Shown one piece after another: positions 1-64,000 of a stretch of 64,000 bases of DNA; position 1 is the stretch's first letter; every line of letters starts with the position of its first letter. The stretch comes from an uncultured Methanosarcinales archaeon (GTDB lineage: Archaea; Nanobdellota; Nanobdellia; Woesearchaeales; GW2011-AR15), in contig CAZHYZ010000002.1 in NCBI GenBank assembly GCA_964537195.1, forward strand, positions 296 through 64,295, read 5' to 3'. The notes beneath the pieces were generated by a model, which made no database searches, was not told where the DNA came from, and worked only from the letters and a program-made list of their open reading frames with translations. The translations under genes were made by a program, and so were the position numbers.

Positions 1-1041
1 ACCATTTAATGCTTGTAAGAATCCTTGTGGATTACCTTGAGGACCAAACCCCCCTGGAAAACAGTATGGTGTGTTTTCAAACAACCAGCAAATTGCCTGT
101 TCTGTTCCTATCCAGTTCTGCAGTAATCTCATCCATAATTGGACTGTAGCAAATAATGAAGATACAAGAATAATTGGCATGACGCTTGTATAAATAAATT
201 GGAGAGGCCACCTTATTCCGTGTCCTCTCACACGACCAAAAGAAAGTGGAATCTCAACTTTCATTGCTTGTGCATATACAGCTATAACCAAAACAATTAA
301 TGTGGCTACAATAGTAATTATTGATGCCAAAACCACTGTAAGGTCTGGTTGTGAACCAAACATAAAAATAATAATTCTCCATATGTGACCAACTATCTGT
401 TGGCTTTGGAATCCTTGTTCCCAGATTAGTGTTCCATTTGCATCTGAAAAGGAAAATAATTGTATAAATATCTGTTTGCTTATTCCTGCTGCAATAAATA
501 ACGAAATTCCAGATCCAAACCCCCATTTACTTACAATCTCATCCATAAATAATACAATCATACCCCCTAAAAATAATTCAAATATTAACAATAATTGATA
601 TTGAAAAGCTACAGAACTTGTTGCAAGTTCTGTTGGTAGAGAAATTCCCCCCATCACTACATAAATGAATGCTTCAACTATGATAAAAAGAACTGAAACA
701 ATCTTCTGTATTCCTTGATATCTTTGTTTCCCTTCATGAGTATTTAAATCAAAACTCACTATTCCTGAACCATTTAGAAGCTGTAATATGATTGAGCCTG
801 TTACAATCGGGCCTATTCCTAAAGACAATAGGCTTCCAAATTGTGCCCCCAAGATAATAGAAAGATACTCGAATCTCTGTAGTGTGCTTGGACCAATAGG
901 CCAGAGGGGCACCATTCCAAGTATGAAAAACAAAACAAGAACTATAATTGTCCACTTTAGTCTATCATTGAAAGGTAGTTTTTTTTGTTTAGGTGATTCT
1001 ACTTCGGGAAGAACAGAAATTATCGTGTCTATCAAACTCAT
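1..1041 (-). CDS. secY: Preprotein translocase subunit SecY (partial, runs off the window start)
   Basis: Not in the ORF track. Manual translation from the ATG at 1041 gives MSLIDTIISVLPEVESPKQKKLPFNDRLKWT...LGIGPIVTGSIILQLL...DEIVSKWGFGSGISLFIAAG, open to base 1. It sits at the canonical position after rpl15. Confidence 0.96.
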   Translation of the reverse strand, partial: MSLIDTIISVLPEVESPKQKKLPFNDRLKWTIIVLVLFFILGMVPLWPIGPSTLQRFEYLSIILGAQFGSLLSLGIGPIVTGSIILQLLNGSGIVSFDLNTHEGKQRYQGIQKIVSVLFIIVEAFIYVVMGGISLPTELATSSVAFQYQLLLIFELFLGGMIVLFMDEIVSKWGFGSGISLFIAAGISKQIFIQLFSFSDANGTLIWEQGFQSQQIVGHIWRIIIFMFGSQPDLTVVLASIITIVATLIVLVIAVYAQAMKVEIPLSFGRVRGHGIRWPLQFIYTSVMPIILVSSLFATVQLWMRLLQNWIGTEQAICWLFENTPYCFPGGFGPQGNPQGFLQALNG

Positions 1042-1051
1042 TTTTTCAAAA

Positions 1052-1504
1052 CTAATCCTCGGATTTCTTCAAAAGGACTATTTCCCCGCCAGAACTAGTG
1101 ACTTTATCAATGGCCCTCTTGCTGGCGTTTTTGACAGAGATTCTCATTTTTTCTGTTACACTGCCTTTAGATAATAATTTATCATATCCAAATTTATCTA
1201 AATTTATTTCATAAATTTCTTTCTTTTTTTCTATTTTTCCTTCTGCTAAAAGCATATCGAGTTTGGTCTGCAAAGTTTTTAGGTTAATAATTTTCATTGG
1301 TTTCGTCTGAGAAGTAAACCCTTGTTTTCCTAAATTTCTAATTCCTCCAGTAATCTTCATAAGTTTGGCATCTCCTCTTTTTCCTGCTCCTGATTTTCCA
1401 CGGCCCCCCCTGTGCCCAGCACCTCGATTTTTCTTTTTTGAACCATGTCCGGCAGTTATCTTTGATGCCCTGTTCCTGGATCGTTTAGATCTTTTTCTTT
1501 GCAT
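1052..1504 (-). CDS. rpl15: 50S ribosomal protein uL15
   Basis: GHGSKKKNRGAGHRGGRG motif, INL and KLLSKG motifs; operon position. Confidence 0.96.
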   Translation of the reverse strand: MQRKRSKRSRNRASKITAGHGSKKKNRGAGHRGGRGKSGAGKRGDAKLMKITGGIRNLGKQGFTSQTKPMKIINLKTLQTKLDMLLAEGKIEKKKEIYEINLDKFGYDKLLSKGSVTEKMRISVKNASKRAIDKVTSSGGEIVLLKKSED

Positions 1505-1505
1505 T

Positions 1506-1985
1506 TTACATCATCCGACTTATTAAGTCCTCAATTTCTTTCCCTCTATATCCCAAAGCTCCTCCTTTAGAAAAAGGTGTCTTAATTCCTTTTCTTCCAT
1601 ATCCTTTCTTAGGTGGAGATAACCTAAAAAATTTCTTATATTTTTTCTTGTTGAATAAAAAGAAATTACTCTGTTTTATCTTGTTTTTCTCTCCCTGTAA
1701 TTTTGGCTTGAACACTTCACCTTTTTCTTTTATTATTTTATCAAAAGATTCTTCAGAAAGTTCTCCCCAAGTAACATAATCCTTTACTTTAACTATCATT
1801 CCTCTCATAGAGTCGTTGTCTGGAACAACTGAACACCAATTTTTGTTATGAAGATTAAGCATTTCTAACGTTCTTTTAATTGGGTTTGTAAGATGTATTT
1901 TTCCTCTAACTCTAACTACAGCAATTAATCCCTTTTTCTTCTTCTCTGTTTTCTTATCTTTCTTACTTTTTTTCTTCTTTGTCAT
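1506..1985 (-). CDS. rpl30: 50S ribosomal protein uL30 (archaeal long form)
   Basis: IAVVRVRG...TLEMLNL...GMIVKVKDYVTWGE, RLSPPKKGY, GGALGYRG. Confidence 0.95.
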   Translation of the reverse strand: MTKKKKSKKDKKTEKKKKGLIAVVRVRGKIHLTNPIKRTLEMLNLHNKNWCSVVPDNDSMRGMIVKVKDYVTWGELSEESFDKIIKEKGEVFKPKLQGEKNKIKQSNFFLFNKKKYKKFFRLSPPKKGYGRKGIKTPFSKGGALGYRGKEIEDLISRMM

Positions 1986-2727
1986 CTTTTCTTCCTTCTA
2001 TTATTATAAGTTTCTTATAATGCTCTTCTTTAATCTTTGTACTCATTAATTTCTTTAATGCATCTTCGGTAGCTTTAATCAAATTCATCTTTGTCCTTGA
2101 TTTGCCTTGCATTTCCGACCATATGTCCCCTACCCCAGCCAACTCTAAAATCTTTCCGACTTCCTTATCAACTTTTAATCCTGTTCCTTTTGGGGCGGGT
2201 ATTAATTTCAGTCTTACTGATCCACACTTTCCTTCTACTGCAAAAGGAATTGTGTGGGGTTCTGGATAAATGCCTCTCCAAGAACCTCTTCGAATTTTAA
2301 ATATGTTAAGCTTGGCGTTTCTAAATGCCTTTTCCCTTGCCGGCACAGTTTCCTTTGATTTTCCATATCCCAAACCAACTAGACCATCTCTATTACCTAC
2401 AACAGCCATTGTACCAAATCTTGGTTTATTGCCTTCTCTAGTTTTCTTTTGTGTTTGTCTGAAGACACGTCTTTTTCCCCCTCCAAACTTCCCTTTTGCC
2501 TGGCCTATATTTAACAAATCGTTTTCCAACTCTGGTACAAGAAGTTCTACTACTTCCTTCTCCATGATGTTATACCCATTATCTAAAATGACCTCAATAT
2601 CTTTAATTTCACCTGAAGACACTTTTTTCCCTAGTTCTGTTTTTGGTGCCCATTGTTCTTCCGCCACAACAACAGGTTGTTCTTCTTCTTGTTCAACTAT
2701 TGTTTCTTTTTCTTTTTTCCTTACCAT
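1963..2727 (-). CDS. rps5: 30S ribosomal protein uS5
   Basis: WAPKTELGKKV, VGNRDGLVGLG, GKCGSVRLKLIPAPKGTGL. Confidence 0.97.
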   Translation of the reverse strand: MVRKKEKETIVEQEEEQPVVVAEEQWAPKTELGKKVSSGEIKDIEVILDNGYNIMEKEVVELLVPELENDLLNIGQAKGKFGGGKRRVFRQTQKKTREGNKPRFGTMAVVGNRDGLVGLGYGKSKETVPAREKAFRNAKLNIFKIRRGSWRGIYPEPHTIPFAVEGKCGSVRLKLIPAPKGTGLKVDKEVGKILELAGVGDIWSEMQGKSRTKMNLIKATEDALKKLMSTKIKEEHYKKLIIIEGRKDDKEEKK

Positions 2728-2729
2728 TT

Positions 2730-3236
2730 TTATTTCCCCGACAGTATCTTCTCTTTAGTTTTCTCAAAAATCTCCAGAATACCTTTTTTTTCAAAATCTT
2801 TTATGTGCTTACCGATGATTCTATCTTCGCTTGGCACAACAGACTCATTAAAATTTATTTTTAGTCCTCCCTCACTTGCGCCCTTCAAAACAGCAAATAT
2901 TCTTGCTCCTCTTTTAGGTGACTGTAGCCCGATATCTAATATCGCATCTTTTCCCTTTGCTTTCACCCCAATGAGAAGCCCCACAAGATAAGCAGAAGGG
3001 ATATTCCCTTTGTTCTGTTTCCATCCATATTTTTCTAGGTGCTTTGAAGTTATAGTAAACAAAACTTTGTCTCCTTTTTCATCATATTTAACAAGCTGCG
3101 CCATAATGTTCTTGTTAGATTTTCTTACAACTAACCGTGGCTTTTTACTTTTGAGATGTCTCAATCTAGCATTATAGTCTGTTTTTCCTTCTCTCTTCCT
3201 TTTGAAAGGAATTGTAAATACTTTTTTGTTTGCCAT
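2730..3236 (-). CDS. rpl18: 50S ribosomal protein uL18
   Basis: KRKREGKTDYNARL, RLVVRKSNK, GNIPSAYLVGLL, AILDIGL. Confidence 0.97.
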   Translation of the reverse strand: MANKKVFTIPFKRKREGKTDYNARLRHLKSKKPRLVVRKSNKNIMAQLVKYDEKGDKVLFTITSKHLEKYGWKQNKGNIPSAYLVGLLIGVKAKGKDAILDIGLQSPKRGARIFAVLKGASEGGLKINFNESVVPSEDRIIGKHIKDFEKKGILEIFEKTKEKILSGK

Positions 3237-3237
3237 T

Positions 3238-3687
3238 TTATTTCTTGAATAACCCGTGTTCGTTCAAATATAATTTTATGTGACGTTCGCTCCTAAAAAA
3301 TCCTCCTTTGGATTTTGCATACATTTCTTTATAGACTTTTTGATTTATCTTGTTGTTCTCTTTTAATTTCTTCAAAAATTCTCTTTGTCTTCTTATCTTG
3401 TTTATCCATCTTCTTTTTCTTGGAAGCCTTGCGTTTGCTTTTCCTTTTCTGGTTCCTTGCCCCTTTTTTCTCCCTCTTACTTTCTGTTTCTGATTTTTCT
3501 TTGCTCTCGCCCTAGAAACTCCTTTGTTCTGAGATATTTTAATTGCACCATCCCTAATTAATCCTTTTATATCTTGCCTTGTTATTGCCTCAGTAATCTC
3601 TTCTAATCTAGTAGGGTCTAGCTTGACCTTTTTCCTACTTTTTCCTGAGATTTTTGACGCTAATTTTTTTTGTATTCTTGATTTCAT
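3238..3687 (-). CDS. rpl19e: 50S ribosomal protein eL19
   Basis: QKKLASK, AITRQDI, GRKKGQGTRKG, WINKIRRQR, KGGFF. Confidence 0.96.
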   Translation of the reverse strand: MKSRIQKKLASKISGKSRKKVKLDPTRLEEITEAITRQDIKGLIRDGAIKISQNKGVSRARAKKNQKQKVRGRKKGQGTRKGKANARLPRKRRWINKIRRQREFLKKLKENNKINQKVYKEMYAKSKGGFFRSERHIKLYLNEHGLFKK

Positions 3688-3689
3688 TT

Positions 3690-4256
3690 TTATCTCTTCT
3701 TTGTAAGCAATTTATCTATCTCTTTTTTCTCTATTTTCTTCTTTTCTTCATCAGAGAGTTTATCCTCAATTGATTTTTCTTCTTTGAGTTTTTCTTTCTT
3801 CTCTGTCTTTTTCTTTTCATCTGTTTTCTTGGTCTGTTTCTTTGTTTTCTTTAATTCTTCTTCCTTAATATTAATAAATTCTTCTGGATTTGGAATGTTT
3901 AGTATAGTTATTTTCTTCTTAACAAGTTCTTTCAAAATTGGAATTCTTTTTCTTAGTCCAATCTTCCCAGAAACAATTACTCCCTGTGTCTTTGGATTTA
4001 TCTGCTCAACTTGTACAATTGAAGCTAAATAAATTATGTCTAACCCAGAAAAATGCTTCCCTCTTAATTCTTTTGGTGTTCCATATCCTGGACCAACAAG
4101 GGGTTGATTCCTTATTCTGTTTCTTTGTTTAGAGTGCTCTCCTCTTGGTTTTCTCCATTTTTTAGAGAGTCTCTTTTTCTTATTTGCGTCTTGCCTGATA
4201 AAATTAGGATTTTTCTTCCTCTTCTCCTTCTTTGTGTCAACTAGATTTTTAGTCAT
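3690..4256 (-). CDS. rpl32e: 50S ribosomal protein eL32 with a charged C-terminal extension
   Basis: PNFIRQD...WRKPRGEHSKQR, VGPGYGTPKELRGKHFSG; about 55 extra K/E-rich residues at the C-terminus. Confidence 0.93.
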   Translation of the reverse strand: MTKNLVDTKKEKRKKNPNFIRQDANKKKRLSKKWRKPRGEHSKQRNRIRNQPLVGPGYGTPKELRGKHFSGLDIIYLASIVQVEQINPKTQGVIVSGKIGLRKRIPILKELVKKKITILNIPNPEEFINIKEEELKKTKKQTKKTDEKKKTEKKEKLKEEKSIEDKLSDEEKKKIEKKEIDKLLTKKR

Positions 4257-4810
4257 ATTTTTTTACCTGCTTTTTCAGTTATATAAATCCCGTCTTGAAA
4301 TATTCTTTTATCAAAACCTGGTCTTCTTGTTCTCTGTTCGATGTCCGCAGAAACTTGTCCTGCCAAATCCTTATCGGGAGACTCAACCATTATTTCATTT
4401 CCTTTAACTGTTACTTTCGCGCCTTGCCTTATTTCAACCTTTCTAGGAACCTTTTCCCCAAGGAAATTCTTTATTATTAAAACATTATTGGACACACTAA
4501 CATTCATTGGAAAATGTCCTGAACAAATTTTTAGCTTATACATATATGGTTCTTGTACACCTTTTATTCCTTTTAACAAATGTGCTTTATAAGTATTAAT
4601 CATTGCTTTCTCTCTTTTTGTTTGTCTGGAAGTTTCTAAAATAATTTCATCGGCCTTAACATTTATAATAACGATGGGGCTGTCTAGTTTTTTCTTTACA
4701 CTTCCCCCAAGTCCTTCAATTACTACCAACTCTCCCTCTTTTCTGATTGTAATTCCGTCCGGGATTTCTATCTTTTCTTGAATCTTTTCGTTTGCCATTT
4801 TAATAAACAT
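4253..4810 (-). CDS. rpl6: 50S ribosomal protein uL6 (likely start 4798)
   Basis: HFPMNVSV, NFLGEKVPR, DKRIFQDGIYIT. Confidence 0.97.
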   Translation of the reverse strand: MFIKMANEKIQEKIEIPDGITIRKEGELVVIEGLGGSVKKKLDSPIVIINVKADEIILETSRQTKREKAMINTYKAHLLKGIKGVQEPYMYKLKICSGHFPMNVSVSNNVLIIKNFLGEKVPRKVEIRQGAKVTVKGNEIMVESPDKDLAGQVSADIEQRTRRPGFDKRIFQDGIYITEKAGKKI

Positions 4811-5192
4811 ATGCTATTAGATTTCCACCTAATTTTTTTTCAATTGCCTCTTCATGTGTCATTAATCCTTTGTTTGTTGAGACAACCAATAACCCGAATC
4901 CGTGGGCTGGAAGATATCTTTCTTCAAATTTAGGATACTCGTCGAGCGAAACGCCGTATCTCGGCTTAATTACGCCAACCTTATTTATGCCACCAAAGAG
5001 ACTCACAACCAATTTTTTCCCTTTGGCCTCTTTTAATTCTTTGTATTCTCCGAGGTATTTGTTGTCTTTCAATAAGTCAAGGACTTTTTTTATTAATTTA
5101 GAGGTTGGTCTAACTATTGCTTCTGATCTGCCTTTTTTTTCAGCAGCCATTATTTTTGATAATACGTTTGATAGTGGGTCGTTTAAGCTCAT
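4800..5192 (-). CDS. rps8: 30S ribosomal protein uS8
   Basis: DPLSNVLSKI, INKVGVIKPR, LVVSTNKGLMTHEEA. Confidence 0.97.
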   Translation of the reverse strand: MSLNDPLSNVLSKIMAAEKKGRSEAIVRPTSKLIKKVLDLLKDNKYLGEYKELKEAKGKKLVVSLFGGINKVGVIKPRYGVSLDEYPKFEERYLPAHGFGLLVVSTNKGLMTHEEAIEKKLGGNLIAYVY

Positions 5193-5199
5193 TTTTTCA

Positions 5200-5436
5200 T
5201 CAACTATATTTTTTAAAACCTAATTTGGGTGCAATTTCTCTAAAGCAACATCTGCAAAAGTTTAGGTTGTATTGACTAACAAATCCTCCTACACCTGTTC
5301 TTCCACATCTGGAACATTTTGCTTTTTGCCTACCACAAGATCTCTCTTTCGGTAAATTGTACTTCTTGAACCTCTTTAATTTCTGAGGCTTCTTCTTTAA
5401 TTGTTTTAACATTTTTTTTGGATTTGAAGTTGTCAT
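5200..5436 (-). CDS. rps14: 30S ribosomal protein uS14, Zn-binding type with N-terminal extension
   Basis: CSRCG...[18 protein letters not shown]. Confidence 0.95.
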
Positions 5437-5948
5437 TGATTATCCTCCACAACCACACCATATTTTCTCTTGAAAAACTCAACACTGTCTTCTTGTGTTA
5501 TTTGGTGTTTTTTTCCTATTTTTCTTCTCATTTTTCTTCTCGTTTTGACTCTAAAACCTGGTCTCATAAGTGTTATTGAAACTTGAAACCCCATAATTCC
5601 AATTGAAGCATCATATTCAAGTCCTTGGACATCTATATATTCCGGTATCCCAAACGATATATTTCCATTCTGATCAAAATTACTGGTTTCCAGTTTGTTT
5701 TCTTTTGCCACCAAAACTCTCTTCAAAATTTCTTCGGCCTCTTTCCCTCTAAGAGTCAATTTACATCCAAGAGGCAATCCTGGTCGGACACCCCAACTTG
5801 GAATTCTCTTTTCACTTATTGTTTTTACTGAATCTTTTCCTGTAAGATTCTTCAATAATTTTATGCCTTTCTTAAGGACTTCTTGATTTGTTCCTGCTCC
5901 TACATTTAAGGTAAGTTTCTCTATCCTTATTTCTTTCATTGAATTCAT
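5433..5948 (-). CDS. rpl5: 50S ribosomal protein uL5
   Basis: [35 protein letters not shown]. Confidence 0.97.
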
Positions 5949-6640
5949 TTTTCTAAAGTTATGGCAAGACCTTTGTTTCCAACAACAAAGACAAACTTAA
6001 TTGGTGTTTCAAAAGTCTCTTTTTTTGTTTTAATCGTAGCGACACCTTTTTTTTCATCCGTATTAGTAATTTCTCCATAATCACCTGTGTGGCTTCCTCC
6101 AGTTAAGAAAGCATAGTTTCCTTTTTCGATCTTAAAATGGTCTTTAATTTTTTGAGAAGGCATCTCCAACAGCACACTGTCTCCAACAACATATTCCTTA
6201 TCCTTTACAATCATATTTCTACCATCGAACAAATTTAGTTGGGTTTTTCCCCCTTTCAATAATGTCTTCCCTTCAATTTTACAAACTTTTAATTTAGCTT
6301 CCTTTTCATTTATAGGCAATAAATAAAGTTTCTTGTTCATATTAATTAATAAGCGATAATCTTGTTTTAGTTTTGGTATGGAGATAACTTCCATGATTCC
6401 TAGAGGATATTTTGGATCTTTCCTTCTCTTCCCGTCCACCAAGATTTCATTTTCATTTAAAACGTATTTGACTTCTTTTAAGGTTTTACAAGATTTCAAC
6501 ATTTTTTTGAACACCAATGCAAGAGGTATACTCATTTCAAATGATTTGCCCGGATTTGGTCTAATAATAAATTTATTCTTCTTTCTATCTATCGGCCAAG
6601 AAACTGGTGCTGTTATTGTCTTCATGTGTCTTTTTCCCAT
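5945..6640 (-). CDS. rps4e: 30S ribosomal protein eS4
   Basis: HMKTITAPVSW, VDGKRRKDPKYPLG, QLNLFDGRN, GGSHTG. Confidence 0.96.
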   Translation of the reverse strand: MGKRHMKTITAPVSWPIDRKKNKFIIRPNPGKSFEMSIPLALVFKKMLKSCKTLKEVKYVLNENEILVDGKRRKDPKYPLGIMEVISIPKLKQDYRLLINMNKKLYLLPINEKEAKLKVCKIEGKTLLKGGKTQLNLFDGRNMIVKDKEYVVGDSVLLEMPSQKIKDHFKIEKGNYAFLTGGSHTGDYGEITNTDEKKGVATIKTKKETFETPIKFVFVVGNKGLAITLEK

Positions 6641-6641
6641 T

Positions 6642-7016
6642 TTATTTCCTCTTCAAAGCTTCTTTTCTCATTTTATCATCAAGATTTAATTCCATTATCA
6701 TAATCTTGGACGGAACAATTGGATATTTTACCTTTGTACCATCTTTTTTCTGGATTTCTACCCCTTCAATGAATATTCTCCCTTTCTTTATATCTACACT
6801 TTCAACCTTGCCCGTTTTTCCTTTAAACTGTCCTTTCATAATCTTAACTCTATCTCCTTTTCTAATCCTAAATGTTCTTTTTCCATGTTTCTGTCTCAAA
6901 TTTTCTGAGAGATGGGCTTTCATAAATTTCCCTTTTATATGTAAAGGTGCATTTTCTCTATAATTCCTTTGTTTTCTTGGTTTCTTACTTTTTTTCCATG
7001 TTGTTGAAAATTTCAT
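6642..7016 (-). CDS. rpl24: 50S ribosomal protein uL24 (start set at 7016, behind an AGGTGA Shine-Dalgarno)
   Basis: KKPRKQR..NAPLH, IRKGDRVKIMKGQFKG KOW motif. Confidence 0.96.
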   Translation of the reverse strand: MKFSTTWKKSKKPRKQRNYRENAPLHIKGKFMKAHLSENLRQKHGKRTFRIRKGDRVKIMKGQFKGKTGKVESVDIKKGRIFIEGVEIQKKDGTKVKYPIVPSKIMIMELNLDDKMRKEALKRK

Positions 7017-7024
7017 CTTTTCAC

Positions 7025-7426
7025 CTATATAATTATGCTCGCTATTTTTGCCACTGCAGGCCATCTCTGCGTGGCCTCTTTTGCAATTGGTCCCTTGAAA
7101 ATAGTGCCTTTGGGATTTCCTTTTTCGTCTTTCAATACAACAACTGCATTGTCTTCAAATTTTATCCTCATACCGTTTGGACGTCGATACTCTTTTTTCT
7201 GTCTTACTATGATGGCTAAAACCTTTTGTCTCATCATATCCGGGCGTCCTTTTTTGACTGAAACCATCACTATGTCTCCTACACCAGCTCTTGGTTTCCT
7301 TCTCTTTACCCCTTTATACCCTTGAACAGAGATTATCTCCACCACTTTTGCACCAGAGTTATCACATGTAGGAACTCTTGAGCCTACAGATAATCCTTTG
7401 GTAACATTTGCTTTGACGGGTTTCAT
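7025..7426 (-). CDS. rpl14: 50S ribosomal protein uL14
   Basis: CDNSGAK, AGVGDIVMVSVKKG, VRQKKEYRRPNG, FEDNAVV. Confidence 0.97.
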   Translation of the reverse strand: MKPVKANVTKGLSVGSRVPTCDNSGAKVVEIISVQGYKGVKRRKPRAGVGDIVMVSVKKGRPDMMRQKVLAIIVRQKKEYRRPNGMRIKFEDNAVVVLKDEKGNPKGTIFKGPIAKEATQRWPAVAKIASIII

Positions 7427-7725
7427 TTTTTTATGACCTCAGTTATGATGAACTTCTTTGTTTTGCTTAAGGGCCTACATTCTTTAATTATAACTATGTC
7501 CCCCTCCTTTGCAGATATCTCTATGGGGTTGTGGGCTTTCACTCTACTCCTCTTAGAGAGATATCTTTCATACTTGGGAACATAAACACGCCTATCCCAT
7601 TCTACTGTAACTGTTTTCTGCATTTTGGCACTAACAACTTCTCCTCTAAACGTTCTTCCCCTTGTTGATATCTTTGTGTTGGGGTTCTCTTCTTTTTCTT
7701 TCTTTTTCTTTACCATCTTCAACAT
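7423..7725 (-). CDS. rps17: 30S ribosomal protein uS17
   Basis: RGRTFRGEVVSAKMQKTVTV, YERY, ECRPLSKTK. Confidence 0.97.
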   Translation of the reverse strand: MLKMVKKKKEKEENPNTKISTRGRTFRGEVVSAKMQKTVTVEWDRRVYVPKYERYLSKRSRVKAHNPIEISAKEGDIVIIKECRPLSKTKKFIITEVIKK

Positions 7726-7943
7726 ACTTTTATTCTTTCTTCTGGCCTCTTGTTTATTTCTTTTCCGTCGATTCTATTATCTTCAATTACAACCACTGCA
7801 TTGGTTTTTATGATTTTCTTAACTCCTCTTCTTGTTTCAATAAAGAATAGGTTTTTTGTCTCATCGATAATCTTTCCAGTAAAAAAAGTTCCATTATACT
7901 GTATGTCTGCTTTTTTTCCAATGAATTCTTTTTTTTTTATCAT
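7719..7943 (-). CDS. rnp1: RNase P protein subunit Rpp29/POP4
   Basis: GKIIDETKNLF, IDGKEINKRPEERIK; canonical position between sui1 and rps17. Confidence 0.88.
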   Translation of the reverse strand: MIKKKEFIGKKADIQYNGTFFTGKIIDETKNLFFIETRRGVKKIIKTNAVVVIEDNRIDGKEINKRPEERIKVC

Positions 7944-8245
7944 TTTACATTTATTGTCTCGGACGGGAATCCAAGTTTTGTTAATTCTTTTTTTACTTGA
8001 TATTTATGATCTCCCTGAAGTTCGACTTTACCTTCTTTGGCTGTTCCTCCACAAGCAAGCTTATTTTTCAGCTTTTTTGCCAAGTCTCTCAGGTCTATTT
8101 GTTTAGTGTCAATGCCACTTATAACTGTGTTCTTTTTTCCGAATTTTTTTCGGATCGTGTAAATTCTTATCTCTTGACTCTCCTTTGCGATGTTCTCACA
8201 AACGCAAAGGTCTTTTGGTAAACCACAAGTGTTACATATAGTCAT
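7940..8245 (-). CDS. sui1: Translation initiation factor aIF1/SUI1
   Basis: CGLPKDLCVC, LKNKLACGGTAK, VELQGDH. Confidence 0.96.
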   Translation of the reverse strand: MTICNTCGLPKDLCVCENIAKESQEIRIYTIRKKFGKKNTVISGIDTKQIDLRDLAKKLKNKLACGGTAKEGKVELQGDHKYQVKKELTKLGFPSETINVK

Positions 8246-8427
8246 TTTTTCTTCAGTTCTGTTAATAACCTCGCAATTGTTTTTTTTGTATTTTTTAGTT
8301 TCCCAGGACTTTTCAAAGTGGTCCCTGTTGCAACCTGGGTATTCAATTTAATAAGTTCCTTTCTTAACTCTATTAATTGTGTTCCCTTTTCCTCTTTTGA
8401 CATTTTTTTAATATCTTTATTTTTCAT
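8242..8427 (-). CDS. rpl29: 50S ribosomal protein uL29
   Basis: LIELRKEL...PGKLKNTKKTIARLLT. Confidence 0.93.
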   Translation of the reverse strand: MKNKDIKKMSKEEKGTQLIELRKELIKLNTQVATGTTLKSPGKLKNTKKTIARLLTELKKK

Positions 8428-9169
8428 CTTCTTTCTTTTCTGTTTTCTTTGGCTTTTTCTGTCTTGGTTTGTTCTCTTCTTTTTTTACTTCTTTTTCTGT
8501 TGTCTTATCTTTAATTTCTTCCTCAACTTTCTTTGACTCTTCATCAGAAACTTCTTCAACTGTTGATTTATCTGGCTCTAAAAAGGTAACATCATCTGGC
8601 AATCTGACATCCGGTGGCATAATGCTGACTTTTACTCCAGCAATTCCTGATTTTAGTTTGGCTCTTGCATATGCAATATCAACTTGAGTTAAGGCAACAT
8701 GACCGCATTTTTTAATATATCCTTGATAAAATCTCCATGTTCTGGCTCTTGAACTTGGTATCTTCCCAGAAATTAATATTTCTACTCCTTTTGCTCCTGC
8801 ATTTAAAACATCTGCCATTGTCTTGTGTCCTATGCCTTTAAATCTCATTGTTCCGAATCTTTCAAGGCCAGATGCTATTCTTTCTGCTACCACAGAGGCG
8901 ACAAGATTCACATTTTCAACTTCATTAATCTCTATTTGCGGATTCTCCAAATCAAATTCTTTCTTTAGTTGGTTCGTTAATTTCTTTATGTTGCTTCCAC
9001 CGCTCCCAATGACTAACCCCGGCCTAGCGGCATAAATAATTATTTTTTCACCAAGAGGTGTTCTTTGAATCTTTATATGACTGAGTCCTGCTCCGCCTAA
9101 TTGACTCCTTATAAATTCTTGTATTTCAAATTCTTTCTTATTTCTTGATACAAAGTCTCTCTCAATCAT
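8417..9169 (-). CDS. rps3: 30S ribosomal protein uS3 with a charged C-terminal tail
   Basis: KH domain RPGLVIGSGG, GAKGVEILISGK, GIAGVKVSIMPP. Confidence 0.97.
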   Translation of the reverse strand: MIERDFVSRNKKEFEIQEFIRSQLGGAGLSHIKIQRTPLGEKIIIYAARPGLVIGSGGSNIKKLTNQLKKEFDLENPQIEINEVENVNLVASVVAERIASGLERFGTMRFKGIGHKTMADVLNAGAKGVEILISGKIPSSRARTWRFYQGYIKKCGHVALTQVDIAYARAKLKSGIAGVKVSIMPPDVRLPDDVTFLEPDKSTVEEVSDEESKKVEEEIKDKTTEKEVKKEENKPRQKKPKKTEKKEDEK

Positions 9170-9633
9170 TTTTTCTTCCCCGTTGACTCTTTCTTTTCTT
9201 TTTTCATCTCAGCAACAATAATCTCAACATGAGATCTTTTGGCTTTTCTTCTCCTTTGCCTCCCATAACGCCAAGGCCTTGAAGCTCTATTAGCTGCTAT
9301 GTGTTCTATAACCAAATTAGATGTTGATAGCCCTTTGTTCTGGGCGTTTGTTTCTACACTTTTTAATATCCTTAAAATTGCTTCTGCAGCATTAATGGGA
9401 TATTTTCCTGCCGCCATTCCTTTTTTATGTGCTGTATCTCTATAAAATCTTCTCATTCTGATGGGTTCTTCCTTTTTAATAACCTTACTAAGCAACTGTT
9501 TAGCTTTTTTTAGAGGCATTCCTCTAAGTTGGTTACAAATTTCTATTGCATGTTTTGTAGATATTCCTATGTCTCTGCCATGTGCTTTAGCAATATTCTC
9601 TTTTTCACCTTGATAGGAATATTTAATTTTCAT
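9166..9633 (-). CDS. rpl22: 50S ribosomal protein uL22
   Basis: ISTKHAIEIC..LRGM, GKYPINAA, NAQNKGL, HVEIIV. Confidence 0.97.
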   Translation of the reverse strand: MKIKYSYQGEKENIAKAHGRDIGISTKHAIEICNQLRGMPLKKAKQLLSKVIKKEEPIRMRRFYRDTAHKKGMAAGKYPINAAEAILRILKSVETNAQNKGLSTSNLVIEHIAANRASRPWRYGRQRRRKAKRSHVEIIVAEMKKEKKESTGKKK

Positions 9634-9635
9634 TT

Positions 9636-10019
9636 TTATCTCACTGATACGCTAGCGCTACTTCTTGTTGCACCAACACCGGGTGCATTGTGTTGTATCC
9701 TCTTCCTTGTTAGGGCAAATTCTCCCAAAAAGTGGCCGAGCATCTCTGGTTGTATGATAATTGGAATAAATTCCTTTCCAGTATGTATCATGATTTTCTT
9801 ATCTAACATTAACGGAATTATAACCATATCTCTAACATGTGTCTTAATGTTGTTCTGATTAGTTTCAATCTTTTCAATAAGTTTCTTCTGTTCTGAAGTG
9901 AATCCTCTTTTTATACTCTTTCTCGCTCTGCTCGGAATTAATTTTGAAAATTCTTTTATCGACATCTTTTTCAATTCATCAATGCTCTTTCCGCGATATG
10001 AAAATTCTTTCTTTGCCAT
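9636..10019 (-). CDS. rps19: 30S ribosomal protein uS19
   Basis: FSYRGK, KTHVRDMVI, EMLGHFLGEF, PGVGATRSS. Confidence 0.97.
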   Translation of the reverse strand: MAKKEFSYRGKSIDELKKMSIKEFSKLIPSRARKSIKRGFTSEQKKLIEKIETNQNNIKTHVRDMVIIPLMLDKKIMIHTGKEFIPIIIQPEMLGHFLGEFALTRKRIQHNAPGVGATRSSASVSVR

Positions 10020-10021
10020 TC

Positions 10022-10735
10022 TTACCTCTTCTTACCTGTTCTTCTTGGTCTAATTTTACCAACTTTGGCTCCTGGGGGGGCGTTCCTTCTTGCAATTGTT
10101 GGGCGCCCTTTTTTAGATGAACGTGAAGTACCATATGGATGATCTACTGCATTCATTGCCTGTCCTGATGTTTGAGGATATAATTTGTTTTTTGCTTTCA
10201 TTTTATAATGCCTTTTTCCGGCTTTCATAAATGGTTTGTCTTTTCTACCAGAACCTGCAATTACTCCAACCGTTGCACGACATTTTGGATTGAATATTTT
10301 CTTTTTCTTTGAGGGCAATAATACTTCGATCTCTCCTTTTCTCTTGCCAACTATTTTTGCAAAACAACCCCCACTTCTCACAAACTTTCCACCATCTCCT
10401 GGATTGGATTCTATATTAAATATTGATGTCCCAACCGGTACATCTTCTAAAAAGAGTGTGTTTCCATTTTCTTTTGGTGCCCGAGTACCTATTTTTACAG
10501 TGTCTCCAACCCTTATTCCTTCTGCAGCAACAACAAATGTTTCTTCACCATTTTCATACTTAATTTTAGCTAAAGGACTTGAATGTCCTCTACATTTTAC
10601 AAAATCAACTATTGTTCCTTTGTTTGCTTCCCTAGGATATTCAACTTTGGCTTTATATTTAAAACTAGGTGCTCTGTATCTGGGTCCGCCTTTCCCCCTT
10701 GCCTGTTGAATTAAGTTTTTTCCCATTATTATCAC
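10022..10735 (-). CDS. rpl2: 50S ribosomal protein uL2
   Basis: QQARGKGGP, GDGGKFVRSGG, AMNAVDHPYG, PPGAKVG. Confidence 0.98.
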   Translation of the reverse strand: MIIMGKNLIQQARGKGGPRYRAPSFKYKAKVEYPREANKGTIVDFVKCRGHSSPLAKIKYENGEETFVVAAEGIRVGDTVKIGTRAPKENGNTLFLEDVPVGTSIFNIESNPGDGGKFVRSGGCFAKIVGKRKGEIEVLLPSKKKKIFNPKCRATVGVIAGSGRKDKPFMKAGKRHYKMKAKNKLYPQTSGQAMNAVDHPYGTSRSSKKGRPTIARRNAPPGAKVGKIRPRRTGKKR

Positions 10736-10983
10736 ATCAATCCTAGTCTTGTAGCTAAATCAATTGCAGGAGTCTCCTCTGAAAACCTAATATATGCTTT
10801 TTTTCTTCCCTTAGAATCAATTGAAGTATTTACTTTTTCAACTTTGACCCCATATAGTTCTTCTATGTCTTTTTTGATTTCTGTTTTATTAGATTTTATG
10901 TCCACAATAAATATTAAAGAGTTGTCTGACTCCATCATCCTAATTGCTTTTTCAGTTGATAAAGGATATTTTATGATGTTCAT
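10732..10983 (-). CDS. rpl23: 50S ribosomal protein uL23
   Basis: IKYPLSTEKA, VEKVNT, KKAYIRF, AIDLATRLG. Confidence 0.97.
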   Translation of the reverse strand: MNIIKYPLSTEKAIRMMESDNSLIFIVDIKSNKTEIKKDIEELYGVKVEKVNTSIDSKGRKKAYIRFSEETPAIDLATRLGLM

Positions 10984-11942
10984 TTTTTAGTAGCTTTCTT
11001 GGTTGTTTTAATCTTTTTTTTTGATTTGGTTGGTTTTTTCTTCTTGTTGGATTTTGTTTTCTCTTTTTTGGGTTTTTTTCCTTCTTTTTTATTATTTTTA
11101 GTTTCTTTCTTGAAAAGGTTTGTAAAAAGTTTCTTTTGTTCCAAAAGTTTGATCGCATCCTCTGTATAGATTGTTAGTCTGCCAACATCTGTTCCTGGAG
11201 CAAGCATTTCAACATTCAAACTTCTTACCTCAACAACATCTACGCCTGGTATGTTTGATGAAGATTTCATTAAATCACATTTTTTTGACACAACAACCAA
11301 AGGACCTACTGCTTTTTTGTACTTTCTTCCTCTCCTCTTTGCTCTTCCTCTTTTTTCAGACTTTCTTTCTGACCTCTTTAATTCATCCCTTAAACCAATT
11401 TTCTCAAACATGGTAATTACTTCTGCTGTCTTTTTTATGTTTTCCACAGAAGTTTCCAAAACAAAAGGATAGTCCTTTACTACATGTCCTCTATTTATCA
11501 CCATCTCTTTTTTCACTGATGCTGCCATAGCAGACCTTATTGCTTTTTGTCTTTCTTTTTTATTAATCTTCTTTGAATAATCTTTCTCGACTTTTGGTGG
11601 ATGAGACTGTCTTCCTCCCCTTGTATTTGGAGCAGTTGCTCCCTCCCAATTGAATCTTGATCCTCTGTAATTTAATATCTTTCTTGGCACTCTTGAAATT
11701 CCAATCCCATACGCTCCCTTATAATCCCTTCTTCTTCTTGAGAGTTTTGAAGAATATTTCTTTCCTGCTTCTGGGTCTGTTCCTCTTGGTTGGATTTTAT
11801 GACTTTGGATTGCCAAAAAAGCCCTCTTAATTAAGTCTGGACGAATCTCCTCTTCAAACTGAATAGGAAAATTAATGCTGCCTTTTTTTGTTCCTTTTGG
11901 GGAGATTATGTCTGCTTTCATTTTAATTTCCTTGTTTCTCAT
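10980..11942 (-). CDS. rpl4: 50S ribosomal protein uL4 with a Lys-rich C-terminal tail
   Basis: IRPDLIKRA, GIGISRVPR, APNTRGGRQSHPPK, LAPG...GRLTIYTE. Confidence 0.97.
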   Translation of the reverse strand: MRNKEIKMKADIISPKGTKKGSINFPIQFEEEIRPDLIKRAFLAIQSHKIQPRGTDPEAGKKYSSKLSRRRRDYKGAYGIGISRVPRKILNYRGSRFNWEGATAPNTRGGRQSHPPKVEKDYSKKINKKERQKAIRSAMAASVKKEMVINRGHVVKDYPFVLETSVENIKKTAEVITMFEKIGLRDELKRSERKSEKRGRAKRRGRKYKKAVGPLVVVSKKCDLMKSSSNIPGVDVVEVRSLNVEMLAPGTDVGRLTIYTEDAIKLLEQKKLFTNLFKKETKNNKKEGKKPKKEKTKSNKKKKPTKSKKKIKTTKKATKK

Positions 11943-12903
11943 CTACATTAATTTTTGTAATTGTTGGTAAGACTACCTTTTTTTTACCTGGCCTACTAGC
12001 AGAATTTAAAACTACAACTCTTTTTCTCGGACCTGCTACAGAACCTTTAATAAGTGCACAAGTGTTCTTGACCTTCCCATATTTAACAAATCCTCCCTTC
12101 GGAATAATCTCTTCTGGGTTTTCAATAATCTTCAGAATCTGCTTGTTGTATTCTGTTCTTTGATGATGTCCCATTTTTCCTGCGTGAGGAACACGATACA
12201 TAATATGGCCCTGGCCTTTCCATGGTCCCAATGATCCTGGGTTTCTTATTGCTTTTTCAGACTTTGCCTGTCTTATACTGATTCCAAACCTCTTCACAGG
12301 CCCTTGGAACCCCTTTCCTTTTGTAACTGCTTTTATATCAACAAGGTCACCTTCTTTCAAAATCTGTTGAAGCAGTATTTCCTTGTCCTTGTTTTCCTTA
12401 ACAAAATTAATTTTTTCTTCTATAGATCCTGCTAAGAAAAGCTCAAAAAGCTCTGGTTTTTTCTTTCCGGTAGATGTCAAATGAGGTTGTGTATAAACCA
12501 CAACCTTAACTTCAGCGTATTCTTCTGGCCCTAGTTTATCAAGTTCTGTTTTATTAGATTTTTTTGGAATGTTGGTCTTTTTTGAGAGAATCTTATCATT
12601 ACTAAAGAAAATTTCATTATCAACTTTCAATCCTTTGTTGTCTTTCTTATACAATCTGACAGAAGCAATCTTCATTGGTGGACACTCCAGAATTGTGACT
12701 GGAATTGATATCTCCTCCCCTTTCAAAGGTGAGTGTTTGTCTGTTTCCACCGCCTGAACATGTGTCATTCCGACTTTATACCCGGGAAATCCTGAAATGC
12801 CTTTAACACTAAAACCAGTCCTTATTCTAGGATAATGTCTTTTGGCTCTTTTTCTTGGCCAATACTGCATTGAACCGGATCTAGGTTGTCTTACGTTCGG
12901 CAT
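11923..12903 (-). CDS. rpl3: 50S ribosomal protein uL3
   Basis: PRSGSMQYWPRKRA, GYKVGMTH, TKGKGFQGPVKRFG, GKMGHHQRTEYNK. Confidence 0.98.
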   Translation of the reverse strand: MPNVRQPRSGSMQYWPRKRAKRHYPRIRTGFSVKGISGFPGYKVGMTHVQAVETDKHSPLKGEEISIPVTILECPPMKIASVRLYKKDNKGLKVDNEIFFSNDKILSKKTNIPKKSNKTELDKLGPEEYAEVKVVVYTQPHLTSTGKKKPELFELFLAGSIEEKINFVKENKDKEILLQQILKEGDLVDIKAVTKGKGFQGPVKRFGISIRQAKSEKAIRNPGSLGPWKGQGHIMYRVPHAGKMGHHQRTEYNKQILKIIENPEEIIPKGGFVKYGKVKNTCALIKGSVAGPRKRVVVLNSASRPGKKKVVLPTITKINVDEKQGN

Positions 12904-12929
12904 TTTATCTAGTTTTGATTCTTGATAAC

Positions 12930-12982
12930 GAGCCTATTGTTGGACCTTTAACAGAAAAGTTGTCTAAAGTCCTTTTCAGGCC
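12930..12982 (-). promoter_or_regulatory. Candidate structured 5' leader of the rpl3 superoperon
   Basis: GGACTTTAG(12972-12964)...TAAAGGTCC(12950-12942) hairpin, extendable by GGCCT/AGGCT; TATA-like TTTATAAA near 13040-13047. Confidence 0.4.
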
Positions 12983-13103
12983 AAATAAACACAATTTCTA
13001 TGCTTATTGTCGTGCGTAATCTGATGGAAATATAAATGGTTTATAAATGTTGTGTCTCTGTACAGAGGAAAGTTTTAAATAGTTTTTTCATAAATTTAGA
13101 AAT

Positions 13104-13982
13104 ATGGTACTAGAATCTCTTCTCTCTCCGTTGAAAGCAGAAGCACACCCATCAATTGCTTTAATAATGGGTGCTGGGTATGCTACTCTTGGATTAGGAC
13201 TTAGTGCATGGATATTTATAAATGATAATCCTTCACTGATGATGGTCTTTCTCACTACCATGGCTGCAATTCCCTTAATATATAATTTAATTAAAATAGA
13301 AGAAAAAAAAGATTTAAAGAATTTAGATGAAAAAAACCTGTTAAAAGAACATTCTCGTGCCTTGCTAGTTTTTCTAAATTATTTTGTTGGAGTTACTTTA
13401 GCTTTTGCATTCTTGTACGTTATTATTCCAATACTCTTTCCAAATTTTAGGAGTTCGGATCTTTTCCAAGTACAAATCAATACCATTACTGCAATTAGGT
13501 CAAATGTGACGGGAAACGCATACTCGAGTCTTGGTGTTTTTACAAAAATATTGTCAAATAACCTAAGAGTTTTGATATTTTGTGTTTTCTTTTCATTTCT
13601 TTTTGGTGTCGGGGCCATATTTATACTTACATGGAATGCATCAGTAATAGGTGTAGCTATCGGAGACACAATCAGATCCGGGCTACTTGGTCTGGGGAAA
13701 CAATTCCATATCGCACTATCTCCAAGCTATGCACACATTACCAGTTGTGGGTTGTTCCAATATGCCATCCATGGAATTCCTGAGATTGGTGCTTACTTTA
13801 TTGCTGGACTAGGTAGTGGAATAATTTCTGTGGCGGCAATAAGACACGATTTTGGTACGAAGAAATATGTTTCAATAATCATGGATAGTTCTCTTCTACT
13901 GCTATTAAGTCTAATAATTTTAGTAATAGCTGCTTTTTTAGAAGTATATGTTACACCCGGGCTAGTAGGTATTTTTTGTTGA
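13104..13982 (+). CDS. SpoIIM/DUF95-family multi-pass membrane protein
   Basis: Multiple hydrophobic segments; ILSNNLRV, ILTWNASVIG, IHGIPEIGAY motifs. Confidence 0.85.
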   Translation: MVLESLLSPLKAEAHPSIALIMGAGYATLGLGLSAWIFINDNPSLMMVFLTTMAAIPLIYNLIKIEEKKDLKNLDEKNLLKEHSRALLVFLNYFVGVTLAFAFLYVIIPILFPNFRSSDLFQVQINTITAIRSNVTGNAYSSLGVFTKILSNNLRVLIFCVFFSFLFGVGAIFILTWNASVIGVAIGDTIRSGLLGLGKQFHIALSPSYAHITSCGLFQYAIHGIPEIGAYFIAGLGSGIISVAAIRHDFGTKKYVSIIMDSSLLLLLSLIILVIAAFLEVYVTPGLVGIFC

Positions 13983-13986
13983 TTTT

Positions 13987-14643
13987 CTATTCTAGAAGCT
14001 TTACTTTTCCTGGAGACAACTCAAAAATTTCTCCTTCCTCAACTAAATTTTTTATTATTTGATCACAATTATCTATGTTCACATGCTTAACAATGTCTTC
14101 TATGTCTGCACCATCTCCTTTGTCCAAAATAGCAACAACATTAAGGATTTTCTGATAGGGTCCTGTTTCTATTGTTTCCTCTTCGGGAGAGTCTTCAACT
14201 GGCAAAACAATTGAATTTGTCCTTTTCTGTAATTTTATTTCTAAGTTTCTTACTTCTAGCCACTTTTTGTTTTCTATTTCTTTTATTATCTCTGGGACAA
14301 CGTATTTTGTGGCATTCCATTCTCTTGGTCTACCTATGACATTAACTACTCTTCCAACAACAAATTTTTTTAGTCTTGGATCTTCTTCAAAAAACCTTAT
14401 CATTATGTTTCCTGTTCCATCATCAATCAAAAAATTATTTTCTTCCTCTGTTATCCCAACAATTACTCCAATCAAATTGACACGAGCAATTTCTCCATAT
14501 TTTGTCAATATTCCGCTCGGTTCCCATCCAGGTCTCTTAATATAAGTTCCTGTTAGAATGTCATTTATCAGAACTTTTTTGGCAACTTTTCTCTTGTTGT
14601 TGGCCAATTCAGATTTTTGAGATGTATCCTTTTCTTGGCTCAT
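13987..14643 (-). CDS. OB-fold protein with C-terminal winged helix (RPA2/RPA32-like)
   Basis: RVNLIGVIV, IDDGTGNI, VNVIGRPRE OB fold; C-terminal LVEEGEIFELSPGK winged helix; overlaps the end of mcm. Confidence 0.75.
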   Translation of the reverse strand: MSQEKDTSQKSELANNKRKVAKKVLINDILTGTYIKRPGWEPSGILTKYGEIARVNLIGVIVGITEEENNFLIDDGTGNIMIRFFEEDPRLKKFVVGRVVNVIGRPREWNATKYVVPEIIKEIENKKWLEVRNLEIKLQKRTNSIVLPVEDSPEEETIETGPYQKILNVVAILDKGDGADIEDIVKHVNIDNCDQIIKNLVEEGEIFELSPGKVKLLE

Positions 14644-16630
14644 ATATGTCTCCAGACCTTTTTAGTTTTTCAACTACTTCAAGTACTTTATCTTCGGATA
14701 ACCCTTTTGACTCAGCTTCTATAACAATATCTTCAACAGGAATTGTCTTTCCAACTTTTCCTTCTATCTCATTAATTATTTCTCTGACAACAACTATGTT
14801 TCCTCTTTCTGAAGCAGTCACACCAGAACTAATTCTATCAATGTCAAATTTCCCTGTTTCAGGATCTAGACCAATCTTTGTCAAACAATAATGTACTAGT
14901 TCAATTGCTCTTTCTGCGTCTTTTCTTGAAACTTTATCAGCTAATCTTGCTTTTGCAGATGCCTCTGCTAGCCTTACCAATGCTTCAAGTTGTCTTGCAG
15001 AGATTGGAATTGTTTTTATGACGCCGTCCTCGGTTGACCCAGAGGTTCTCATTCTAACATAATAATCTTTTATGTTCTCTATTGCTGCCTCCGACAAGAC
15101 AGGCTTTATGTTTTGTCTAGCATATGCAAAATATTTTTTCAACATCTCAGACTCTATTTCTGTAGTAATTTCTGTTGATTCTTTATGAAGACTTAATATG
15201 AAAGATGCCATTTTTTCATCTTTTGATTCATCTGGCAAATCTTTAATAGGAAAAATAAGATCAAATCTGTTGATAAGTGTACTTGGCAAATCAATCTGTC
15301 TAGCTATGACTTCATACGGATCAAACCTACCAAACTTTGGGTTTGCTGCTGCCAACACTGTTGTTTCTGCTCGCAAGGTTGCTTGAATATTTGCTTTTGA
15401 TATTGTAACTGTCTGTTGTTCTAGTGCTTCGTGCATTGCACTTCTATCTTCTTTAGTCATCTTATCAAGCTCATCAATACAACAAATACCTCTGTTTGTT
15501 AAAACTAGTGCCCCTGCTTCTAATGCATATCCACGAATGAATTCATCTTTTACGACTGTTGCTGTTAATCCTGCTCCTGATGCTCCTTTACCAGAAATGT
15601 ATCTGGCTTTTGGCACCACTTGTGAGATTCTTTTTAACAATTGGCTTTTTCCTGCTCCTGGATCACCAATTAATAAAACATGTATGTCTCCCCTCGTTGC
15701 AGAACCTTCTTTTCTTTTTTTTCTAACACCGCCAAGTGCCTGTAAAATAAGTGCTTCCTTAATTTTATCATGACCAAAGATGGTTGGTGCGATAGAATTA
15801 ATTAATTTGTCATACACTTTTGGATCATTTGCAATTTCTGAGATTTCTTCCTCCTCTTCCTTAGAAATTTCAAGTTGCATAAAATCTTCTTCAATCGGTT
15901 CTATGTAATTGGATTCAATCATTAAATCAAATCTCGTTAATCTGCCCCCGTCTCTAGCTGGAATTGGGACTTCCTTCAGAACTCCGTGAACTTTAATCTT
16001 GCTACCCGGATTAGTCTTTCTTTCTGACATTGGAGAGACTAAATCTGCTTTAAGGAAGACATCTAGTCTCTTTGGTTGCTCACCTCCCTGTAAATCTTCT
16101 GGTGCTTCTTCCAGAACAATCTTCTGAGCATCAACAAGCTCCTTGCTCAATAACCTGAATTTTCCTCTTCTTCCACACCCACATCTATCTGGTTCTTTGA
16201 ATTTAGAATCTAGTTGCAAGATTGTTATCACATTCCCACAACTAGGACATTCAAAACGAGCACTAGTAACTTGGGGTCTAACGTCTGATTTTTGTCTGAC
16301 AAGTCCTGTTACATAAATAAATTTATTTATGTGTTCGCTTCTTATGTATTTAATTGGTACTTCCATATCCTCTGGAAGATTTTTTATTCTTACTCTAAAG
16401 GTCTTAATATCTCCTTCAGTCTCAAAATGTTCTACAGCCAACTCTCCCGCTTTGATTACCTCGTCTGGATTCTCAAGAAGCTCATCTGCCAAGGCAGGAC
16501 TATGCATAGAAAGTTTTCTGAAATCTATAACAAGAAATTTCTCTCCTTTTCTGACTTTTTCAGCTATTTCTGTCTTGTGGTTCTTCTCCAGATATTCCTG
16601 GAATTTTTTAATTGTTTCTGTTGGATCCAT
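14609..16630 (-). CDS. mcm: Replicative helicase MCM
   Basis: CPSC...CGC Zn finger, GDPGAGKS, IDELDKM, AAANPKFGRF, ISARQLEAL; no intein. Confidence 0.98.
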   Translation of the reverse strand: MDPTETIKKFQEYLEKNHKTEIAEKVRKGEKFLVIDFRKLSMHSPALADELLENPDEVIKAGELAVEHFETEGDIKTFRVRIKNLPEDMEVPIKYIRSEHINKFIYVTGLVRQKSDVRPQVTSARFECPSCGNVITILQLDSKFKEPDRCGCGRRGKFRLLSKELVDAQKIVLEEAPEDLQGGEQPKRLDVFLKADLVSPMSERKTNPGSKIKVHGVLKEVPIPARDGGRLTRFDLMIESNYIEPIEEDFMQLEISKEEEEEISEIANDPKVYDKLINSIAPTIFGHDKIKEALILQALGGVRKKRKEGSATRGDIHVLLIGDPGAGKSQLLKRISQVVPKARYISGKGASGAGLTATVVKDEFIRGYALEAGALVLTNRGICCIDELDKMTKEDRSAMHEALEQQTVTISKANIQATLRAETTVLAAANPKFGRFDPYEVIARQIDLPSTLINRFDLIFPIKDLPDESKDEKMASFILSLHKESTEITTEIESEMLKKYFAYARQNIKPVLSEAAIENIKDYYVRMRTSGSTEDGVIKTIPISARQLEALVRLAEASAKARLADKVSRKDAERAIELVHYCLTKIGLDPETGKFDIDRISSGVTASERGNIVVVREIINEIEGKVGKTIPVEDIVIEAESKGLSEDKVLEVVEKLKRSGDIYEPRKGYISKI

Positions 16631-16677
16631 TTTAAGAAATTCCTATTTCAGTAAAAAAAGAATAAAAAATTAATTTA

Positions 16678-17220
16678 TTAATTTACTTTTTTTAGATTAA
16701 TAATTAATTTATCTAGTGCTTCATGCACTTCATCTTCACTCTTTGTTCCTGTACACACTATTTTTCCATTGCTGAACAACAGAAAGGTTGCCTTTGCTTC
16801 ATCCAATTTATATACTAATCCTGGAAATTGCTCTGGTTCATATTCTGTATTTTGCAATTTCATAGCTAAAACATTTAGATTAAGATCCATACCCACGCTA
16901 CCAGAAGCAACTATGTTTTGTATGCTAATTTTTGGTTTAATCTTGATTTCGATACCTATTTTCTTTAGGCTTTCTATTATCTTAACAATTGATTCTTCCA
17001 CCTTGTCCATACTTCTTGCACCGGTACACACGACCTTTCCAGAGCTAAATATTAATGCAGAGGTTTTTGGATCTCTTATTCTTATAACTAATCCTGGAAA
17101 TTGTTCTGGATTATATTCTGTGTTACTTAATGTTGCTGCCATTTTCTCTAATGGAATGTCATGTTCTAGACTTGTAGAAACTACAATATTTACAACTTGT
17201 ATATTTTTATTATCTGACAT
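16678..17220 (-). CDS. tbp: TATA-box binding protein
   Basis: Two repeats, YNPEQFPGLV...LIFSSGKVVCTGA and YEPEQFPGLV...LLFSNGKIVCTGT; GGGGGTG Shine-Dalgarno upstream. Confidence 0.98.
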   Translation of the reverse strand: MSDNKNIQVVNIVVSTSLEHDIPLEKMAATLSNTEYNPEQFPGLVIRIRDPKTSALIFSSGKVVCTGARSMDKVEESIVKIIESLKKIGIEIKIKPKISIQNIVASGSVGMDLNLNVLAMKLQNTEYEPEQFPGLVYKLDEAKATFLLFSNGKIVCTGTKSEDEVHEALDKLIINLKKVN

Positions 17221-17283
17221 AAAATTACACCCCCGTGCAGATTTTTCATTTATAAAGAAACCAGGTATTATTTATAAATACTA

Positions 17284-18075
17284 TCATTTTGTAAAACGCC
17301 AAATTTCATCTATCATCTCATATGTTGTATAACCATATCCTTTCTGTTTAAACATATATTCTCCAAGCTTTCCATTGATTTGAGCTGCTTTCCTTGCGGA
17401 TTCAAAAAGATTGTCAGAAAGAGCAACGTAGCCCGCACACAGCCCCGCAAGGACATCTCCAGTACCACCCATCGTCATACTGTCATGGCCCGTTTTGTTG
17501 ATATGCCTTCTGTGTTTAGTGAAAATTGTGTCATACGTTCCTTTCAGCAAAATAACGTTTTCATCCATCTTCTTTTGTATGTTCTTAATATTAATCTCCA
17601 TGTCCAATTCATCATAGGGAATTCTTTTAATTGTGTTCTGGAATAAAATTTCAAATTCCTTTTCATGTGGTGTCAAAATAGAATTAGATACTGTCTCTAA
17701 ATTAATCACTTTTATGGCATCCGCATCTAGAACAAAGGGTTTTTTTATTTCTCTCAGCAACTTTAAAACAAAGTCTTTATTTCTTCCGAGACCGTTGCCA
17801 AGAACAACTACATCAGAGAGTTCACTGAGTGAAATAATTTCTTTTGTATGTGTCAAACTCAATTCATCGCCCAACAATTTCTTTGTTATAATGTCTGGAC
17901 TATATGTATTAATTGTCCACGCTACTTTTTCAGGAGCACAGACAGTAACTAAATCCACCCCACACCTTAGTGCTGCAAGAGCTGCAAATGCAGGAGCTCC
18001 AACATAATCTTTGCTGCCTCCAACAACCAACACTTTACCATTCTGTCCTTTTTTACTTCCTCTGTGTATTCTCAT
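17284..18075 (-). CDS. nnrD: ADP-dependent NAD(P)H-hydrate dehydratase (stand-alone YjeF-C)
   Basis: KGQNGKVLVVGGSKDYVGAP, GNGLG, LDADA, LTPHEKEF, GGTGDVLAG. Confidence 0.93.
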   Translation of the reverse strand: MRIHRGSKKGQNGKVLVVGGSKDYVGAPAFAALAALRCGVDLVTVCAPEKVAWTINTYSPDIITKKLLGDELSLTHTKEIISLSELSDVVVLGNGLGRNKDFVLKLLREIKKPFVLDADAIKVINLETVSNSILTPHEKEFEILFQNTIKRIPYDELDMEINIKNIQKKMDENVILLKGTYDTIFTKHRRHINKTGHDSMTMGGTGDVLAGLCAGYVALSDNLFESARKAAQINGKLGEYMFKQKGYGYTTYEMIDEIWRFTK

Positions 18076-19699
18076 TGTCTTTTTTGGATGCTTTTTGTTT
18101 TTTTAATTTTTGCCTATGTTTTTTTCTCATCTCTTTTTGTTTTTTTGTTAACTTTTTTCTTTTTTTCTTTTCTTTATTCTTTTGGCTATAAAGAACTTTG
18201 GCATAGGTAACAGGATTATTATATCTAGAAGTTATATTTTCTGGATCTTCTATTTGTAAATCCTTATATATCCCAGTAACATAGTTTGGTGGAGGAACCT
18301 TTTCTTTGTTTGTCTTTGCATATCTAAGTTGACCGATTATGTAATTTTCTTTAAGGGGCTCGGGATTTTTCTCGTTCCATTTCCATACAATCTCCTCTAT
18401 TTTAGCATGTGTCCAACCTAAGGTAGATAAAAAATTTATTAGAATAAATAAAAACCGTTTTCGGCCGTCTTCTAGACCCTGTAATCCTTTTTTTATGCTC
18501 GGGGGAAAATATTCTTCTGGGATTGCTGTTTCGGGAAGTTCATATTCTTTTTCCTTATGGGTTTTTTTGTCCGCAAAGGAGTCTCTGAAAAGAATCTCCT
18601 CTTTCCTAAAATCAAAGGCATTAATCATAAGTTCCTGTGCTTCATCTGGCTCACATCTTGAACCATCTAAAAACACAAATGTTTTGTTAACTTGCACTTT
18701 TTTTGGATTTGCTTGTTTTTTCTCAAACTGCATTACTTTTTCTGGGTTTATGGGTAGAGATACCAAACGGGATTTTTCGTGCATACTATATGGTGCTCGG
18801 TACATATGTCTTGAGGATATCAATAATGTATCAACATCAATAATGCTTAAGGGGTCAAACATTCTCTTTGGTGGTTTTTCAGAACCACAAGCACAATTTT
18901 TTAGTTTGTATTCTTTTTTTTCCATAAGAACATTACATTTTGGACAAACTAGTATTTTGGTTTCATCTTCCTTTACTATTCTTGTCTCGCATTTTGGACA
19001 GATGAATTCTTTTTTTACGCTTGAAGAAAAATTAGTGACTTCTTTACTACAATCTGGACAAACAAATTTACTTAACTCGCTTTGGTCTTTGCCTGTCAAT
19101 TTTGCTATTTTTTCAATTGTTGTTTTGTATTTCTTATCAAATATGATTCCCCCTGTTTCTGAAACATCTATTAAATTATTTGAAATATAATCAAGAAGAT
19201 ATAGTGTTATTTCTTTTGGTCCTTCTGGAAAATGCTTCTCAACCAAGATGTTGTTAACTTCTTTAGGAAATGCTTCGAAGGGAACTGCAATATGAAACCC
19301 TTTGTTGCCTGAAAATTTGCAACTTATTGACACCAACCCGTGGTTCATTAGTGCTTTAACAAAGAGATGGGCACTCAGTTTTGAATATCTCCAATAAGGA
19401 CAGTCTATATCTAGAACAAGATCCCATCCCTTTCTTAATTCGTCCAGTTCTTTCTTTCTCATTCCTGCAGATAGTTGCATTGGGTTGCGCCATCTTTCTT
19501 CAGAAACATGAAAACTGGAAGCGCCTTTCTTGACTGAGTCTAATATGTCGTTAGCATACATCAGTACATCGGGCCTTTTGCCAAATCCTCTTTCAGCATA
19601 TTTTATTCCAACTTCTCTATCTCTTGCAGAATCAACTATTGCTTGTTGGATCTCTCTTTGTTTATAGTAGAGAAGCCGATTACTTAATTCGTGCATCAA
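18053..19699 (-). CDS. priS: Fused archaeal DNA primase (PriS catalytic domain plus PriL C-terminal-like domain)
   Basis: WDLVLDID, SGNKGFH, SRHMYRAPYSMHEKS AEP motifs; C-terminal FPP.I...DGRKR.LFIL...PPPN...NPV PriL-CTD pattern. Confidence 0.88.
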   Translation of the reverse strand: MMHELSNRLLYYKQREIQQAIVDSARDREVGIKYAERGFGKRPDVLMYANDILDSVKKGASSFHVSEERWRNPMQLSAGMRKKELDELRKGWDLVLDIDCPYWRYSKLSAHLFVKALMNHGLVSISCKFSGNKGFHIAVPFEAFPKEVNNILVEKHFPEGPKEITLYLLDYISNNLIDVSETGGIIFDKKYKTTIEKIAKLTGKDQSELSKFVCPDCSKEVTNFSSSVKKEFICPKCETRIVKEDETKILVCPKCNVLMEKKEYKLKNCACGSEKPPKRMFDPLSIIDVDTLLISSRHMYRAPYSMHEKSRLVSLPINPEKVMQFEKKQANPKKVQVNKTFVFLDGSRCEPDEAQELMINAFDFRKEEILFRDSFADKKTHKEKEYELPETAIPEEYFPPSIKKGLQGLEDGRKRFLFILINFLSTLGWTHAKIEEIVWKWNEKNPEPLKENYIIGQLRYAKTNKEKVPPPNYVTGIYKDLQIEDPENITSRYNNPVTYAKVLYSQKNKEKKKRKKLTKKQKEMRKKHRQKLKKQKASKKDNENTQRK

Positions 19700-19747
19700 T
19701 GCCTAAAAACCAACATATATTTATATTGTTTTTTGATAATCATAAGA

Positions 19748-20086
19748 ATGGGGGCTCCAGAAGAGTTAGATAAAGAAATAGAGAAACTAAAACATGTCCC
19801 GATGATAATTGTCGAAGGAAAAAAAGACATTAATTCCTTAAATGAATTTGGAATCACTAATGTAGTAGAGATTCGGGGTCCAATTTATTTATTCTGTGAA
19901 GATATTGCAAAAAAACACAAAATGGTTGCAATTCTTACTGATTTGGATAAAGAGGGAAAGAAGTTATATTCTAAATTAAAAAAAGGTCTGGAAAAAAACG
20001 GAGTTAAGATTGATGATGTTTTCAGAAATTTTCTGTTTGAAGAAACCAAGATAACTCAGATTGAAGGATTATCTAATCTTCTTTAG
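19748..20086 (+). CDS. Small Toprim-domain protein (RNase M5/small primase-like); start set at ATG 19748
   Basis: IIVEGKKD and ILTDLDKEG Toprim motifs. Confidence 0.85.
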   Translation: MGAPEELDKEIEKLKHVPMIIVEGKKDINSLNEFGITNVVEIRGPIYLFCEDIAKKHKMVAILTDLDKEGKKLYSKLKKGLEKNGVKIDDVFRNFLFEETKITQIEGLSNLL

Positions 20087-22042
20087 TTTTATTATTGCAA
20101 ACACAATTAAGCAACCAACACCAATTATCAATCCTGGAAGAATGTTTTTTGATTTTTCTGAAGAGGATTCATAAATGACATTAGATGTAATTGGGTTGGT
20201 GTTGTTCATGTTATCTTTTTCTCCATTCAAATCATTATCTTCTTTTTTTTGTATAACATTCAATGTTTTTGTAATTTCAAATGGTGTTTTTCTTCCTTGT
20301 TTTTTTAGTTTAATCTTTATTTTATACTCCCCTTCATCAATTTCTAACAAATCATTCTCTAAGATTATAATTTTATTAGTGTTGTTCAAGACAACAAGGG
20401 TTTTTTTGTTGGCTTCTCTTTCTGCCGGATAGGATTTTGGTCCCCTAAAAACATAACTCCAGACAGAATAATTAAGAGGGTAATTCTCTTTGTTAAATAT
20501 TTCAATAACAGAGAACACAATGTTTCCTGTAATGTTTCCAGAATAAGCAAGCAATTGAACTTCTGGGTGTGCCTTGTTTTTTTCCTCCTCTGTTACACAT
20601 TCTACTATATTATCAATATCAACTCCAACTTGTGTTTTTACATCAAGTCCTTCAACAAATAAAGTATATGTTCCTGACTCATATTTACAATCTTCTTTAA
20701 GTTGTATTGGAAGAGTAATATCGTGGGTTCTGAAAGTCTCATAGATGTTAAAATAAGTTGTATAACTAACTCGTTCTCCATCATTTTCAACGTATGCTTT
20801 TATTGAGTTCTTAGATGTGTCTCCTTTGTAAACAGACACTCTTGATTTGATTGGCGTTCCAAAAACAATTTCATTAGATACTGAATAAACATTAAGAATC
20901 TCGATTTTAGATTTGTTTTCTTTTATTCCTTTAAAAACAACTATTTTTTCTTGAACTGTGTTGTTGTTTGAATTATTACATATTGCAGTGGTCAAATTTG
21001 ATTTTACAATAAATACTTTTTCTAGTTTGTCAAAGTTTGGTGTGAATTTCTTTGTGTTTGTGTTTTGAGTTATCCTTTTGTTTTTAACAACATTACCAAA
21101 CAGATCTTCCACCCAATATTCTATTTGAAAAGGAAATGTTTCGTTAGAGATTTTATTTATTATACTAATCGTTTCTCCTTGACCATAGATTATTTTATCT
21201 GTTTCCATCTCTAAAAAAACATGACACGGAATGTTCCTGCTCTCGATTGCCGAAATGTTTTGACAGTATCTCAGAGAGGAGTTTTTAAAAAAAAGTTCCC
21301 CACAAATAACATATTCACCAGAGACACTTATATTAATTGTACCTGTTTTGGTGGTATAACTAATAAAGGTGTGTTGAGAGACGTCCTCCCAAAAAAAAGA
21401 TGTGTTGATGGCAGTTAAGTTTTTGTAAAGGGACACATTAACCTTTTCTTTATTTTCTGGATAATTTAGCTTCTTAATTTTGAAAGGGGACAGATAAATA
21501 ACTTCTGTAAAGATCTTTGGGGGAAGAATAAACTCTAACGCTATCTTTGGTTCCGATGGTTTTTCTTTGTTTTCTATAAAAAAACCTAACGGTGTGGGCT
21601 CTGTAACAACCCAGGACCCATTAATCAGCGAAATAGATTTACCTTTTTCAACATTCAGTGAATAAGTTTGATTAATAACTGTTTTGTTCCCCTTAATTAA
21701 CATGATCTTATCGCCTTTGTTTCCAAGACCGTTGCCTAACTCATTATCGTCTACACAAAAATATAATGAGTTGTTTTGTTTTGAAAACGTGTTACTTTGA
21801 TCAAGAAGGAGAAAAAAGTTGTTTTCTGGAACAGACAAATTACATTTTTGATGACCACAACAAGTAAGGGTATCTTTTTGATAATTGTCCATAAAGTAAT
21901 ATTTTGAGAGATTAATCTCTGTATCTGTATATATTTCGACCCACTCATTCCCGTCTGTTGGATTATACATTATTTCTGTCAATTCAATAGCGGAGACACT
22001 AAAAGAAAACAGGAGAAACACAACTAAAAAAAGCTTTTTCAT
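20069..22042 (-). CDS. Secreted, membrane-anchored surface protein with an N-terminal lamin-tail domain
   Basis: Signal peptide; IELTEIMYNP...EWVEIY...LGNKGDKI lamin-tail motifs; beta-rich middle domains; C-terminal TM helix followed by KLKKIR. Confidence 0.75.
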   Translation of the reverse strand: MKKLFLVVFLLFSFSVSAIELTEIMYNPTDGNEWVEIYTDTEINLSKYYFMDNYQKDTLTCCGHQKCNLSVPENNFFLLLDQSNTFSKQNNSLYFCVDDNELGNGLGNKGDKIMLIKGNKTVINQTYSLNVEKGKSISLINGSWVVTEPTPLGFFIENKEKPSEPKIALEFILPPKIFTEVIYLSPFKIKKLNYPENKEKVNVSLYKNLTAINTSFFWEDVSQHTFISYTTKTGTINISVSGEYVICGELFFKNSSLRYCQNISAIESRNIPCHVFLEMETDKIIYGQGETISIINKISNETFPFQIEYWVEDLFGNVVKNKRITQNTNTKKFTPNFDKLEKVFIVKSNLTTAICNNSNNNTVQEKIVVFKGIKENKSKIEILNVYSVSNEIVFGTPIKSRVSVYKGDTSKNSIKAYVENDGERVSYTTYFNIYETFRTHDITLPIQLKEDCKYESGTYTLFVEGLDVKTQVGVDIDNIVECVTEEEKNKAHPEVQLLAYSGNITGNIVFSVIEIFNKENYPLNYSVWSYVFRGPKSYPAEREANKKTLVVLNNTNKIIILENDLLEIDEGEYKIKIKLKKQGRKTPFEITKTLNVIQKKEDNDLNGEKDNMNNTNPITSNVIYESSSEKSKNILPGLIIGVGCLIVFAIIKLKKIR

Positions 22043-22178
22043 GTCTTCTGTTCATCTTCTCTATTTTATATATTTTACTAAAATATTAGTATTAATAATA
22101 TGGAGTAGGTTGTTTTTTGTTGTTTTTCTACAAACAAAAAGCTTTAAAAAGTCTAATAAACTTATTTCTGGTAAGAAA

Positions 22179-23018
22179 ATGGGGTTTTTTGATAGTTTTA
22201 AAAAAAAGGCAGGTGAACAGAGTAATAAAGAGTCTTCTGAACAAATGCCACCTCCACCTAAAGCCAACATACCAAATGTGATTAAACCTCCAGAAAATTC
22301 TCAAATGCCGGCGCCTCCTCAAAAAAAAGAAGTTCCTGGAACTCCCGAACAACAAATTCCGCCCTTGCCACAGTCTAACCAACTAGAGAATCCTCCAAAA
22401 ATGCCTTCTCAATCTGCACCATACCTGAAAAAAGCAATCGCACCTGCTAAAAAAACAGACCTCCCATCACTTCCTCAACAAAATCCTGATCCTTTGTTCC
22501 AACCCTCGCCAGTAACTTCCCAAACCGCACCTTCTTCACCAAGTTTGCCAGAAGAAAAGAAACGTTCTGGTGTCCAGAAAGATCTTACTAATCTGCCAGC
22601 AAGAAACAATATTCAAAACCTGCCCCCTAGATTGCCCGAATTGCCTCAAAAGCTAATAAAAAGAGAGCTCCCAAAATATAATGTAAAGGAGATACCTTCT
22701 TTTGATATTGAACAAGAAATAGAAATGCCTATTCTTGAAGATCTTCCTTTACTAGATGTTGAGGAAAGAGAAGAAATTTATAAGAATTACAGACACAAAC
22801 ACATAAATAAACCTCTTTTTATTAGAACAGACGAATACAAAGAAGTTTTAGAGACTGTAAACAATTTTAAGAACTACTTATCTAATTCATTAGAGATGTT
22901 ATCCTCATTAGAAACACTGAAGAGAAACACAGACATGGAGCATAAAACATACAAAGAATCTCTTGAAGATATTCAAAGAAAACTAATTTATGTAGATAAA
23001 ACCCTTTTCAGTAGTTAG
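22179..23018 (+). CDS. Pro-rich protein with C-terminal helical hairpin (start set at ATG 22179, MGFFDSFKKK)
   Basis: Amphipathic N-terminus, long P/Q-rich linker, C-terminal domain similar to the next gene. Confidence 0.7.
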   Translation: MGFFDSFKKKAGEQSNKESSEQMPPPPKANIPNVIKPPENSQMPAPPQKKEVPGTPEQQIPPLPQSNQLENPPKMPSQSAPYLKKAIAPAKKTDLPSLPQQNPDPLFQPSPVTSQTAPSSPSLPEEKKRSGVQKDLTNLPARNNIQNLPPRLPELPQKLIKRELPKYNVKEIPSFDIEQEIEMPILEDLPLLDVEEREEIYKNYRHKHINKPLFIRTDEYKEVLETVNNFKNYLSNSLEMLSSLETLKRNTDMEHKTYKESLEDIQRKLIYVDKTLFSS

Positions 23019-23030
23019 GAGGACAAATTC

Positions 23031-23258
23031 ATGAAAAAAGACAAAAATGTGTTCGTGAAAATCGATGAATATAATGATATCCTTGATATTATTGCACTTG
23101 TGAATGCAAAAGTCAAAGAAGCTAGAACCACACTAAATAAAATCTACGACTTAAAGAATCAGGAAGATTCGGAACTTGAATCCTGGCAAGAAAGCTTAGA
23201 TGAAGTAGAAAGAAAACTAAAGTACATTGATCAAACCTTGTTTGAACCGAGATATTGA
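23031..23258 (+). CDS. Small helical-hairpin/coiled-coil protein of unknown function
   Basis: GGAGG Shine-Dalgarno upstream; VFVKIDEY...RKLKYIDQTLF is paralogous to the C-terminus of the upstream gene. Confidence 0.75.
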   Translation: MKKDKNVFVKIDEYNDILDIIALVNAKVKEARTTLNKIYDLKNQEDSELESWQESLDEVERKLKYIDQTLFEPRY

Positions 23259-23261
23259 AAA

Positions 23262-23597
23262 ATGAGCAAAGATTTTTTTGTTGGAATCTACGATCCCGTG
23301 GATGTTAGGAGAAACCTTCTTGAAAGTTCTAAATGTATTATTAAATCTCTTAAATCCTCAGATGAACTTAGTAACATAAGGGAAAAAAAGTTAAAATATT
23401 ATAAAAGGATGAGAAGAACGATGGAAGAACTTCACATTCTCATAGATAAATTAAAAGAACAATTGCCCAGGTCATATTTTGAAGAATCTGAGACAGGAAA
23501 GGGGGGGAAAAAAACAAAATCCAAAGTAACAAAAGAGCTTGAAAAATTAGACAAACAACTACAACAAGTCGAAAAAGAGCTTTCTTCGCTCAAATAA
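23262..23597 (+). CDS. Small coiled-coil protein of unknown function
   Basis: FFVGIYDP beta-start followed by long helices; tightly packed with the two preceding genes. Confidence 0.7.
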   Translation: MSKDFFVGIYDPVDVRRNLLESSKCIIKSLKSSDELSNIREKKLKYYKRMRRTMEELHILIDKLKEQLPRSYFEESETGKGGKKTKSKVTKELEKLDKQLQQVEKELSSLK

Positions 23598-23633
23598 ACA
23601 AATATAAAAATACAATCTAGATTTCTCTAATTA

Positions 23634-24305
23634 ATGAAGACTTTTGTAATTATCCCTGCTTACAATGAAGAAAAAAGAATTGGTTCTGTACTTAAAGAGT
23701 TAAAAAAGAGATACAAATTTGTTGTTGTCGTGGATGATGGATCTAAAGACAAGACTTACCTTATTTCAAAAAAACACACCCAATATGTTCTGCGGCATGT
23801 TATAAACAGGGGGCAAGGAGCTGCCCTAAAAACAGGTATTGATTTTGCTCTAGAAAACGGTGCAGACATAATCGTAACGTTTGATGCTGATGGACAATTC
23901 CTTGTAAAAGAAATAAAAGACCTAGTAAAACCAATTAAGAAAAAAGAAGTAGACGTTGCGCTTGGCTCTAGGTTTCTAGGAAAAACCATTAACATGCCCT
24001 TTCTTAAAAAAGTTGTTTTAAAGATTGGTGTTGTTGTCATATTTGTTTTATATGGTATGAGAATTACAGACTCGCAATGTGGTTTTCGTGCTTTCTCAAA
24101 AACTGCTGCTAGAAATTTGGAGATAAAAGCGGATAAAATGGAACATGCTGGAGAAATACTCTCCGAAATAATGAGAAAGAAACTTAAATATAAAGAGATA
24201 CCTATAACTGTAATATATGATGAGTACTCTTTAGAAAAAGGCCAAAGTTGGTCGAAGAGTATTGCACTCGGCATAAGAATGTTGTTTAAGAGGTTAGTTA
24301 AATAA
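23634..24305 (+). CDS. Glycosyltransferase family 2 (DPM-synthase-like)
   Basis: IIPAYNEE, VVVDDGSKD, NRGQGAA, FDADGQ, DSQCGFR. Confidence 0.93.
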   Translation: MKTFVIIPAYNEEKRIGSVLKELKKRYKFVVVVDDGSKDKTYLISKKHTQYVLRHVINRGQGAALKTGIDFALENGADIIVTFDADGQFLVKEIKDLVKPIKKKEVDVALGSRFLGKTINMPFLKKVVLKIGVVVIFVLYGMRITDSQCGFRAFSKTAARNLEIKADKMEHAGEILSEIMRKKLKYKEIPITVIYDEYSLEKGQSWSKSIALGIRMLFKRLVK

Positions 24306-24306
24306 A

Positions 24307-24648
24307 ATGATTACTCCTGTACAAATAATCGCTTTAATCTTTGTAACTTTTGCTGCCAGTAGGGCCATACTTCGAGCAAAGGACAAAAAAATCACTTTTG
24401 GAGAATTAATTTTTTGGTTAGGCATATGGAGCGGACTTGTTTTTGTGGTATTCTTCCCAGATGTAACAACTCGAATTGCTAAACTTGTTGGAATAGGGAG
24501 GGGGATTGATGTTATAGTTTACATAAGTATATCCCTTTTATTCTATCTAATTTTTAGGTTATATGTGAAAATCGAAGAAACAGAAAGTGAGATAACAAAG
24601 CTTGTAAGAGAGATCTCATTGATGGATAAAAAAAAGAAGAAAAAATGA
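24307..24648 (+). CDS. DUF2304-family small membrane protein
   Basis: Three TM segments with GIGRGID motif and C-terminal EITKLVREI; usual partner of GT2. Confidence 0.85.
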   Translation: MITPVQIIALIFVTFAASRAILRAKDKKITFGELIFWLGIWSGLVFVVFFPDVTTRIAKLVGIGRGIDVIVYISISLLFYLIFRLYVKIEETESEITKLVREISLMDKKKKKK

Positions 24649-25799
24649 ATGTCTTACTTTTGACAGAATATTTTCCTGCTTCTCTAAAAGGAGAAATAAC
24701 TGGGGGTGTCGAATCAAGGGTATTTAACATTGCTAAGGGCCTGGCCAAAAAACACAAAGTAAGAATAATGACTTCTTGGAGAAACAACCTAAAAAGACAT
24801 GAGTTTTTTGAAAATATTGAAGTGATCCGGGTTGGGCCGGAGCACAAATACTCTAACTATGGGGGATTTGTTTCTAGGTTGTTATTTGCGCGTGCTGTTT
24901 GTAAAAAGGGGGCCTCTTTAGAAAACGTTGAACTGGTACATGGTTTCAACTTTACAACATACCTGCCAGCATACAAAATAGCAAAAAAAATAGATAAAAA
25001 AGTTGTGATTACATATCACGAAACCTGGGTAAATGAATGGATTAAGAATAAGGGGTTGGTCTCTGGTTTTCCATACGAATTATATGAAAGATTTCTTTTG
25101 AAACTAGACTATGATTCTATAATCAGTGTAAGTGAATTCACAAAAAAAAGATTGATTCGGGCCGGAATCCACAAAAAAAAGATTGAAGTTATTCCTAATG
25201 GAATTGATTTTTCTTATCTGAATAATTTGAAATCAAAGAAATATAACTCCCCAACTATTTGTTTTGTTGGAAGATTAGTTAAAACAAAAAATGTTGAAGT
25301 TCTCATCAATGCAATAAAAATAATAAAAGCTAGAATTCCAGACATTAAGTGTAAAATAATTGGAAAGGGGCCTGAGGAAAACAAACTAAAAAATTTGGTT
25401 AAAAGATTAAACTTGGTTAATACTATTGAATTTCTTGGTTTTTTGCCAAATTATGAGGATGTTGTAAAAACATTGCGTTCGTCACATATTTTCTGCTTCC
25501 CTAGTACTGTGGAGGGGTTTGGGATTGTAATGATAGAATCCATGGCACTAAAGACCCCTTATGTTTGCTCAGACATTCCGGTTCTAAAGGAGATAACGCA
25601 AAACGGAAAGGGCGGGGAAATTTTCAAGAAGAACGAGTCTAATGACTTAGCAAAAAAAGTACTGAGTCTCTTAACAAATAAAAAAGAATATAGAAAAAAA
25701 CAGAAAGAAGCAGAAGAACTAGCTAAGAAGTATGATTGGAAAACTGTTGTAAAAATGGTTGAAAAAAGATACGAAAAAGTAATCAAGACAAAACAATAA
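24645..25799 (+). CDS. Glycosyltransferase family 4 (GT-B)
   Basis: GGVESRV, VIPNGID, FVGRLVKTKNV, PSTVEGFGIVMIESMA. Confidence 0.93.
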   Translation: MNVLLLTEYFPASLKGEITGGVESRVFNIAKGLAKKHKVRIMTSWRNNLKRHEFFENIEVIRVGPEHKYSNYGGFVSRLLFARAVCKKGASLENVELVHGFNFTTYLPAYKIAKKIDKKVVITYHETWVNEWIKNKGLVSGFPYELYERFLLKLDYDSIISVSEFTKKRLIRAGIHKKKIEVIPNGIDFSYLNNLKSKKYNSPTICFVGRLVKTKNVEVLINAIKIIKARIPDIKCKIIGKGPEENKLKNLVKRLNLVNTIEFLGFLPNYEDVVKTLRSSHIFCFPSTVEGFGIVMIESMALKTPYVCSDIPVLKEITQNGKGGEIFKKNESNDLAKKVLSLLTNKKEYRKKQKEAEELAKKYDWKTVVKMVEKRYEKVIKTKQ

Positions 25800-25844
25800 A
25801 ACTTAAATATCTCTAAAACATAACTATGTTATAGCACATAAAAT

Positions 25845-25970
25845 GTGCTGGGTGGGGGGAGGTAAGCTCGATCCTGGAGCCCATGCCAATTTTCAAACAT
25901 GAAAAACATGTGTAGAACTTTGGTTTAATGCCCAGGCGGGATGTGAAAAATCCTATGTGGGCTTCCCCAC
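25845..25970 (+). ncRNA. Candidate structured non-coding RNA of unknown class
   Basis: GC-rich stretch in AT-rich DNA with nested pairings (GTGGGG/CCCCAC, AAGCTC/GGGCTT, CCTGG/CCAGG, ACATG/CATGT, GGAT/ATCC); TATA-like CTTAAATA at 25802-25809. The strand is inferred. Confidence 0.4.
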
Positions 25971-26621
25971 TTTTAATATTATTACTAATTCTCCTTTTAT
26001 TTTTCTGCCCTTAATTGTTTCATGTACATCTTTTGCAGGTCCCCTAATAAATTCCTCGAATTTTTTTGTGAGTTCCCTAGCTATTACAACTTCTGCATAA
26101 GGTAACTCTTTTGAAAGTAAACTCACAGTAGAAGCTATCCTGTGAGGTGATTCAAAAAAAACAGCGGTCTCTAAACGTTTTTTAAACAGATTAATTAAGT
26201 TTTTTTTCCCAGATTTTTTCTTTGGGAAGAATCCATAAAAAGTAAATCTGTCTGTTGGTAATCCAGAACACACAAGTCCTGCTAATATGGCTGAAGGACC
26301 CGGAACAGGAGATACAACAATGTCTTTTTTTATGCATGCTCTAATTAAATAAAAACCTGGGTCGCTTATTCCGGGAGAACCGGCATCACTCACCAAAGCA
26401 ATATCATGTCTCCTCAGATCTTCCAAAATCCTTGGTGTCTTTTTCTCTTTGTTATGGTCATTATAGGACACAAGTTTATTTTTTATATCGTGTCTTAATA
26501 AAAGTTTTGCAGTTCTTCTTGTGTCTTCCGCCAATACATAATCAACACAATTTAGTATGGATAACGCTCTATGTGTGATGTCCTCCATATTCCCGATGGG
26601 TGTAGAAACTACATATAACAT
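25953..26621 (-). CDS. rsmI: 16S rRNA (cytidine1402-2'-O)-methyltransferase, bacterial type
   Basis: LYVVSTPIGNMEDI, AEDTR, LVSDAGSPGISDPG, FFESPHR, RELTKKFEE. Confidence 0.94.
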   Translation of the reverse strand: MLYVVSTPIGNMEDITHRALSILNCVDYVLAEDTRRTAKLLLRHDIKNKLVSYNDHNKEKKTPRILEDLRRHDIALVSDAGSPGISDPGFYLIRACIKKDIVVSPVPGPSAILAGLVCSGLPTDRFTFYGFFPKKKSGKKNLINLFKKRLETAVFFESPHRIASTVSLLSKELPYAEVVIARELTKKFEEFIRGPAKDVHETIKGRKIKGELVIILKVGKPT

Positions 26622-26649
26622 GTGTGTATGAAAATGTGTTTTGTTTTTA

Positions 26650-26844
26650 TTATTTTATGAATTTATAGAAATACTTGTTACCTACCAGTTTGAATTCAAG
26701 TGTTTCTTTCTCTGTTTTTCTAAGTTTTTTCAGATTATTAGTTACAGAACCTAAAGAAACATTTAATCCCTGTGCTATTTGTTTGGAAGTATACCACTTT
26801 CCTTTGTGATTTTTGAGAAAAGTGTAGACTTCTTGTTGTCCCAT
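26650..26844 (-). CDS. Small winged-helix DNA-binding protein
   Basis: 64 aa; TSKQIAQGLNVSLGSVTNNLKKL helix-turn-helix plus wing. Confidence 0.75.
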   Translation of the reverse strand: MGQQEVYTFLKNHKGKWYTSKQIAQGLNVSLGSVTNNLKKLRKTEKETLEFKLVGNKYFYKFIK

Positions 26845-26942
26845 GAAGTAAAATATGAGATAAGTGATTAATAAACTTTTGTAGTAATTGTGTCTGAGTA
26901 AAAAAACAAAGTTTTTTAATCGCTCATATGTTTTAATTATGT

Positions 26943-27389
26943 ATGAAATGTCCTTATTGTGAAAGTGAGAAGACTCGGGTTGTAGACAAAAGAGAAACAG
27001 ATAATGGTTGTGTTACTAGAAGAAGAAGAGAGTGTCTTGTCTGTGAAAAAAGATTCACAACTTATGAAAGAGTTGAAACAATTCCTTTGTTTGTGGTGAA
27101 AAAAGATGGTGCTAGAGAGGAATTTGAAAAAACTAAGATAGAAAGAGGCATTCTCAAGGCCTGTGAAAAAAGGCCTGTGAGTGCAGAAGAAATACAAAAT
27201 ATTGTAAATGAAGTAGAATCACATCTTATAAATAGAGACTCCCCTGAAATCCCCACCCACATTATTGGCAGAATGGTGATGCATAGATTAAAGAAATTGG
27301 ACAAAGTTGCGTATATTAGGTTTGCCTCAGTATATAAGGATTTCAAGGATCCTGAAGAATTTGAGGAGGAACTTGATAAATTAAAATAA
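26943..27389 (+). CDS. nrdR: Transcriptional repressor NrdR
   Basis: MKCPYC...VVDKR...RRRRECLVCEKRFTTYE Zn ribbon, ATP cone, VAYIRFASVY. Confidence 0.96.
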   Translation: MKCPYCESEKTRVVDKRETDNGCVTRRRRECLVCEKRFTTYERVETIPLFVVKKDGAREEFEKTKIERGILKACEKRPVSAEEIQNIVNEVESHLINRDSPEIPTHIIGRMVMHRLKKLDKVAYIRFASVYKDFKDPEEFEEELDKLK

Positions 27390-27418
27390 GCTGATTCTTT
27401 AGTTAATTTTATAAAATA

Positions 27419-27432
27419 TTAACAATTGTTAA
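27419..27432. promoter_or_regulatory. Perfect 14-bp palindrome, candidate operator of the suf operon
   Basis: TTAACAATTGTTAA directly downstream of TATA-like TTTTATAAA (27407-27415) and abutting the regulator start. Confidence 0.55.
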
Positions 27433-27795
27433 GTGACTATGAAGACCCCTCAAGAAATACAAGTTTGGCATATTCTTCCTGCATTAAGAAAACACATTGC
27501 ACTTGGACTGAAAGAAAAAAAACTGAAACAAAAAGATATAGCTTCCCTGCTCGGGCTAACCGAGTCTGCTATCAGTCAATATCTTAAAAAAAAGCGAGGA
27601 AATGAAATAATTTTTCCAAATGAAATAAAGAAAGAGATATCTTTGTCTGTGGAAAAGATTTCAGAAAACAAAACAACTGTTCACAAAGAAATACAAAAAC
27701 TAATTAGAAAAATGGATCGCTCTGGGTTTTTGTGCAATATTTGTCACTGTTATCTGGGAACAGATATTTCTTGTGATGTATGTCATGAAAGGTGA
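27433..27795 (+). CDS. XRE-type HTH transcriptional regulator with a C-terminal Cys/His cluster
   Basis: QKDIASLLGLTESAISQYL HTH; CNICHC...CDVCH tail; first gene of the suf operon. Confidence 0.8.
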   Translation: MTMKTPQEIQVWHILPALRKHIALGLKEKKLKQKDIASLLGLTESAISQYLKKKRGNEIIFPNEIKKEISLSVEKISENKTTVHKEIQKLIRKMDRSGFLCNICHCYLGTDISCDVCHER

Positions 27796-27800
27796 GAGAT

Positions 27801-28544
27801 ATGCTTGAAATAGAAGATTTACATATTAATGTTGATGGGAAAGAAATTATTAAAGGATTAGACTTAAAAATTAAAAAAGGAGAAATCCATGCTCTAATGG
27901 GGCCAAATGGTTCTGGAAAAAGTACTTTGGCTTTTGGTCTTATGGGACACCCGAAATATGAAATAACTAAAGGTAATGTTGTGGTTGATAAAACCAATGT
28001 GCTCGATTTAGATGTGAGCCAAAGAGCAAAAGCAGGGTTGTTTTTGTCTTTCCAATATCCAAGTGAGATATCTGGTGTTTCTCTGGCAAACTTTCTAAGA
28101 ACTGCCTACAATCAAGTCAAAAGTAAGGATAAAGATGACAAGATTGGTGTTATGGATTTTATGAAACTGTTGTATGAGAAAATGGATCTTCTCAAGATGG
28201 ACAAAGAATTTGCCAAAAGACATGTAAATGTAGGTTTTTCGGGAGGAGAAAAGAAAAGAACAGAAATTTTACAAATGGCTGTTCTAGAACCCAAATTTGC
28301 AATCTTAGATGAAACTGATTCTGGATTAGACATTGATGCACTAAAAGTTGTTGCAGATGGTGTACAAAAATTGGTTGGACCAACGATGGGAGTACTTATT
28401 ATTACCCATTATCAAAGAATTCTTCACCACATAAAACCTGACAAAGTACACGTTCTTGTTGATGGTAAAATTGTAAAAACCGGCGGACGAAAACTTGCAG
28501 AAGAAATTGAAGAAAGAGGGTATGAAGATTTGCAAAAAAGGTGA
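27801..28544 (+). CDS. sufC: Fe-S cluster assembly ATPase SufC (start set at 27801 after AGGTGA)
   Basis: MGPNGSGKST, FLSFQYPSEI, GFSGGEKKR, ILDETDSGLDID. Confidence 0.97.
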   Translation: MLEIEDLHINVDGKEIIKGLDLKIKKGEIHALMGPNGSGKSTLAFGLMGHPKYEITKGNVVVDKTNVLDLDVSQRAKAGLFLSFQYPSEISGVSLANFLRTAYNQVKSKDKDDKIGVMDFMKLLYEKMDLLKMDKEFAKRHVNVGFSGGEKKRTEILQMAVLEPKFAILDETDSGLDIDALKVVADGVQKLVGPTMGVLIITHYQRILHHIKPDKVHVLVDGKIVKTGGRKLAEEIEERGYEDLQKR

Positions 28545-28550
28545 ATTGGT

Positions 28551-29966
28551 GTGAGTTCAAAAGAAAGTGAAGAGATAAAAAAATTTCTTGGAAATGAATA
28601 TAAGTATGGTTTTAGAGATCCTGAAAAATTTTCTTTCAAGACTAAGAAAGGACTTAATGAAAAAATAGTCAGACAAATTTCAGAAATAAAAAAGGAACCT
28701 AAGTGGATGACTGAGATGAGACTAAAAGGATATAAACATTTCAAAGAAAGGCCACTTCCTTTGTGGGGTGCAGATCTCAGACAAATTGATTTTCAAGACA
28801 TCTATTATTATGGAAAACCAGAAGGTGAACAAAGTAGAAGCTGGGATGATGTTCCCGAATATATAAAAAAGACATTTGATAGACTTGGAATTCCTGAGGC
28901 CGAAAAAAAATTTCTTTCGGGTGTGGGTGCGCAATATGAATCAGAAGTTGTATATCACAATCTGAAAAAAGATCTTGAAAAGAAAGGTGTTATCTTCTTA
29001 GATATGGACGGTGGATTAAGAGAACATCCCAAACTTGTGAAAAGGTGGTTTGGAAAAATCATACCCTATAATGATAATAAACTGGCAGCATTAAATACTG
29101 CTGTCTGGTCCGGAGGTTCTTTTATTTATGTTCCTCCCGGAGTTAAAGTGGATTTGCCTTTGCAGGCATATTTTAGGATAAATGCAAAAAACATGGGGCA
29201 ATTTGAAAGAACCTTAATTATTGCAGACAAAGGAGCACATGTTCATTATGTAGAGGGCTGTACTGCCCCCGTATATGCTTCTGATTCTCTACATAGTGCA
29301 GTAGTGGAACTTATTGCTATGGAAGGCTCTACCATAAGATATACAACAATCCAGAATTGGTCCAATAATGTGTTTAATCTAGTAACTAAGAGGGCAATTG
29401 CTCATAAAAATTCTCGCGTTGAATGGATTGACGGAAATCTTGGAAGCAAAATAACAATGAAATATCCTGCTATTATTTTATTAGAAGAGGGTGCACACGG
29501 AGAGGTAATTTCTGTTGCATTTGCAGGAAAAGACCAACATCAAGATGCTGGTGCAAAAATAATTCACTTGGCACCAAAGACAACTTCACAAATAATATCT
29601 AAATCAATATCTAAGGATGGGGGAAGGGCATCCTATAGAGGCTTGTTGAAAGTAGAAAAGGGTTGTAAAGATGTTAAGTCAAGTGTTGTTTGTGATGCCT
29701 TGATCCTAGATGAAAAGTCTGCTTCTGATACTTTCCCTTATATGGAAATAAAGGAAAAAGATGTTTCTATAGGTCATGAGGCGTCTGTTGGAAGGGTTTC
29801 TGAAGAACAGTTATTTTATCTTATGTCTAGGGGGTTTGATGAAGAACAGGCGCTAGGAATGATTGTAAGGGGATTCATGGATGAATTTGTTAGAGAACTT
29901 CCTATGGAATATGCCATAGAACTAAATCGGCTCATTGAATTGAATATGGAGGGCTCTGTAGGATAA
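28551..29966 (+). CDS. sufB: Fe-S cluster assembly protein SufB
   Basis: [42 protein letters not shown]. Confidence 0.97.
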
Positions 29967-29968
29967 AC

Positions 29969-31180
29969 ATGACAAGTATATATGATAAATCTATATTAAA
30001 AAAGATTAAACAAAGTACTGTTGAACCTAAAACAATGTATGAAAAAAGGCAACTTGGCTTTCAATTATTTAAAAAATTGCCCCTTCCTTCTCAAAAATCA
30101 GAGGGCTGGAAATACACGGACATAAAAGACCTCAATTTAAATGAATTTCTGCCAGGAAAACAAAAAGTAGAATTTATTGGGCAAAACAAGGAATTAGAAA
30201 AGAAAGGTGTTATTTTTACAGACATAAGAACCGCATTAGAAAAACATTTTGATATTATTAAAGAATGTCTGCCAATGTCTCTGGTATCATACAAAGAAGA
30301 TAAATTCACTGCTATGCACGCAGCTTTTTGGAACGAAGGTGTTTTTATTTATTTGCCTAAAAACATAAAATTGGAGTTGCCTTTGAGAAACAGATTTTAT
30401 ATTAGCAGAAAAGGTGGTTTTTTTAATCATGCTTTAATTATCTTAGAACAAAACTCTTCGTTGAAATATATTGAAGAACACGTTTCTGAAGAAGGAGATT
30501 ATGTCGCATTAAGAAGCGATGTTGTTGAGATTTATGCTAAAGAAAATTCTTCTCTGGATTTTCACAACCTACAAAATTGGGTGGACAATGTTATTAACTT
30601 TTCAAACTGGTCAGCAAATTTAGAAAGAAACAGCAAAGTCAATTGGTTTTTTGGACAATTTGGAGGAAAGATAAGTAGAGTAAAAATTGACTCTTTTTTC
30701 AATGGGCCAGGATCTGAATCACATAATTGTGGGGTTTTTTATGGGAACAAAAACCAGCATTTTGATATTACTACAAATGCGCATCACATTGAACCACATA
30801 CTACCGGAAACATAATTGTTAAAGGTGTTCTAGACAACCATTCTACTTCTGTGTATAGAGGGAAAATAAAAATAGATAAAACTGCCCAAGACACAAACTC
30901 TTATTTATCTGATCACTCATTAATTTTAAGTGAACATGCTGTCTCAAATTCTGTACCTACTTTAGAGATTGATGCTAATGAAGTATCAGCTAGTCATAGT
31001 GCTACACTTGGTAGACCAGATGAAGAAGAAATATTCTATCTAATGTCTCGCGGTTTATCTAGAAAAGAAGCAGAAAAACTTATAATTTTGGGGTTCTTTA
31101 GTGAGATAACTGAGAAAATAGAGATTGATGATTTAAGACTGGGATTTGAAAAAAGTCTTCAAAAAAAGTATTTTAGATAA
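29969..31180 (+). CDS. sufD: Fe-S cluster assembly protein SufD
   Basis: EGWKYTD, GKIKIDKTAQDT, PTLEIDANEVSASHSATLG, YLMSRG. Confidence 0.94.
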   Translation: MTSIYDKSILKKIKQSTVEPKTMYEKRQLGFQLFKKLPLPSQKSEGWKYTDIKDLNLNEFLPGKQKVEFIGQNKELEKKGVIFTDIRTALEKHFDIIKECLPMSLVSYKEDKFTAMHAAFWNEGVFIYLPKNIKLELPLRNRFYISRKGGFFNHALIILEQNSSLKYIEEHVSEEGDYVALRSDVVEIYAKENSSLDFHNLQNWVDNVINFSNWSANLERNSKVNWFFGQFGGKISRVKIDSFFNGPGSESHNCGVFYGNKNQHFDITTNAHHIEPHTTGNIIVKGVLDNHSTSVYRGKIKIDKTAQDTNSYLSDHSLILSEHAVSNSVPTLEIDANEVSASHSATLGRPDEEEIFYLMSRGLSRKEAEKLIILGFFSEITEKIEIDDLRLGFEKSLQKKYFR

Positions 31181-31181
31181 A

Positions 31182-32411
31182 ATGTATGATATAAAAAAAA
31201 TTAGGAAAGATTTTCCAATACTTGGTAGGAAAATCAGAAGTAAAAAACTGATATATCTAGATAACGCAGCAACAACACAAAAACCAAAACAAGTTCTTGA
31301 AAGCATAAAAGAGTACTATGAAAAAAATAATGCCAACATACATAGAGGAGTGCATTTGTTATCTGAAGAAGCTACTGAAATGTATAATGAAGCACATGGA
31401 AAGGTTGGATTATTTGTCAATTCTGAGTTTCCTAATGAAGAGATTATTTTTTTAAGAAACGCAACAGAAGGAATAAATCTCGTAATGTATGGTTGGGCTT
31501 TTCAAAATTTAAAAAGTGGAGACGAAGTCGTTTCGACCATTATGGAACACCACAGTAATTTTGTTCCATGGCAACAATTAGAGAAAAGAGGAATAAATGT
31601 CAAATACGTTGATATAAATGATGGGGGCGTCGTTGATATTGAAGACCTAAAAAGAAAAATAACTGAAAAAACAAAACTTGTTAGTTGTGTCCATGTCTCA
31701 AATGTTCTTGGAACCATAAATCCTGTTGGAGAAATAGCAAAAATTGCACACGATGCAGGAGCACTTTTTCTTTTAGATGCTGCCCAATCCGTTCCTCACA
31801 TGTGTGTTGATGTGAGAAAAATTGATTGTGATTTCATGGTGTTTTCTGGTCACAAAATGTTGGCTCCGACTGGAATTGGGGCATTATATGGAAAAAAGCA
31901 TCTCCTTGAAAAAATGTCTCCTTTTCTTTTTGGTGGAGATATGATAAAAGAAGTTACAACTAAAAAAAGTACGTGGAATGACTTGCCATGGAAATTTGAA
32001 GCAGGAACCCCAAATATTTCGGGAGGAATTGCCTTTGGTGCTGCAGTTGATTACTTAAACGGGCTTGGTATGGAAAATGTGGAAAAACATGTTTCTTCTC
32101 TCACAGAATATGCGGTAAACATGTTAAATGAGATAGAGGGAATAAAAATATATGGGCCAACCAATCCAGAATTAAGAAAAGGAGTTATTAGTTTTGATGT
32201 TCGAGGCATTCATCCACATGATGTTGCAAGTATCTTAGATACAGAGTATGGTGTTGCTGTTCGAAGTGGTTATCACTGTGCACAACCCCTGCATGAAAGG
32301 TTGAAAGCAAAAACAAGTACTCGAGCCAGCTTCTATATTTACAATACAAAAGAAGAAATTGATGTTTTAATAAAAGGACTAAAAAAAGTGAAGGGAGTTT
32401 TTAGAAAATGA
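31182..32411 (+). CDS. sufS: Cysteine desulfurase SufS (start set at 31182)
   Basis: YLDNAATTQKP, EHHSN, LDAAQSVPH, SGHKM, RSGYHCAQP. Confidence 0.97.
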   Translation: MYDIKKIRKDFPILGRKIRSKKLIYLDNAATTQKPKQVLESIKEYYEKNNANIHRGVHLLSEEATEMYNEAHGKVGLFVNSEFPNEEIIFLRNATEGINLVMYGWAFQNLKSGDEVVSTIMEHHSNFVPWQQLEKRGINVKYVDINDGGVVDIEDLKRKITEKTKLVSCVHVSNVLGTINPVGEIAKIAHDAGALFLLDAAQSVPHMCVDVRKIDCDFMVFSGHKMLAPTGIGALYGKKHLLEKMSPFLFGGDMIKEVTTKKSTWNDLPWKFEAGTPNISGGIAFGAAVDYLNGLGMENVEKHVSSLTEYAVNMLNEIEGIKIYGPTNPELRKGVISFDVRGIHPHDVASILDTEYGVAVRSGYHCAQPLHERLKAKTSTRASFYIYNTKEEIDVLIKGLKKVKGVFRK

Positions 32412-32803
32412 GTATTGATATGTACCAAGAAAACATTTTGGATCATTATGAAAATCCAAGGAATTTTGGACATTTAAAGAAGTATGATATAAATATAGGT
32501 GATTCTAATCCTGTTTGTGGAGACAAATTTAATTTTGAGATGAATTTTGAAAAAAATAAAATAAAAGATGTGAAGTTCTCGGGGCATGGTTGTGCTATTT
32601 CTACTTCGTCTGCTTCCATGTTAAGTGAAAAAATTAAAGGTCTTCCTTTGAAAGAAATAAAGAAGATGGAGAAGAAAGACATAATAGACATGATGGGTAT
32701 CCCTATAAGTCATGTCAGAATAAAATGTGCGATGCTTCCTTTGAAAATTATAAAATTAGGCATTTATGATTACTTAAACAAAAAAACTGAAAAACAGAGT
32801 TAG
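32408..32803 (+). CDS. sufU: SUF system sulfur-transfer protein SufU
   Basis: ILDHYENPRN, NPVCGD, GCAISTSSAS, RIKCAML. Confidence 0.95.
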   Translation: MSIDMYQENILDHYENPRNFGHLKKYDINIGDSNPVCGDKFNFEMNFEKNKIKDVKFSGHGCAISTSSASMLSEKIKGLPLKEIKKMEKKDIIDMMGIPISHVRIKCAMLPLKIIKLGIYDYLNKKTEKQS

Positions 32804-32817
32804 TTTTCTATAGAAGT

Positions 32818-33207
32818 ATGAAAATATATGTCTTGGGAAATCCTTTGGTAGAAATTGATTCTCTTCCCATTAAATTACTGCTCAAACTAGAGGATATGTT
32901 TCCAAAAATACAATTCATAGAGTTAGATCCTAGCGAAGATTTCGACACTTCTGAAAAAACATTAAATCTCTTGGACACTGCACTTGGTCTAAAAAAAGTT
33001 CAGTTGATAAAGGACATAGATAAAATTGTTGTTGAAAGGGCTTGTTCACTACATGATTTTGACCTTGGCCACAATCTGAAAATAATGAAAAAGTTTGGCC
33101 TTATAGAAGAAGTAAATATAATTGGTGTTCCTCCAAAAATGAATGAAATGGTCGCAATAAAACAAATAAAAGAAATTATAACCAATTTATTTTCAAGAAG
33201 TGAGTAG
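32818..33207 (+). CDS. Hydrogenase maturation protease-like protein
   Basis: LGNPL...D, LLDTA, SLHDFDL and IIGVP match the HycI/HyaD pattern; adjacent to the large subunit. Confidence 0.72.
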   Translation: MKIYVLGNPLVEIDSLPIKLLLKLEDMFPKIQFIELDPSEDFDTSEKTLNLLDTALGLKKVQLIKDIDKIVVERACSLHDFDLGHNLKIMKKFGLIEEVNIIGVPPKMNEMVAIKQIKEIITNLFSRSE

Positions 33208-34465
33208 CACAACTCATGCAGGGATCATACGCTCTTATTATTTTTTCAATTTCTAGTGCCATTTTTTGTTTTTCCATATCAAGATTCTTTTCAACAAATA
33301 ATTTTATGTCTTCCTCAATATTAATCTGGTTTTGTTGTGTGGGTACGATAACGTCTACGTGAGTTACTGTTCCCTTTTCATCTAAGTCTACTTTATAATA
33401 TAATGTTCCTCTGGGTGCTTCGATTACTCCTATGCCTGATGATTTCTTTGGTTTTAGTATGTTTAGTTTCTCTTTCTCGAATCTGGTGTTTTCCAAGAGT
33501 TCTATAGAATGGTCTATTGCATGAAGTGTCTCTATTGCCTGAGCTAAATTGTTATCAAAAACATTCTTGCTTGGAAACCATTTCAAAAAGTCTGCTGCGT
33601 CTCTTTTTGTGTTTTCGTGGAGTGCTTCTTTGTTTAGGTTAATTCTTGACAACGAACCGACAAAATAATTTCCCCCTTCAAACATGTATCCTGTTGCAGT
33701 AGAGTAAGGAATTACTGTTCTTTCGAGGTGCTGTATGTAATCTGGTTCTTCTATTGTTGTGTTGTTGGATGTTTTTATCTTTCCGTCCATAAAACTAAAA
33801 TCCTTGGAAATTTGTGCCACAAACGTTGTGTCTCTTTGCAATGTTTGATCCCATTCTTGAAATATCTTCATTAATCTGATTACTTTGGGCCTTACTTCTT
33901 TTAGTTCCTTAATGGATTTTTTGATTGAATCTGGTTCTGGAAATTTAGAAAATCCACCGACCATTGGATATGGTGCATGGACGGCTTTCCCTGCAACTGC
34001 TATGCTTAAGTTGTTTCCTGCAGATTTAACTGCAAAAGCATCATGAACCAAATCATGTTCTTCTGGATTCTTTTGGTCAAATTCTAACACAGAATCTTTG
34101 TTGAAAACATCTGGCAAAGTAAAGAAATACAAGTGGAGTGCATGGTCTCTAATCATCATACCATATGTTGTTAATTTTCTTAATATCTTGATTTGTTCAC
34201 TTGGTTCGTGGCCGAGTGCATTCTCAATGGCTTTAATACAACAAAGTAAATGTGCTATACTGCAGGTTCCACAAATACGCGACATCCGAGATGGCGCGGC
34301 AATAAATGGTTTTCCTTCTATTGCTGTAGTATAAAATCGTTTGTTTTCTGTTATCTTAAATTTAATGTCTTCTACTTTGCCATCCCTTACTTTAAGATCT
34401 AGTTCTCCATGTCCTTCTATTTTACTCAATTTATCAATACTTAAATCTATGTCTACGTTATGCAT
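33176..34465 (-). CDS. [NiFe]-hydrogenase large subunit (group 3-like)
   Basis: KIEGH, RICGTCSIAH, HALHLY, EAPRGTL, VPTQQN, DPCMSCATH plus a 7-aa cleavable tail. Confidence 0.92.
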   Translation of the reverse strand: MHNVDIDLSIDKLSKIEGHGELDLKVRDGKVEDIKFKITENKRFYTTAIEGKPFIAAPSRMSRICGTCSIAHLLCCIKAIENALGHEPSEQIKILRKLTTYGMMIRDHALHLYFFTLPDVFNKDSVLEFDQKNPEEHDLVHDAFAVKSAGNNLSIAVAGKAVHAPYPMVGGFSKFPEPDSIKKSIKELKEVRPKVIRLMKIFQEWDQTLQRDTTFVAQISKDFSFMDGKIKTSNNTTIEEPDYIQHLERTVIPYSTATGYMFEGGNYFVGSLSRINLNKEALHENTKRDAADFLKWFPSKNVFDNNLAQAIETLHAIDHSIELLENTRFEKEKLNILKPKKSSGIGVIEAPRGTLYYKVDLDEKGTVTHVDVIVPTQQNQINIEEDIKLFVEKNLDMEKQKMALEIEKIIRAYDPCMSCATHFLKINWL

Positions 34466-34946
34466 TTACAACACCAAATTCTTTTAGATATTTAGTTAGT
34501 ACTTCAATGAAAACCTCTTCCTTCATTGGACAGCCATCTACTTCATCATCAACATCGACAACTTCTTTTACTGTCTTAACATTTTCTGCAAGACCCCATC
34601 TTTCTATTATTGGGATTATGCTCTTTTTCTTATCCTCCGAAAATTCGTTTCTTTGTGCAGAGGGAGTACCCTTAACTGCACACGACCCTATTGCCACTAA
34701 TTTTTTCGAATTTTTTCTAATCTCCTGCAACTCTTTGGAGTCTTTATCAGATGCAATAGCGCCCTCTACAAAAGCAACATCAATGTCTGAAAGTTCATTT
34801 TTTGATTGGAGCACGTTTGCATGCCTAAACTCTAATAAAGGAAGCCATTCCTTGTAATGATCATTAAGAAGTTCCATAAAAACAATTGTAGAATCTTCAC
34901 AGCATGAAAATGAGAACCAACCTATTTTTAGTTTTTTGTCTGCCAT
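34458..34946 (-). CDS. [NiFe]-hydrogenase small subunit, proximal-cluster domain only
   Basis: SCCEDS, FVEGA, AIGSCA, DGCP (NuoB/20-kDa family); 162 aa. Confidence 0.87.
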   Translation of the reverse strand: MADKKLKIGWFSFSCCEDSTIVFMELLNDHYKEWLPLLEFRHANVLQSKNELSDIDVAFVEGAIASDKDSKELQEIRKNSKKLVAIGSCAVKGTPSAQRNEFSEDKKKSIIPIIERWGLAENVKTVKEVVDVDDEVDGCPMKEEVFIEVLTKYLKEFGVVNA

Positions 34947-35018
34947 AATTTAATTCAATTTTGAAAGGTATTTAAAATTTGTGTAAAAAATATAAACATA
35001 CTCACTATTTAGAAAAAC

Positions 35019-35231
35019 ATGTGCCTACAAATCCCTGGAAAGGTTGTCTCTGTTGAAAAAAACAAGGCCGTGATTGATTATGACTTAGAGAAAAGAGAAG
35101 CTGTTATTGCTGATGTTAAGTGTGATGTTGGAGACTGGGTTCTTGTTGTTGGACAATTTATAGTAGAGAAAGTCCCTTCAGATGTTGGAAGAGAAAGCCT
35201 TAATCAGTGGAAAAAAATCCGGCTTGATTAA
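35019..35231 (+). CDS. hypC: HypC/HybG/HupF hydrogenase chaperone
   Basis: MCLQIPGKVV N-terminus, VGDWVLV. Confidence 0.9.
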   Translation: MCLQIPGKVVSVEKNKAVIDYDLEKREAVIADVKCDVGDWVLVVGQFIVEKVPSDVGRESLNQWKKIRLD

Positions 35232-35937
35232 GTGCATCTATGTTTGCTTGTGTATAGGTGTTTATATTTGAGATTTCTCTTTTTGTAAGTATTCTACAAG
35301 CATGATCCCAATGTATGCCAATTTCGTATCCTTTTTTTGGAGATAAAAAAGTGTTCATGATTTCTTTTTTCTCTTTTTCTGCAAAGATAAGTTTTCCTTT
35401 TCTAATTTGAAGGGGGTTTTTTTCTATAATTAGTTTGTTTTCCTTTATTTCTAATACTTGGCCTATTGAAACTATGCAGTTATTCATCGTAACTATGTTT
35501 GTCGGGACAGAACCACTCGTCATGCCTACACCAACAAAGAGTACATTAAACGTGTGGTGTGGATTCATTTTCTCTGGAAGCTTTTTTTTAAGTCTCTGGG
35601 CATACATTTCAGGAAGGCCCCTTTTTACTAGTGAGTCTATTATGTCTAAATGGTCTTTTTTAGAAAAATTATCTAGAAGGTTGTTTCCAAGCCAATAGCT
35701 TTCGATAACCTCGTAATCAAAGGGGGTTTTTTTGTTCTTTTCTGCTATTTTCTTTAGATAGATATATAGGCCTTCATATTTCTCAAAATGGTTAATTACT
35801 TTATCCTTATTATAGTCTTTGTCATTAAGAAGTTTCCATAATTCTTTATATGATCCATTGGGTCCACAATAATTCAGCTTGTTTGTAATATAAGAAAAAC
35901 TAGCTAAAAGCTCTAGTGCTTTGTCTTGGACAACCAT
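35200..35937 (-). CDS. DUF6390-like protein
   Basis: NKLNYCGP, EGLYIYL, VIESYWLGN, PHHTFNV, NNCIV, IHWDHAC; family recalled from memory. Confidence 0.7.
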   Translation of the reverse strand: MVVQDKALELLASFSYITNKLNYCGPNGSYKELWKLLNDKDYNKDKVINHFEKYEGLYIYLKKIAEKNKKTPFDYEVIESYWLGNNLLDNFSKKDHLDIIDSLVKRGLPEMYAQRLKKKLPEKMNPHHTFNVLFVGVGMTSGSVPTNIVTMNNCIVSIGQVLEIKENKLIIEKNPLQIRKGKLIFAEKEKKEIMNTFLSPKKGYEIGIHWDHACRILTKREISNINTYTQANIDALNQAGFFSTD

Positions 35938-36827
35938 AGTTCTGAAACCTTTTTGAGATTAAACTGTGATGTAGAATTCATGAAAACAACAATCCCTGCA
36001 ATTATTAGTACCATGCTTGTTGCATTAGTTAGTGTTAGTGGTGTTCCTGTCGTAAATTTCAATAAAGTTGTAATAGGCGATCCCAGTAATAAGATAGCAG
36101 AAGCCAAAGACACAGGTACTTTTTTGAGGCCATTATACCAAGTGAAAACATACAAGAAAAGCATTCCTGATGTAATAAATATCCATGTTAATTGTGGTGT
36201 CGTAATGGTCTGTATAATTACAAATTTTTCTGTTGCTGCAAGATAGATTAATATGAATAATGAACCAAAAAACATTCTGCCAAAGGCCACCATATTTCCA
36301 GAAAGCTCTATTAATGTGTGTTTGGAAATTATATTTTCTGCTGCCCACAAAATTGTAGCAACCAAAATCATCAAATCTCCATAATTAAAACTCCAAGAAG
36401 GTCTCAATAGAAGATAGTTTCCTGTTATCAACAACATAGACGCGGCAATAACTTTTTTGTCAAGTTTTTCCTTCAGAAAAATTATTGCAAACATGGTCAC
36501 AAATATGAAAAGTGATTTATGAATTAATGCTGCACTTGCCCCAGTTGTCAATTGGAGTCCTCTGAAAAACAAAAGAAAGGGAACAGAACCCCCTACAAGA
36601 CCAATTAAGACAATTTTAAACCAGTCTTCTTTCTTTAATTGTGAAAATTCTTTAAGGTTGTTTAATCCAAAAATTAGTGAGAACAAGAAAATTGCAACAA
36701 CGAAATTTTTTGAAAAGGTGAATACACCCGAGTCTATACCTGTGACTCCATATTGATTAAGAAAAATGGAAACTCCACTAATAACTGCGGTAGACAAAAC
36801 AAGTAATAAATGTTTTTTATTTTTCAT
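35913..36827 (-). CDS. EamA/DMT-family transporter
   Basis: About 10 TM helices in two EamA repeats; IFLKEKL, YGDLMILVATILWA. Confidence 0.9.
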   Translation of the reverse strand: MKNKKHLLLVLSTAVISGVSIFLNQYGVTGIDSGVFTFSKNFVVAIFLFSLIFGLNNLKEFSQLKKEDWFKIVLIGLVGGSVPFLLFFRGLQLTTGASAALIHKSLFIFVTMFAIIFLKEKLDKKVIAASMLLITGNYLLLRPSWSFNYGDLMILVATILWAAENIISKHTLIELSGNMVAFGRMFFGSLFILIYLAATEKFVIIQTITTPQLTWIFITSGMLFLYVFTWYNGLKKVPVSLASAILLLGSPITTLLKFTTGTPLTLTNATSMVLIIAGIVVFMNSTSQFNLKKVSELWLSKTKH

Positions 36828-36834
36828 AAATTAC

Positions 36835-36846
36835 TACAAATTTGTA
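36835..36846. promoter_or_regulatory. Perfect 12-bp palindrome in the divergent promoter between the DMT and FNR genes
   Basis: TACAAATTTGTA, 7 nt upstream of the DMT start codon. Confidence 0.3.
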
Positions 36847-36943
36847 AATTATAAAAGTTTTACTATATTGTGTAAGTGTAGATATTTTTATAAATCATAT
36901 AGACAATTATACTGAACATATCCTGAAAAGAGGTGTTTTTAAC

Positions 36944-37633
36944 ATGCACAAATCAAAAGTAATTAAACTAATTAAAGAAACTCACGATACTTGGACAATA
37001 CAGTTTGAAAGGCCAGAAAATTTTGATTATAAGCCCGGACAGTATTGTATCTTTGAGAAAAAAATGGGTGACGAATTAATTAGGAGATCTTATTCGTTGT
37101 CTTCTTCTCCAACTGAGGAATTCCTTCAGATAACTGTTAAACACATACCCAATGGAAAAATGTCTACCTACCTTACTCAATGCTCTTCTGGAGAGGTGTT
37201 GAAATACAATGGCCCTATTGGAAAATTTGTGTTTGATGAAACTTATAATAATGTGGTTTTTATTGCGGGAGGCTCTGGCATAAGTCCTTTTAGAAGCATG
37301 CTTAAGTACGTTTTAGATAAAAAATTACAAACAAAAGTAACTGTGATTTATGGTTCAAGATCTCCAAAAGACATTATTTTAAAAGAGGAGTTAGAAGAAC
37401 ATAACAAAAGAGAGAATGTTAACCTATATTTGACTGTGGATTATCCGGACGAAGAATGGAAGTTTCATTCTGGATTTATTGATATAGATTTCATAAAAGA
37501 AGCAACAAAGAATGACTTGTTTGATAAGGATTATTTTCTAATAGGGCCACCACCCATGGTAACTAATGTAAAAAACGGTCTCATGAAAGCAAATGTCCCA
37601 GAACCCCAGATTCATGTTGATGCATGGGGTTAG
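36944..37633 (+). CDS. FAD/NAD(P)-binding oxidoreductase (ferredoxin-NADP reductase-like, no Fe-S domain)
   Basis: YKPGQY, RRSYSLSS, GKMSTYL, FIAGGSGISPF, GPPPMV; GAGGTG Shine-Dalgarno. Confidence 0.9.
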   Translation: MHKSKVIKLIKETHDTWTIQFERPENFDYKPGQYCIFEKKMGDELIRRSYSLSSSPTEEFLQITVKHIPNGKMSTYLTQCSSGEVLKYNGPIGKFVFDETYNNVVFIAGGSGISPFRSMLKYVLDKKLQTKVTVIYGSRSPKDIILKEELEEHNKRENVNLYLTVDYPDEEWKFHSGFIDIDFIKEATKNDLFDKDYFLIGPPPMVTNVKNGLMKANVPEPQIHVDAWG

Positions 37634-37698
37634 GCATTATAATGCCCTTATAATGGTGTTATAATGCATTATATAATGCGTTATAATGCATTATAATT
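37633..37698. repeat. Helically phased TTATAATG repeat array with embedded palindromes
   Basis: Units at 37637, 37648, 37659, 37671 (variant), 37681 and 37691 (variant); palindromes GGCATTATAATGCC (37633-37646) and GCATTATATAATGC (37666-37679). Confidence 0.85.
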
Positions 37699-37709
37699 GA
37701 TCTTGTCTT

Positions 37710-38408
37710 TTAAAAATTAAACAAAGTCTTAACTAACTCAGAATTCTTTATTGTAAATATCTTTTGTCCGTTCGGACCTTTAAACTCATCTATTATTCCT
37801 TTTTTTGATTTTAAAGAGTTCATATATACTCTAATTGAATTTACAGACTTATTTTGCTTCTGTGCTATGTTTTTATATGTTAAAGGCTTATTTTCGTTAA
37901 AAAGAAGGCTTAAAAGCTCTTTTTCTGGGTTGGTTAATTCTGTTGGAGCATTATAATGTGTTATGTTATTAACATCTGTTTCTTCAAAGTCATTAATAAT
38001 GGGTTCATATTTTGGTGTGTCAAGCTCATTAAGTATGTCTTCCTTCAAGGTGTCGTGTTTTGGAACTTCTTCTAACCTATGTTCTAGATATTGAACCAGA
38101 ATCTTATGATATTCTTCAAAATCCTTTTTTAAAGAGGCCCTTATGTCTCTCTTGAGCGTTGAAAGCTCTTTCTTAAGGGTTATGTGTGAATCATTTAGGT
38201 GTTCTATCCATTGCGATATGTTGTCTATTTTTTTGATGATCTCTTTTTTATGTTTTGTATTGCTCTCAGAAATGTATTTAGTATAACCATGTAAATTTTT
38301 ACTAAAATCATGTAATTGATTCAACCACTTGTCTTGTCTCGATAATTCTCTTTGCAAATGAAAAAAATCCTCCTTCGGCTGTGTTGTCTTAAAAAACTTC
38401 CCTCCCAT
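37710..38408 (-). CDS. Coiled-coil protein with C-terminal winged-helix domain (start set at 38408)
   Basis: N-terminal heptads; LTNPEKELLSLL...LTYKNIAQKQNKSVNSIRVYMNSLKSK wHTH. Confidence 0.75.
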   Translation of the reverse strand: MGGKFFKTTQPKEDFFHLQRELSRQDKWLNQLHDFSKNLHGYTKYISESNTKHKKEIIKKIDNISQWIEHLNDSHITLKKELSTLKRDIRASLKKDFEEYHKILVQYLEHRLEEVPKHDTLKEDILNELDTPKYEPIINDFEETDVNNITHYNAPTELTNPEKELLSLLFNENKPLTYKNIAQKQNKSVNSIRVYMNSLKSKKGIIDEFKGPNGQKIFTIKNSELVKTLFNF

Positions 38409-38480
38409 ATCATTATTGCTTATTTTGAAATTTATATTATTTTCTATAAATTTAATAATCAAGTTTTCTTTCGTGGCGTT

Positions 38481-39365
38481 ATGGAAAAACAAATGTGTGT
38501 TGTTTGTGGAAAAAAACCAGTACTAAATAAACCTGTGTATTGTAAAAAACACTTCATTAATTATTTTGAAAAGAAGGTTAAAAAAACAATTAAGAAATTT
38601 AATTTGATTAAAAAAACAGACAAAGTTGTTGTTGGTGCATCGGGCGGAAAGGATTCTATGGCTGTTTTGCACGTGCTTAATAAACTTGGTTATAATGTCA
38701 CTGCATTGGCAATCAATGAAGGAATTAAAGACTATAGGGACAACACAATTAAATTATTAAAAGAATATTGTAAAAAGCAAAAACTTCCTCTTAAAATTGT
38801 GTCTTTTAAAGAAGATTTCAATAAAAACTTGGATGAAATTATTGAAGAAAAAGATTTGCGTCCTTGTACTGTATGTGGTGTGTTTAGAAGATATTTATTA
38901 AATAAATATGCTGATGGTTTTGACGTGTTGGCAACCGGACATAACTTGGATGATGAAGCTCAAGCAGTACTAATGAATTTGACAAAGAGTAACATTGGTG
39001 CATTAAAAAGACAGGGACCAGTATCTGGAATTAGAAAAAATGACAAGTTCACAAAAAGAGTTAAACCACTATATTTCTGCTCTGAAAAAGAAATAATGTT
39101 TTATTCCTCAATTAAAAAGTTGGTCATTGATTTTAGTTGCTGCCCTAACATAAGTGATTCATTTAGATTAAGATATAAACGTTCCCTTAATGCTTTAGAA
39201 AAAAAGTTTCCAGAAATAAAAGAAAATCTTGTTGGTTGGTATATTAACTACAAAAAAGGATTAGAACTTCCTAGTGAAGATATAGGAACATGTAAAAGAT
39301 GCGGACAGCCCAGTACAAACGATGTATGTAATGCATGTGTTTTTGCTGAAAAAATAAGCGCATGA
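38481..39365 (+). CDS. tRNA 2-thiolation protein (TtuA/NcsA/Ctu1, TIGR00269-like); start set at 38481
   Basis: CVVC...CKKHF, SGGKDS PP-loop, CTVCG, TGHNLDD, CCP, CKRCG...CNAC. Confidence 0.9.
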   Translation: MEKQMCVVCGKKPVLNKPVYCKKHFINYFEKKVKKTIKKFNLIKKTDKVVVGASGGKDSMAVLHVLNKLGYNVTALAINEGIKDYRDNTIKLLKEYCKKQKLPLKIVSFKEDFNKNLDEIIEEKDLRPCTVCGVFRRYLLNKYADGFDVLATGHNLDDEAQAVLMNLTKSNIGALKRQGPVSGIRKNDKFTKRVKPLYFCSEKEIMFYSSIKKLVIDFSCCPNISDSFRLRYKRSLNALEKKFPEIKENLVGWYINYKKGLELPSEDIGTCKRCGQPSTNDVCNACVFAEKISA

Positions 39366-39374
39366 TTTAATAAA

Positions 39375-39932
39375 TTGCTTAACTTTCTCTCACATATGTT
39401 TATAGATGTTTGTTTTCCAAATAAAAATGAAAAGAAATTCTTAGAGATAGCTAAAAGTATTTCAACAGAGGATCTTCTTTTTTTATATAAATCAAAGAAA
39501 GACGAAGAGAATTATTTTGGTTATCTGGGTGGTGATTCAAAAAAGATTGCAATAAAACTAAAGCCATTGGAGAGAGTTCTTTCTAAAGACCAAAAACAAC
39601 ATTATTTCTATTGTGATGATAAAAAAGGTACGTTTCATGCTCCTACAAAAAAAGTAAACCAGGTTGTGTTTAAAGAGCTTGCTGAGAAAAATAAATTTCT
39701 TGTATTGCCTTTTTCTTGTTTATTGAAAAACCACCCAAGACATGTTGAGCAATTAGCTTTTGTTGTTGGTTTGTGTAAGAAATATGGTGTTAATATGTTC
39801 TTTTCTAGCTTTGCAACAACACCTTACGAATTAAGAAGTAAATATGAGCTACTATCTTTTGCCAAATTAATGGGGGCGGATAGAAAAAACCTAAAAATAA
39901 ATTTGGATATGTTTGTAGATTTTCTTAATTAA
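39375..39932 (+). CDS. RNase P subunit Rpp30-like PHP-fold protein
   Basis: C-terminal SFATTPYELRSKYELLSFAKLMG resembles the Rpp30 signature; the N-terminal half is divergent. Confidence 0.62.
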   Translation: MLNFLSHMFIDVCFPNKNEKKFLEIAKSISTEDLLFLYKSKKDEENYFGYLGGDSKKIAIKLKPLERVLSKDQKQHYFYCDDKKGTFHAPTKKVNQVVFKELAEKNKFLVLPFSCLLKNHPRHVEQLAFVVGLCKKYGVNMFFSSFATTPYELRSKYELLSFAKLMGADRKNLKINLDMFVDFLN

Positions 39933-39973
39933 ATCCACAACTTTTTTATATCTTGTTGCTTTTTAATGAGACT

Positions 39974-41119
39974 ATGTCCAAGATAGAAACTGGTGTTGAT
40001 AAATTAGTAGAATTAATAAATACTGGGGAAAAAATTTCTGTTGAAGACGCTGCAAAAAAATTAGGGATTAGTAAGGTTGTTGTTCAGGAATGGGCTTCTT
40101 TTTTAGAGGAGGAAAAGATAATTAGTATAGACTATAAATTCTCAAAAACATTCTTAATACCTAGAAAACTTACAGAAAAGGAAGTAAAAGAGAAGAAAAA
40201 AGAGTACACTTCTGAAAAAGATGCTTTTGTCAGAAAAGTAGAAAGTAGTTTAAAAAGTTTAGATAGTGATTCTCTTGGTCTAGAAAAAATAAAAAATGAG
40301 TTCAAAAATTTAAAGAAAGACATAGGTGGTGAACTTGCGAGTGTAAAAACAGAGGTCGAGCAACTTGAGAAATATGAGTATTTGAAAAAAAATCTGGACA
40401 AAGACATAGAAAAACAGGTTCAACAATTTAATGAAATACTGGACAAATCTCACGAACAAATTAATATTGAGCAGAAGAAACATCAACAATTGGTTGAACA
40501 GCTTGATATACAAAAAAGGGATCTAGAAGTAAAGGAACACAGATTATTAAATCTGGAAGAAAAGGAAAAAGAACTGTATGACAGAATCCAAAGCATGGTT
40601 GATCTTTCAAAAGAAATTGAAAAAAAGCTTCAGAGTGAAAAATCCGACATAGATGTGTCTGAAGACCGTGTATTAAATTTGCAAAAATCTGTCAGAGAGA
40701 TTGAAAAACAAATAACGAACAAGAAGAAATCACTTGAACCTTTAATCAATAAAGCAAAAAAGCATGAAGAAGAAATTTTGAAACTGCAGGAAGAGATACT
40801 TAAAAAGGCTAGCCAAAAAACTGCTGAGATACAAGCTAAGGTAGAAGAAGGAGGCAAGGCCATGCAAAAGTTTGAGAAGTTTTTTGAAAAAAAGACAGAA
40901 ATAGAATCATTTATATCAGATATTGAAAAAGAGCAAGAAGGACTAAAAGAAGATTATGAATCGCTGAAGAAAAAAGCTCTTTCTTTTGATCTGGCATCTA
41001 AATCAAATACTATCAACACACATGTAAAGGAAATGGAGAAACAACTTGAAGGTGTCAATCAAAAAAAGGGAAAGTTTAAGGAAGATTTAGAAAAATTAAT
41101 AAAGCTGATAAAAGGATAA
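39974..41119 (+). CDS. Winged-helix plus long coiled-coil protein leading the pilus operon (start set at 39974)
   Basis: ETGVDKLVELI...ISVEDAAKKLGISKVVVQEWASFLEEEK wHTH, then about 300 aa of heptads. Confidence 0.75.
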   Translation: MSKIETGVDKLVELINTGEKISVEDAAKKLGISKVVVQEWASFLEEEKIISIDYKFSKTFLIPRKLTEKEVKEKKKEYTSEKDAFVRKVESSLKSLDSDSLGLEKIKNEFKNLKKDIGGELASVKTEVEQLEKYEYLKKNLDKDIEKQVQQFNEILDKSHEQINIEQKKHQQLVEQLDIQKRDLEVKEHRLLNLEEKEKELYDRIQSMVDLSKEIEKKLQSEKSDIDVSEDRVLNLQKSVREIEKQITNKKKSLEPLINKAKKHEEEILKLQEEILKKASQKTAEIQAKVEEGGKAMQKFEKFFEKKTEIESFISDIEKEQEGLKEDYESLKKKALSFDLASKSNTINTHVKEMEKQLEGVNQKKGKFKEDLEKLIKLIKG

Positions 41120-41138
41120 TGTATTAAAAGAGGTGAAG

Positions 41139-42668
41139 ATGGCAAAAACTTCTTCTAAAAAAGAGAGTAAAGAAACTCCAAAAAAAGAAGTTACTGGAAA
41201 AGTAATAGACAAATATAAATTCGTGTCTAAGAACATCCCTATTGAGATTTCGGTTGTTACGACAAGCGAAGAGTTTGTTCCTAAATATGTTGTTTCTATA
41301 TCTCAAATAAGCAAAACCACAGAATTAATTTTAGAGAAAATAAGAAAACAGTTGATTGAAGAAGTTTCGCTGGGTGCCGTAGAATTAACTGATTTAAAGA
41401 AAACAGGAGAAATTGAGGATAAATTTAAACACACCATAGCTGTTCTCATAGACAAATACTTCCCAGATATGGAAGAAAACACAAAGGGCTTTTTGACAAC
41501 ATATTTAATCCAAAAAAGCCTCGGCCTCGGTAATCTTGAAATAATGCTGAATGATGATCTCTTAGAAGAAATTGTTATTAATTCTGCTCAAGAGCCTGTG
41601 TGGGTCTATCATAAAAAACATGGGTGGCTTAAAACAAATCTTGTTGTGCCAGATGAAGACAGAATAAGACACTATGCCACAATGATTGGGAGGCGCGTAG
41701 GAAGACAAATTAGTGTTTTAGAGCCTTTGTTAGATGCACATTTAAACAAAGGGGACAGAGTAAACGCCACATTATTTCCTATATCTACTCAAGGAAACAC
41801 AATCACTTTTAGAAAATTCTCAAGAAATCCTTTTACAATCACTCATTTTTTAAGAATGGGTACAATGACTGCAGAAGCCGCCAGCCTGATCTGGATAAGT
41901 ATGCAATATGAGTTGTCTGCTCTTATCGCAGGAGGAACAGCTTCTGGTAAAACTTCCACACTTAATGTTCTAGCAACATTTTTTCCACCAAACCAGAGAG
42001 TCCTTTCTATAGAAGATACTAGAGAAGTTAGATTGCCTAAATTCTTACATTGGGTGCCTATGAGTACACGATTGCCAAATGCAGAAGGAAGAGGAGAAAT
42101 CTCAATGGAAGACCTCTTGGTTAACTCATTAAGAATGAGACCAGACAGAATCTTGGTCGGTGAGGTAAGAAGAAAAAGGGAGGCTGAAACATTATTTGAA
42201 GCAATACACACCGGACATAGTGTTTATGCTACCTTTCACGCAAACAGTGCCAAAGAAACTGTCCAGAGATTAACTAACCCGCCAATAGACGTTCCTAAAA
42301 CAATGTTGCCTGCTATTGCCTTGATAATTTTACAATACAGAAACAGAAGAACAGGAAGGAGAAGAACCTTTCAGATAGCAGAGATACTTGAAGACGCTTC
42401 TGAGAACATATTGCTGCAATACGACCCAAAAAAAGATGTTTTGAAAAAACAAAACAGTTCCAAGAGACTTATGGAAACTCTGCGTTTATTCACTGGTTTC
42501 ACAGAAGCAGAAATAAATAAAGATCTCAAGGAGAAACAAAAAATCTTAAAGTATTTAGTAGAGCAAAACATTGATACGGTGGACGGTGTCGGAAGAGTGA
42601 TGGCAGAATATTATACAAACAAAGAAAATTTGCTGAAATATGTAAAGGCAAATAAAAGGATTGGGTGA
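41139..42668 (+). CDS. Type II/IV secretion (pilus) ATPase, TadA/CpaF/FlaI family (start set at 41139 after GAGGTGA)
   Basis: EEIVIN, GGTASGKTS, SIEDTRE, RMRPDRILVGEVR, TGHSVYATFHA. Confidence 0.95.
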   Translation: MAKTSSKKESKETPKKEVTGKVIDKYKFVSKNIPIEISVVTTSEEFVPKYVVSISQISKTTELILEKIRKQLIEEVSLGAVELTDLKKTGEIEDKFKHTIAVLIDKYFPDMEENTKGFLTTYLIQKSLGLGNLEIMLNDDLLEEIVINSAQEPVWVYHKKHGWLKTNLVVPDEDRIRHYATMIGRRVGRQISVLEPLLDAHLNKGDRVNATLFPISTQGNTITFRKFSRNPFTITHFLRMGTMTAEAASLIWISMQYELSALIAGGTASGKTSTLNVLATFFPPNQRVLSIEDTREVRLPKFLHWVPMSTRLPNAEGRGEISMEDLLVNSLRMRPDRILVGEVRRKREAETLFEAIHTGHSVYATFHANSAKETVQRLTNPPIDVPKTMLPAIALIILQYRNRRTGRRRTFQIAEILEDASENILLQYDPKKDVLKKQNSSKRLMETLRLFTGFTEAEINKDLKEKQKILKYLVEQNIDTVDGVGRVMAEYYTNKENLLKYVKANKRIG

Positions 42669-43492
42669 TTGAAATTTCTTTTATAAGGTATGTGGCAAAA
42701 AAGTTCCCGGACCTGCCTCATCAACTAAAAAAAGCCAATATGAATCTTTCTGATGAGGTTTTTGTAAAAAGAACTCTCATTAGTGCGGGATACACTACAG
42801 CATTTATTATTTTTATAGCATTTCTTTTCCTGCTAAATGTTCTTGAAACCTTGCAATTAATTGTTGTGTTGGTTCTTATGGTTCCTTTTGTTTTTGTTGT
42901 GTTGTTCTTTTATTTTTTTCAACTGCCTGTCATAAAGATAGCGGGAGCGGGCAAAGAAATAGAAAAAGAGATAGTTTTTGCAGGAAGATTTTTGGCGGTG
43001 GAGCTTGAGTCAGGAGTCACATTATATGATGCAATGAAAAATGTCAGCAAGAATTATCAATTTATTGGGAGATATTTTAATGACATAATAGAAAAAATAA
43101 ATCTTGGAACGCCTATTGAAGATGCAATAACTGAGGCGATAGATTTGAGTCCAAGCGATTCTTTTACAAAGATGTTGTGGCAAATCTCCAATTCGTTGAG
43201 AACTGGAAGTGATATAGCAGAACCATTAAAAACAGTTATTGACACTTTAATAAAAGAACAACAAATTGCTGTCGAGGAATATGGTCGTAAATTAAATCCT
43301 TTGGCCATGTTTTATATGATGATAGCAATTATTTTGCCAAGTCTTGGTGTAACTATGTTCACCATCTTAGCAATTTTCATAGGTCTTGAGTTGAACTTGC
43401 TTATTTTGTTGGTTATAGCCGGCATGATTGGTTTCATACAATTTATGTTTATAGCAATGATAAATTCAATTAGACCTCCTGTAGAATTGTAA
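42665..43492 (+). CDS. Type II secretion system F / TadB-C inner membrane protein
   Basis: TM pattern; ELESGVTLYDAM, QISNSLRTGSDI, YGRKLNPLAMFYM. Confidence 0.88.
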   Translation: MIEISFIRYVAKKFPDLPHQLKKANMNLSDEVFVKRTLISAGYTTAFIIFIAFLFLLNVLETLQLIVVLVLMVPFVFVVLFFYFFQLPVIKIAGAGKEIEKEIVFAGRFLAVELESGVTLYDAMKNVSKNYQFIGRYFNDIIEKINLGTPIEDAITEAIDLSPSDSFTKMLWQISNSLRTGSDIAEPLKTVIDTLIKEQQIAVEEYGRKLNPLAMFYMMIAIILPSLGVTMFTILAIFIGLELNLLILLVIAGMIGFIQFMFIAMINSIRPPVEL

Positions 43493-43493
43493 A

Positions 43494-44678
43494 ATGGGTA
43501 AAGCAAAAGAAAAATTAGACAAACTGAGAGAGGAAAAAAAGAAGTTAAAGGAGATTAAAGAAAGAGTTAAGAAGAAAAAAAAATTGAGAAAAAAGCTTGA
43601 GAAAAAAGAAAACAAGAAATTAGCTCCAAAAGAAGTTATAGAGAAAGTAAAGAAAAAAGAAGATAAGAAACACAAAATATCCAGCTATGCTCAAAAAAAA
43701 AGGTTTTCTAATTTTATCGGTAAGGCTGGGTTTGAGACAGATTTTGCAGAAGTAAATAAAAAAATAATGTATGGTGTTGGTGCAATTATTGTTGCAACAA
43801 CCCTCTACCTTTTAATTACCTTTTTTATTAATAAGACTTTTTTTAGTGAAGCTATAAAGTTTCTTCTCTTTGCTTGGGTTCTTGGTTCTCTTGCTCTCTA
43901 TTTTGCAGCATGGATATCTTTTTTTATTTATATCGATCTGAAAATACTGCAAAGAAAAAAAGAAATTGAACGGGTTTTTCCGGACTTTTTACAATTAACA
44001 GCTGCAAACATTAATGCAGGAATGCCGATAGACAGGGCATTATGGTTTGCTATACGCCCTAGATTTGGAATTCTAGCAAAAGAAATGGAAACTGTTGCAA
44101 AGGCAACAATGGTAGGAGAAAGTTTACCTAGGGCGTTGCTAGATTTCACTGAAAAGTATGACTCAATGACCGTGAAAAGATCTATCAGTCTTCTATTAGA
44201 GGGCCTTGAATCTGGTGGAGAAGTAGGTGAATTACTAGTTAAAGTTGCAAACAACATAAGAGACACAGAGATGATAAAAAAAGAGATGGCTTCCTCTGTA
44301 ACTACATATGTTATATTTATCTTGTTTGCTACGTTGGGGGCTGCTCCGTTCCTTTTTGGTTTAACTACTGAATTAATTTTAGTGATGCAGACTATCATTG
44401 GTGATATTAACCTTGGAGATAGTGCACAGAGTTTTGGAGGTGTTGGTTCCATGATGACTATGTCTCCAGATGCTATCTCATTAACAGATTACAAAATTTT
44501 TGCTGTTATCAACATATGTATGTCTTCCGTGTTTGCTGCTATATTAATTAGTGTTATACAGAAAGGTAATGCTACTGAAGCTGTGAAAAAAGCTCCTATT
44601 TATATTATACTTGGGTTACTTATTTATTTTATCTCATTCACAGTATTAAGTCATGTGTTGGGTGGATTTTTAGTGTAA
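43494..44678 (+). CDS. Type II secretion system F / TadC inner membrane protein
   Basis: FPDFLQLTAANINAGM, LESGGEVGELL; K-rich N-terminus. Confidence 0.88.
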   Translation: MGKAKEKLDKLREEKKKLKEIKERVKKKKKLRKKLEKKENKKLAPKEVIEKVKKKEDKKHKISSYAQKKRFSNFIGKAGFETDFAEVNKKIMYGVGAIIVATTLYLLITFFINKTFFSEAIKFLLFAWVLGSLALYFAAWISFFIYIDLKILQRKKEIERVFPDFLQLTAANINAGMPIDRALWFAIRPRFGILAKEMETVAKATMVGESLPRALLDFTEKYDSMTVKRSISLLLEGLESGGEVGELLVKVANNIRDTEMIKKEMASSVTTYVIFILFATLGAAPFLFGLTTELILVMQTIIGDINLGDSAQSFGGVGSMMTMSPDAISLTDYKIFAVINICMSSVFAAILISVIQKGNATEAVKKAPIYIILGLLIYFISFTVLSHVLGGFLV

Positions 44679-44769
44679 ACTAGTATACAAAAACGTAACA
44701 TTTATATACTTCACATTACACATGTTAATTTATCCTAATAGATTTTCCTAGGAGAAAGAGGTGAAAATT

Positions 44770-45315
44770 ATGAAAAAGAAAGGACAAGCAGCCATGGAGT
44801 TCTTAATGACTTATGGTTGGGCAATTTTAGTAGTTGTTGCAGCAATTGCAGTTCTGGCTGCCTCAGGAATTTTGAATTTATCTGGTTTCCTTCCCGAGAA
44901 ATGTCAATTTCCTGTAGAGATGAGTTGTGTAGGTGGAAAGGCCGCTATACTTCAAGAGAACTCCGCAACAAGCTCAAGTACAATAACAATACCTTTAAGA
45001 AACAGTATTGGATATAAAGCCAACATTATTGACGCAGAAATGGTTAATGATGAAGGTACAGAAGTTTGTGCTAGTGGTGGTAATCCACAAATACAGAATG
45101 CCGGAAATCTCACAACTGGTGATTGGGATGACCTTGATGGAACACCTAGAGAAGTTGCCAATGAAGAGGTTTTCAGAATAAGATTCCAAGATTGCGGCTT
45201 TGGTGAAAATGAAATAGGTAGCAAATTCATTGGTACAGCAACTGTAACCTACGAAAACCAAGAATCAGGTATAGAACTACCAGCTGTTGGTGATATTAGC
45301 GGAAGAATAGCCTAA
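44770..45315 (+). CDS. Type IV pilin with class III signal peptide (start set at 44770)
   Basis: KKKG/QAAMEFLMTYGWAIL processing site followed by a hydrophobic helix; own TATA-like TTTATATA near 44701 and GAGGTGA Shine-Dalgarno. Confidence 0.9.
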   Translation: MKKKGQAAMEFLMTYGWAILVVVAAIAVLAASGILNLSGFLPEKCQFPVEMSCVGGKAAILQENSATSSSTITIPLRNSIGYKANIIDAEMVNDEGTEVCASGGNPQIQNAGNLTTGDWDDLDGTPREVANEEVFRIRFQDCGFGENEIGSKFIGTATVTYENQESGIELPAVGDISGRIA

Positions 45316-45317
45316 AA

Positions 45318-45347
45318 CTATTCTTTTTTATTTCTTTTTTTCTTTTC
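45318..45347 (+). terminator. Oligo-T terminator after the pilin gene
   Basis: CTATTCTTTTTTATTTCTTTTTTTCTTTTC directly after the stop codon. Confidence 0.55.
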
Positions 45348-45383
45348 AAAAAATATTTATAGTTTCATTCTCCACAAAATAAC

Positions 45384-46946
45384 ATGAAAAAATATTTGCT
45401 ATTGTTTTTACTCTTATTGCCTGTTGCTGTATCTTTATATGATTTAGAGTTGTATGATGGTTGGGTTACGTCTGGAACATATTTTGATATAGATGGAGAT
45501 ACATATCGTGCAATATACATTAGAAATGACAACACTTCTGTGTTTTATCTGCCTTATGGTGTAACTGCCGTAATACACTTGAAAAACGAAACGTGTGTCA
45601 GAGAGTGGCTATATGAAGTGTGTCAAGAAGACATTAAATTTGAAAAAAATGGAGAGGAAGTCCCTCCAACCATCCATGACAAGTACATTAACATCTCTAT
45701 GTTGGTTACTATAACCTTTTCTGACGTTCGTTTAGAAGTTAACAGATCTTTTGACAAAGAAGAACTTTACTTGCAAGAAAACACCGATGTCCGAGTAGAC
45801 ATAATAAAACACGGAAAAGAAGATGTAACAAACATCACATATATAGATCGTTATAACAGCGACTTTGTCATAACTCCTTTGTCTGGATGTAATAGGAGAG
45901 GAAACAACATAATTTGGAAAGGAGACCTAAACAATAGCAATAGACATGTCTGCATATACAATATAAGGCCTGTAAGAGAAACTTCTTTTGAAAACAATGT
46001 TACTCTATCTTACACTTTGTTAGAAAAATTCAGAGAAGAAAACTATGCAAAGCAATTTGAAGTCCAAGAAACGCCTCTCTTATTTGAATCTAGTTATAGA
46101 GAAAAAGCACACACTGGAGACGATGTAGATTTCAACTTATCGTTAGATGTACTAAAAGATATTGAAATTAAGGAACTAAGAATAACTTATCCAAAAATAT
46201 TCACTCTCAAAAACAAATCTAAAGAGTTCCAAACAATCGAGAACAGACTACAATGCAGAGACAAACTATTAGAAGAAGACACAGAAAAAGACTTCTTTTT
46301 TATATTAAACACAGGACATATAGGAGAACATGTCGTAAACTTGTCTCTTGTTTATACTTACAATAATGCTCTTAAAAAAATAAATCAACTGTATAAAATA
46401 AATTATACTGGAGACATATTTCATGTCACTTTATTAAACGCTACAAATCGTTCCATAATAAGATTAAGTAATCCAGAGAACATATTATATGAAAGGATTC
46501 AGGTGTTTGTTGGTGGACATGAATTTTACCTGGCAAAACTAGAAAAAAGGCGATTCAAAGAATTTGGTTTTCCTCTGATGGAAAATGGAACTCACTCTGT
46601 ACTTGTCAAATTTGATTCAATTTATGGCCAAAGGGTCGCAGAAACCTATCATTTGGAATATGGGCAATCAACTTATGTTACTGATGAAGAACTAGAAGAA
46701 CAGATTGTAGAACCGCCAGAAGAGGAAACAGAAGAAAGAAAGTGGTTTGATATAGATTTCAATATTGACACCAAAAAAATAATCGTTGGTGTGTCTGTGT
46801 TTGGTGGGTCCCTCTTGATTATAGGCATCATAACTCTAATAAAAAACAAGTTCTCTAAGTCAGATATTGAAAAAGAAATTGCAGAATTAAGAAAGCAAGA
46901 AGAGTCTCTTGATGAAGAATTGCAAGAAGAGACAGAAGAAGAATAA
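45384..46946 (+). CDS. Secreted, membrane-anchored multidomain protein (S-layer/adhesin-like)
   Basis: Signal peptide, beta-rich domains, TM helix near the C-terminus, acidic tail. Confidence 0.65.
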   Translation: MKKYLLLFLLLLPVAVSLYDLELYDGWVTSGTYFDIDGDTYRAIYIRNDNTSVFYLPYGVTAVIHLKNETCVREWLYEVCQEDIKFEKNGEEVPPTIHDKYINISMLVTITFSDVRLEVNRSFDKEELYLQENTDVRVDIIKHGKEDVTNITYIDRYNSDFVITPLSGCNRRGNNIIWKGDLNNSNRHVCIYNIRPVRETSFENNVTLSYTLLEKFREENYAKQFEVQETPLLFESSYREKAHTGDDVDFNLSLDVLKDIEIKELRITYPKIFTLKNKSKEFQTIENRLQCRDKLLEEDTEKDFFFILNTGHIGEHVVNLSLVYTYNNALKKINQLYKINYTGDIFHVTLLNATNRSIIRLSNPENILYERIQVFVGGHEFYLAKLEKRRFKEFGFPLMENGTHSVLVKFDSIYGQRVAETYHLEYGQSTYVTDEELEEQIVEPPEEETEERKWFDIDFNIDTKKIIVGVSVFGGSLLIIGIITLIKNKFSKSDIEKEIAELRKQEESLDEELQEETEEE

Positions 46947-46978
46947 GTTTTAAAAGTGAATTGTTTTTCTCAACACCC

Positions 46979-47377
46979 ATGGATTATGATGAATTATTAA
47001 AAAAGGCTCAGAAAGAACTTCCCAAAGATGTTTTTGAATCTGAACGGTTTAAAATTCCTAACATAAAAGGACACATAGAAGGAAATAAAACTGTTTTAGC
47101 AAATTTTTTCCAGATTGGAGATGTCTTAGGAACTGATAAAGATCACTTTCTCAAGTATATGTTAAAAGAATTAGCTACCCCTGGAGACACAAAAGGAAGA
47201 AGGGTTGTTCTAGGAAGAAAAGTTTCTGCATCCCGAATTAATGAAAAAATTAAGGAATATGCTACCAAATATGTTATATGTAAGGAGTGTGGAAAGCCCG
47301 ATTCTAAAATAACTAAACAGAACAGGATACTTTTCTTTAAATGCAATGCCTGTGGAGCTAGATATCCTGTGAGTTAA
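46979..47377 (+). CDS. eif2b: Translation initiation factor aIF2 beta (start set at 46979)
   Basis: YDELLKKA, ERFKIP, KELATPG, CKECGKPD, CNACGA. Confidence 0.94.
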   Translation: MDYDELLKKAQKELPKDVFESERFKIPNIKGHIEGNKTVLANFFQIGDVLGTDKDHFLKYMLKELATPGDTKGRRVVLGRKVSASRINEKIKEYATKYVICKECGKPDSKITKQNRILFFKCNACGARYPVS

Positions 47378-47378
47378 A

Positions 47379-47681
47379 ATGATTGTTAAAAAACATTATC
47401 ATGATGACAAATTGGTTTTGGCTGTTTGTGACGAATCATTAGTTGGAAAGATTATTGAAGAAAACAAACAAGTTCTGGATCTTTCTTCAGAGTTCTATAA
47501 AGGTGAAAAAGTAAGTGATGAAGATCTCATTAAATTATTAAACAGAGCATATATAATAAATGCAGTAGGGAAAAAAGCAGTTGAATTTCTGATTGAAAAA
47601 AAGATTATAACTGAAGAATCTACTAAACACATAAATAAGGTTCCTTATTCACATGTTGTTTTCGAAGGAAAAAAAGATTAA
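47379..47681 (+). CDS. DUF424-family protein
   Basis: VLAVCDESLVGK, FYKGE, INAVGKKAV. Confidence 0.85.
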   Translation: MIVKKHYHDDKLVLAVCDESLVGKIIEENKQVLDLSSEFYKGEKVSDEDLIKLLNRAYIINAVGKKAVEFLIEKKIITEESTKHINKVPYSHVVFEGKKD

Positions 47682-50600
47682 CCAAACCACTTTCCGAGGC
47701 CTTCTTGTCTCTCTTTTTCCTTTCCTAAGACAGACTCTATTTGTTTTTGTAAAAGTTCTAGGTTCTGCATTAAGTATGGGGAAACTTGATATTTTTTAGC
47801 CAAACTTAAACTGGGCTCTAAATATTTTATTATGCTACCTTCAGATATTGTAAAAATTATTCTTCCTCCACAAACAGTACATTTCCCAACCAAGGGTGGC
47901 CTTCTATATTTTGTGTTGCATTTTACACATCTGAATTGCTGCATTGAGAATTTCCTTAAGTTGCCTTTTATATCTTTCAAAAAATGCTTTTCAATCACTA
48001 ATGAAGCAACTTCTTTTGTGCTTACTGCACTTATTTTTTCCGCCAGTAGCATTTGGCCCTTAAGTTTTTCTTGCATTGTTGGGAGTGTTTTGTATGCTGA
48101 ACAAAGCGAACCTGAGTTCATGTTTTCAACTGGGTGAGTAAATCCCTGGCCGGTGTATTCTTTCGGGGTGTTGAGGACATCGTCTATTTGTTTTATATCT
48201 ACTTCCCAAGGGTATTTATATTCTTGTGCTGCCTCATATAACTCCAAAGGATATTGCCAAACAATATCCATCCCGTGTACTTCATCATCCACTTCACTAG
48301 GTACTAAGGTAGACGTCAAAACAAGAGGAGCATCCATTGTTCTAGATCCTCTCTTGTCGGGCAGATAAGATCTTGAAAAATTTAACAGTGCATCCATCAG
48401 TAAAATCACACACGCTTCGTCTCCATCACAATTTCTCCTCATCGCCGCATGAAATAATGGATGTGCAAACATTCCTTGGGTTTTTGAAAATCCAATTATC
48501 CTCCCAACAGTTCCTGCGCTTGTGTGTGGCGCTAACCCCACCACAAGCTGACCTACCAAATCTTCTGGTAAATTAAGATTATAAAAAGGTGGAAGACCAT
48601 AGAGTATATGAAGAAGATCATCCACATATTTGGTTACTCTAAACAACACAGCATCAGCTGTTTCATCTGTTGATTCCTGAGCAGATGGCAAAACAAGATC
48701 CTGTGGAAATATTTCTATAACTTGGTCTCTCTTTGTTATTTGGTTTCCGTGTATGTCTTTTTCATATCCTAATTCTCTAAGTTTCTCAATTGAAGTTCTA
48801 ATCTCTTTTGGTTTGAAATGTGTTATTGGCATTTCTATCATGTCATATCTTGTTGTTCCGTCTTTGTTGACAAAAACATTGTGTTTTGCTCTAAGTACCC
48901 CTTTAATCATGTGCTCTGGAACATGATCTTTATTACTTGTTCCCCTGACGCCTTTAATCAAATCAGGAAATATCTTTATATTATGTTTGTCTAAAATTTT
49001 TTTGAAAATCTTGTTTATGTCGATTTGTTTTTCTCTGTAATTAAAAACATAATCATGAACACATTTTTTTGGAACTAGACCACACTTTTTACAATAGTAT
49101 GCTTTTCTCGTCCTACTTCCACAATTTTCACAAACAGAAAAAATTGTTTCGTGTTTACATTTATCACAAACAAAAATAGGAAATTCAGCAGTAATCTGGC
49201 CTTCTTCAAGTGCAGACTGTATACTTCTCATGCGTCCGCCTTCTTCACCTACTGGAAATAAAAAATGGGGGCTTCCTGAAAGTTTACGCATTTTTGCTTT
49301 TTCAGGTCTGCCCATTCTTGCTCCAATAAATGTTCCTGCTTTGTCCCTTACTTTAATCGTTAGTATTTTCTCAAGAGATTCTAGAACATCTGAAGATTCT
49401 TCTATTTTGGTTTTTAGATTAGACAGTGTTTGTTGTAAAAAAATCTTATGAATTATGTTTGCATGCCCTTCTTTTATAACTACAAATTCTTTATTAACTA
49501 ATAAATGAGGAAGACCTATCTTTTCTAAAATCTCTTTTTCTTCAGACACCCTCAATATAATTTTTTCAATTCTATCATTTTCTTTTTTTGTGTTTGATTT
49601 CTCCATCCAGATAGCTAATTTGTACAAATCTTCTTTAGTTATGTTAGTCCAAAAATAAGTAAAATAAGGATGCAAGGGAATCTTGAAATTATTTGATATT
49701 TTAAAAGCCAGCCTCGAAGAAATCTTGACTGATAAGGGGTTCCTAAACAAAAGGTGTATGTGGTCTGTTTTGACCCCGAGTAGTTCTGACACTTTATCAA
49801 GATTGATCGTTCCAAACAACTCCACTATTGCTTTTTCAAATTCTTTTATCCACCATTCTTCACAATAACCAACCGGAACAAGACGGTGTCCGTTTTCTGA
49901 AAAATCTCCGTAGTTAAACAAAATGTCTCCCAAAAACAAAATCTCTTCTATATTCTCTTTGTTTATCTTATCGTTGTTCTCTAATCTTATAACTGATCCG
50001 TCTTTTGTCTTTATTATTGGTCCATCAATCGTGTCACAAGAAACAATAGCGGCCGCCTTCCCTGGTCTCTCTAATTTTAATTGGGTTCCTGTTGCAATGA
50101 AATCATCTAAGGCCTCCATGGTTAAAGGACTTATGGCCGCTGCAGCCAACCCAGTTGTCCTTGTTCTACCATACCTCAATCTTAATCCTCCATATCTCAT
50201 TGGAAAACTTAATACTGGCCGGCCTGCTACCAAATCTTTTATATAAGTGTAATTGGGTGATATTTTTGTTTTTGTTTTCTTAATTGTACCCAGAGCCTTT
50301 GCTTGTTTTTGTATCTCTAAAAATTCTGTTAAAAACTCCCATCCTACCCCAAAGGTGTCTCCCCATTTTTTCAATTGTTTATTTAGTTTTAGAGCTTTCT
50401 GTGCTACTCCTTCTGCCAAAACAAGACAGACACCACCTCTAATTCTGTTTGTTTCCACTCTTTCAAGATCTTTGTAATTAGACACTTCAATTTCCTCTGT
50501 AGGGTCTCCATTGATTTCTACTGGAAGGTTTCTCAAAAGAAATTCAACTTCTTTTTCAGAAGGCAAATATTGTAAATTAGTTACGCGTTCGTGATAATCT

Positions 50601-51169
50601 CTTATTTCCGTGCAAATTCTTTTTATCTCTTTTTCTGTTGGATCGTATGGAAAATATCCTGTTTTTTTTCTTACATAATCTGCAATAATAACTGAGACAG
50701 CTTCTGCAGTGCCTCCTGCTGCCCTTATTGGTCCAGCATAAAAAACAGAAAGATATTCTTTCCCGTCTCTCCTCTTTTTAATCCTGAGTTCTATGAACCC
50801 TTCAAGCGGTGCAGAAATGACTCCTAGTGTAATATATGCTAATCCAACCCTTATTCCTGTCTCCAATGCTTTTTGTTTAGTTTTGAACTTACAAAATTTC
50901 TGTTGCGCTACCTCTTCTGCAATTTTAAGTCCCACCCTCCAATCTAAAGAACCATACTGCTTTTCTAATTTGATTATTCTTTCTGCTACCCCTGACTTCA
51001 TTATTTGAGGGGTTGCTGCACTGATTAGGCCTTCAACACGCTGAGCAATACCTTTTGCTAAAGGAATATCAACTCTATTTTCTGGATCAAACCCCTTTTC
51101 ACGAGCAGATTTGGCAATAGCATATTGTTCCTTTATATCTTCATCTATTGCTTGGAAATATTTTTTCAT
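47678..51169 (-). CDS. polC: DNA polymerase II (PolD) large subunit DP2
   Basis: YAGPIRAAGGTA, RLRYGRTR, FIGARMGRPEKA, RRNCDGDE, C-terminal Zn fingers; no intein. Confidence 0.98.
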   Translation of the reverse strand: MKKYFQAIDEDIKEQYAIAKSAREKGFDPENRVDIPLAKGIAQRVEGLISAATPQIMKSGVAERIIKLEKQYGSLDWRVGLKIAEEVAQQKFCKFKTKQKALETGIRVGLAYITLGVISAPLEGFIELRIKKRRDGKEYLSVFYAGPIRAAGGTAEAVSVIIADYVRKKTGYFPYDPTEKEIKRICTEIRDYHERVTNLQYLPSEKEVEFLLRNLPVEINGDPTEEIEVSNYKDLERVETNRIRGGVCLVLAEGVAQKALKLNKQLKKWGDTFGVGWEFLTEFLEIQKQAKALGTIKKTKTKISPNYTYIKDLVAGRPVLSFPMRYGGLRLRYGRTRTTGLAAAAISPLTMEALDDFIATGTQLKLERPGKAAAIVSCDTIDGPIIKTKDGSVIRLENNDKINKENIEEILFLGDILFNYGDFSENGHRLVPVGYCEEWWIKEFEKAIVELFGTINLDKVSELLGVKTDHIHLLFRNPLSVKISSRLAFKISNNFKIPLHPYFTYFWTNITKEDLYKLAIWMEKSNTKKENDRIEKIILRVSEEKEILEKIGLPHLLVNKEFVVIKEGHANIIHKIFLQQTLSNLKTKIEESSDVLESLEKILTIKVRDKAGTFIGARMGRPEKAKMRKLSGSPHFLFPVGEEGGRMRSIQSALEEGQITAEFPIFVCDKCKHETIFSVCENCGSRTRKAYYCKKCGLVPKKCVHDYVFNYREKQIDINKIFKKILDKHNIKIFPDLIKGVRGTSNKDHVPEHMIKGVLRAKHNVFVNKDGTTRYDMIEMPITHFKPKEIRTSIEKLRELGYEKDIHGNQITKRDQVIEIFPQDLVLPSAQESTDETADAVLFRVTKYVDDLLHILYGLPPFYNLNLPEDLVGQLVVGLAPHTSAGTVGRIIGFSKTQGMFAHPLFHAAMRRNCDGDEACVILLMDALLNFSRSYLPDKRGSRTMDAPLVLTSTLVPSEVDDEVHGMDIVWQYPLELYEAAQEYKYPWEVDIKQIDDVLNTPKEYTGQGFTHPVENMNSGSLCSAYKTLPTMQEKLKGQMLLAEKISAVSTKEVASLVIEKHFLKDIKGNLRKFSMQQFRCVKCNTKYRRPPLVGKCTVCGGRIIFTISEGSIIKYLEPSLSLAKKYQVSPYLMQNLELLQKQIESVLGKEKERQEGLGKWFG

Positions 51170-52695
51170 TTTTCGGCAAAATTTAATATTTTTGTCTCTC
51201 TAGTGTGTAAATCCACACATATTGCTCTGCTAGGTTGTGGCTCCAAACCTCTTTTTTCTTGGTATGGTGTTTGACTAATCCAACACGAACAGTTCAACAT
51301 AGAAATGTTTCTATAGTTTTTTACAGAAGTTCTATGAATGTGGCCCGTAACAAAGAAATCAGGAACAGTCTTAATTAATAGTGGGTCGTTCTGGTAACTC
51401 AGTTGATATCTTGTTGAACCGTGTGTAGGTGCTAAATGTCTTTTCTTTAGTAAGTACTCCATTATGTTTTCTGTTTTTTTCAGCCCTCCTTTGAGACGTA
51501 TTGATTCTATATTATTTGCATAAAAAGGAAAAGAATATCCGTGATACATCAAAACATCTAATCCTGAAAAGTCTTCTGTCTCACCTATTTTTATGAAAGA
51601 AGGGCTTGATACAAAATAGAGATTAGGTAAATCTTTTATCTCCTCTATTAGTTCTTCTGGAACCCTTGGCTGTGGTTCTGCTATTCTTACAGGATCGTGA
51701 TTTCCAGGACAGATAATCACACTAATGTTTTGAGGGATTTTTTTAATATATTCGCAAAATTCTTTAAATTGGCCGTAGATGTCTTTAATTTCTAAGTCCT
51801 TTTCATGTCCTGGATAAATTCCTATCCCTTCCACCAAATCTCCAGCTATGAAAAGGTATTTTACCCTTTTCACCAGCTCTCTTTGTTCTGGTGTTCCTGT
51901 TTCTCCCCTTATCCAATTTATGAATTTCTCAAAATCTTTTCTCAAGAAAGCTTTAGAGCCTAGGTGTATGTCACTAATAAAAACCGCCACTTCTTTCAAA
52001 GGAGATTTTTTAAGTTCTTTACTTAAGGGTATTTCAGGAACAATGATTTTGTTGATAAATACAATTCTGTCTCCTTTTGCGCCGACAACACCAATCGTTT
52101 CATCAAGCGTTAAGTTTTTTCCAACGTCTATTAATTCCTTGTTTTTTTTATGAATAAGTGCTTTTGTTGTTCCTGTTTGATCTTCCAGAAGCAACATGAT
52201 ATGGTTGTTTTTTGTTGTTCTCTTTTCTAAAATTAATGCCACAAAACTTACTGTCTCATTATTTTTTGATGTTTTTATTTTTCTTATTGTTCTTGCCCCT
52301 TGTAGTTCTTGTCTTTGAATAAGTGTTTTTTGAAGAGTGAGATATCTGTTATTGTATAAATTAACAAAATCATTTATAGAAATTTTAGAATTGATGTCTT
52401 CGTAAGAATCTATTATTTTTACTTTTTTCTCTGTTATTGGTTTTGGAAGCAGGTCAAATTCCTCTGTTTTTTTCTTCCCTGCCTTTTCTGAATCTACTTT
52501 TTTTTTATCATATTCTCCCCATTTTACCTGTTCTAAATTTTTATTATTTAAATTTCGTAAAGTAGATAAATCAAAGACAACTGGTTTGTTTTTTTTTGTT
52601 TTTAGTAGAAATTCATCTAGATTAAATTCTTTATCAAGTATTTCTGGGCTTATTAATATTCCTTCAACAAGTAATTTCCTTATTTTTTTATTCAT
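51166..52695 (-). CDS. polB: DNA polymerase II (PolD) small subunit DP1
   Basis: OB fold; SDIHLGS, GDLVEGIG, PGNHD, YHG, GHIH phosphodiesterase motifs. Confidence 0.96.
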   Translation of the reverse strand: MNKKIRKLLVEGILISPEILDKEFNLDEFLLKTKKNKPVVFDLSTLRNLNNKNLEQVKWGEYDKKKVDSEKAGKKKTEEFDLLPKPITEKKVKIIDSYEDINSKISINDFVNLYNNRYLTLQKTLIQRQELQGARTIRKIKTSKNNETVSFVALILEKRTTKNNHIMLLLEDQTGTTKALIHKKNKELIDVGKNLTLDETIGVVGAKGDRIVFINKIIVPEIPLSKELKKSPLKEVAVFISDIHLGSKAFLRKDFEKFINWIRGETGTPEQRELVKRVKYLFIAGDLVEGIGIYPGHEKDLEIKDIYGQFKEFCEYIKKIPQNISVIICPGNHDPVRIAEPQPRVPEELIEEIKDLPNLYFVSSPSFIKIGETEDFSGLDVLMYHGYSFPFYANNIESIRLKGGLKKTENIMEYLLKKRHLAPTHGSTRYQLSYQNDPLLIKTVPDFFVTGHIHRTSVKNYRNISMLNCSCWISQTPYQEKRGLEPQPSRAICVDLHTRETKILNFAEK

Positions 52696-53911
52696 TTGAG
52701 GTAATGTTTAATTGGTCTGTAAGAATCACATGTATTTTCTGCTTGATTGTAGTTCCCATGCCTGAACGAATTTCTCTTGTCCTTCCGTATCTCCCCTTAG
52801 AAACCACGGTGGCATTTATAATTCCCAACATATCTAACTCCCCTATTATGTCGGAAATTCTTCGCTGAGTAAGCGGTCTTAGGTCTGTTTTTCTACATAA
52901 TTTTTTATATACTTCATAAACGTCTCCAGTATATATCTTGCTTTTTCCTTTTTCAAATAAATGTAATATGCTATATAATGCTACTTGTGATTGTTTGGGT
53001 TGTGTTTTTACAATCTCTAATATTCTTTCCTTTTCTATTTTTTCTTCTGCATCATCTAAATGGTCCATCCTTACTTTTGATAGGCCTCTTCTTTCTGCTA
53101 TCTCTCCCGCAACCCTTAATAATTCTAATGCTCTTCGTGCATCTCCGTGTTCCCTTGCTGCATATGCCGCACATTTTTGAATGACTCCTTGTTCAATTGC
53201 TTTTTCCTTGAATGCCTTCTCTGATCTATTTAATAATATGTCTTGTATTTGTAGTGCATTATAGGGTGGAAAAACCACTTCTTCTTCGCTCAATGAGCTC
53301 CTAACTCGGGGATCCATCGCATCAGTAAAAACAAGATTATTACTAATCCCTACTAAAGATATTTGTGTCTTATCGTTCTCTGCATTAATTCTTGTTAAAT
53401 TATATATCACTTCATCTCCTGCTTTTTTTATTAGTTGATCTATTTCATCTAATATAATAATTATGTTCTCTTCCTTTGTTTTATCAATCATATCAAAAAA
53501 GATGTTGTAAACTTCGTCTGTAGGAAGACCTGTTGCAGGCACAGAACTTCCCATTTCTTTAATGAGCTGGGCCACCAACCTATATTCTGTGTCTGCTATT
53601 CTCTTCATCTTACAATTTAAGTAGATTATTTTCAAAGATATTTTTCTTTCTCTTGCTATATCTTTTATGTGGTTGGAGACGTGTTTAATGCATAAAGTTT
53701 TTCCTGTTCCTGTTTTTCCATACATAAATAGATTAGAAGGTTTCTCTCTTCTTAATGATGGAGCCAGAATGCTTGCTATATTTTTTATTTGACCATCTCT
53801 ATGTATAACTTCATTAGGAGTATATGATGCTTGTAATGCCTTCTTATTGTTAAAGATAAGATTTTCATCAAGGTATTTTTCAAAAAAACCAGAAAGTCCT
53901 TTTTGTGTCAT
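52688..53911 (-). CDS. cdc6: Orc1/Cdc6 replication initiator
   Basis: GKTGTGKT, ILDEID, FPPYNALQI, GDARRALELL, C-terminal wHTH GRYGRTR. Confidence 0.97.
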   Translation of the reverse strand: MTQKGLSGFFEKYLDENLIFNNKKALQASYTPNEVIHRDGQIKNIASILAPSLRREKPSNLFMYGKTGTGKTLCIKHVSNHIKDIARERKISLKIIYLNCKMKRIADTEYRLVAQLIKEMGSSVPATGLPTDEVYNIFFDMIDKTKEENIIIILDEIDQLIKKAGDEVIYNLTRINAENDKTQISLVGISNNLVFTDAMDPRVRSSLSEEEVVFPPYNALQIQDILLNRSEKAFKEKAIEQGVIQKCAAYAAREHGDARRALELLRVAGEIAERRGLSKVRMDHLDDAEEKIEKERILEIVKTQPKQSQVALYSILHLFEKGKSKIYTGDVYEVYKKLCRKTDLRPLTQRRISDIIGELDMLGIINATVVSKGRYGRTREIRSGMGTTIKQKIHVILTDQLNITSNE

Positions 53912-53970
53912 TTTATCTCCAAATGAAATAGAGGTTTATAAAGATTTGTATACTATAAATAAGTACCCTG

Positions 53971-54151
53971 ACCCCCCTTCACTTCAGATGGAAACTTTTT
54001 TTAATTAAAAAGTTATGTAATAGATTTTCTTTTATTTGTAAATATTAAGTTTTTATCAAAATATTTTCTTTATATTTATTTACAATATAGTAAATAATAA
54101 AACATATCTTTTATTATTTTTATTTATAGGTTCCAATAGAAAAAGAGGGGT
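53971..54151. other. Probable chromosomal replication origin (oriC)
   Basis: Two inverted ORB-like boxes with G-strings (GTTTCCATCTGAAGTGAAGGGGGGT on minus 53995-53971; GTTCCAATAGAAAAAGAGGGGT on plus 54130-54151) flanking a very AT-rich segment, directly upstream of cdc6. Confidence 0.8.
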
Positions 54152-54254
54152 ATGGGTATTGCCATTACTAAATGATAGTAAAAAACAACAAGTTTTAAAT
54201 ATAAGTTGTCTTTGCCTACTCACACTAATTACAAAAATAATAAGGGATGAATAA

Positions 54255-55025
54255 ATGATAGTTGATAAAAAAACACTTTCAAAATTAAAACAATTTGGAT
54301 TGAATTCATATGAAAGCAAGGTCTGGGCAGCACTACTTTCAAGAGGAGTTTCTACAGCAGGAGAATTATCAGACATAGCAAATGTTCCTCGTTCAAGGAG
54401 CTATGATGTTTTAGAATCTTTGGAAAAGAAAGGTTTTGTTATAATGAAGATAGGCAAACCTATAAAATATATTGCAGTACCTCCAACAGAGGCAATAGAA
54501 AGAGTCAAAAAAAGAATTCAAAAAGAAGCAGAAGAGGAAGAAAAGATACTTGAAGAATTAAAAAACAGTGAAGTTCTTGAGGAATTAGTATCATTACATA
54601 CACAAGGAATAGAAACACACGACCCTTCAGAAATTACAGGTAGCATAAAAGGAAGAGACAACATATATGATCATTTAGCGTTCCAAATAAAAACTGCCAA
54701 GGAAAACATAGTCTTTTCTACAACCGAAGAAGGCCTAAAAAGAAAAACAAGCAAATTAACAAGATATTTGAAGAAGGCCAAGGAAAACGGAGTCAAGATC
54801 ACTTTTGCAGCACCCTTGTCTGAAAAAACCAAGAATTACCAGAAAAAAATGGGAGAACATGCAGAACTAATTGATAAAAAAACCACACCATCACGTTTTT
54901 GTATTGTGGACGAAAACAAGATTACATTGATGTTGACAGATGATAAAGAAGTACATCCTAGTTATGATTTGGCAGTTTGGATGCACTCTCCATACTTAGC
55001 AAAAACACTTCTTTCTTCAATTTAA
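54255..55025 (+). CDS. TrmB-family transcriptional regulator
   Basis: FGLNSYESKVWAALL, ANVPRSRSYDVLESLEKKG, IVDENK PLD-like C-terminal domain. Confidence 0.92.
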   Translation: MIVDKKTLSKLKQFGLNSYESKVWAALLSRGVSTAGELSDIANVPRSRSYDVLESLEKKGFVIMKIGKPIKYIAVPPTEAIERVKKRIQKEAEEEEKILEELKNSEVLEELVSLHTQGIETHDPSEITGSIKGRDNIYDHLAFQIKTAKENIVFSTTEEGLKRKTSKLTRYLKKAKENGVKITFAAPLSEKTKNYQKKMGEHAELIDKKTTPSRFCIVDENKITLMLTDDKEVHPSYDLAVWMHSPYLAKTLLSSI

Positions 55026-55091
55026 TAAAACAAAAGGTTTATATAGCAATTTTCTTATTTTTATTCTCAAATAACAAAGAGAGGTGTAAAA

Positions 55092-55307
55092 ATGGCACTA
55101 ACAGACGCAGAACAAATTATTTTGGTCATTATTGTGGGAACCCTCGCAGCTATTGTCTATTCATTGAGGATTCTTGTTTTAATGGAGAGGAGAATGGCAA
55201 GAGTAGACGCCAACATAGAAAAATTAGTTAAATCTGTCTTAAAAGAAGAAAAGAAGATAGAAGAAGAAGAAAAAAAAATCGAGAAAAAGATATTTAATAA
55301 AAAGTAA
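55092..55307 (+). CDS. Small single-TM protein with coiled-coil tail
   Basis: GAGGTG Shine-Dalgarno; hydrophobic helix followed by ERRMARVDANIEKLV. Confidence 0.7.
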   Translation: MALTDAEQIILVIIVGTLAAIVYSLRILVLMERRMARVDANIEKLVKSVLKEEKKIEEEEKKIEKKIFNKK

Positions 55308-55308
55308 A

Positions 55309-56136
55309 ATGGAAAAATACTTGGACCCAAAGGTTCTTAGTTATTATAATCAAGATATTTATGCAAAAACAGCAGCATCTGTTCTATATGATTTTTCTAA
55401 AGAAGGCAGTCTAAAAAAAATAACAGAAGCAAAAGAAATACTCTTAAAAAAACATGTTCATAATGTGGTTGTAAAAAATGCAATATATTTCTTTTTATAT
55501 AAACTAGACCCTACACAATTAGAGAAGAATGCAAGGAAAAAACATCAAGAACTGATTAAAAAATTAAACCAGGCCAACAAGAAGGTAGCAATACACACAG
55601 CAAAAAAAATTAAACCAGGCTCAACAGTCTTTGCACATTCTCTCAATAATCAAGTATTTGAAGCACTCTTAGAAGCTGTAAAATATAAAGAGTTTAGAAT
55701 AAATTTATTAGACCATGAACCTTTTTCTCTTGGTAAATCAGCAGCAAAAAAATTAAAAAAACAAGGAATAACTCTTAATACTTTTCCAGACATATCTTTA
55801 AATCATGCGATACAGGAAGCAGACCTTTGTTTAATAGGAGGGGAGGCAATAATCAAAGAGGGAGCCATTGTAAAACAAGGTTCTAAGATTGTGACAGCCC
55901 AGGCAAAAAAACACCAAATTCCAGTATATGTCTGTGCACATTCTTTAAAGTATGATTTTGAAGGAAGCACAACAATGTTACAACATGAACATAACCACAC
56001 AGACCACCATCACAAAAAAGTTTATGAATTTTTAGATAAAAAAGAATTTTATGCATATGTGTGTGAGTATGGAATTTTTAAACCTCAATACATAGTTAAT
56101 GAAGTCCTTTTTCATAACAAATGGATGATTAGATAG
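55309..56136 (+). CDS. Divergent eIF2B/ribose-1,5-bisphosphate isomerase-family protein
   Basis: IKPGSTVFAHS, FPDISL, ADLCLIGGEAI, KQGS...AKKHQIPVYVC..SLKY. Confidence 0.68.
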   Translation: MEKYLDPKVLSYYNQDIYAKTAASVLYDFSKEGSLKKITEAKEILLKKHVHNVVVKNAIYFFLYKLDPTQLEKNARKKHQELIKKLNQANKKVAIHTAKKIKPGSTVFAHSLNNQVFEALLEAVKYKEFRINLLDHEPFSLGKSAAKKLKKQGITLNTFPDISLNHAIQEADLCLIGGEAIIKEGAIVKQGSKIVTAQAKKHQIPVYVCAHSLKYDFEGSTTMLQHEHNHTDHHHKKVYEFLDKKEFYAYVCEYGIFKPQYIVNEVLFHNKWMIR

Positions 56137-56536
56137 ACATAATAAGATCTTCAAAAGACAACCCAAATTTTTCTGAATTTTTTTCTGCAAAAGCATAACT
56201 AGAAGGTGTTTCTTCTAAATCTTCAGGATTAATAAAAACCCAGTCTCTTCTAAAAAACTTAATTGCTATCCAAGCCTCTGCACCAAAATAACTTGTAAAG
56301 GCAAAGAGTTGTTTTATTTCATCTTTTGGAAAATATTTTTTTTTGCTTTTTGTTGCTTTGACTTCCAATGCCATAACTCTTATTTTATTACTTACAAGGA
56401 GATCTGGAGAAGGATAATGCATCGATCCAGATCCGGCTACCCTAACCGCACCCCATTTTTTTTCCCAAAACATCCTTATTAATTCTCTCTCAGCATTGCT
56501 TCCTTTTGATTTTGACATAATAAAAATATAAATCAC
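56129..56536 (-). CDS. hjc: Holliday junction resolvase Hjc
   Basis: KGSNAEREL, VRVAGSG, PDLL, ALEVK. Confidence 0.93.
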   Translation of the reverse strand: MIYIFIMSKSKGSNAERELIRMFWEKKWGAVRVAGSGSMHYPSPDLLVSNKIRVMALEVKATKSKKKYFPKDEIKQLFAFTSYFGAEAWIAIKFFRRDWVFINPEDLEETPSSYAFAEKNSEKFGLSFEDLIMSI

Positions 56537-56571
56537 AAGGTTTTTATAATTGTTGCTTTCTATATTAACTA

Positions 56572-56778
56572 ATGAAATACAAACTTCCTATTCTTGTAAT
56601 GGAAAAAATATTGAAGAAATCAGGTGCAAAGAGAATCTCTGAAAACTCAAAAAAGGAATTAAGGAAACAGCTTGAGAAAAAGGCTATTGAAACCTCAGAA
56701 AAAGCTAAGCAAGCGGCAGAACATGCAGGAAGAAAAACCGTCAAGGAGGAAGACATAAATTTAGTCCTTGAAAACTAA
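56572..56778 (+). CDS. Archaeal histone
   Basis: LPILVMEKILK.SGAKRIS...AEHAGRKTVKEEDI histone fold. Confidence 0.92.
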   Translation: MKYKLPILVMEKILKKSGAKRISENSKKELRKQLEKKAIETSEKAKQAAEHAGRKTVKEEDINLVLEN

Positions 56779-57665
56779 ATCTTTATTTTCATTAAATCAT
56801 AAGAAGCAATAGAATTTTCAAAAACAGTTTTTGCTTCATTAAGTAATTCTTCTGTTGTTTTATATCGCTGGGAAAAATGTGTTAATACAAGTTTTTTTAC
56901 ATTGTTTTGTGAAGCCATTTGTGCAGCTTGTTTTGCAGTTAAATGTTTGTATTTTTCAGCTTTTTCTATAAGGCTAGAAAGATAAACAGCTTCAGCAATT
57001 AACAAATCAGAATCTTTCGCCAAATCATAAGCAAAATTACAAGGCAATGTGTCCAAAATTATCGCAACTTTTTTTCCTTTCACAAGGTATGTGGCATCTT
57101 TCGGAGAGACTTTTTTTCCTTTCCACACTATTTGTTTGTTGTTTTGGAGCTTTCCAAGCAAAGGTCCCTCAGGAATCCCGATTTTTTTTATATAATCCAC
57201 TTTTATTTTCCTCTTGTCTTTTTCCTTAATTGAATATCCTAATGTAGGGATACTGTGGTTTAATGGAGCACCTACCACAACAACATCATCAAAGGTAAAA
57301 ATTTTCTTTGCTTCAATTTCTTTTATTGAATAAGGAAACCCTATATCAAAAGAAAATGTTTCTAATAATCTCTCTATACTTTTTTTTGTATTTTTTGGAC
57401 CATATATTTCTAGGGAAGAATCATATTCAGATGAACTCATGGTTTGTAAAAGACCAGGTAAACCAAAAACATGGTCTCCGTGCCAATGAGAAATAAAAAT
57501 TTTAGTAATCTTTGTGGGTTTTATTCCGGCAATCTTTAATTGTCTTTGAGTACCTTCACCACAATCAAACAATAGTCCTTCCCCTTTATGAGTTATCAAA
57601 ATAGATTGGTGGTTTCTTTCTTTTGTTGGTACCATACAACTCGTACCTAAAAAAGTTATTTTCAT
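56775..57665 (-). CDS. rnz: Ribonuclease Z
   Basis: FLGTS, FDCGEGTQRQ, ISHWHGDHVFG, exosite GPLLGKL, LTHFSQRY. Confidence 0.97.
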   Translation of the reverse strand: MKITFLGTSCMVPTKERNHQSILITHKGEGLLFDCGEGTQRQLKIAGIKPTKITKIFISHWHGDHVFGLPGLLQTMSSSEYDSSLEIYGPKNTKKSIERLLETFSFDIGFPYSIKEIEAKKIFTFDDVVVVGAPLNHSIPTLGYSIKEKDKRKIKVDYIKKIGIPEGPLLGKLQNNKQIVWKGKKVSPKDATYLVKGKKVAIILDTLPCNFAYDLAKDSDLLIAEAVYLSSLIEKAEKYKHLTAKQAAQMASQNNVKKLVLTHFSQRYKTTEELLNEAKTVFENSIASYDLMKIKI

Positions 57666-57814
57666 ACAGAATCGGAACCCGAATGAGTTTTTATAGATTT
57701 TGCAAAATGTTTTCTATATTGAAAAGAATATTTTTCAATCAAAAAATTAAATATTCATCATATTAAAAATAAAATTTCATAACCTTTTTATAGAATTTCA
57801 AACTTCAGATAAAC

Positions 57815-58348
57815 ATGGTTAAAAAAACAAAAGTTGAAGCGAGATATTATCCAAACACAATTCTTACTGAGAACTCAGATGAAACAAGAGAAATTTATAA
57901 TCAGGGCAGGTATGGGAATATTAAGGACGACAAACTAAATCTGTCATTGATAGAAGGGCTTTATTTGATGGAAAAAGACAAATTAGAAATATATGATGGC
58001 AGAAGGCACAAACTTTCTACAAAAGAGTATATGAAAAAAGCAACAAAACAAGAACCAAATTTTTGGGTAAGATATCAAGTTTACAAAGATTTGCGAAACA
58101 GAGGGTACATAGTAAAGACAGCACTAAAATTTGGAGCGGATTTTAGGGTTTATGACAGAGGTGTCAAACCAGGAGAAGATCATGCTAAATGGGTAGTTTA
58201 TCCTGTACACGAAGGATCTACCTTAACATGGTATGAATTTGCAGCAAAGAACAGGGTGGCGCATTCTACAAAGAAAAGGCTTTTGCTTGGTGTTGTAGAT
58301 GATGAAGGAGACGTCTCTTTTTGGGAGTGTCGTTGGCTGAGACCATAA
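57815..58348 (+). CDS. endA: tRNA splicing endonuclease (single-unit alpha type)
   Basis: LSLIEGLYL, VYKDLRNRGY, KFGADFRVY, H and K of the catalytic triad present. Confidence 0.95.
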   Translation: MVKKTKVEARYYPNTILTENSDETREIYNQGRYGNIKDDKLNLSLIEGLYLMEKDKLEIYDGRRHKLSTKEYMKKATKQEPNFWVRYQVYKDLRNRGYIVKTALKFGADFRVYDRGVKPGEDHAKWVVYPVHEGSTLTWYEFAAKNRVAHSTKKRLLLGVVDDEGDVSFWECRWLRP

Positions 58349-58382
58349 TCTTTATATAACTACAAACAAATTATTCTAACAG

Positions 58383-59240
58383 ATGATTGATAAAAACTCT
58401 GTTCTATCTATAGTTAGAGAAAAAGGCCCTGTGCTTCCTAGACATGTAGTTAAAGAATTGGGAGGAGACACATTTATGGTGGGAGCAGTTCTAAGTCAAT
58501 TAGTAGATAACAAAGAGATAAAAATAAGTCATGCAAAGATAGGAGGAAGCCCTGTTTATTATGTCCCAGGCCAAGAAGAAAAGCTTTCTTCTTTGTATGA
58601 ACATCTTCACGAGAAAGAAAAAAAAGCATATGATTTATTGAAAGAAAAAAATATAATTAGAGATAGTACAGCAGAACCAGTTATTAGGGTAGCCTTAAGA
58701 CATATTAGAGATTTTGCAAAACCACTAGAAGTTAATTTACATGGAAAGAAAGAAATCTTTTGGAAGTGGTATCTTTTACCAAATTCAGAAGCAGAGGAAA
58801 AAATAAAAAAAATTTTAGATATAAAGGTTCCACCAAAACAAAAAGAGGAAAAACCAAAAAAAGAAGAAAAAGAAACTTCAAACATAGAAGAAGCAGAAGA
58901 AAAAAGTGAAGATGAAAAGAAGAGGTCAGAAGACACATTACTTGAGAAAGTACAAAAAATATTTGATGAAAAAGACATAGAGATTTTGGAAACAGAAGTA
59001 ATCAGAAAAAACACAGACATTGAAATGGTTATTAAAATACCGAGCAGAGTTGGGAAACTTAGATACTTTTGTAAAGTCAGAGACAAGAAAAGGTGTAATG
59101 ATAAGGATTTAAGCAGTGCTTTTGTTCAGGGACAGATGAGAAAACTTCCGGTATTGTTCGCTATGACAGGCAAATTCACAAAGAAAGCAGAAGAAATGCT
59201 GGACAAAGAATTTCAAATGATATCTTTATTAAAAATTTAA
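58383..59240 (+). CDS. Hypothetical protein with N-terminal winged helix and C-terminal alpha/beta domain
   Basis: KGPVLPRHVVKELG...GAVLSQLV wHTH; charged linker; 1-nt gap to fen. Confidence 0.65.
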   Translation: MIDKNSVLSIVREKGPVLPRHVVKELGGDTFMVGAVLSQLVDNKEIKISHAKIGGSPVYYVPGQEEKLSSLYEHLHEKEKKAYDLLKEKNIIRDSTAEPVIRVALRHIRDFAKPLEVNLHGKKEIFWKWYLLPNSEAEEKIKKILDIKVPPKQKEEKPKKEEKETSNIEEAEEKSEDEKKRSEDTLLEKVQKIFDEKDIEILETEVIRKNTDIEMVIKIPSRVGKLRYFCKVRDKKRCNDKDLSSAFVQGQMRKLPVLFAMTGKFTKKAEEMLDKEFQMISLLKI

Positions 59241-59241
59241 A

Positions 59242-60267
59242 ATGGGAACACAATTAGGAGATATGATAGAGTCAGAAGAGATTTCTTTATTAGGACTTAC
59301 GGATAAAAAACTTGTAATAGATGCTTATAATATACTGTATCAATTTTTAACTACAATACGCCAAAGAGATGGCACACCTTTAATGGATTCAGAAGGAAAC
59401 ATTACAAGTCACTTGTCAGGATTGTTTTTTAGGACCATAAAACTGATGAATAATAATTTGAAACTTGCTTTTGTTTTTGATGGCAAACCCCCAGAGCTGA
59501 AACAAGAAGAAAGAGACAGAAGAAGAGAACTAAAACAAGATGCACAAAGGAAATATGAATTAGCAGTGGAAAAAGGAGATTTAGAATTAATGAGAAAATA
59601 CGCATCAAGAACTTCTGTTTTAACTAAGGAGATGGTTGAGGAATCAAAACAACTTTTATCAGTACTGGGCATTCCAGTAATCCAAGCACCAAGCGAGGGA
59701 GAGGCACAGGCGGCACATATGGTTAAAAAAGGAGAATTTTATGCTCTGGTTAGTCAGGACACAGATGGCTTGTTGTTCGGTAGCCCAAGAATTATTAAAA
59801 ACTTATCAATAACAGGGAGGAGAAAAAAGACAGGCACCTCAGTATATGAATCAATTAATCCTGAAATAGTTTATTTAGAAAAGAATCTGGACAAATTAAA
59901 TATAGACAGAGATCAACTAATAGTCATAGCGATGCTTTGCGGAACAGATTTTAATGTGGGGGGCATAAAAGGGATAGGACCAAAAACCTCTTTAAAACTT
60001 ATAGAAAAACATGGCCAGAATTTCGATGCTCTTTTCAAAGAAGCTGAATGGGATAAACATTTTGATTATAGTTGGGAAGAAATCTTTGAAATTATAAAGG
60101 ACATGCCACATACGAACAAGTATGATTTAATATGGGGGAAAATAGAAAAAGACAAAATTAGAGAGCTGCTGGTTGAAAAGCATGATTTTTCCGAAAAAAG
60201 AATAAATAATGCGTTAGAGGAGTTAGAAAAACAAAAGAAGCAGAAAGGACTATCAGACTTTTTCTAA
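59242..60267 (+). CDS. fen: Flap endonuclease 1
   Basis: IDAYN, FVFDGKPP, QAPSEGEAQAA, SQDTD, GTDFN, GIGPK, C-terminal PIP box QKGLSDFF. Confidence 0.98.
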   Translation: MGTQLGDMIESEEISLLGLTDKKLVIDAYNILYQFLTTIRQRDGTPLMDSEGNITSHLSGLFFRTIKLMNNNLKLAFVFDGKPPELKQEERDRRRELKQDAQRKYELAVEKGDLELMRKYASRTSVLTKEMVEESKQLLSVLGIPVIQAPSEGEAQAAHMVKKGEFYALVSQDTDGLLFGSPRIIKNLSITGRRKKTGTSVYESINPEIVYLEKNLDKLNIDRDQLIVIAMLCGTDFNVGGIKGIGPKTSLKLIEKHGQNFDALFKEAEWDKHFDYSWEEIFEIIKDMPHTNKYDLIWGKIEKDKIRELLVEKHDFSEKRINNALEELEKQKKQKGLSDFF

Positions 60268-60302
60268 TTAATTATTTAAATTTTAGTTATCTTCTTTTTT
60301 AT

Positions 60303-61313
60303 ATGAAAGCATTTAAGGTTGATTTAAAACATGCAGAAAAAGCAAAAAAAGAACTTCTTGAAGAAGGAATTTACCATAAAGAATATTTACCGAAAAAAGA
60401 GAAATCTAAAATTTTTTTCCCAGTAAAAAAAGAGAAAGAAATTAATGTTAAAGGCCAGTTTGTAGAAACAGTTCTTCAAAAAACAGAAAAATTAAACACA
60501 TATAAAGAACTCTTAGAAGACCTTCCAGAAAAAAAACGAGATAAACTTCCTAGTTCTTACGACATAATAGGAAACATAATTATTATTGAAATACCTGATG
60601 AATTAAAAGACACAGAGAAAAGAATAGCTAAAGCAATTCTTGAAACACATTCACAAGTGAAAACCGTACTAAAAAAAGCAAGCACACATTCCGGAGAATT
60701 TAGAACACAAAACACAAAGCATTTGGGTGGCGAAAGGAAGAAAGAGACAACATATAAAGAAAACAACACAACTCTAAAATTAGATGTTGATAAAACTTAT
60801 TTTTCATCGAGACTAAGCACAGAAAGAAAGAGGATATATTCACAAGTAAAAAAAGGAGAATCAATCTTAGTTATGTTTTCAGGTGTAGGTTCATATCCAT
60901 TAACAATAGCTAGAAATTCAAAAGCAAAAAGAATTGTAGGTATAGAAAAAAACCCTGTTGCGCACAAGTATGCAGAAGAGAACAAAAAGTTGAACAAATC
61001 AATAAACGTTGAATTTATAGAAGGAGATGTTAGAAAAGTTGTTCCTACACTAACTAATAATTTTGATAGGATAATAATGCCTTTGCCAAAAGATGCAGAG
61101 AAATTTTTAGATTTGGTTCCGCAAGTTGCAAAAGACCAAACAATAATACACATATATGTTTTCAATGAATCTCTAAAAGATGCAGAGAGGACAATTAAGC
61201 AGGAATGTAAGAAACAGAAAATAAAATGTAATATAATCTCGTCTGTAGTATGTGGCCAGTATTCTCCTTCTACTTATAGAATCTGTGTGGATTTTAAAGT
61301 GCATGCTCATTAG
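60303..61313 (+). CDS. trm5: Trm5/Met-10-family tRNA methyltransferase
   Basis: SYDIIGNI, KTYFSSRLSTER, MFSGVG, DRIIMPLP. Confidence 0.88.
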   Translation: MKAFKVDLKHAEKAKKELLEEGIYHKEYLPKKEKSKIFFPVKKEKEINVKGQFVETVLQKTEKLNTYKELLEDLPEKKRDKLPSSYDIIGNIIIIEIPDELKDTEKRIAKAILETHSQVKTVLKKASTHSGEFRTQNTKHLGGERKKETTYKENNTTLKLDVDKTYFSSRLSTERKRIYSQVKKGESILVMFSGVGSYPLTIARNSKAKRIVGIEKNPVAHKYAEENKKLNKSINVEFIEGDVRKVVPTLTNNFDRIIMPLPKDAEKFLDLVPQVAKDQTIIHIYVFNESLKDAERTIKQECKKQKIKCNIISSVVCGQYSPSTYRICVDFKVHAH

Positions 61314-61372
61314 TTACTACCGACTATCATCTCCTTTCGGATCAATTGGTGTTCACTTAATCATCGCATGCA
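61300..61372 (-). ncRNA. Candidate C/D-box guide sRNA with variant boxes
   Basis: UGCAUGC/GCAUGCA terminal stem, C AUGAUUA, D' UUGA, UCC-GAAA-GGA hairpin, C' AUGAUA, D AUGA, two 12-14 nt guide spacers; TATA-like TTTTTAAA about 20 nt upstream. Confidence 0.68.
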
Positions 61373-61402
61373 AGAAACTATAATTAGAAAGAATTTAAAA
61401 AT

Positions 61403-62545
61403 TTAGCCAAACATGTTCATAAAATCCTGTCCTTCTGAAAGTTCGTCTTCTTTTACTTTTTTTATTGCTTTTTTGAAGTCTTCATTATTTACTATTGTTC
61501 TGTCATCTCTTATAGCAAAATAACCGGCTTCCGTGCACACTGCTTTTATTTCTGCACCTGAAAAATCTTCCATTGAATATAAGAGATTCTCAACTTCAAC
61601 CTCTTTTAATGTCATTCTTTTTGTATGGATCTTGAATATCTCTCTTTTTCCATCTTTATCAGGCAATGGAACATGTATTAATCTATCCAATCTCCCTGGC
61701 CTCAAAATTGCAGGATCAAGGATGTCTCTCCTATTAGTACATCCAATTACTTTAACGTTTCCGAGCGATTCAAAACCATCTATTTCAGCAAGTAATTGCA
61801 TAAATGTTCTTTGAACTTCCCTTTCTCCTGAAGTTCCAATATCGACCCTTTTTGCAGCCAGCGCATCTATTTCATCAATATAGATTATTGAAGGACCCTT
61901 TTCTTTTGCCAACGAAAAAATCTCCTTTACAAGTTTTGCTCCTTCTCCTATAAATTTTTGTACCAGTTCAGAACCTACAACTTCAATAAAAGTACTATCG
62001 GTAGCATTTGCTACTGCTTTAGCAAGCAAAGTTTTTCCTGTCCCTGGCGGACCATATAATAAGATGCCTTTTGGTGGTTGAATACCTATTGTTCTAAACA
62101 AACCAGGTTTTTTTAAAGGAAGCTCAACAACTTCTTTTATTTCTAAAATTTGTTTATGTAATCCACCAATATCTTCAAAAGAAGTATCTGGTTTTTCCAT
62201 TATTATAAATTGTTGAACATTAAATCCTTTTGTTTTTGTAAACTTTCTAATTATATTTAGGTTTTTTTGGTCGACAAGAACAGAATCCCCGGCTTTCAAA
62301 GGATCACATGTTTCAGATATACAGACAAAAAATTGATTTCCGTTTGGAACCTTAATAATAGCATTATTATTTACAACTTCCCTTACTTCACATAACATCA
62401 GAGGAGGAGTTCTTAGCCGATCTATTTCGTTTTTTAAATGGTTAATGGTTTCTTTTAGAATTCTGTTTTCTTCTTCTAATTCACTTATGTTAGATGAATA
62501 AGTAAACATTATGTTTGCAAGTTCTTTACTGCTATTACTGTCCAT
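61403..62545 (-). CDS. pan: Proteasome-activating nucleotidase (start set at 62545)
   Basis: Coiled coil plus OB fold, GILLYGPPGTGKT, IDEID, RPGRLDR, C-terminal HbYX-like MFG. Confidence 0.95.
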   Translation of the reverse strand: MDSNSSKELANIMFTYSSNISELEEENRILKETINHLKNEIDRLRTPPLMLCEVREVVNNNAIIKVPNGNQFFVCISETCDPLKAGDSVLVDQKNLNIIRKFTKTKGFNVQQFIIMEKPDTSFEDIGGLHKQILEIKEVVELPLKKPGLFRTIGIQPPKGILLYGPPGTGKTLLAKAVANATDSTFIEVVGSELVQKFIGEGAKLVKEIFSLAKEKGPSIIYIDEIDALAAKRVDIGTSGEREVQRTFMQLLAEIDGFESLGNVKVIGCTNRRDILDPAILRPGRLDRLIHVPLPDKDGKREIFKIHTKRMTLKEVEVENLLYSMEDFSGAEIKAVCTEAGYFAIRDDRTIVNNEDFKKAIKKVKEDELSEGQDFMNMFG

Positions 62546-62597
62546 CTTTACGCAAAGACAGGTAATGAAATATATTAATAAATCTTGTGGAATAAGC

Positions 62598-64000
62598 TTA
62601 AATAACAAACGATCCGTTTTTGATTATCCATTTCTTTTTATTTTCATTACCTATCCCATAAATATCAAGTTTTTGTCTAGGAGAATCTATAACAACATCC
62701 ATATGATATTCTGTTGCTGTATCTGGTTCAAAACCTGCACCAAATGCTATGTGAATCATGTTGGCAATTTTTTCATTTATTATCAAATAATCACATAATG
62801 AAGCATTCGGGTTGGTGTTTATGGCAAATTCTCCTATCTGGTCGAAATTGTTTTTCTTTAGTTCTATAATTTTTTTTGGTAGACTCTTGTTTTTTTCCTG
62901 CTCTCTTATGTTTTCCCAAGCTTCTTTTTTTCTTTTATTGAAGGCCTCAACAACTTTCTTAGGGCCTGAGAAGAGTTTATAACCTTCTTTATCTACCGTT
63001 GCAATAAATGGATTATTTTCATTTAATCTATAGCTCTTATCTATATTTATTACAACATCCCCAACTATCTTTCCTTTTACATGAGCAGGAGTAGTAAACG
63101 CCTCTCCGCCAGGAATGTTGGCCATCATGCCCATATCTTTTCCAGTTTCCTTTTTTATTCTCGGATTAATTAAGAAACGAGTATCTGAATCACTATATAA
63201 TATAAGTCTCCTTTTTCCATTTTTGATGAGACCAACTTCAAAATCGCAGCCATCTTTTATATTGCTTTTTACAACAACTTTCTCACACCCTTCTAATATA
63301 TCTCCTATCTGTTTGTTTCTTTTTCTCATCTCTTCATAATTTATTAAAGTAGATTCAATTAATTTGTCAATAGGAACAGTGGAAGTGAAACTTACCCTGC
63401 TCTTTGGTGGTCTTTCTTCTTCCCAGGATTGAGGATACCAATGAAACTTATAGATCATTTGTGCCGGAGAATTCCAAGTGCTTTTCATGTTCTTAGTAGG
63501 ATAACCTATCTTTTCACCAAAAAGGTGTTTACCATGATATCCCTTTGAAGATATGAAGAAAGTTGCTTCTGCTAATTTTAGTCTGTTTAGATACAATTCT
63601 TTTGACACCTTTTTGAAATCTATGAAGGGTTGTTTTGAAATTTCTTTCTCAAGTTCTAGACCAAGCAAAGTTGTAATCAACTCAGATATTTTTTCTGGTT
63701 CATCCCGTTGTCCTTCTCTTAATGTACCTGCTTTAATAGTAACTTTCTTGCACTTGTCTTTTGAACTAAAATACATAGAGTCACATATAGCATAAGAATC
63801 TAAATAGTCTTGTAATGGGTCCTGCAGCAATTTTTTATTAGGAATTAAAGCAAAACCAACTGAGAAAAGTTCGTTATTCTTTAATGCAAAAACTTCTTTT
63901 ACAATTCTGTTGGTTGTTTTTCTTAGTTTTTGCTCCATAAACGGAACAAACCAATCCCCCTTATAATCTAAATTTATATTTCCTTCAAATTTAGATTTTT
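62598..64000 (-). CDS. Aminopeptidase, M29/AmpS family (partial; the frame stays open to the window end)
   Basis: NIPGGEAF, GEFAINTN, NEKI...HIAFG, HMDVV; no in-frame stop between 63938 and 64000. Confidence 0.85.
   Translation of the reverse strand, partial: KSKFEGNINLDYKGDWFVPFMEQKLRKTTNRIVKEVFALKNNELFSVGFALIPNKKLLQDPLQDYLDSYAICDSMYFSSKDKCKKVTIKAGTLREGQRDEPEKISELITTLLGLELEKEISKQPFIDFKKVSKELYLNRLKLAEATFFISSKGYHGKHLFGEKIGYPTKNMKSTWNSPAQMIYKFHWYPQSWEEERPPKSRVSFTSTVPIDKLIESTLINYEEMRKRNKQIGDILEGCEKVVVKSNIKDGCDFEVGLIKNGKRRLILYSDSDTRFLINPRIKKETGKDMGMMANIPGGEAFTTPAHVKGKIVGDVVINIDKSYRLNENNPFIATVDKEGYKLFSGPKKVVEAFNKRKKEAWENIREQEKNKSLPKKIIELKKNNFDQIGEFAINTNPNASLCDYLIINEKIANMIHIAFGAGFEPDTATEYHMDVVIDSPRQKLDIYGIGNENKKKWIIKNGSFVI

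Follow-up and report, generated by a model that had tools for sequence, protein, structure and literature searches.

How does a [NiFe]-hydrogenase obtain its metal centre in an archaeon without HypA, HypB, HypD, HypE and HypF? In two recent reviews (PMC12130793, PMC12134894), the six Hyp proteins are stated to be necessary for all [NiFe]-hydrogenases. The question is raised by a locus in a 64,000-nucleotide stretch of DNA (the window) from a Woesearchaeales-type DPANN archaeon whose genome lacks these five proteins. All genes of the preliminary description were recovered, as follows:

32818..33207, plus strand: HybD-fold protease, 129 aa (weak TIGR00140 match; AlphaFold model and Foldseek)
33176..34465, minus strand: [NiFe]-hydrogenase large subunit, 429 aa (PF00374, E 2e-29)
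34458..34946, minus strand: small subunit, truncated, 162 aa (PF01058, E 2e-19)
35019..35231, plus strand: HypC-family chaperone, 70 aa (PF01455, E 7e-13)
35200..35937, minus strand: DUF6390 protein, 245 aa (PF19927, E 4e-35)
35913..36827, minus strand: EamA/DMT-family permease, 304 aa (PF00892, E 5e-29)
36944..37633, plus strand: FNR-family flavoprotein, 229 aa (PF00970 and PF00175; FAD_binding_6 and NAD_binding_1)

Pfam matches confirmed that a DUF6390 protein, a DMT transporter and an FNR-like flavoprotein are present at the locus. The genome comprises 1.24 Mb in 46 contigs and is an estimated 97% complete. Neither HypD nor HypE had a match in the whole 46-contig genome, and HydG and HydE were not found in it either. 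HMMs made from the phylum's own proteins detected no HypA and no beta subunit in the genome. The lack of hypA/B/D/E/F in the window, reported in the preliminary description, was borne out genome-wide by profile searches; furthermore, a search of the rest of the genome for hypABDEF plus the beta and gamma subunits did not find such a set. Three kinds of candidates were rejected in the whole-genome searches. Those for HypF were partial matches to Sua5/Kae1-like proteins, that for HypA was a 60-aa zinc-ribbon ORF under the family cut-off, and that for HypB was an 18.8-bit P-loop match (cut-off, 121 bits) in a 313-aa ORF, which by eye is similar to an SRP-type GTPase.

The two-subunit hydrogenase

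The best NCBIfam matches of the large subunit were the group 3b alpha subunits ShyA and HydA (240 bits versus an equivalog cut-off of 700 bits). The nearest solved large-subunit structures were those of the Thermococcales group 3b sulfhydrogenases, namely, T. kodakarensis Hyh alpha (5yxy, 1e-63) and P. furiosus SHI alpha; 9nez, 9e15 and 5yxy aligned over the full length with E values of 1e-61 to 1e-63. By sequence, the subunit is classified as group 3b related and of the "hyd2" type. The motifs that had been described as intact were all located: EGH (residues 17-19), RICGTC (L1; 63-68), APRG (350-353), VIVPT with the PT motif (372-376) and DPCMSCATH (L2; 414-422). H422 is followed by the 7-aa tail FLKINWL. 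Residues E17, R63, C65, C68, R352, C416, C419 and H422, which comprise all Ni/Fe ligands plus the Glu, Arg and His, were conserved in 81/82 large subunits, irrespective of whether these were hyp-bearing or hyp-less, and by sequence the catalytic machinery is intact.

The small-subunit gene overlaps the start of the large-subunit gene by 8 nt. Its product, a PF01058 protein, matched only the N-terminal half of 3b delta models. Where TGCxGC is canonical, it has SCCEDS, in which the second canonical Cys is a Ser and an extra Cys stands in tandem. The protein contains four Cys residues in total (C15, C16, C89 and C139). In relatives that also possess beta and gamma subunits, the small subunit is approximately 264 aa long and has 12 to 18 Cys residues. 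We predict that it keeps the proximal [4Fe-4S] site only. In BLAST comparisons, the FNR-like protein grouped with the gamma subunits that relatives encode and lacked their C-terminal Cys-rich [2Fe-2S] tail (CGIGVCCHC...C). It is a truncated gamma-subunit relative with FAD and NAD(P) domains and a candidate redox partner of the hydrogenase; orthologues lie near the hydrogenase in G036, G092 and G186. The preliminary description had considered both beta and gamma subunits to be absent from the window. This holds for beta in the whole genome and only in part for gamma, of which the tail-less FNR-like protein is a relative.

The Thermococcales enzymes (P. furiosus SHI/SHII, HydBGDA/ShyBCDA; T. kodakarensis Hyh) are likewise cytoplasmic and have matching L1/L2 motifs. 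In contrast to them, the hydrogenase of the window has no beta subunit in its genome, its gamma-like protein lacks the [2Fe-2S] tail, and its small subunit is without the domain for medial and distal clusters and carries the tandem-Cys motif. Moreover, Thermococcales use a full Hyp set.

A minimal two-subunit hydrogenase, "hyd2," has already been published for CPR bacteria (Jaffe 2020, BMC Biol 18:69, PMC7304191). When compared with the published description, the hydrogenase of the window also has a truncated small subunit (162 aa here; mean of 164 aa for hyd2 in PMC7304191), no beta/gamma beside the catalytic genes, a HypC-like neighbour, a flavoprotein of the Pyr_redox_2 or FNR type that is sometimes nearby, and a patchy distribution suggestive of horizontal transfer, but its host is a DPANN archaeon. 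The function of hyd2 was called uncertain in PMC7304191, and neither maturation (word count 0) nor Hyp absence, DUF6390 or EamA is discussed there. At a CPR (WWE3) locus where the cassette is of the type found in the window (see below), the large subunit has 47% identity and the small subunit 52% identity to those of the window, and the CCEDS motif is present in both small subunits. Judging from these similarities, the hydrogenase of the window appears to correspond, in archaea, to the hyd2 clade of CPR bacteria. Its locus can be regarded as a real, selectively maintained, minimal cytoplasmic two-subunit [NiFe]-hydrogenase.

Accessory proteins encoded at the locus

At the sequence level, the match of the protease was weak (TIGR00140, E 0.005), and a profile search against PDB sequences gave no match. 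The top seven Foldseek PDB matches of its AlphaFold (AF2) model (pLDDT 88.5) were all HybD/HycI maturation endopeptidases, led by T. kodakarensis HybD (5ija, E 7.6e-5) and including 1cfz and 2e85. G7, D14, D53, H79 and D80, with the Asp/Asp/His set among them, were invariant across 30 orthologues. An orthologue adjoins the large subunit at 61/81 loci; in the window, the two genes are convergent and overlap by 32 nt at the large-subunit 3' end. The model identifies the protease as a putative hydrogenase maturation endopeptidase of the HybD/HycI fold.

The HypC of the window has kept Cys2, and Val occupies the conserved His51 position. In this column, His was found in 12/12 HypC proteins from HypD-positive genomes and in 0/35 from genomes with the cassette. 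Compared with canonical HypABCDEF maturation (E. coli, T. kodakarensis), a Cys2-bearing HypC, a nickel-dependent C-terminal endopeptidase of the HybD fold and a short C-terminal tail past DPCxxCxxH are common to both, whereas here there is no HypA, B, D, E or F, HypC lacks His51, and EamA and DUF6390 are present instead.

The N-terminal domain of the DUF6390 protein (residues 1-154) is all-helical with conserved C24 and H128, and Foldseek found no PDB match for it. The C-terminal domain (157-238) has a HypC fold, accompanied by invariant C154 and H209. By hhalign, residues 154-229 aligned to HypC with 94.9% probability (E 5e-8), and C154 was placed opposite HypC Cys2. The top Foldseek PDB match of the AF2 model (pLDDT 96.1, pTM 0.92) was T. 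kodakarensis HypC (2z1c; TM 0.71, normalised by target length). Because of the hhalign result, the model with its Foldseek match and the invariant C154/H209, we consider DUF6390 a predicted HypC relative, in which a HypC-fold domain is fused to a new helical Cys/His domain. As in HypC/HybG/HupF, the domain consists of an OB-barrel and a C-terminal helix, and its Cys/His align with Cys2/His51. However, the Cys of HypC is N-terminal, and that of DUF6390 is internal (154) and preceded by the 150-residue helical domain; the free amine of the N-terminal Cys of HypC is thought to be important. Clustered at 50% identity, the DUF6390 family comprises 1,418 representatives. H160 is a shorter relative of DUF6390.

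The EamA gene and the start of the DUF6390 gene share 25 nt, and the two are therefore probably translationally coupled. The EamA orthologue is distinct from the other EamA proteins of the same genome (417 versus approximately 30 bits). It was detected at 40/81 large-subunit loci, in 38 of these 40 alongside DUF6390 or H160. Across its orthologues, the conserved residues are Lys, Glu, Arg, Asn and Tyr, with only one His and no Cys, and little can be learned from them about the substrate. Fusions were also found, namely, EamA::DUF6390 as a single polypeptide (P0192), HTH::DUF6390 and PadR::DUF6390; they support direct coupling and ligand binding.

Distribution of the accessory sets and the origin of the metal centre

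We surveyed 80 large-subunit-bearing genomes of the phylum, each of them 91% complete or better and some consisting of a single contig. HypD and HypE were co-present or co-absent in every genome; they were found in 15 of the 80 and were missing from 65, among them G009 and G219, which are single-contig. Their absence is the rule in this phylum. For H160 and EamA, the scored neighbourhood extended 9 kb from either the large subunit or HypD. DUF6390 or H160 lay at most 9 kb from the large subunit in 47/65 HypD-negative versus 1/15 HypD-positive genomes (Fisher p 3.5e-6), and EamA lay near it in 40/65 versus 0/15 (p 1.2e-5), both statistics counting genomes as independent. An HMM recount agreed with these numbers. 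In a phylogenetically paired test of six pairs, the cassette went opposite to HypD in 3 to 5 pairs and the same way in 0 (sign-test p ~0.125). In the HypD neighbourhoods of the 15 HypD-positive genomes, no EamA orthologue and no H160 was found. The sole DUF6390 there was a 177-aa form in G039, in which HypCDEF are also present and the hyp genes adjoin the hydrogenase. The co-occurrence proposed for checking in the preliminary description was observed for DUF6390/H160 and EamA, which track HypD/HypE-less hydrogenases. The EamA, DUF6390 and FNR-like genes are no passengers beside the hydrogenase; EamA and DUF6390 (or H160) form a conserved hydrogenase-linked pair that is nearly exclusive with HypD/HypE in the 80 genomes.

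Closely related genomes show a natural swap between HypFCDE and the cassette. In G092, which belongs to a sister genus, a large subunit with 75% identity to that of the window and the same CCEDS small subunit are accompanied by HypF-HypC-HypD-HypE, and the cassette is absent. In G000 and G036, the cassette is present and hyp genes are absent, and the three genomes form a clade with 100% support. HydG, a known maker of CO and CN, was detected in six genomes, all HypD-negative and none with an [FeFe]-hydrogenase; the cassette was absent from five of them. The HydG of these sister genomes is an equivalog match (562 bits) with a CX2CX22C motif and is encoded beside the same kind of [NiFe] large subunit and the protease, and a HypC::HydE fusion adjoins it in all three loci inspected (G105, G332 and G297). 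HypC::HydE plus HydG thus looks like a third exclusive accessory set. Like the cassette of the window, it would be an alternative to HypDEF, but in comparison with HydG/HydE maturation of [FeFe]-hydrogenases, the cassette has no radical-SAM enzyme. None of the three sets was found in 10/81 hydrogenase-bearing genomes, so something else, or nothing, can suffice. The cassette was also detected in the CPR WWE3 bacterium, an Aenigmarchaeota genome and two further contigs, which suggests that it crosses domains of life and is horizontally mobile. These data establish its gene content, folds, conservation and co-occurrence pattern.

With a probability of about 0.58, the metal centre of this minimal [NiFe]-hydrogenase comes from a dedicated accessory cassette and not from the canonical Hyp pathway. 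As predicted from sequences and models, the cassette consists of the EamA permease, DUF6390, the His51-less HypC and the HybD-type endopeptidase. We infer that it replaces HypDEF. The chemistry of ligand supply and the permease substrate proposed here are speculative: the permease would import a precursor, either an iron-diatomic-ligand species or a metabolite yielding CN and CO; DUF6390 would capture or assemble the iron unit on C154/H209, aided by C24/H128; and HypC Cys2 would hand the unit on to the apo large subunit. Nickel would then enter, in this genome without HypA or HypB, the protease would trim the 7-residue tail, and the small subunit would dock. From the single cluster, electrons might then be passed on to the FNR-like flavoprotein encoded next to it or to ferredoxin. 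To our knowledge, no member of the cassette makes CN or CO.

Alternatively, the cassette could serve nickel, with EamA importing Ni2+ and DUF6390 acting as a Cys2His2 nickel chaperone or sensor in place of HypA, HypB and a transporter, and with Fe(CN)2CO made by unrelated enzymes. The absence of both HypA and HypB from this genome, the rarity of GTPase-type HypB in the phylum (7/80 genomes), the four conserved Cys/His of DUF6390 and the resemblance of its HTH and PadR fusions to metal- or ligand-sensing regulators are in line with such a role. However, HypA lies beside the cassette at most HypD-less loci (near the large subunit at 43/66), and HypB adjoins H160 or DUF6390 in G397 and G015. The cassette is therefore no simple replacement of the nickel branch, and what it excludes is HypD/HypE and HydG. 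The single His and missing Cys of the EamA orthologues also argue against nickel transport, we know of no DMT-family nickel importer, and CN and CO synthesis would still be unexplained. We consider a nickel role unlikely. Still less probable is that the cell makes no ligands itself, either because an episymbiont relies on its host for the finished cofactor or for Hyp functions, or because most of the enzyme is in an apo or inactive state and the cassette serves only as a chaperone or in housekeeping. This would suit a small, DPANN-like genome without any known CN or CO maker and the 10/81 genomes without a recognisable accessory set; archaeal [FeFe]-hydrogenases, too, are mostly without HydEFG (PMC11216029). 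Decay is made less likely by the strict conservation of active-site residues over approximately 65 genomes without hyp genes, which span more than 50 genera, and a conserved, translationally coupled and horizontally mobile cassette points to a selected, cell-autonomous function. Host supply via the permease would be a version of maturation by the cassette.

A different metal site, e.g., one without diatomic ligands, would make HypDEF unnecessary and would agree with the lack of ligand-synthesis genes in the genome, the His51-less HypC and the unusual small subunit. It is nevertheless very improbable, since the same enzyme type occurs with full HypFCDE in G092, conservation extends to all four Cys and to the second-sphere Arg, Glu and His, and a need for CO and CN is implied by the HydG-bearing sister loci. 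Finally, hyp genes could have been lost in assembly or binning of a 46-contig draft. There is hardly any likelihood of this, given the estimated completeness, the same absence in 65/80 genomes including single-contig ones, the joint presence or absence of HypD and HypE, and an absence so structured that the cassette and the His-less HypC track it.

Of the readings offered in the preliminary description, an alternative maturation route is thus favoured by the conserved, HypDE-exclusive cassette, and a host-derived cofactor is also compatible with the data. We found no paper on an EamA/DUF6390 maturation cassette in the literature. In summary, the [NiFe] metal centre may be made or acquired through this cassette by a hitherto undescribed route.

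The hydrogenase locus and its enzyme

ORF listing and family scans recovered all genes that the preliminary description had named in this region. The locus is organized as follows:

27792-32803, SufC-SufB-SufD-SufS-SufU operon, ending 15 nt upstream of the hydrogenase cluster
32818-33207, + strand, HybD/HycI-fold protease, 129 aa (ORF listing, fold)
33176-34465, - strand, [NiFe] large subunit, 429 aa (PF00374)
34458-34946, - strand, small subunit, 162 aa, overlapping the large-subunit start by 8 nt
35019-35231, + strand, HypC, 70 aa (ORF listing and family scans)
35200-35937, - strand, DUF6390 protein, 245 aa (ORF listing and family scans)
35913-36827, - strand, EamA permease, 304 aa, overlapping the DUF6390 start by 25 nt
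36944-37633, + strand, FNR-family flavoprotein, 229 aa, with FAD and NAD domains

The large subunit matched PF00374 with 103.6 bits (cut-off, 25.8) and contains all motifs for which it had been described as catalytically built: L1 (RICGTC, residues 63 to 68), L2 (DPCMSCATH, residues 414 to 422, followed by a 7-residue tail), EGH, APRG, and the PT motif (VIVPT). Both second-sphere catalytic residues, E17 of EGH and R352, the Arg over the Ni-Fe site, occur here and are conserved. The best NCBIfam matches were ShyA/HydA, with scores far below the equivalog cut-offs, and the nearest solved relatives were group 3b alpha subunits, T. kodakarensis Hyh and P. furiosus SHI (E ~1e-63, full length).

The small subunit, with four Cys residues, matched only the N-terminal part of 3b delta models. 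It reads SCCEDS where relatives read TGCxGC, so that the second canonical Cys is replaced by Ser and a tandem Cys is added, and it lacks the C-terminal domain of the medial and distal clusters (relatives have ~264 aa and 12 to 18 Cys). In the close clade, its length is 151 to 171 aa. One member of the CCEDS sub-clade (genome G070, locus L028) reads CSEDS, with a single Cys left at the tandem position. The proximal cluster may take Asp or Glu as a fourth ligand.

No beta subunit was found in the window, and a phylum-specific beta HMM run over the whole genome gave a best match of only 18 bits (E 6e-4). The FNR-like protein falls into one cluster with the gamma subunits of relatives, yet it ends before their Cys-rich [2Fe-2S] tail. 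The earlier claim that the 3b beta and gamma subunits are absent thus extends to the whole genome for beta, while for gamma a related protein without the [2Fe-2S] tail is present. With no [4Fe-4S] beta subunit, a tailless gamma-like protein, and a short small subunit in place of a three-cluster delta subunit of ~250 to 260 aa, the locus fails on three defining features of the group 3b heterotetramer. An Aenigmarchaeota locus (L012, 8506-10014) encodes a short small subunit and a Pyr_redox_2 flavoprotein as one fused polypeptide, and the 502-aa small subunit of L097 (G270) is likewise such a fusion. These fusions point to direct electron transfer from a single cluster to flavin and support the FNR-like neighbor as a candidate redox partner in the window.

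According to Jaffe 2020 (PMC7304191), hyd2, a 3b-related hydrogenase clade of CPR bacteria, has a truncated small subunit of 164 aa on average and a HypC-like neighbor, lacks beta and gamma subunits beside the catalytic genes, and is of uncertain function. The window similarly encodes a truncated small subunit of 162 aa with a HypC neighbor and no beta or gamma subunit beside it. The large and small subunits of an identically arranged CPR WWE3 locus are 47% and 52% identical, respectively, to those of the window, and its small subunit shares the CCEDS motif. The enzyme therefore appears to be of a known yet uncharacterized, hyd2-like kind, an assignment based on these features and the WWE3 identities.

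By sequence, the protease was only weakly similar to the HupD family (E 0.005), and a profile search of its family against PDB sequences matched no hydrogenase protease. The seven best PDB matches of its AlphaFold model (pLDDT 88.5) were all hydrogenase maturation endopeptidases, and an alignment of 30 orthologues showed no variation at G7, D14, D53, H79, and D80. At the level of the predicted fold, the 129-aa protein is a C-terminal endopeptidase of the HybD/HycI family. An orthologue was found near the large subunit in 61 of 81 loci.

The Suf operon could provide iron or Fe-S clusters for the hydrogenase. Its adjacency to hydrogenase genes was observed again in L024 (genome G036) and in L121 (2674-7543), a distant contig on which the same cassette as in the window (defined below) lies directly downstream of a Suf operon.

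Hyp proteins and alternating accessory sets

The absence of HypA, HypB, HypD, HypE, and HypF, previously described for the window, was found to hold over the whole genome (1.24 Mb, 46 contigs, estimated 97% complete) in family profile searches. The window corresponds to C2:296-64295 of this genome. HypD (PF01924) and HypE (TIGR02124) had no match in the genome, HypF (TIGR00143) only partial, Sua5-like or Kae1-like matches below the cut-off, and HypA (PF01155) just a 60-aa zinc ribbon under the cut-off; a phylum-specific HypA HMM found nothing genome-wide. The best genomic HypB match (TIGR00073) was the P-loop of a 313-aa ORF, with 18.8 bits against a cut-off of 121 bits. This ORF, on contig C23, looks by eye like an SRP/FtsY-type GTPase. 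We considered it together with the zinc ribbon, ~3 kb away, as a HypA-HypB pair and rejected this assignment, since the one is a bare zinc ribbon below cut-off and the other seems to be such a GTPase. Relatives of HydG and HydE are absent from the genome as well. In summary, a full hypABDEF set with beta and gamma subunits was searched for elsewhere in this genome and was not found.

To place this in context, a survey covered 401 genomes from the phylum with a completeness of 90% or more, and 82 were found to encode a related large subunit. Ten of these proteins, including that of the window's genome, are at least 49% identical to the window's; the remaining ones are 30 to 39% identical and mostly belong to four-subunit enzymes. 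HypD was detected in 15 of the 80 genomes searched further, and HypE was above cut-off in exactly the same 15. The other 65, among them the single-contig genomes G009 and G219, encode neither protein (referred to here as hyp-less or HypD-negative). Hyp-less hydrogenases are thus the rule in this phylum, with about four-fifths of the hydrogenase-bearing genomes lacking HypD and HypE. Since the four metal-ligating Cys residues and the Glu, Arg, and His of the active site are kept in 81 of the 82 large subunits, the hyp-less enzymes are not decaying.

Clustering of the ORFs ~9 kb on either side of the large subunit revealed, besides the protease, recurrent neighbors: HypC, an EamA orthologue (40 loci), DUF6390 (21 loci), a short DUF6390 relative of 153 to 180 aa that we named H160 (27 loci), and a HypA-like protein of ~106 aa (NF001976, E 3e-10). 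In hyp-less genomes, the genes typically follow one another as protease, EamA, DUF6390 or H160, HypC, and HypA. We refer to the EamA permease, DUF6390 or H160, and a HypC without His51, located beside a [NiFe] large subunit, as the cassette.

The co-occurrence check with hyp-less hydrogenases among the 80 genomes showed enrichment of the cassette genes there. DUF6390 or H160 was present within 9 kb of the large subunit in 47/65 HypD-negative versus 1/15 HypD-positive genomes (Fisher p 3.5e-6), and the EamA orthologue in 40/65 versus 0/15 (Fisher p 1.2e-5), in tests that ignore phylogeny and score H160 and EamA near the large subunit and near HypD only. EamA occurs together with DUF6390 or H160 in 38 of its 40 loci. 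An HMM recount on stop-to-stop ORFs agreed with these counts, and a genome-wide Pfam search detected DUF6390 in 23/65 HypD-negative versus 1/15 HypD-positive genomes. The HypD neighborhoods of the 15 positive genomes contained canonical HypC, HypA, HypE, and HypF, but neither the EamA orthologue nor H160. The sole DUF6390 there was 177 aa long and was found in G039. In this genome (contig C3, L042/L109), HypA, C, D, E, and F lie beside a four-subunit hydrogenase, accompanied by the short DUF6390 and no EamA, which may represent an intermediate state.

The window's large subunit groups with those of G036 and G092 (100% support) in a maximum-likelihood tree. G036 has a 78 to 79% identical large subunit, the same EamA-DUF6390-HypC cassette, and no hyp genes. 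By contrast, G092, with a 75% identical large subunit and the same CCEDS small subunit (165 aa), has no cassette and encodes a HypF-HypC-HypD-HypE cluster with all expected Pfam domains. We conclude that either of the two accessory sets serves the same enzyme, which argues that its active site is an ordinary NiFe(CN)2CO center. Over the whole tree, the minimum number of changes was 9 for the HypD state and 16 for the cassette. Among six phylogenetically independent pairs differing in HypD, the cassette was opposite in 3 to 5 and never changed the same way; with only six pairs, this test is underpowered (sign test p ~0.125), and its direction is consistent.

A third set was found in a few genomes. 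In G105 (L030, C8, 11486-14150), whose large subunit is 51% identical to the window's, and in G332 (L094, C7, 552-3261), a HypC::HydE fusion and HydG adjoin the large subunit and the protease; in G297 (L078, C2, 31-2410), the same pair lies ~7 kb upstream of the large subunit. G371:C2:141872-143263 is a further instance. The fusion scored 267 bits on TIGR03956 (cut-off, 254.6) and 48.7 bits on TIGR00074, and HydG scored 562 bits on TIGR03955 and contains the CX2CX22C motif. HydG was above cut-off in 6 of 80 genomes, all six HypD-negative and five without the cassette. The only genome with both DUF6390 and HydG is G099; its HydG gene (C9:5870-7129) has an in-frame TGA and may be a pseudogene, the remnant of a change from one accessory set to another. 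That HydG and HydE serve an [FeFe]-hydrogenase was rejected because no H-cluster domain was found in any of the six genomes. The findings point to a [NiFe] enzyme as the client of these [FeFe]-type radical-SAM maturases. HydG makes CO and CN; it, HypDE, and the cassette alternate to the exclusion of one another, which suggests that they have a common product. Altogether, 81 genomes were assigned to accessory sets as follows: cassette, 50; Hyp, 14; HydG, 5; mixed, 2; and none, 10.

The cassette also occurs outside the phylum. Accompanied in each case by the large subunit and a short small subunit, it was found in the Aenigmarchaeota genome (L012) and on two further distant contigs, one with the genes directly downstream of a Suf operon. 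It was likewise present in a CPR WWE3 contig (L104) beside ferredoxin, POR, and an ACD::FNR fusion, whereas one 757-kb contig had the small subunit, large subunit, and protease only. On L104, the fusion (14509-17370, downstream of POR/ferredoxin) joins an ADP-forming acetyl-CoA synthetase to FAD_binding_6 and NAD_binding_1 domains. The L2 motif of the WWE3 large subunit (8115-9413) reads DPCMSCATN, with Asn for the His before the cleavage site, and a protease-like gene is adjacent.

Proteins of the cassette

The AlphaFold model of DUF6390 (pLDDT 96.1, pTM 0.92) comprises a helical domain (residues 1 to 154), a beta-barrel (157 to 216), and a final helix. Its top PDB match was T. kodakarensis HypC (2z1c; TM 0.71, target-length normalized), and in the structure comparison the helical domain had no PDB match. 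In line with this, hhalign aligned residues 154 to 229 with HypC (probability 94.9%, E 5e-8), placing C154 on HypC Cys2, and H209 aligns with the conserved His of HypC. The C-terminal domain thus shares the OB-fold barrel and C-terminal helix of the HypC/HupF family, but the essential Cys, at N-terminal position 2 in that family, is internal in DUF6390 (residue 154). Invariant in 39 homologues are L21, Y60, Y81, W82, G84, N85, H128, F130, C154, H209, and T229; N19, C24, and G25 are among the residues kept in at least 90% of them. H160 matched DUF6390 by hhalign with a probability of 98% (E 2e-13) and is thus a shorter DUF6390, both being HypC-like in their C-terminal part.

Complementary changes were observed in HypC, numbered here after the E. 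coli protein. The His51 column holds His in 12/12 HypC proteins of HypD-positive genomes and in 0/35 of cassette genomes (Gln, 20; Ser, 7; Asn, 4; others, 4). The window's HypC keeps Cys2 and has Val at this position; His is also missing from the column in two HydE fusions. In effect, the Cys and His pair has shifted from HypC to DUF6390/H160.

The DUF6390 family has 1,418 representatives at 50% identity (E <= 1e-3), and no mention of it was found in the literature searched. The representative library contains fusions of DUF6390 to EamA (EamA::DUF6390, 563 aa), to an XRE-type HTH domain, and to PadR (P0192, P0268, P0289). Such fusions speak for a role in ligand binding and for a direct link with the permease, and DUF6390 apparently also serves transcription factors as a ligand-sensing module. 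In L072 (G200:C14, 15809-16657), a cytidylyltransferase/adenylyltransferase domain is fused to H160, which hints at nucleotide-dependent chemistry in the module. EamA orthologues conserve N24, K40, N41, H103, K104, E120, E164, K169, R184, Y226, and Y231 and no Cys, a weak hint that the substrate could be charged organic or complexed and not a soft metal ion.

A candidate route to the iron ligands

The comparative genomic data suggest, with a probability of about 0.6, that the cassette substitutes for HypDEF. The permease may import an organometallic or ligand precursor, and DUF6390 may capture what the permease brings in. The iron/CN/CO branch is favored mainly because the cassette coexists with nickel chaperones and is exclusive with the ligand-synthesis enzymes. 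HypA accompanies it in most hyp-less loci (43/66), and, although GTPase-type HypB is present in only 7 of 80 genomes, it adjoins H160 or DUF6390 in two of them, G397 and G015. The latter arrangement led us to reject DUF6390 as a simple HypB substitute. An additional role of the cassette in nickel handling is possible: the window's sub-clade lacks HypA as well, which would fit such a role, while the HypA and HypB genes beside the cassette elsewhere speak for the iron branch.

The preliminary interpretation was supported. Of the readings it offered, an alternative maturation route is favored by the cassette and the genome-wide Hyp absence; the exchange of accessory sets in G092 argues for an ordinary center and hence against a different metallocofactor. 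More tentatively, and with the odds somewhat against so broad a statement, EamA-DUF6390/H160 and the His-less HypC may constitute an undescribed, HypD/E/F-independent iron-CN/CO route that is widespread in DPANN and CPR and is one of three interchangeable sets, along with HypCDEF and HypC::HydE plus HydG.

According to two current reviews (PMC12130793, PMC12134894), no [NiFe]-hydrogenase can do without the six Hyp proteins. A Clostridium survey (PMC9431212) reported missing HypA and HypB only, and, as a parallel case, most archaeal genomes with [FeFe]-hydrogenase lack HydEFG (PMC11216029). In the literature on DPANN/CPR hydrogenase maturation and on HydG with HypC, we found nothing on hyp-less [NiFe] enzymes. 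The genome-wide Hyp absence and the EamA/DUF6390/His-less-HypC cassette thus appear to be undescribed in the literature searched.

The hyp-less genomes retain a nickel-dependent protease along with a perfectly conserved active site and a dedicated mobile cassette. If the cassette supplies Fe(CN)2CO, this would open a new branch in the biosynthesis or scavenging of metallocofactors, and the same would apply to the sister set of HydG and HypC::HydE. Sister genera offer a ready comparison, with the same enzyme accompanied by the cassette in one and by HypFCDE in the other. Such a route could provide a much smaller gene set for [NiFe]-hydrogenase production in heterologous hosts. It would also assign a function to the more than 1,400 clusters of DUF6390 and account for the ability of ultra-small symbionts to sustain H2 metabolism at low genetic cost.

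Follow-up and report, generated by a model that had tools for sequence, protein, structure and literature searches.

In the plasmid centromere systems ParR-parC (R1, pSK41), TubR-tubC and omega-heptads, units of 7-12 bp are repeated once per helical turn, and many copies of a dimeric adaptor, encoded adjacent to the units, bind cooperatively on one face of the DNA with a specificity that diverges quickly between systems. In archaea, SegB (of segAB) and AspA (of pNOB8) bind palindromes adjoining their own genes and are proposed centromere binders; the second of them, AspA, has a winged-helix fold and spreads outward from its site. To our knowledge, neither has been reported from DPANN archaea, a group of very small organisms that are for the most part uncultivated and in many cases live as episymbionts. 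Little is known of how archaea other than Sulfolobales and Halobacteria position and segregate their chromosomes, and the papers found propose no segregation or origin-anchoring factor for DPANN archaea. [quoted passage not shown]

The locus described here combines a phased array of palindromes with the gene of its presumed binder. It lies in a stretch of 64,000 nucleotides that was analysed as a whole (the window), in which the following features were recognised:

36944-37633, plus strand: FAD/NAD(P)-binding oxidoreductase gene, the convergent neighbour, given as context outside the module
37634-37698, no strand: phased array of six palindromic sites with a TTATAA core
37635-37644: site 1, CATTATAATG, within the 14-bp palindrome GGCATTATAATGCC
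37646-37655: site 2, CCTTATAATG, one half-site degenerate
37657-37666: site 3, TGTTATAATG
37667-37678: site 4, CATTATATAATG, core TTATATAA, expanded by 2 bp; within the 14-bp palindrome GCATTATATAATGC
37679-37688: site 5, CGTTATAATG
37689-37698: site 6, CATTATAATT
37949-37958: solitary intragenic site CATTATAATG (as GCATTATAATG, 37948-37958), in linker-coding DNA, codons H-Y-N-A
37710-38408, minus strand: gene of a 232-aa protein of an undescribed family, the presumed array binder; stop codon at 37710-37712
38385-38408, minus strand: N-terminal peptide MGGKFFKT, with the motif M-x(0-3)-G-G/x-F/W-F/L/I-x-x-F/L in alignment A1
38067-38366, minus strand: residues 15-114, a continuous helix of about 100 residues (~15 nm), AlphaFold pLDDT 92-97
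37932-38066, minus strand: residues 115-159, a variable linker that holds the intragenic site, pLDDT 38-66, hypervariable columns in A1
37713-37931, minus strand: residues 160-232, a winged helix-turn-helix (wHTH) DNA-binding domain with the recognition helix KSVNSIRVYMNSLKSKK

The dyad centres of the six sites are at 37639.5, 37650.5, 37661.5, 37672.5, 37683.5 and 37693.5, a spacing of 11, 11, 11, 11 and 10 bp. A preliminary description of this DNA had reported six TTATAAT(G)-type units about one helical turn apart and a further copy inside the adjacent gene; the sequence at 37633-37700 and the word at 37948-37958 agree with both statements. It had also counted two perfect 14-bp palindromes, which are present, but the count was too low, as four perfect palindromes of at least 14 nt were found: GGCATTATAATGCC (37633-37646), TATAATGCATTATA (37660-37673), GCATTATATAATGC (37666-37679) and the 16-bp TTATAATGCATTATAA (37681-37696), which combines sites 5 and 6. 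The intragenic site is 260-314 bp from the array. In the window, TTATAATG occurs 13 times compared with 4.6 ± 2.4 in shuffled sequences (13 or more in 0 of 100 shuffles), and GCATTATAATGC with at most one mismatch occurs 3 times compared with 0.14 expected. Tandem Repeats Finder reported periods of 22 and 10 at the array, with 75-78% matches.

The array begins one base past the TAG stop of the convergent oxidoreductase gene (Pfam NAD_binding_1, 2.5e-21; FAD_binding_6, 2.4e-15), which is also the convergent neighbour in loci L002-L004 and L075, and it ends 12 bp short of the stop of the coiled-coil/wHTH gene. The 76-bp gap between the two genes is entirely occupied by the array, with coding DNA on either side. 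Since an Rfam scan of 36500-39000 returned no match at E ≤ 1, the gap holds no known RNA gene. The gene's own promoter region (38409-38483) is free of sites.

The adjacent gene had been described as encoding a coiled coil and a DNA-binding wHTH, and structure prediction bears this out, with a pLDDT above 90 for the helix of residues 15-114 and a winged-helix model for the C-terminus. The residues of the helix conserved in A1 are W28, H33, H53, E56, W67, D96, Y100 and H101, and its heptad a/d positions are 0.5-0.88 hydrophobic in 28-residue windows; from the model, it is presumed to be a coiled-coil oligomerisation stalk. The C-terminal domain was modelled (pLDDT 81.6, pTM 0.65) with an a1-b1-a2-a3-b2-b3 winged-helix topology (H-b-H-H-b-b-H). 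Foldseek with the isolated domain returned MepR, SmtB, CzrA and AdcR (TM 0.75-0.81, rmsd 1.4-2.8 Å, probability 1.00, E ~1e-3), and with the full-length model weak matches to NarL/DosR-type HTH proteins (E ≥ 0.25), with a similar HTH core. The predicted structure is that of a MarR/ArsR-like winged helix, an assignment made at fold level only.

None of the curated families (Pfam, NCBIfam, PHROGs) matched the protein above threshold; its HTH or coiled-coil hits were sub-threshold, among them HTH_24, HTH_11 and Sigma70_r4 of Pfam. A sequence search against PDB chains gave no significant match, and neither an enzymatic domain (ATPase, helicase, primase) nor a second winged helix was found in the protein. 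The amphipathic signal of the N-terminal peptide is weak to moderate (µH 0.3-0.8 over 9 residues) and some alignment rows are without the peptide, for which a membrane-targeting or partner-docking role is possible. A similar N-terminus, MGFFDSFKKK, is present in another protein of the same genome.

A genome-wide count of the motif and an inspection of orthologs had both been proposed in the preliminary description. In the own genome (1.24 Mb, 46 contigs, 32.5% G+C), which contains 1094 TTATAA hexamers in total, four or more of them within 65 bp are found only at the array, and this is also the sole cluster of more than three TTATAATG. Five copies of the 10-mer were counted outside the locus compared with about 5.5 expected. 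In 8 genomes the word GCATTATAATG is restricted to the locus or largely so, and the reversed control word has a count of 0; CGTCTAGACG shows the same confinement in 5 genomes of another family. Altogether, the class-specific word is almost confined to the locus in the 13 genomes tested, and in the own genome the motif count gave the array locus essentially alone. A dispersed regulon was rejected, as the 10-mer copies beyond the locus are at chance level.

The inspection of orthologs was strongly positive. Relatives of the protein amounted to 253 representatives at E ≤ 1e-3 among 1.84 billion proteins, and a homolog was scored in 90 of the 401 genomes of the order (about a fifth), indicating that the function is either dispensable or performed by proteins too diverged to be detected. 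The array directly follows the gene in 9/9 orthologs of the same GTDB family; copies of the CATTATAATG type begin 5-67 bp past the gene in all 20 metagenome contigs that include downstream DNA, and elsewhere in the order about 22 of 26 further loci have an adjacent array. Overall, a phased array of palindromes follows the stop codon within some 5-350 bp in about 50 loci, which represent many families of Woesearchaeota; these cross-locus tallies were obtained with search tools and by reading of sequences rather than from a single script. The arrays range from six to more than 20 phased sites and reach 1.2 kb.

Eight motif classes were distinguished: CATTATAATG; CGTTATAACG; TGTTATAACA; CGTCTAGACG (with GCCCATGGGC); TGTTGCA/TGCAACA; GGGACAAA; AAGGACAT; and TTTAGTCGACTAAA. 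The phasing of 10-11 or 22 bp is retained in all eight, including lineages with GC-rich arrays (CGTCTAGACG, GCCCATGGGC), and the exact 10-mer is kept between orthologs with only 30% protein identity. As can be observed in alignment A2, the recognition helix carries R-V-Y with TTATAA cores, K-V-Y with CGTTATAACG (L054, L058), K-N-H with TAGACG, R-V-N with TGCAAC and R-N-L with GGGACAA, a covariation that in the present data is not statistically separable from shared descent because motif and protein both diverge with phylogeny. The intragenic site is kept in close orthologs (L024, L025, L027 and the 'HYNA' rows of A1), and an equivalent intragenic copy of a different palindrome, CGTCTAGACG, is present in 4 of the 5 genomes of family f133, so that an extra copy in linker-coding DNA recurs in two different motif classes. 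In addition, a box TTCTCGTC[GT]A adjoins the arrays of several relatives; it is absent at the array locus and has chance frequency in the own genome.

Since the gene and its array are linked across the order, the word is almost confined to the locus, and the word and the helix that would read it change together, the protein and the array are very probably a cognate pair. The site behaves as expected for a cognate module: it accompanies the gene, is particular to the locus and varies together with the DNA-reading residues; binding itself is predicted.

The genomic setting of the module varies by lineage. Its neighbours are oxidoreductase, AOR/ferredoxin, thiI, tRNA or ThyA/ThyX genes, and the constant part is the gene with its 3' array. 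The genes on either side of the array are convergent in at least 8 genera, a setting without a promoter. In the own family, tRNA-thiolation genes (ThiS, PP-loop ATPase, ThiF) flank the module, and in the f90/f95 clade a co-directional thiI-like gene begins about 85-110 bp past the array, which may have a regulatory role there. The module has no linked gene of the ParA-like, actin-like or tubulin-like kind. Neither the window nor L075 has a ParA-type ATPase gene within 10 kb of it, and the genome carries its CbiA/ParA-superfamily (ParA/MinD-type) genes on different contigs (C1, C35 and C23). An origin in a mobile element was rejected, since no relatives were found in 72,556 plasmids, 50,697 phage records or IMG/VR viral contigs, and the neighbours are housekeeping genes. 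The cumulative GC skew has its minimum in the window at about 22-24 kb, tracks gene orientation and is uninformative for the array locus.

An orc1/cdc6 gene is located 14 kb from the array; the canonical origin beside orc1-polD is 16 kb away (window 52688-54150), and there inverted ORB-like boxes flank an AT-rich stretch of about 130 bp. The ORB-like pattern is present at this origin (window 53972) and on contig C24, while no ORB-like box was found in or beside the array. One genome can hold several modules, as the own genome has a second, paralogous one on C24, with an ORB-like (Orc1-type) box within its repeat array. In the 14 genomes (0.8-2.3 Mb) with the gene and orc1 on one contig, the distances between them are 8, 9.5, 11, 11, 15, 32, 45, 47, 52, 55, 57, 71, 142 and 208 kb, the two longest (142-208 kb) in G187 and G311. 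In L075 the PolD genes are 6 kb from the module, in G092 and G407 the gene and orc1 are on separate large contigs, and in the complete genome G035 a distant paralogous module is 329 kb from orc1. The module is often 8-71 kb from orc1/oriC, but origin proximity is not universal, and inherited synteny could also be the cause of the short distances.

For the function of the pair, a non-transcriptional nucleoprotein complex serving as a centromere-like or membrane-tether handle is the reading that we prefer, with a probability of roughly 45%. The array is very probably the docking site of the protein encoded directly upstream. The coiled-coil stalk of about 15 nm would join dimers or higher oligomers, whose winged helices would sit on successive TTATAA cores; MarR/ArsR-like winged-helix dimers read half-sites about 10 bp apart. 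Because the cores are one helical turn apart, all bound copies would lie on one face of the DNA, and one more copy may occupy the solitary site in the linker-coding segment, about 260-310 bp away. Since the DNA-binding domain is translated last and the array starts 5-67 bp past the stop, the protein might be released beside its site, favouring loading in cis. The outcome would be a single large and highly specific nucleoprotein complex per chromosome, at a promoter-free spot between convergent genes, with its stalks projecting the conserved N-terminal GGxFF peptides toward the membrane or a partner. Such a complex would have a structural role in chromosome biology rather than a gene-regulatory one. 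The preliminary description had suggested a centromere/adaptor system, which, though inferred, remains the most attractive reading. No NTPase partner is linked to the module.

Other explanations were weighed on the same data. An ordinary transcription factor with an operator array, acting on its own gene and/or on neighbouring genes, is rather unlikely. Most wHTH proteins near palindromes are autoregulating transcription factors, and the MarR/ArsR-like fold would suit one. In the own genome the mechanism would be a roadblock, or a loop that joins the 3' array to the intragenic site, and the two sites together could block elongation of the gene; in the f90/f95 clade the array would be an upstream activating or repressing site of the thiI-like gene, which is co-directional and 85-110 bp downstream of the array in many loci. 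The tRNA-thiolation genes beside the module in the own family are compatible with this, and KfrA is an autoregulator and a maintenance factor both. On the other hand, at least 8 genera have the array between two convergent stops, away from any promoter, the promoter region of the gene itself lacks a site, the neighbours change between lineages while gene and array stay, no regulon exists above chance level, and six to more than 20 phased sites over up to 1.2 kb far exceed the needs of an operator. A replication element, whether a second origin with iterons for a Rep-like/WhiP-like initiator or a locus that controls the Orc1 origin close by, is decidedly improbable. Iteron-like phased repeats do adjoin the gene of their presumed binder, the larger arrays of some relatives are interspersed with AT-rich stretches, the module is near orc1 in many genomes, and the C24 array includes the ORB-like box; but a canonical origin already exists 16 kb away beside orc1-polD, the coding DNA that flanks the array leaves no space for an unwinding element in the own genome, other classes have GC-rich arrays, no ORB-like box is inside or adjacent to the array, the protein contains just one winged helix and lacks ATPase, helicase and primase domains, and no relatives occur on plasmids, phages or viral contigs. 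The Rep/iteron system that had been suggested earlier is not supported, in view of the same facts: the ORB origin 16 kb away, the filled gap, the GC-rich arrays elsewhere and the lack of an enzymatic or second wHTH domain.

A simpler proposal of the preliminary description, a bidirectional terminator, requires the array to act only as a transcription 3'-end element, in which RNA hairpins would end or stabilise the convergent transcripts and the protein would be irrelevant. The array is placed exactly between two convergent stop codons, its strands fold at -26.8 and -21.9 kcal/mol (z = -3.8 and -5.0 relative to shuffles), and a simple scan gives one terminator-like hairpin; this hairpin potential follows from the palindromes in the array. 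Archaeal termination relies on oligo-T tracts, but neither gene is followed by one, and no run of five or more T was found on either strand within 37634-37698. A hairpin needs neither an 11-bp phasing nor an intragenic copy, and a terminator leaves unexplained why the exact 10-mer is conserved at 30% protein identity, why the word is almost confined to the locus in each genome tested, why it turns over together with the recognition helix, and why the array is still there in the thiI clade, where the genes are co-directional. This proposal is therefore very improbable. As for a chance or neutral minisatellite, in which replication slippage would have multiplied an 11- or 22-bp unit of AT-rich DNA, the period-22/10 repeat and the G+C content of 32.5% would fit, whereas the same position relative to the gene at about 50 loci in many families, the unique or near-unique occurrence in each genome tested and the dyad symmetry of the units, beyond mere repetition, do not; it is hardly credible, being in practice refuted by the comparative data.

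Returning to the nucleoprotein handle, a broader and more tentative proposal can be made, which taken as a whole is possible but on the doubtful side. In Woesearchaeota, and probably in other DPANN archaea, the chromosome would be marked by self-contained, mutually orthogonal modules of a gene and a phased array; each protein would load in cis and build an NTPase-independent, kinetochore-like handle, and the handle would anchor the origin-proximal region to the membrane or the division apparatus. The Orc1-type box inside the C24 array gives a hint of a link between such handles and replication control. If true, DPANN archaea would have their first candidate for a device that segregates or positions the chromosome. 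With a protein of 232 aa and a DNA element of 65 bp, the locus offers a concrete pair for tests, and the lineage-specific variants are natural orthogonal controls for binding and localisation work in heterologous hosts. Even if the module were regulatory, it would be unusual in having site arrays after the stop codon, an extra site written into linker-coding DNA and a repeated turnover of the recognised word, which is relevant to protein-DNA recognition and genome organisation.

Several known systems were compared with the locus. ParB/Spo0J proteins combine an N-terminal ParB/Srx-like CTPase domain with an HTH, and the similarity to them is limited to the HTH segment of TIGR00180 (profile positions 112-165), at 23.5 bits compared with a cut-off of 58.45; such sub-threshold matches were found in 11 of 21 members, and no ParBc Pfam match was found. 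Rep_3-type initiators have two winged helices, whereas the protein here has one and matches no Rep family, and the ORB-like pattern of Orc1/Cdc6 origins is located elsewhere than at the array. MarR and ArsR-SmtB regulators, the best structural matches of the C-terminal domain, are dimers that read half-sites about one turn apart, but they are compact, have ligand- or metal-sensing cores and use one or two promoter operators; the protein here has a 100-residue stalk, an array of six to many sites outside promoters and no sequence-level membership in these families. SegB and AspA pair with a ParA-type ATPase in the same operon, have their sites upstream of it and are without a long coiled coil, whereas the module here has no linked ATPase of the ParA type, its array is 3' of the gene and its protein contains the helix of about 100 residues; no sequence similarity between SegB or AspA and the protein was found.

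The array resembles phased plasmid centromeres in having one unit per turn beside a presumed adaptor gene and a diverging specificity. However, the ParR, TubR and omega adaptors have a linked motor gene (actin-like, tubulin-like or ParA) to whose product they pass the DNA, and no such gene is linked here; ParR and omega are ribbon-helix-helix proteins, unlike the winged helix here, and the arrays of all these systems usually overlap the operon promoter instead of lying 3' of the gene. KfrA of IncP and IncU plasmids (RA3, RK2) is similar in architecture, with one HTH, an alpha-helical coiled coil and phased repeats by its own gene, and it oligomerises through its tail in an accessory DNA-maintenance role (PMC7783346). 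Its HTH is N-terminal, whereas the DNA-binding domain here is C-terminal; its repeats are direct and lie over its own promoter, leading to autoregulation, whereas those here are palindromic and 3' of the gene; and it is plasmid-borne, bacterial and works with IncC/KorB (ParA/ParB), whereas the module here is chromosomal. A KfrA Pfam match was absent and no homology was detected.

The tethers RocS (S. pneumoniae), RicO (S. aureus), RacA (B. subtilis) and pSK1 Par show neither a sequence nor a Pfam relationship to the protein: 0 of 21 members match DUF536 (RocS/pSK1 Par), and the C-terminus is a winged helix, not a MinD-like amphipathic helix. These tethers are bacterial whereas the host here is archaeal, and the domain order is reversed, with the peptide N-terminal and the DNA-binding domain C-terminal here. 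One dense phased array beside the gene replaces the dispersed sites of RicO (nine) and RacA (about 25), and membrane binding of RocS-type tethers needs multivalency, while the membrane role of the peptide here is putative. Like the protein here, all four combine an HTH-type domain, a coiled-coil stalk and a terminal hydrophobic or amphipathic peptide, without a dedicated NTPase encoded alongside, and RicO and RacA use chromosomal sites near the origin, as is often the case here. If the broader proposal is true, the module would be a device of independent origin that corresponds in archaea to the RocS/RicO/RacA/Par tethers.

The array of six helically phased units reported in the preliminary description was confirmed. 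Six palindromic sites with a TTATAA core stand at 37634–37698, spaced 10–11 bp apart between two convergent genes, and the array is unique in the genome. The copy that the description placed inside the coiled-coil/winged-helix gene was also located (GCATTATAATG, 37948–37958).

Features of the array locus (window coordinates)
36944–37633, + strand: FAD/NAD-binding oxidoreductase gene (Pfam, 2.5e-21 and 2.4e-15)
dyad centre 37639.5: site 1, TTATAA core, CATTATAATG
dyad centre 37650.5: site 2, TTATAA core, CCTTATAATG
dyad centre 37661.5: site 3, TTATAA core, TGTTATAATG
dyad centre 37672.5: site 4, TTATAA core, CATTATATAATG
dyad centre 37683.5: site 5, TTATAA core, CGTTATAATG
dyad centre 37693.5: site 6, TTATAA core, CATTATAATT
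37710–38408, − strand: coiled-coil/winged-helix gene, 232-aa ORF, convergent with the oxidoreductase gene

The sites almost fill the 76-bp gap between the genes, with dyad-to-dyad spacings of 11, 11, 11, 11 and 10 bp, and contain four independent perfect palindromes of 14–16 nt. Tandem Repeats Finder reported periods of 22 and 10. The window contains 13 copies of the word TTATAATG, versus 4.6 ± 2.4 in shuffles. Only the array has at least four TTATAA hexamers within 65 bp in the 1.24-Mb assembly (1094 hexamers in total), and it is the sole cluster there with more than three TTATAATG, so this clustering far exceeds chance.

Similar arrays accompany the orthologs. All nine in the same GTDB family (32–53% identity to the 232-aa protein) have one directly 3′ of the stop codon, from ~65 bp to ~400 bp long with AT-rich spacers. 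Metagenome contigs with downstream DNA, encoding orthologs of 30–53% identity, showed CATTATAATG-type copies in 20 of 20 cases, starting 5–67 bp past the gene. Going by the names of relatives, the source genome is a Candidatus Woesearchaeota MAG. By profile search, a homolog is present in 90 of 401 genomes of the order Woesearchaeales, about one fifth. When 26 further loci from this order-wide search were inspected, an adjacent array was found in ~22, copies 0.8–1.3 kb off in two and no array in two; the array calls at the distant loci L064 and L066 comprise two or three copies each. At locus L047 (200–1500, contig C70 of genome G092), no gene is obvious in the ~1.3 kb past the ortholog. This is unusually long noncoding DNA for a 1.5-Mb genome, and it contains three separate CATTATAATG-type clusters at ~1150–1000, 600–555 and 310–290. 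In addition, a second conserved box is present in several relatives, either after the stop codon and ahead of the array or within it, whichever motif class the array belongs to. This box is missing at the window locus and has chance frequency across the source genome.

Positions of the TTCTCGTC(G/T)A box at loci of relatives
L002: 1478–1487
L003: 1479–1488
L027: 3714–3723
L028: 3050–3059 and 3112–3121
L060: 2403–2412
L067: 1233–1242

The repeated word differs among relatives, and all word classes retain dyad symmetry and a phasing of 10–11 or 22 bp. The recognition helix shifts alongside the word in a comparison without phylogenetic correction. Loci L051 and L053 retain RVY with mixed GTTATAA(T/C)G sites and look like intermediates.

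Word classes (L, loci; f, families) and recognition helices (recognition-helix alignment)
CATTATAATG: family of the source genome, f74, f90, part of f95
CGTTATAACG: L051, L053, L054, L058
TGTTATAACA: L009
CGTCTAGACG with GCCCATGGGC: f133
TGTTGCA/TGCAACA: L062
GGGACAAA: L063, L072
AAGGACAT: L064, L066, L068, L074
TTTAGTCGACTAAA: L069
Helix ..S(I/V)RVYMN..: TTATAA cores
Helix ..(V/I)KVY(I/V)N..: CGTTATAACG in L054 and L058
Helix ..VKNHVC..: TAGACG
Helix ..VRVNMN..: TGCAAC
Helix ..IRNLIY..: GGGACAA

Confinement of the word to the locus was determined by counting GCATTATAATG in eight genomes, with the reversed word as control. It occurs exclusively at the locus in five (G000, G004, G006, G008, G012), and 6 of 7, 6 of 11 and 2 of 7 copies are at the locus in G009, G003 and G010, while the control gave 0 in all eight. 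For CGTCTAGACG, 15 of 16 distinct sites in five f133 genomes are at the locus. A genome-wide count of the array 10-mer gave five copies in the source genome, two of them at the locus, with ~5.5 expected from base composition; at this chance level there is no sign of a regulon. The intragenic site (37949–37958) encodes H-Y-N-A inside an otherwise hypervariable linker, and it or its codons are kept in the closest orthologs (family alignment; L024, L025, L027). Independently, one CGTCTAGACG lies ~355–366 nt into the gene, in the linker region, in four of the five f133 genomes. The intragenic site thus switches word in step with the 3′ array, which argues that the DNA site, not the encoded peptide, is under selection.

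The array is very probably the cognate site of the coiled-coil/winged-helix protein, since their adjacency is conserved through at least eight word changes, the word is almost confined to the locus across 13 genomes, the one-turn phasing of dyad-symmetric sites suits winged-helix dimers, and the intragenic site changes together with the array.

The 232-aa protein gave only sub-threshold HTH or coiled-coil matches in Pfam, NCBIfam and PHROGs, with no curated family, and no match in a PDB sequence search. The ParB resemblance of its family concerns the HTH part only (23.5 bits versus a cut-off of 58.45). Among 1.84 billion representative proteins, profile searching returned 253 relatives at E ≤ 1e-3, of which 89 reach E ≤ 1e-10, which indicates a small, lineage-restricted family. 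In the AlphaFold model, residues 15–114 form a single unbroken helix (pLDDT 92–97), followed by a low-confidence linker (115–159) and the C-terminal domain. Modelled separately, this domain adopts a classical winged-helix topology (pLDDT 81.6, pTM 0.65), superposes on MepR, SmtB, CzrA and AdcR with TM 0.75–0.81, and has an HTH core also similar to NarL/DosR-type HTHs. A helix of 100 residues cannot exist singly, and with moderate hydrophobicity at its heptad positions, a coiled coil is the presumed arrangement. The family alignment shows conserved, mostly His/Trp stalk positions (W28, H33, H53, E56, W67, D96, Y100, H101) and a short conserved N-terminal motif of weak to moderate amphipathicity, MGGKFF in the window protein and MAGGFFDFL, MEGGFLNLF, MGVFDKLF or MGFLEDIF in relatives. 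A similar start, MGFFDSFKKK, is found after an upstream in-frame extension in a protein at 22041–23597, which continues with ~170 residues of linker rich in Pro/Gln and ends in a helical domain; next to come are two small paralogs of this domain. An N-terminal peptide on a long Pro/Gln-rich tether is the usual layout of membrane-targeting peptides, and such a role for the peptide of the putative array-binding protein is a lead, not a result.

Related modules were also observed. Contig C24 of the source genome (3000–3622) holds a second, paralogous one, in which a 140-aa gene has TTTTGTCTCA repeats, spaced by 11 bp, and the ORB-like box GCACCCCTTCATTTCCTGTGGAGC in front of it; in this genome, the pattern CCCC..TTCAYTTC..TGGA matches, besides this box, only the origin ORB. 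No repeat array was seen within ~1.5 kb of a short homolog on contig C10 of the source genome, and the weaker matches of the order-wide search are mostly short homologs of this kind. In the closed genome G035 (L076 1062–2740) and in G223 (L078 370–1720), two different coiled-coil/HTH genes are direct neighbours and adjoin one phased array; one is a short homolog, the other is of type B, with MGWIF/MAGLF at the N-terminus.

Related genes and arrays
C24 3200–3622, +: 140-aa gene, C-terminal wHTH related to type B proteins of L076 and L078
C10 32507–32923: short 138-aa coiled-coil/HTH family homolog (tblastn 1e-22 to the G035 short homolog)
G035 array: TTGGGACAGTCCC, six copies, 3′ of the type B gene
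G223 array: TGTCCTAGGAC, three copies, 11-bp spacing, 5′ of the type B gene

Convergent genes flank the array in the source genome, as they do in eight or more genera, so it cannot be a promoter operator in those genomes. A co-directional thiI-like gene begins 85–110 bp downstream of it in the f90/f95 clade; other module neighbours vary (AOR/ferredoxin, ThyA-DHFR, ThyX, a tRNA gene). In the family of the source genome, tRNA-thiolation/sulfur-relay genes surround the module (window 38484–39365 and L075 8851–12586), namely an NcsA/TtcA-type PP-loop ATPase and, annotated in L075 only, a ThiS-like gene and a ThiF-type E1. Their presence, like that of the thiI-like gene, may be fortuitous or may reflect a regulatory connection. 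At 39953–41119, 1.5 kb from the module, a 388-aa protein combines an N-terminal HTH-like segment (KISVEDAAKKLGISKVVVQEWASFLEEEKIISIDY) with ~300 residues of coiled coil; it had no family match save a weak PHROG one, and its gene is not kept beside the module in other genera. In genome G005 (L009 2470–2600), the TGTTATAACA array is followed by a putative tRNA gene on the opposite strand; a long insert in this gene is a possible intron.

Origin region (window coordinates)
52688–53911, − strand: orc1/cdc6, single clear copy in the source genome, heading an operon with two PolD subunit genes
~53965–53998 and ~54128–54158: ORB-like boxes flanking ~130 bp of nearly pure A/T

Directly upstream of orc1/cdc6, the two boxes are inverted and carry G/C strings (..CCCCCCTTCACTTCAGATGGAAAC.. 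and ..GTTCCAATAGAAAAAGAGGGG..); on these features, 52688–54254 is a canonical archaeal origin, 16 kb from the array. In the 14 genomes with both on one contig (genome sizes 0.8–2.3 Mb), module–orc1 distances were 8, 9.5, 11, 11, 15, 32, 45, 47, 52, 55, 57, 71, 142 and 208 kb, and a 6-kb interval separates the PolD genes from the module at L075. The module thus shows a clear, not universal, tendency to be origin-proximal: in G092 and G407 the module gene and orc1 are on separate large contigs, and 329 kb separate orc1 from the distant paralogous module of closed G035. The short distances may partly reflect shared synteny.

A structural role of the protein–array complex on the chromosome is the favoured reading, with a probability of about 0.45. 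It is suggested because numerous phased sites at a place without a promoter would amount to one complex per chromosome, the 15-nm stalk ends in a conserved peptide, a regulon could not be detected and the module is often near oriC. Since the array sits just past the codons of the C-terminal DNA-binding domain, the protein might be loaded onto it in cis through coupled transcription–translation. An ordinary regulator, working by roadblock or looping or acting on thiI, is an unlikely but not negligible alternative. That the array is a replication element is improbable, given the canonical origin close by, the lack of space for an unwinding element, the GC-rich arrays of other word classes and a protein with a single winged helix and no enzymatic domains. 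RNA of the array would fold, but a pure hairpin terminator is very improbable, as an oligo-T tract is lacking and such an element would explain neither the sequence conservation nor the covariation; a neutral minisatellite is hardly credible.

A literature search found no paper on this protein family or on any DPANN centromere or tether. The best functional precedents for the module would be NTPase-independent tethers. The membrane and ricS sites close to the origin are both bound by RicO (bioRxiv 10.64898/2026.03.06.710092), the amphipathic helix of RocS holds the membrane only with oligomerisation, in a layout common to pSK1 Par and RacA (PMC11500499), and KfrA, a coiled-coil HTH protein on phased repeats, assists plasmid maintenance (PMC7783346). 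None of them is homologous to the window protein, in which the domain order is reversed. In a domain of life and a chromosomal context unexplored for such systems, the combination of a phased site array with a coiled-coil adaptor is of a known type, and the protein family is new.

Follow-up and report, generated by a model that had tools for sequence, protein, structure and literature searches.

A putative box C/D guide RNA of Woesearchaeales predicted to target U2552 in the A-loop of the 23S rRNA

A stretch of 73 nucleotides on the minus strand of the analysed window (the whole 64,000 nucleotides taken from contig CAZHYZ010000002.1) almost certainly encodes a genuine box C/D guide RNA that has escaped annotation. 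It is carried by most Woesearchaeales and, judging from its complementarity to the 23S rRNA, aimed at U2552 in the A-loop. The most satisfactory reading, which we hold with high confidence, is an independently transcribed gene for a dual-guide archaeal box C/D sRNA of this DPANN order. Guide-directed methylation of U2552 is already known in other archaea and in eukaryotes; the unusual feature here is the very variable sequence of the boxes.

Architecture and conservation of the RNA

The complete sRNA covers positions 61300–61372 on the minus strand, as do all the elements described in this paragraph. It was delimited by reading the sequence, and obtained 82 bits (E about 1e-21) with covariance model R1. 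From 61372 to 61300 the minus strand reads UGCAUGC GAU GAUUA AGUGAACACCAA UUGA UCCGAAAGGA GAU GAUAG UCGGUAGUAACUA AUGA GCAUGCA, which reproduces letter for letter the sequence and the K-turn register quoted in a preliminary description of this DNA. The remainder of the range given at that time, 61373–61402, corresponds to the promoter region. The two ends pair perfectly in a terminal stem with the 5′ strand UGCAUGC at 61366–61372 (the C helix of the C/D K-turn, with C:G at −1b:−1n) and the 3′ strand GCAUGCA at 61300–61306, antisense to the last trm5 codons. The box C region (61358–61365) is composed of the bulge GAU (61365–61363) and of GAUUA (1b–5b), giving the variant box C AUGAUUA, whose 4b U is the partner of the 4n A of box D, AUGA (61307–61310). 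The 12 nt D′ guide AGUGAACACCAA (61346–61357) was assigned from its conservation and its complementarity to the 23S A-loop. It is followed by box D′, UUGA (61342–61345), the 4n U of which faces the 4b A of box C′, and by an internal hairpin UCC-GAAA-GGA (61332–61341) with a 3 bp stem and a GAAA loop. The box C′ region (61324–61331) repeats the arrangement, with the bulge GAU (61331–61329) and GAUAG (1b–5b) making the variant box C′ AUGAUAG, and precedes the 13 nt D guide UCGGUAGUAACUA (61311–61323).

Both K-turns possess the 3 nt GAU bulge, and 4b-4n is U-A in C/D and A-U in C′/D′ instead of G-C. In the C/D K-turn the tandem G.A/A.G is kept and 3b.3n is U.U. Owing to the internal hairpin, C′/D′ is a full K-turn and not a K-loop. 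The layout agrees with that of archaeal box C/D sRNAs in having boxes C and D joined by a terminal stem and able to form a K-turn (at the level of sequence and covariation), an internal D′/C′ pair as second K-turn or K-loop (UUGA and AUGAUAG with the hairpin between them) and spacers of about 12 nt (12 and 13 nt). Only the register already proposed places a 3 nt GAU bulge between the 7 bp stem and the tandem G.A/A.G. An alternative box C register, GCGAUGA, arises from the Rfam alignment with sR17; it lacks the 3 nt bulge relative to the 7 bp stem and sets G opposite A at 4b-4n, so that AUGAUUA was preferred.

Of the 401 genomes of the order, 331 gave a match to the covariance model, mostly in a single copy; among the 282 high-quality genomes there were 239 (about 85%). 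The strict order-wide pattern matched 102 of the 401 genomes, compared to one match for the reversed control. All 95 matches in named records fell in assemblies of Woesearchaeota or Nanoarchaeota, including the complete genome GW2011_AR15. Paired cells amounted to 93.2%, against 60.5% in shuffled alignments and 21–47% with slid partners, and double-sided changes were seen at 11 of 11 pairs. For the terminal stem, examined in 60 homologues, all six modelled pairs showed such changes; the parser set the stem ends by maximising pairing, which accounts in part for the 100% pairing obtained there. The three modelled pairs of the internal hairpin covaried as well, and many homologues have an internal stem of 2–5 bp capped by GAAA, UUCG or GCAA. 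Across all stems and both 4b-4n pairs, covariation was accompanied by the occurrence of all four Watson-Crick types.

Within the K-turns of 92 homologues, G.A at 1b.1n and U at L3 were invariant (92/92 each), and 2b.2n was A.G in 84 and A-U in 8. Position 3b.3n was U.U or A-U across the family, and the 4b nucleotide of box C was G, U, C or A, covarying with 4n. The C/D motifs showed 33 G-C, 30 U-A, 10 C-G, 2 A-U and 10 U.C combinations at 4b-4n, the C′/D′ motifs 61 G-C, 16 U-A, 11 A-U, 2 C-G and 2 U.C. Watson-Crick pairs thus made up 81.5% in C/D and 97.8% in C′/D′ (35% and 50%, respectively, after shuffling). The preliminary description had noted compensatory changes at this position in both K-turns of the single sequence, and the family-wide covariation backs this observation. 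The U.C found in 10 of the 92 C/D motifs indicates that pairing at 4b-4n is preferred and not obligatory. Spacer length was equally regular, with a D′ spacer of 12 nt in 82 and a D spacer of 13 nt in 80 of the 92 homologues.

Predicted targets of the two guides

The 23S gene is absent from the organism's own assembly, and for this reason the targets of the guides were taken from the 23S of relatives. The D′ guide forms 9–11 contiguous base pairs with the lineage-specific A-loop GGGUGUUCACC, which was its top site in all 12 related 23S. In every 23S of the same family, guide positions 3–11 make nine contiguous Watson-Crick pairs with the A-loop GGUGUUCAC, and the N+5 nucleotide is the equivalent of U2552, the first base of the A-loop. 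Measured on the 23S of relatives, the D′ guide therefore has both the length of about 9 bp or more and the plausible N+5 nucleotide that characterise archaeal box C/D guides. A duplex-energy scan also placed the A-loop first, at −16.0 kcal/mol, an energy equalled by one of 40 shuffled guides. The guide core GUGAACACC is kept across the order; in the genome G001, from the same family, the guide is identical and the 23S contains GGGGGUGUUCACCC. In the organism itself the expected D′ duplex would comprise 9 bp only, the two guide nucleotides beside box D′ being unpaired. That the D′ guide addresses the A-loop, its N+5 nucleotide being the U2552 equivalent, had been put forward from consensus rRNA sequences and is supported by the 23S of relatives. 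The match is better than was then expected, because the A-loop of the order reads UGUUCAC and not UGUUCGC.

The D guide had been fitted to UUGCUACC near 2492–2499, and this proposal fell, no such match being present in the 12 related 23S. The D guide, CGG(A/U)AGUAACU, is kept in about 93 of 103 matches to the order-wide search pattern, which left this guide unspecified. Its best 23S site was AGUUACU^CCG, at Escherichia coli positions 2435–2444, in domain V beside the peptidyl-transferase central loop. The duplex is made of 7 bp, one bulged guide nucleotide and another 3–4 bp, and requires a bulge or mismatch at position 8/9; its energy of −13.3 kcal/mol was equalled by 8 of 40 shuffled guides. 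The D-guide variants GGAGUAACU form 9 perfect pairs at 2435–2444. The D guide is also retained in a paralogue found in genome G024, which has a D′ guide complementary at 12/12 positions to the adjacent CCGGGGAUAACA. The segment expected at 2435–2444 in the organism's own 23S would be AGUUACUCCG. Most likely the D guide targets the 3′ strand of helix 74 (2435–2444), with the U2438 equivalent at N+5, an assignment less certain than that of the D′ guide.

Both target sites are nearly invariant, which makes guide/target covariation not demonstrable for either guide; the only 23S with a changed D site was that of genome G020, where the sRNA was undetectable. Two further sites for the D guide were rejected. 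The apparent 11/12 match to 23S TAGTTACTCCCG resulted from minus-strand loci that had not been reoriented, the guide resembling the sense strand near helix 69. The helix-35 site UGGUUCCUACCGA (11 Watson-Crick pairs and one GU out of 13) has a mismatch beside N+5 and is confined to more distant families. Against the organism's own 16S, its tRNAs and the rest of its genome, either guide gave only chance-level matches with two mismatches.

The preliminary reading presupposed the C/D sRNP proteins, and all three are encoded in the genome: fibrillarin (243.6 bits) and Nop5 (185.4 bits) by adjacent genes, and L7Ae (107 bits). A search of the genome for an RrmJ/FtsJ orthologue found none, the best “FtsJ” match being a methyltransferase of the MTS/PrmC type (81.5 bits to MTS versus 24.6 to FtsJ). 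The predicted guide RNA is the sole recognisable route to the universally conserved Um2552 in this RrmJ/FtsJ-less genome.

We consider it improbable that the box C/D RNP serves mainly as an rRNA folding chaperone, tethering helices 74 and 92 of domain V during assembly, with methylation playing a secondary part, or none, at one site or at both. Such a role would accord with the location of both guide targets in domain V segments around the peptidyl-transferase centre, with the 8 nt separation of the two sites of the G024 paralogue, and with the imperfect D-guide duplex, which suits tethering more than precise methylation; a chaperone-like effect has been considered for archaeal sRNAs that target pairs of nearby rRNA sites (PMC4644070). 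However, fibrillarin has been kept despite the reduced genome, and there is no RrmJ to provide another route to Um2552.

Promoter, neighbouring genes and detection in the genome

A TATA-like box, TTTAAA, is located at 61394–61399 on the minus strand, 22–27 nt upstream of the sRNA 5′ end. Among the 92 homologues, a TATA-like hexamer begins at −29 to −26, and the A+T content is about 90% at −29 to −22 compared to about 65% on either side. T-tracts are found downstream of the sRNA 3′ end in homologues. The upstream neighbour encodes the proteasome-activating nucleotidase PAN (61403–62608, minus strand; Pfam AAA, 144 bits, and a proteasomal ATPase OB domain), and the sRNA starts 30 nt past its stop codon. 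The convergent neighbour, trm5, encodes the tRNA (m1G37) methyltransferase Trm5 (60303–61313, plus strand; Pfam TRM5-TYW2, 148 bits). As had been pointed out from the sequence, the RNA is antisense to the end of this gene; the overlap is real, covers the last 14 nt of the ORF, and is incidental, since most relatives carry the RNA on the trm5 strand. Of 100 distinct loci, 54 have PAN and 51 have Trm5 no farther than 600 nt from the sRNA. The orientation of PAN flips among lineages, from the same strand and upstream (14 loci) to the opposite strand and downstream (40 loci). The sRNA is found in either orientation within the spacer between convergent PAN and trm5, which implies no dependence on read-through from one particular neighbour.

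This variation bears on a second explanation, very unlikely in our opinion, in which the element would be an L7Ae-binding K-turn with a regulatory function, in the 3′-UTR or terminator of PAN or as an antisense regulator of trm5, and not a methylation guide. Its position just past the PAN stop codon and its overlap with the trm5 3′ end are compatible with such a function, the linkage to PAN and trm5 is widespread, and L7Ae-bound mRNA K-turns are known to regulate archaeal translation (PMC6298567). The flipping orientation relative to both genes and the element's own conserved TATA box speak against it. Moreover, the stems are free to drift, but both spacers remain antisense to rRNA and keep the length of guides, which a regulatory hairpin would not need.

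The genome is 97% complete, with a G+C content of 32.5%. A relaxed two-K-turn scan of its whole 1.24 Mb returned this element and one weak match, nothing else, and the strict RUGAUGA/CUGA four-box pattern gave 0 matches over the genome. Neither the window nor 10 homologous loci had an Rfam match at gathering level; the best was RF01144, sR17, with 13.6 bits for a gathering score of 36 (E = 1.3). Both results fit the earlier remark that standard box searches could miss the RNA. Loose scans for single K-turns yielded 65 matches versus about 42 in shuffled sequence. Target-driven scans for further C/D sRNAs in the genome produced noise only, and a scan for P-loop antisense guides nothing flanked by boxes, with the restriction that these scans could overlook half-mer or intron-borne guides. 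A chance meeting of AT-rich box-like words with the palindrome TGCATGC/GCATGCA in an intergenic spacer, in favour of which one may quote the abundance of UGA-containing words at this G+C content, the modest excess in the loose scans and an unexceptional minimum-free-energy fold (z = −1.5), has a practically negligible probability, because hardly any other sequence in the genome shows the complete architecture and the homologues, present in 331 of 401 genomes, bear compensatory changes in every helix.

Model of action and comparison with known systems

We infer transcription, L7Ae binding, the methylations and the organism's own 23S sequence, and propose, by analogy with characterised archaeal sRNPs, the following model for the guide RNA. 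The 5′ and 3′ ends would pair, bringing together box C AUGAUUA and box D AUGA in a K-turn, and D′ UUGA and C′ AUGAUAG, closed by the GAAA hairpin, would form the second one. L7Ae would bind both K-turns, and Nop5 and fibrillarin would then assemble. Pairing of the D′ guide with the A-loop (helix 92) would direct the 2′-O-methylation of the U2552 equivalent by fibrillarin. The partner of the D guide would be helix 74, on its 3′ strand; the duplex, in which one nucleotide of the guide bulges out, would place the U2438 equivalent at N+5.

With this model, the known archaeal methylation guides would be joined by an RNA gene that lacks annotation, occurs in about 85% of the good genomes of a large DPANN order and is tied to the most conserved ribosomal ribose methylation in organisms devoid of a protein enzyme for Um2552. 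The family constitutes a natural mutational series of the box C/D kink-turn, in which 4b-4n occurs as each of the four Watson-Crick pairs, 3b.3n as U.U or A-U, and 2b.2n as A.G or A-U. The series could be used to test the rules of L7Ae recognition and K-turn folding. The family also shows that guide RNAs are under-detected by consensus-box searches in AT-rich, reduced genomes. The RNA is the only full two-K-turn guide found in the genome. A bolder scenario, speculative and in our eyes rather doubtful, is that in Woesearchaeales L7Ae, Nop5 and fibrillarin are kept essentially for one near-universal dual-guide RNA, heir to the otherwise protein-made Um2552 after the loss of RrmJ. The same scenario extends to K-turns that accept every Watson-Crick combination at 4b-4n, and at 2b.2n even A-U, and to a D guide working through a conserved bulge. 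If true, the any-pair 4b-4n K-turns and the bulged D guide would mean that two textbook rules of box C/D recognition are relaxed.

In yeast, snR52 guides the methylation of Um2921, the equivalent of U2552, together with Spb1. Both systems would methylate the ribose of the same A-loop uridine under the guidance of an RNA. However, snR52 belongs to a eukaryotic snoRNP with Nop56/Nop58 and Snu13, and yeast also has a protein-only back-up enzyme, whereas the Woesearchaeales genome shows no recognisable enzyme of the FtsJ/Spb1 type. RrmJ/FtsJ (RlmE) of E. coli yields the same end product at the same nucleotide as a stand-alone enzyme without guide RNA, and is absent from this genome. According to work cited in PMC7994747, the loss of Um2552 impairs the growth of E. 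coli.

Archaeal dual-guide sRNAs for Um2552 in the A-loop were predicted in five of seven species (Dennis et al. 2015, PMC4644070), and the sites predicted in that study for S. acidocaldarius agree, according to its authors, with the measurements of Hansen et al. 2002. Under E. coli numbering, neither 2438 nor 2552 is listed in the supplements of Dennis et al. (PMC4644070). The present RNA shares with these guides the C-D′-C′-D order of boxes, spacers of about 12 nt, the terminal stem, the proteins L7Ae, Nop5 and fibrillarin, and the target nucleotide at N+5. It differs in a guide tuned to the A-loop variant UGUUCAC, in boxes C, D, C′ and D′ which all depart from RUGAUGA/CUGA at 4b-4n, in a C′/D′ motif whose own capped stem makes it a true K-turn, and in a different partner guide; it is covered by none of the Rfam families. 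In its general arrangement of boxes it can be aligned from end to end with the Pyrococcus C/D sRNA sR17 (RF01144), and the RNA is nevertheless not a member of this family, on account of the score below gathering and of unrelated guides. The 4b:4n pair of archaeal box C/D K-turns has been described as “strongly conserved as G:C” (Ashraf, Huang and Lilley 2017, PMC5689011). The Woesearchaeales K-turns have the 3 nt bulge, the tandem G.A/A.G and the 3b.3n U.U in common with this canonical form, but G-C accounts for only 36% of the C/D motifs of the family, U-A, C-G and A-U substituting freely for it.

Architecture of the RNA and the predicted target of its D' guide

The minus strand of the window carries at positions 61372–61300 a 73-nt RNA, UGCAUGC-GAU-GAUUA-AGUGAACACCAA-UUGA-UCCGAAAGGA-GAU-GAUAG-UCGGUAGUAACUA-AUGA-GCAUGCA, exactly as read in the preliminary description. 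In a K-turn, the bulged strand runs from the C helix through L1–L3 to G1b, A2b, 3b and 4b, and the other strand runs from 4n through 3n, G2n and A1n to the C helix. Compared with this standard nomenclature, the sRNA has a 7 bp terminal stem (UGCAUGC/GCAUGCA) with box D (AUGA) directly against it, exactly three unpaired bases (GAU) ahead of the GA of box C, and the C/D pairs G.A, A.G and U.U followed by U-A at 4b-4n. The internal motif is made of UUGA, a 3-bp stem UCC/GGA with a GAAA cap, then GAU and GAUAG, with A-U at 4b-4n. Since C'/D' has the same build as C/D, with a capped stem, it corresponds to a full K-turn and not to a K-loop. The alternative register GCGAUGA, that of a weak Rfam sR17 alignment, was rejected, as it leaves no bulge and an unpaired 4b-4n. 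In one homologue (L075, G198:C54), boxes D' and C' are separated by an insertion of approximately 30 nt that forms a long hairpin. Four homologues from the window's family (L223, L224, L221 and L225, in G007, G018, G017 and G006, respectively) retain the two guides and the outer C/D boxes, with degenerate internal D'/C' boxes (e.g., ...CACCAGAACCAGAAAUGGUUGAAGG...). Judged from these sequences, a decay of the internal K-turn appears to be under way in some members of the family.

The G000 assembly (1.24 Mb, 32.5% G+C, 46 contigs, 97% completeness), in which the window is C2:296-64295, contains a 16S gene ending 595 nt short of the end of contig C15 and no 23S rRNA gene. Targets were read from the 23S of 12 relatives (L007–L018), six of them from the same family, with E. 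coli numbering anchored on GGGGAUAAC (2444–2452). Across the order, the A-loop in these 23S reads GGGGGUGUUCACCC, with the stem GGGG-UGUUC-ACCC, so that a G.A juxtaposition replaces the bacterial C2551-G2557 closing pair. The D' guide, whose complement is UUGGUGUUCACU, makes nine contiguous Watson-Crick pairs with the relatives' A-loop (ten in the genome G025), and the fifth position from box D' is the uridine aligned with E. coli U2552. This was the target proposed in the preliminary description, and it is the best D' guide site in all 12 relatives. A bulge-tolerant duplex-energy scan of whole rRNAs also ranked the A-loop first, at −16.0 kcal/mol against −10 to −13 for the runners-up, and only one of 40 shuffled D' guides reached an equal energy anywhere. 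The D' guides of three genomes with a known 23S (G014, G016 and G022) form 10–11 bp with the A-loop. The same-family genome G001 has an identical D' guide and its own 23S carries the same A-loop sequence, indicating that a 9-bp duplex is normal for the lineage.

The C/D sRNP proteins, listed for checking in the preliminary description, are all encoded in G000, with Nop5 and fibrillarin adjacent on contig C1 (185.4 and 243.6 bits, respectively) and L7Ae on C13 (107 bits). A search of G000 for FtsJ/RrmJ gave borderline matches only, the best of which was a methyltransferase of the MTS/PrmC type with an NPPF motif (81.5 bits to MTS versus 24.6 to FtsJ); there is thus no recognisable protein-only Um2552 enzyme in this genome. 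For five of the seven archaea covered by one study, guide-directed methylation of the U2552 nucleotide was predicted (PMC4644070).

The D guide, a paralogue and the search for other guides

The preliminary description had placed the D guide on UUGCUACC, near 2492–2499, a site which found no support in scans of the related 23S. In unbiased scans, the window's D guide and the family consensus shared as best site AAAAGUUACUCCGGGG, immediately 5' of the numbering anchor. Positions 2–8 of the guide pair with A2435–U2441, placing N+5 on U2438, and the 114 nt that separate this site from the A-loop site equal 2552 minus 2438. At position 8/9 a nucleotide lacks a partner (A in most homologues, U in G000), beyond which GG(C) pairs with C2442–G2444; this bulged nucleotide appears, on comparison of homologues, to be conserved. 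Homologues with a 12-nt spacer lack it, read GGAGUAACU and pair perfectly with this site over nine positions. The duplex formed by the window's own D guide (−13.3 kcal/mol) was equalled by eight of 40 shuffled guides. Because the site is invariant, guide/target covariation cannot be shown; the only related 23S with a change, L015 from G020, reads AAAGCUAUCCCGGGG instead of AAAGUUACUCCGGGG, and the sRNA was not detected in this 79% complete genome.

A paralogous C/D sRNA, L226 (G024:C2:145700-145766, minus strand), shares the D guide (AAGAGUAACUG). All 12 positions of its D' guide UGUUAUUCCCGG pair, one of them as G.U, with the 23S segment CCGGGGAUAACA adjacent to the D-guide site, which puts N+5 at the equivalent of G2446. 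By its sequence, L226 looks like a case of guide diversification via duplication. Together with the bulge-free 12-nt-spacer variants, it favours the 2435–2444 site, and the chance that the D guide targets this site, with U2438 at N+5, may be put at about one half or slightly above.

In G000 itself, a strict four-box pattern had no match, and relaxed patterns as well as a structure-aware two-K-turn scan returned only the sRNA and one weak match in contig C21. Target-driven guide scans stayed at noise level, and no P-loop guide was apparent. A 65-nt element on contig C1 (117559–117623, minus strand), CCAGGCC-GAUGA...CUGA-GGCCUGG, precedes a tRNA gene by 17 nt. Its GAUGA and CUGA stand directly against a 7-bp GC stem, and without the 3-nt bulge and an internal C'/D' pair it does not qualify as a standard C/D sRNA or K-turn guide. 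That the sRNA is the sole guide in G000 is put forward as a hypothesis, because the scans leave room for half-mers or intron-borne guides. ARAGORN, with introns allowed, found only 17 tRNA genes in G000, most with introns, and probably missed many.

Distribution and genomic setting

An order-wide pattern that specified only box C, the core of the D' guide, and box D' (TGAT-N3-5-GTGAACACC-N2-4-TGA) was found in 102 of the 401 genomes searched from the window's GTDB order, nearly always once per genome, and the reversed control pattern gave a single match in total. The D guide lay outside this pattern; about 93 of the 103 matches share the conserved form (C)GG(A/U)AGUAACU. Among 185,579 species genomes, a two-guide pattern found 95 loci, all in Woesearchaeota or Nanoarchaeota assemblies, including the complete genome GW2011_AR15. 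A covariance model (R1) built on 60 homologues detected the sRNA, mostly as a single copy, in 331 of the 401 genomes, in 239 of 282 high-quality genomes and in 219 of 257 genera. The RNA is, from its sequence, an order-wide box C/D sRNA predicted to guide Um2552, a guide of an already known kind; the RNA class proposed at the outset is borne out at this level. Neither the window nor any of ten homologous loci had an Rfam match at gathering score, and our literature search found no paper on guide RNAs in Woesearchaeota. Many TPA bins carrying the sRNA are titled "uncultured Methanosarcinales archaeon" and are placed by GTDB in Woesearchaeales; the titles are apparently mislabelled.

In the window, the sRNA lies between two convergent genes, with FEN1 farther left. 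It begins 30 nt past the stop codon of PAN (61403–62608, minus strand) and, as previously noticed, is antisense to the end of trm5 (60303–61313, plus strand), of which it overlaps the last 14 nt. For a 446-aa ORF upstream of PAN (62598–63938, minus strand), Pfam gave no match at E ≤ 0.001. The position of the sRNA next to PAN and trm5 could suggest an element of the PAN 3'-UTR or an antisense regulator of trm5. Among 100 distinct loci, PAN was found within 600 nt of the sRNA in 54, trm5 in 51 and both in 34. In 14–15 loci the arrangement is as in the window, PAN preceding the sRNA on its own strand and trm5 converging on it; in 32–40 it is inverted, trm5 being the upstream gene on the sRNA's strand and PAN the convergent one. 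The sRNA gene thus occupies the convergent PAN/trm5 spacer either way round, which argues against both regulatory readings and for a promoter of its own. A TTTAAA box is located 22–27 nt upstream of the sRNA 5' end. In 92 distinct full-length homologues, fetched and parsed, a TATA-like hexamer begins at −29 to −26 relative to the first base of the stem, the A+T content is approximately 90% at −29 to −22, and T-tracts follow the 3' end.

Covariation and box plasticity

The structure tested on 60 of these homologues comprised 11 pairs, in the terminal stem, the internal stem and the two 4b-4n positions. Standard pairs filled 93.2% of the cells. Column shuffling gave 60.5%, with none of 500 shuffles reaching the observed value, and sliding the partners by 1–3 columns gave 21–47%; the pairing of helix 1 is partly built in because the parser picked stem ends by maximum pairing. 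Double-sided changes were present in all 11 pairs.

The 4b-4n pairs were not chosen for pairing by the parser. In the C/D motif they were G-C in 33 of the 92 homologues, U-A in 30, C-G in 10, A-U in 2, U.C in 10 and other in 7, i.e., 81.5% Watson-Crick versus 35% in shuffles (0 of 10,000). In C'/D' they were G-C in 61, U-A in 16, A-U in 11, C-G in 2 and U.C in 2, i.e., 97.8% Watson-Crick versus 50%. These counts show the compensatory changes first noted in the two K-turns of the RNA to be real and to belong to a family-wide pattern. The pair 1b.1n was G.A in 92/92 and 3b.3n was U.U in 76. In C/D motifs, 2b.2n was A.G in 84 and A-U in the eight others (L035, L038, L084, L085, L087, L101, L117 and L119), where box D ends in UA and not GA (GGUA, GUUA, GAUA or ACUA), so that A-U takes the place of the sheared A.G. 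Several of these eight have Watson-Crick pairs at both 3b-3n and 4b-4n; as predicted from the alignment, they are non-standard K-turns in a guide RNA that is conserved in other respects.

In archaeal box C/D K-turns, 4b:4n was described as "strongly conserved as G:C" (Ashraf, Huang and Lilley, PMC5689011). Compared with those K-turns, the box sequences of the sRNA family are, on this alignment, unusually plastic, and the family departs from the norm in sequence, not in predicted geometry.
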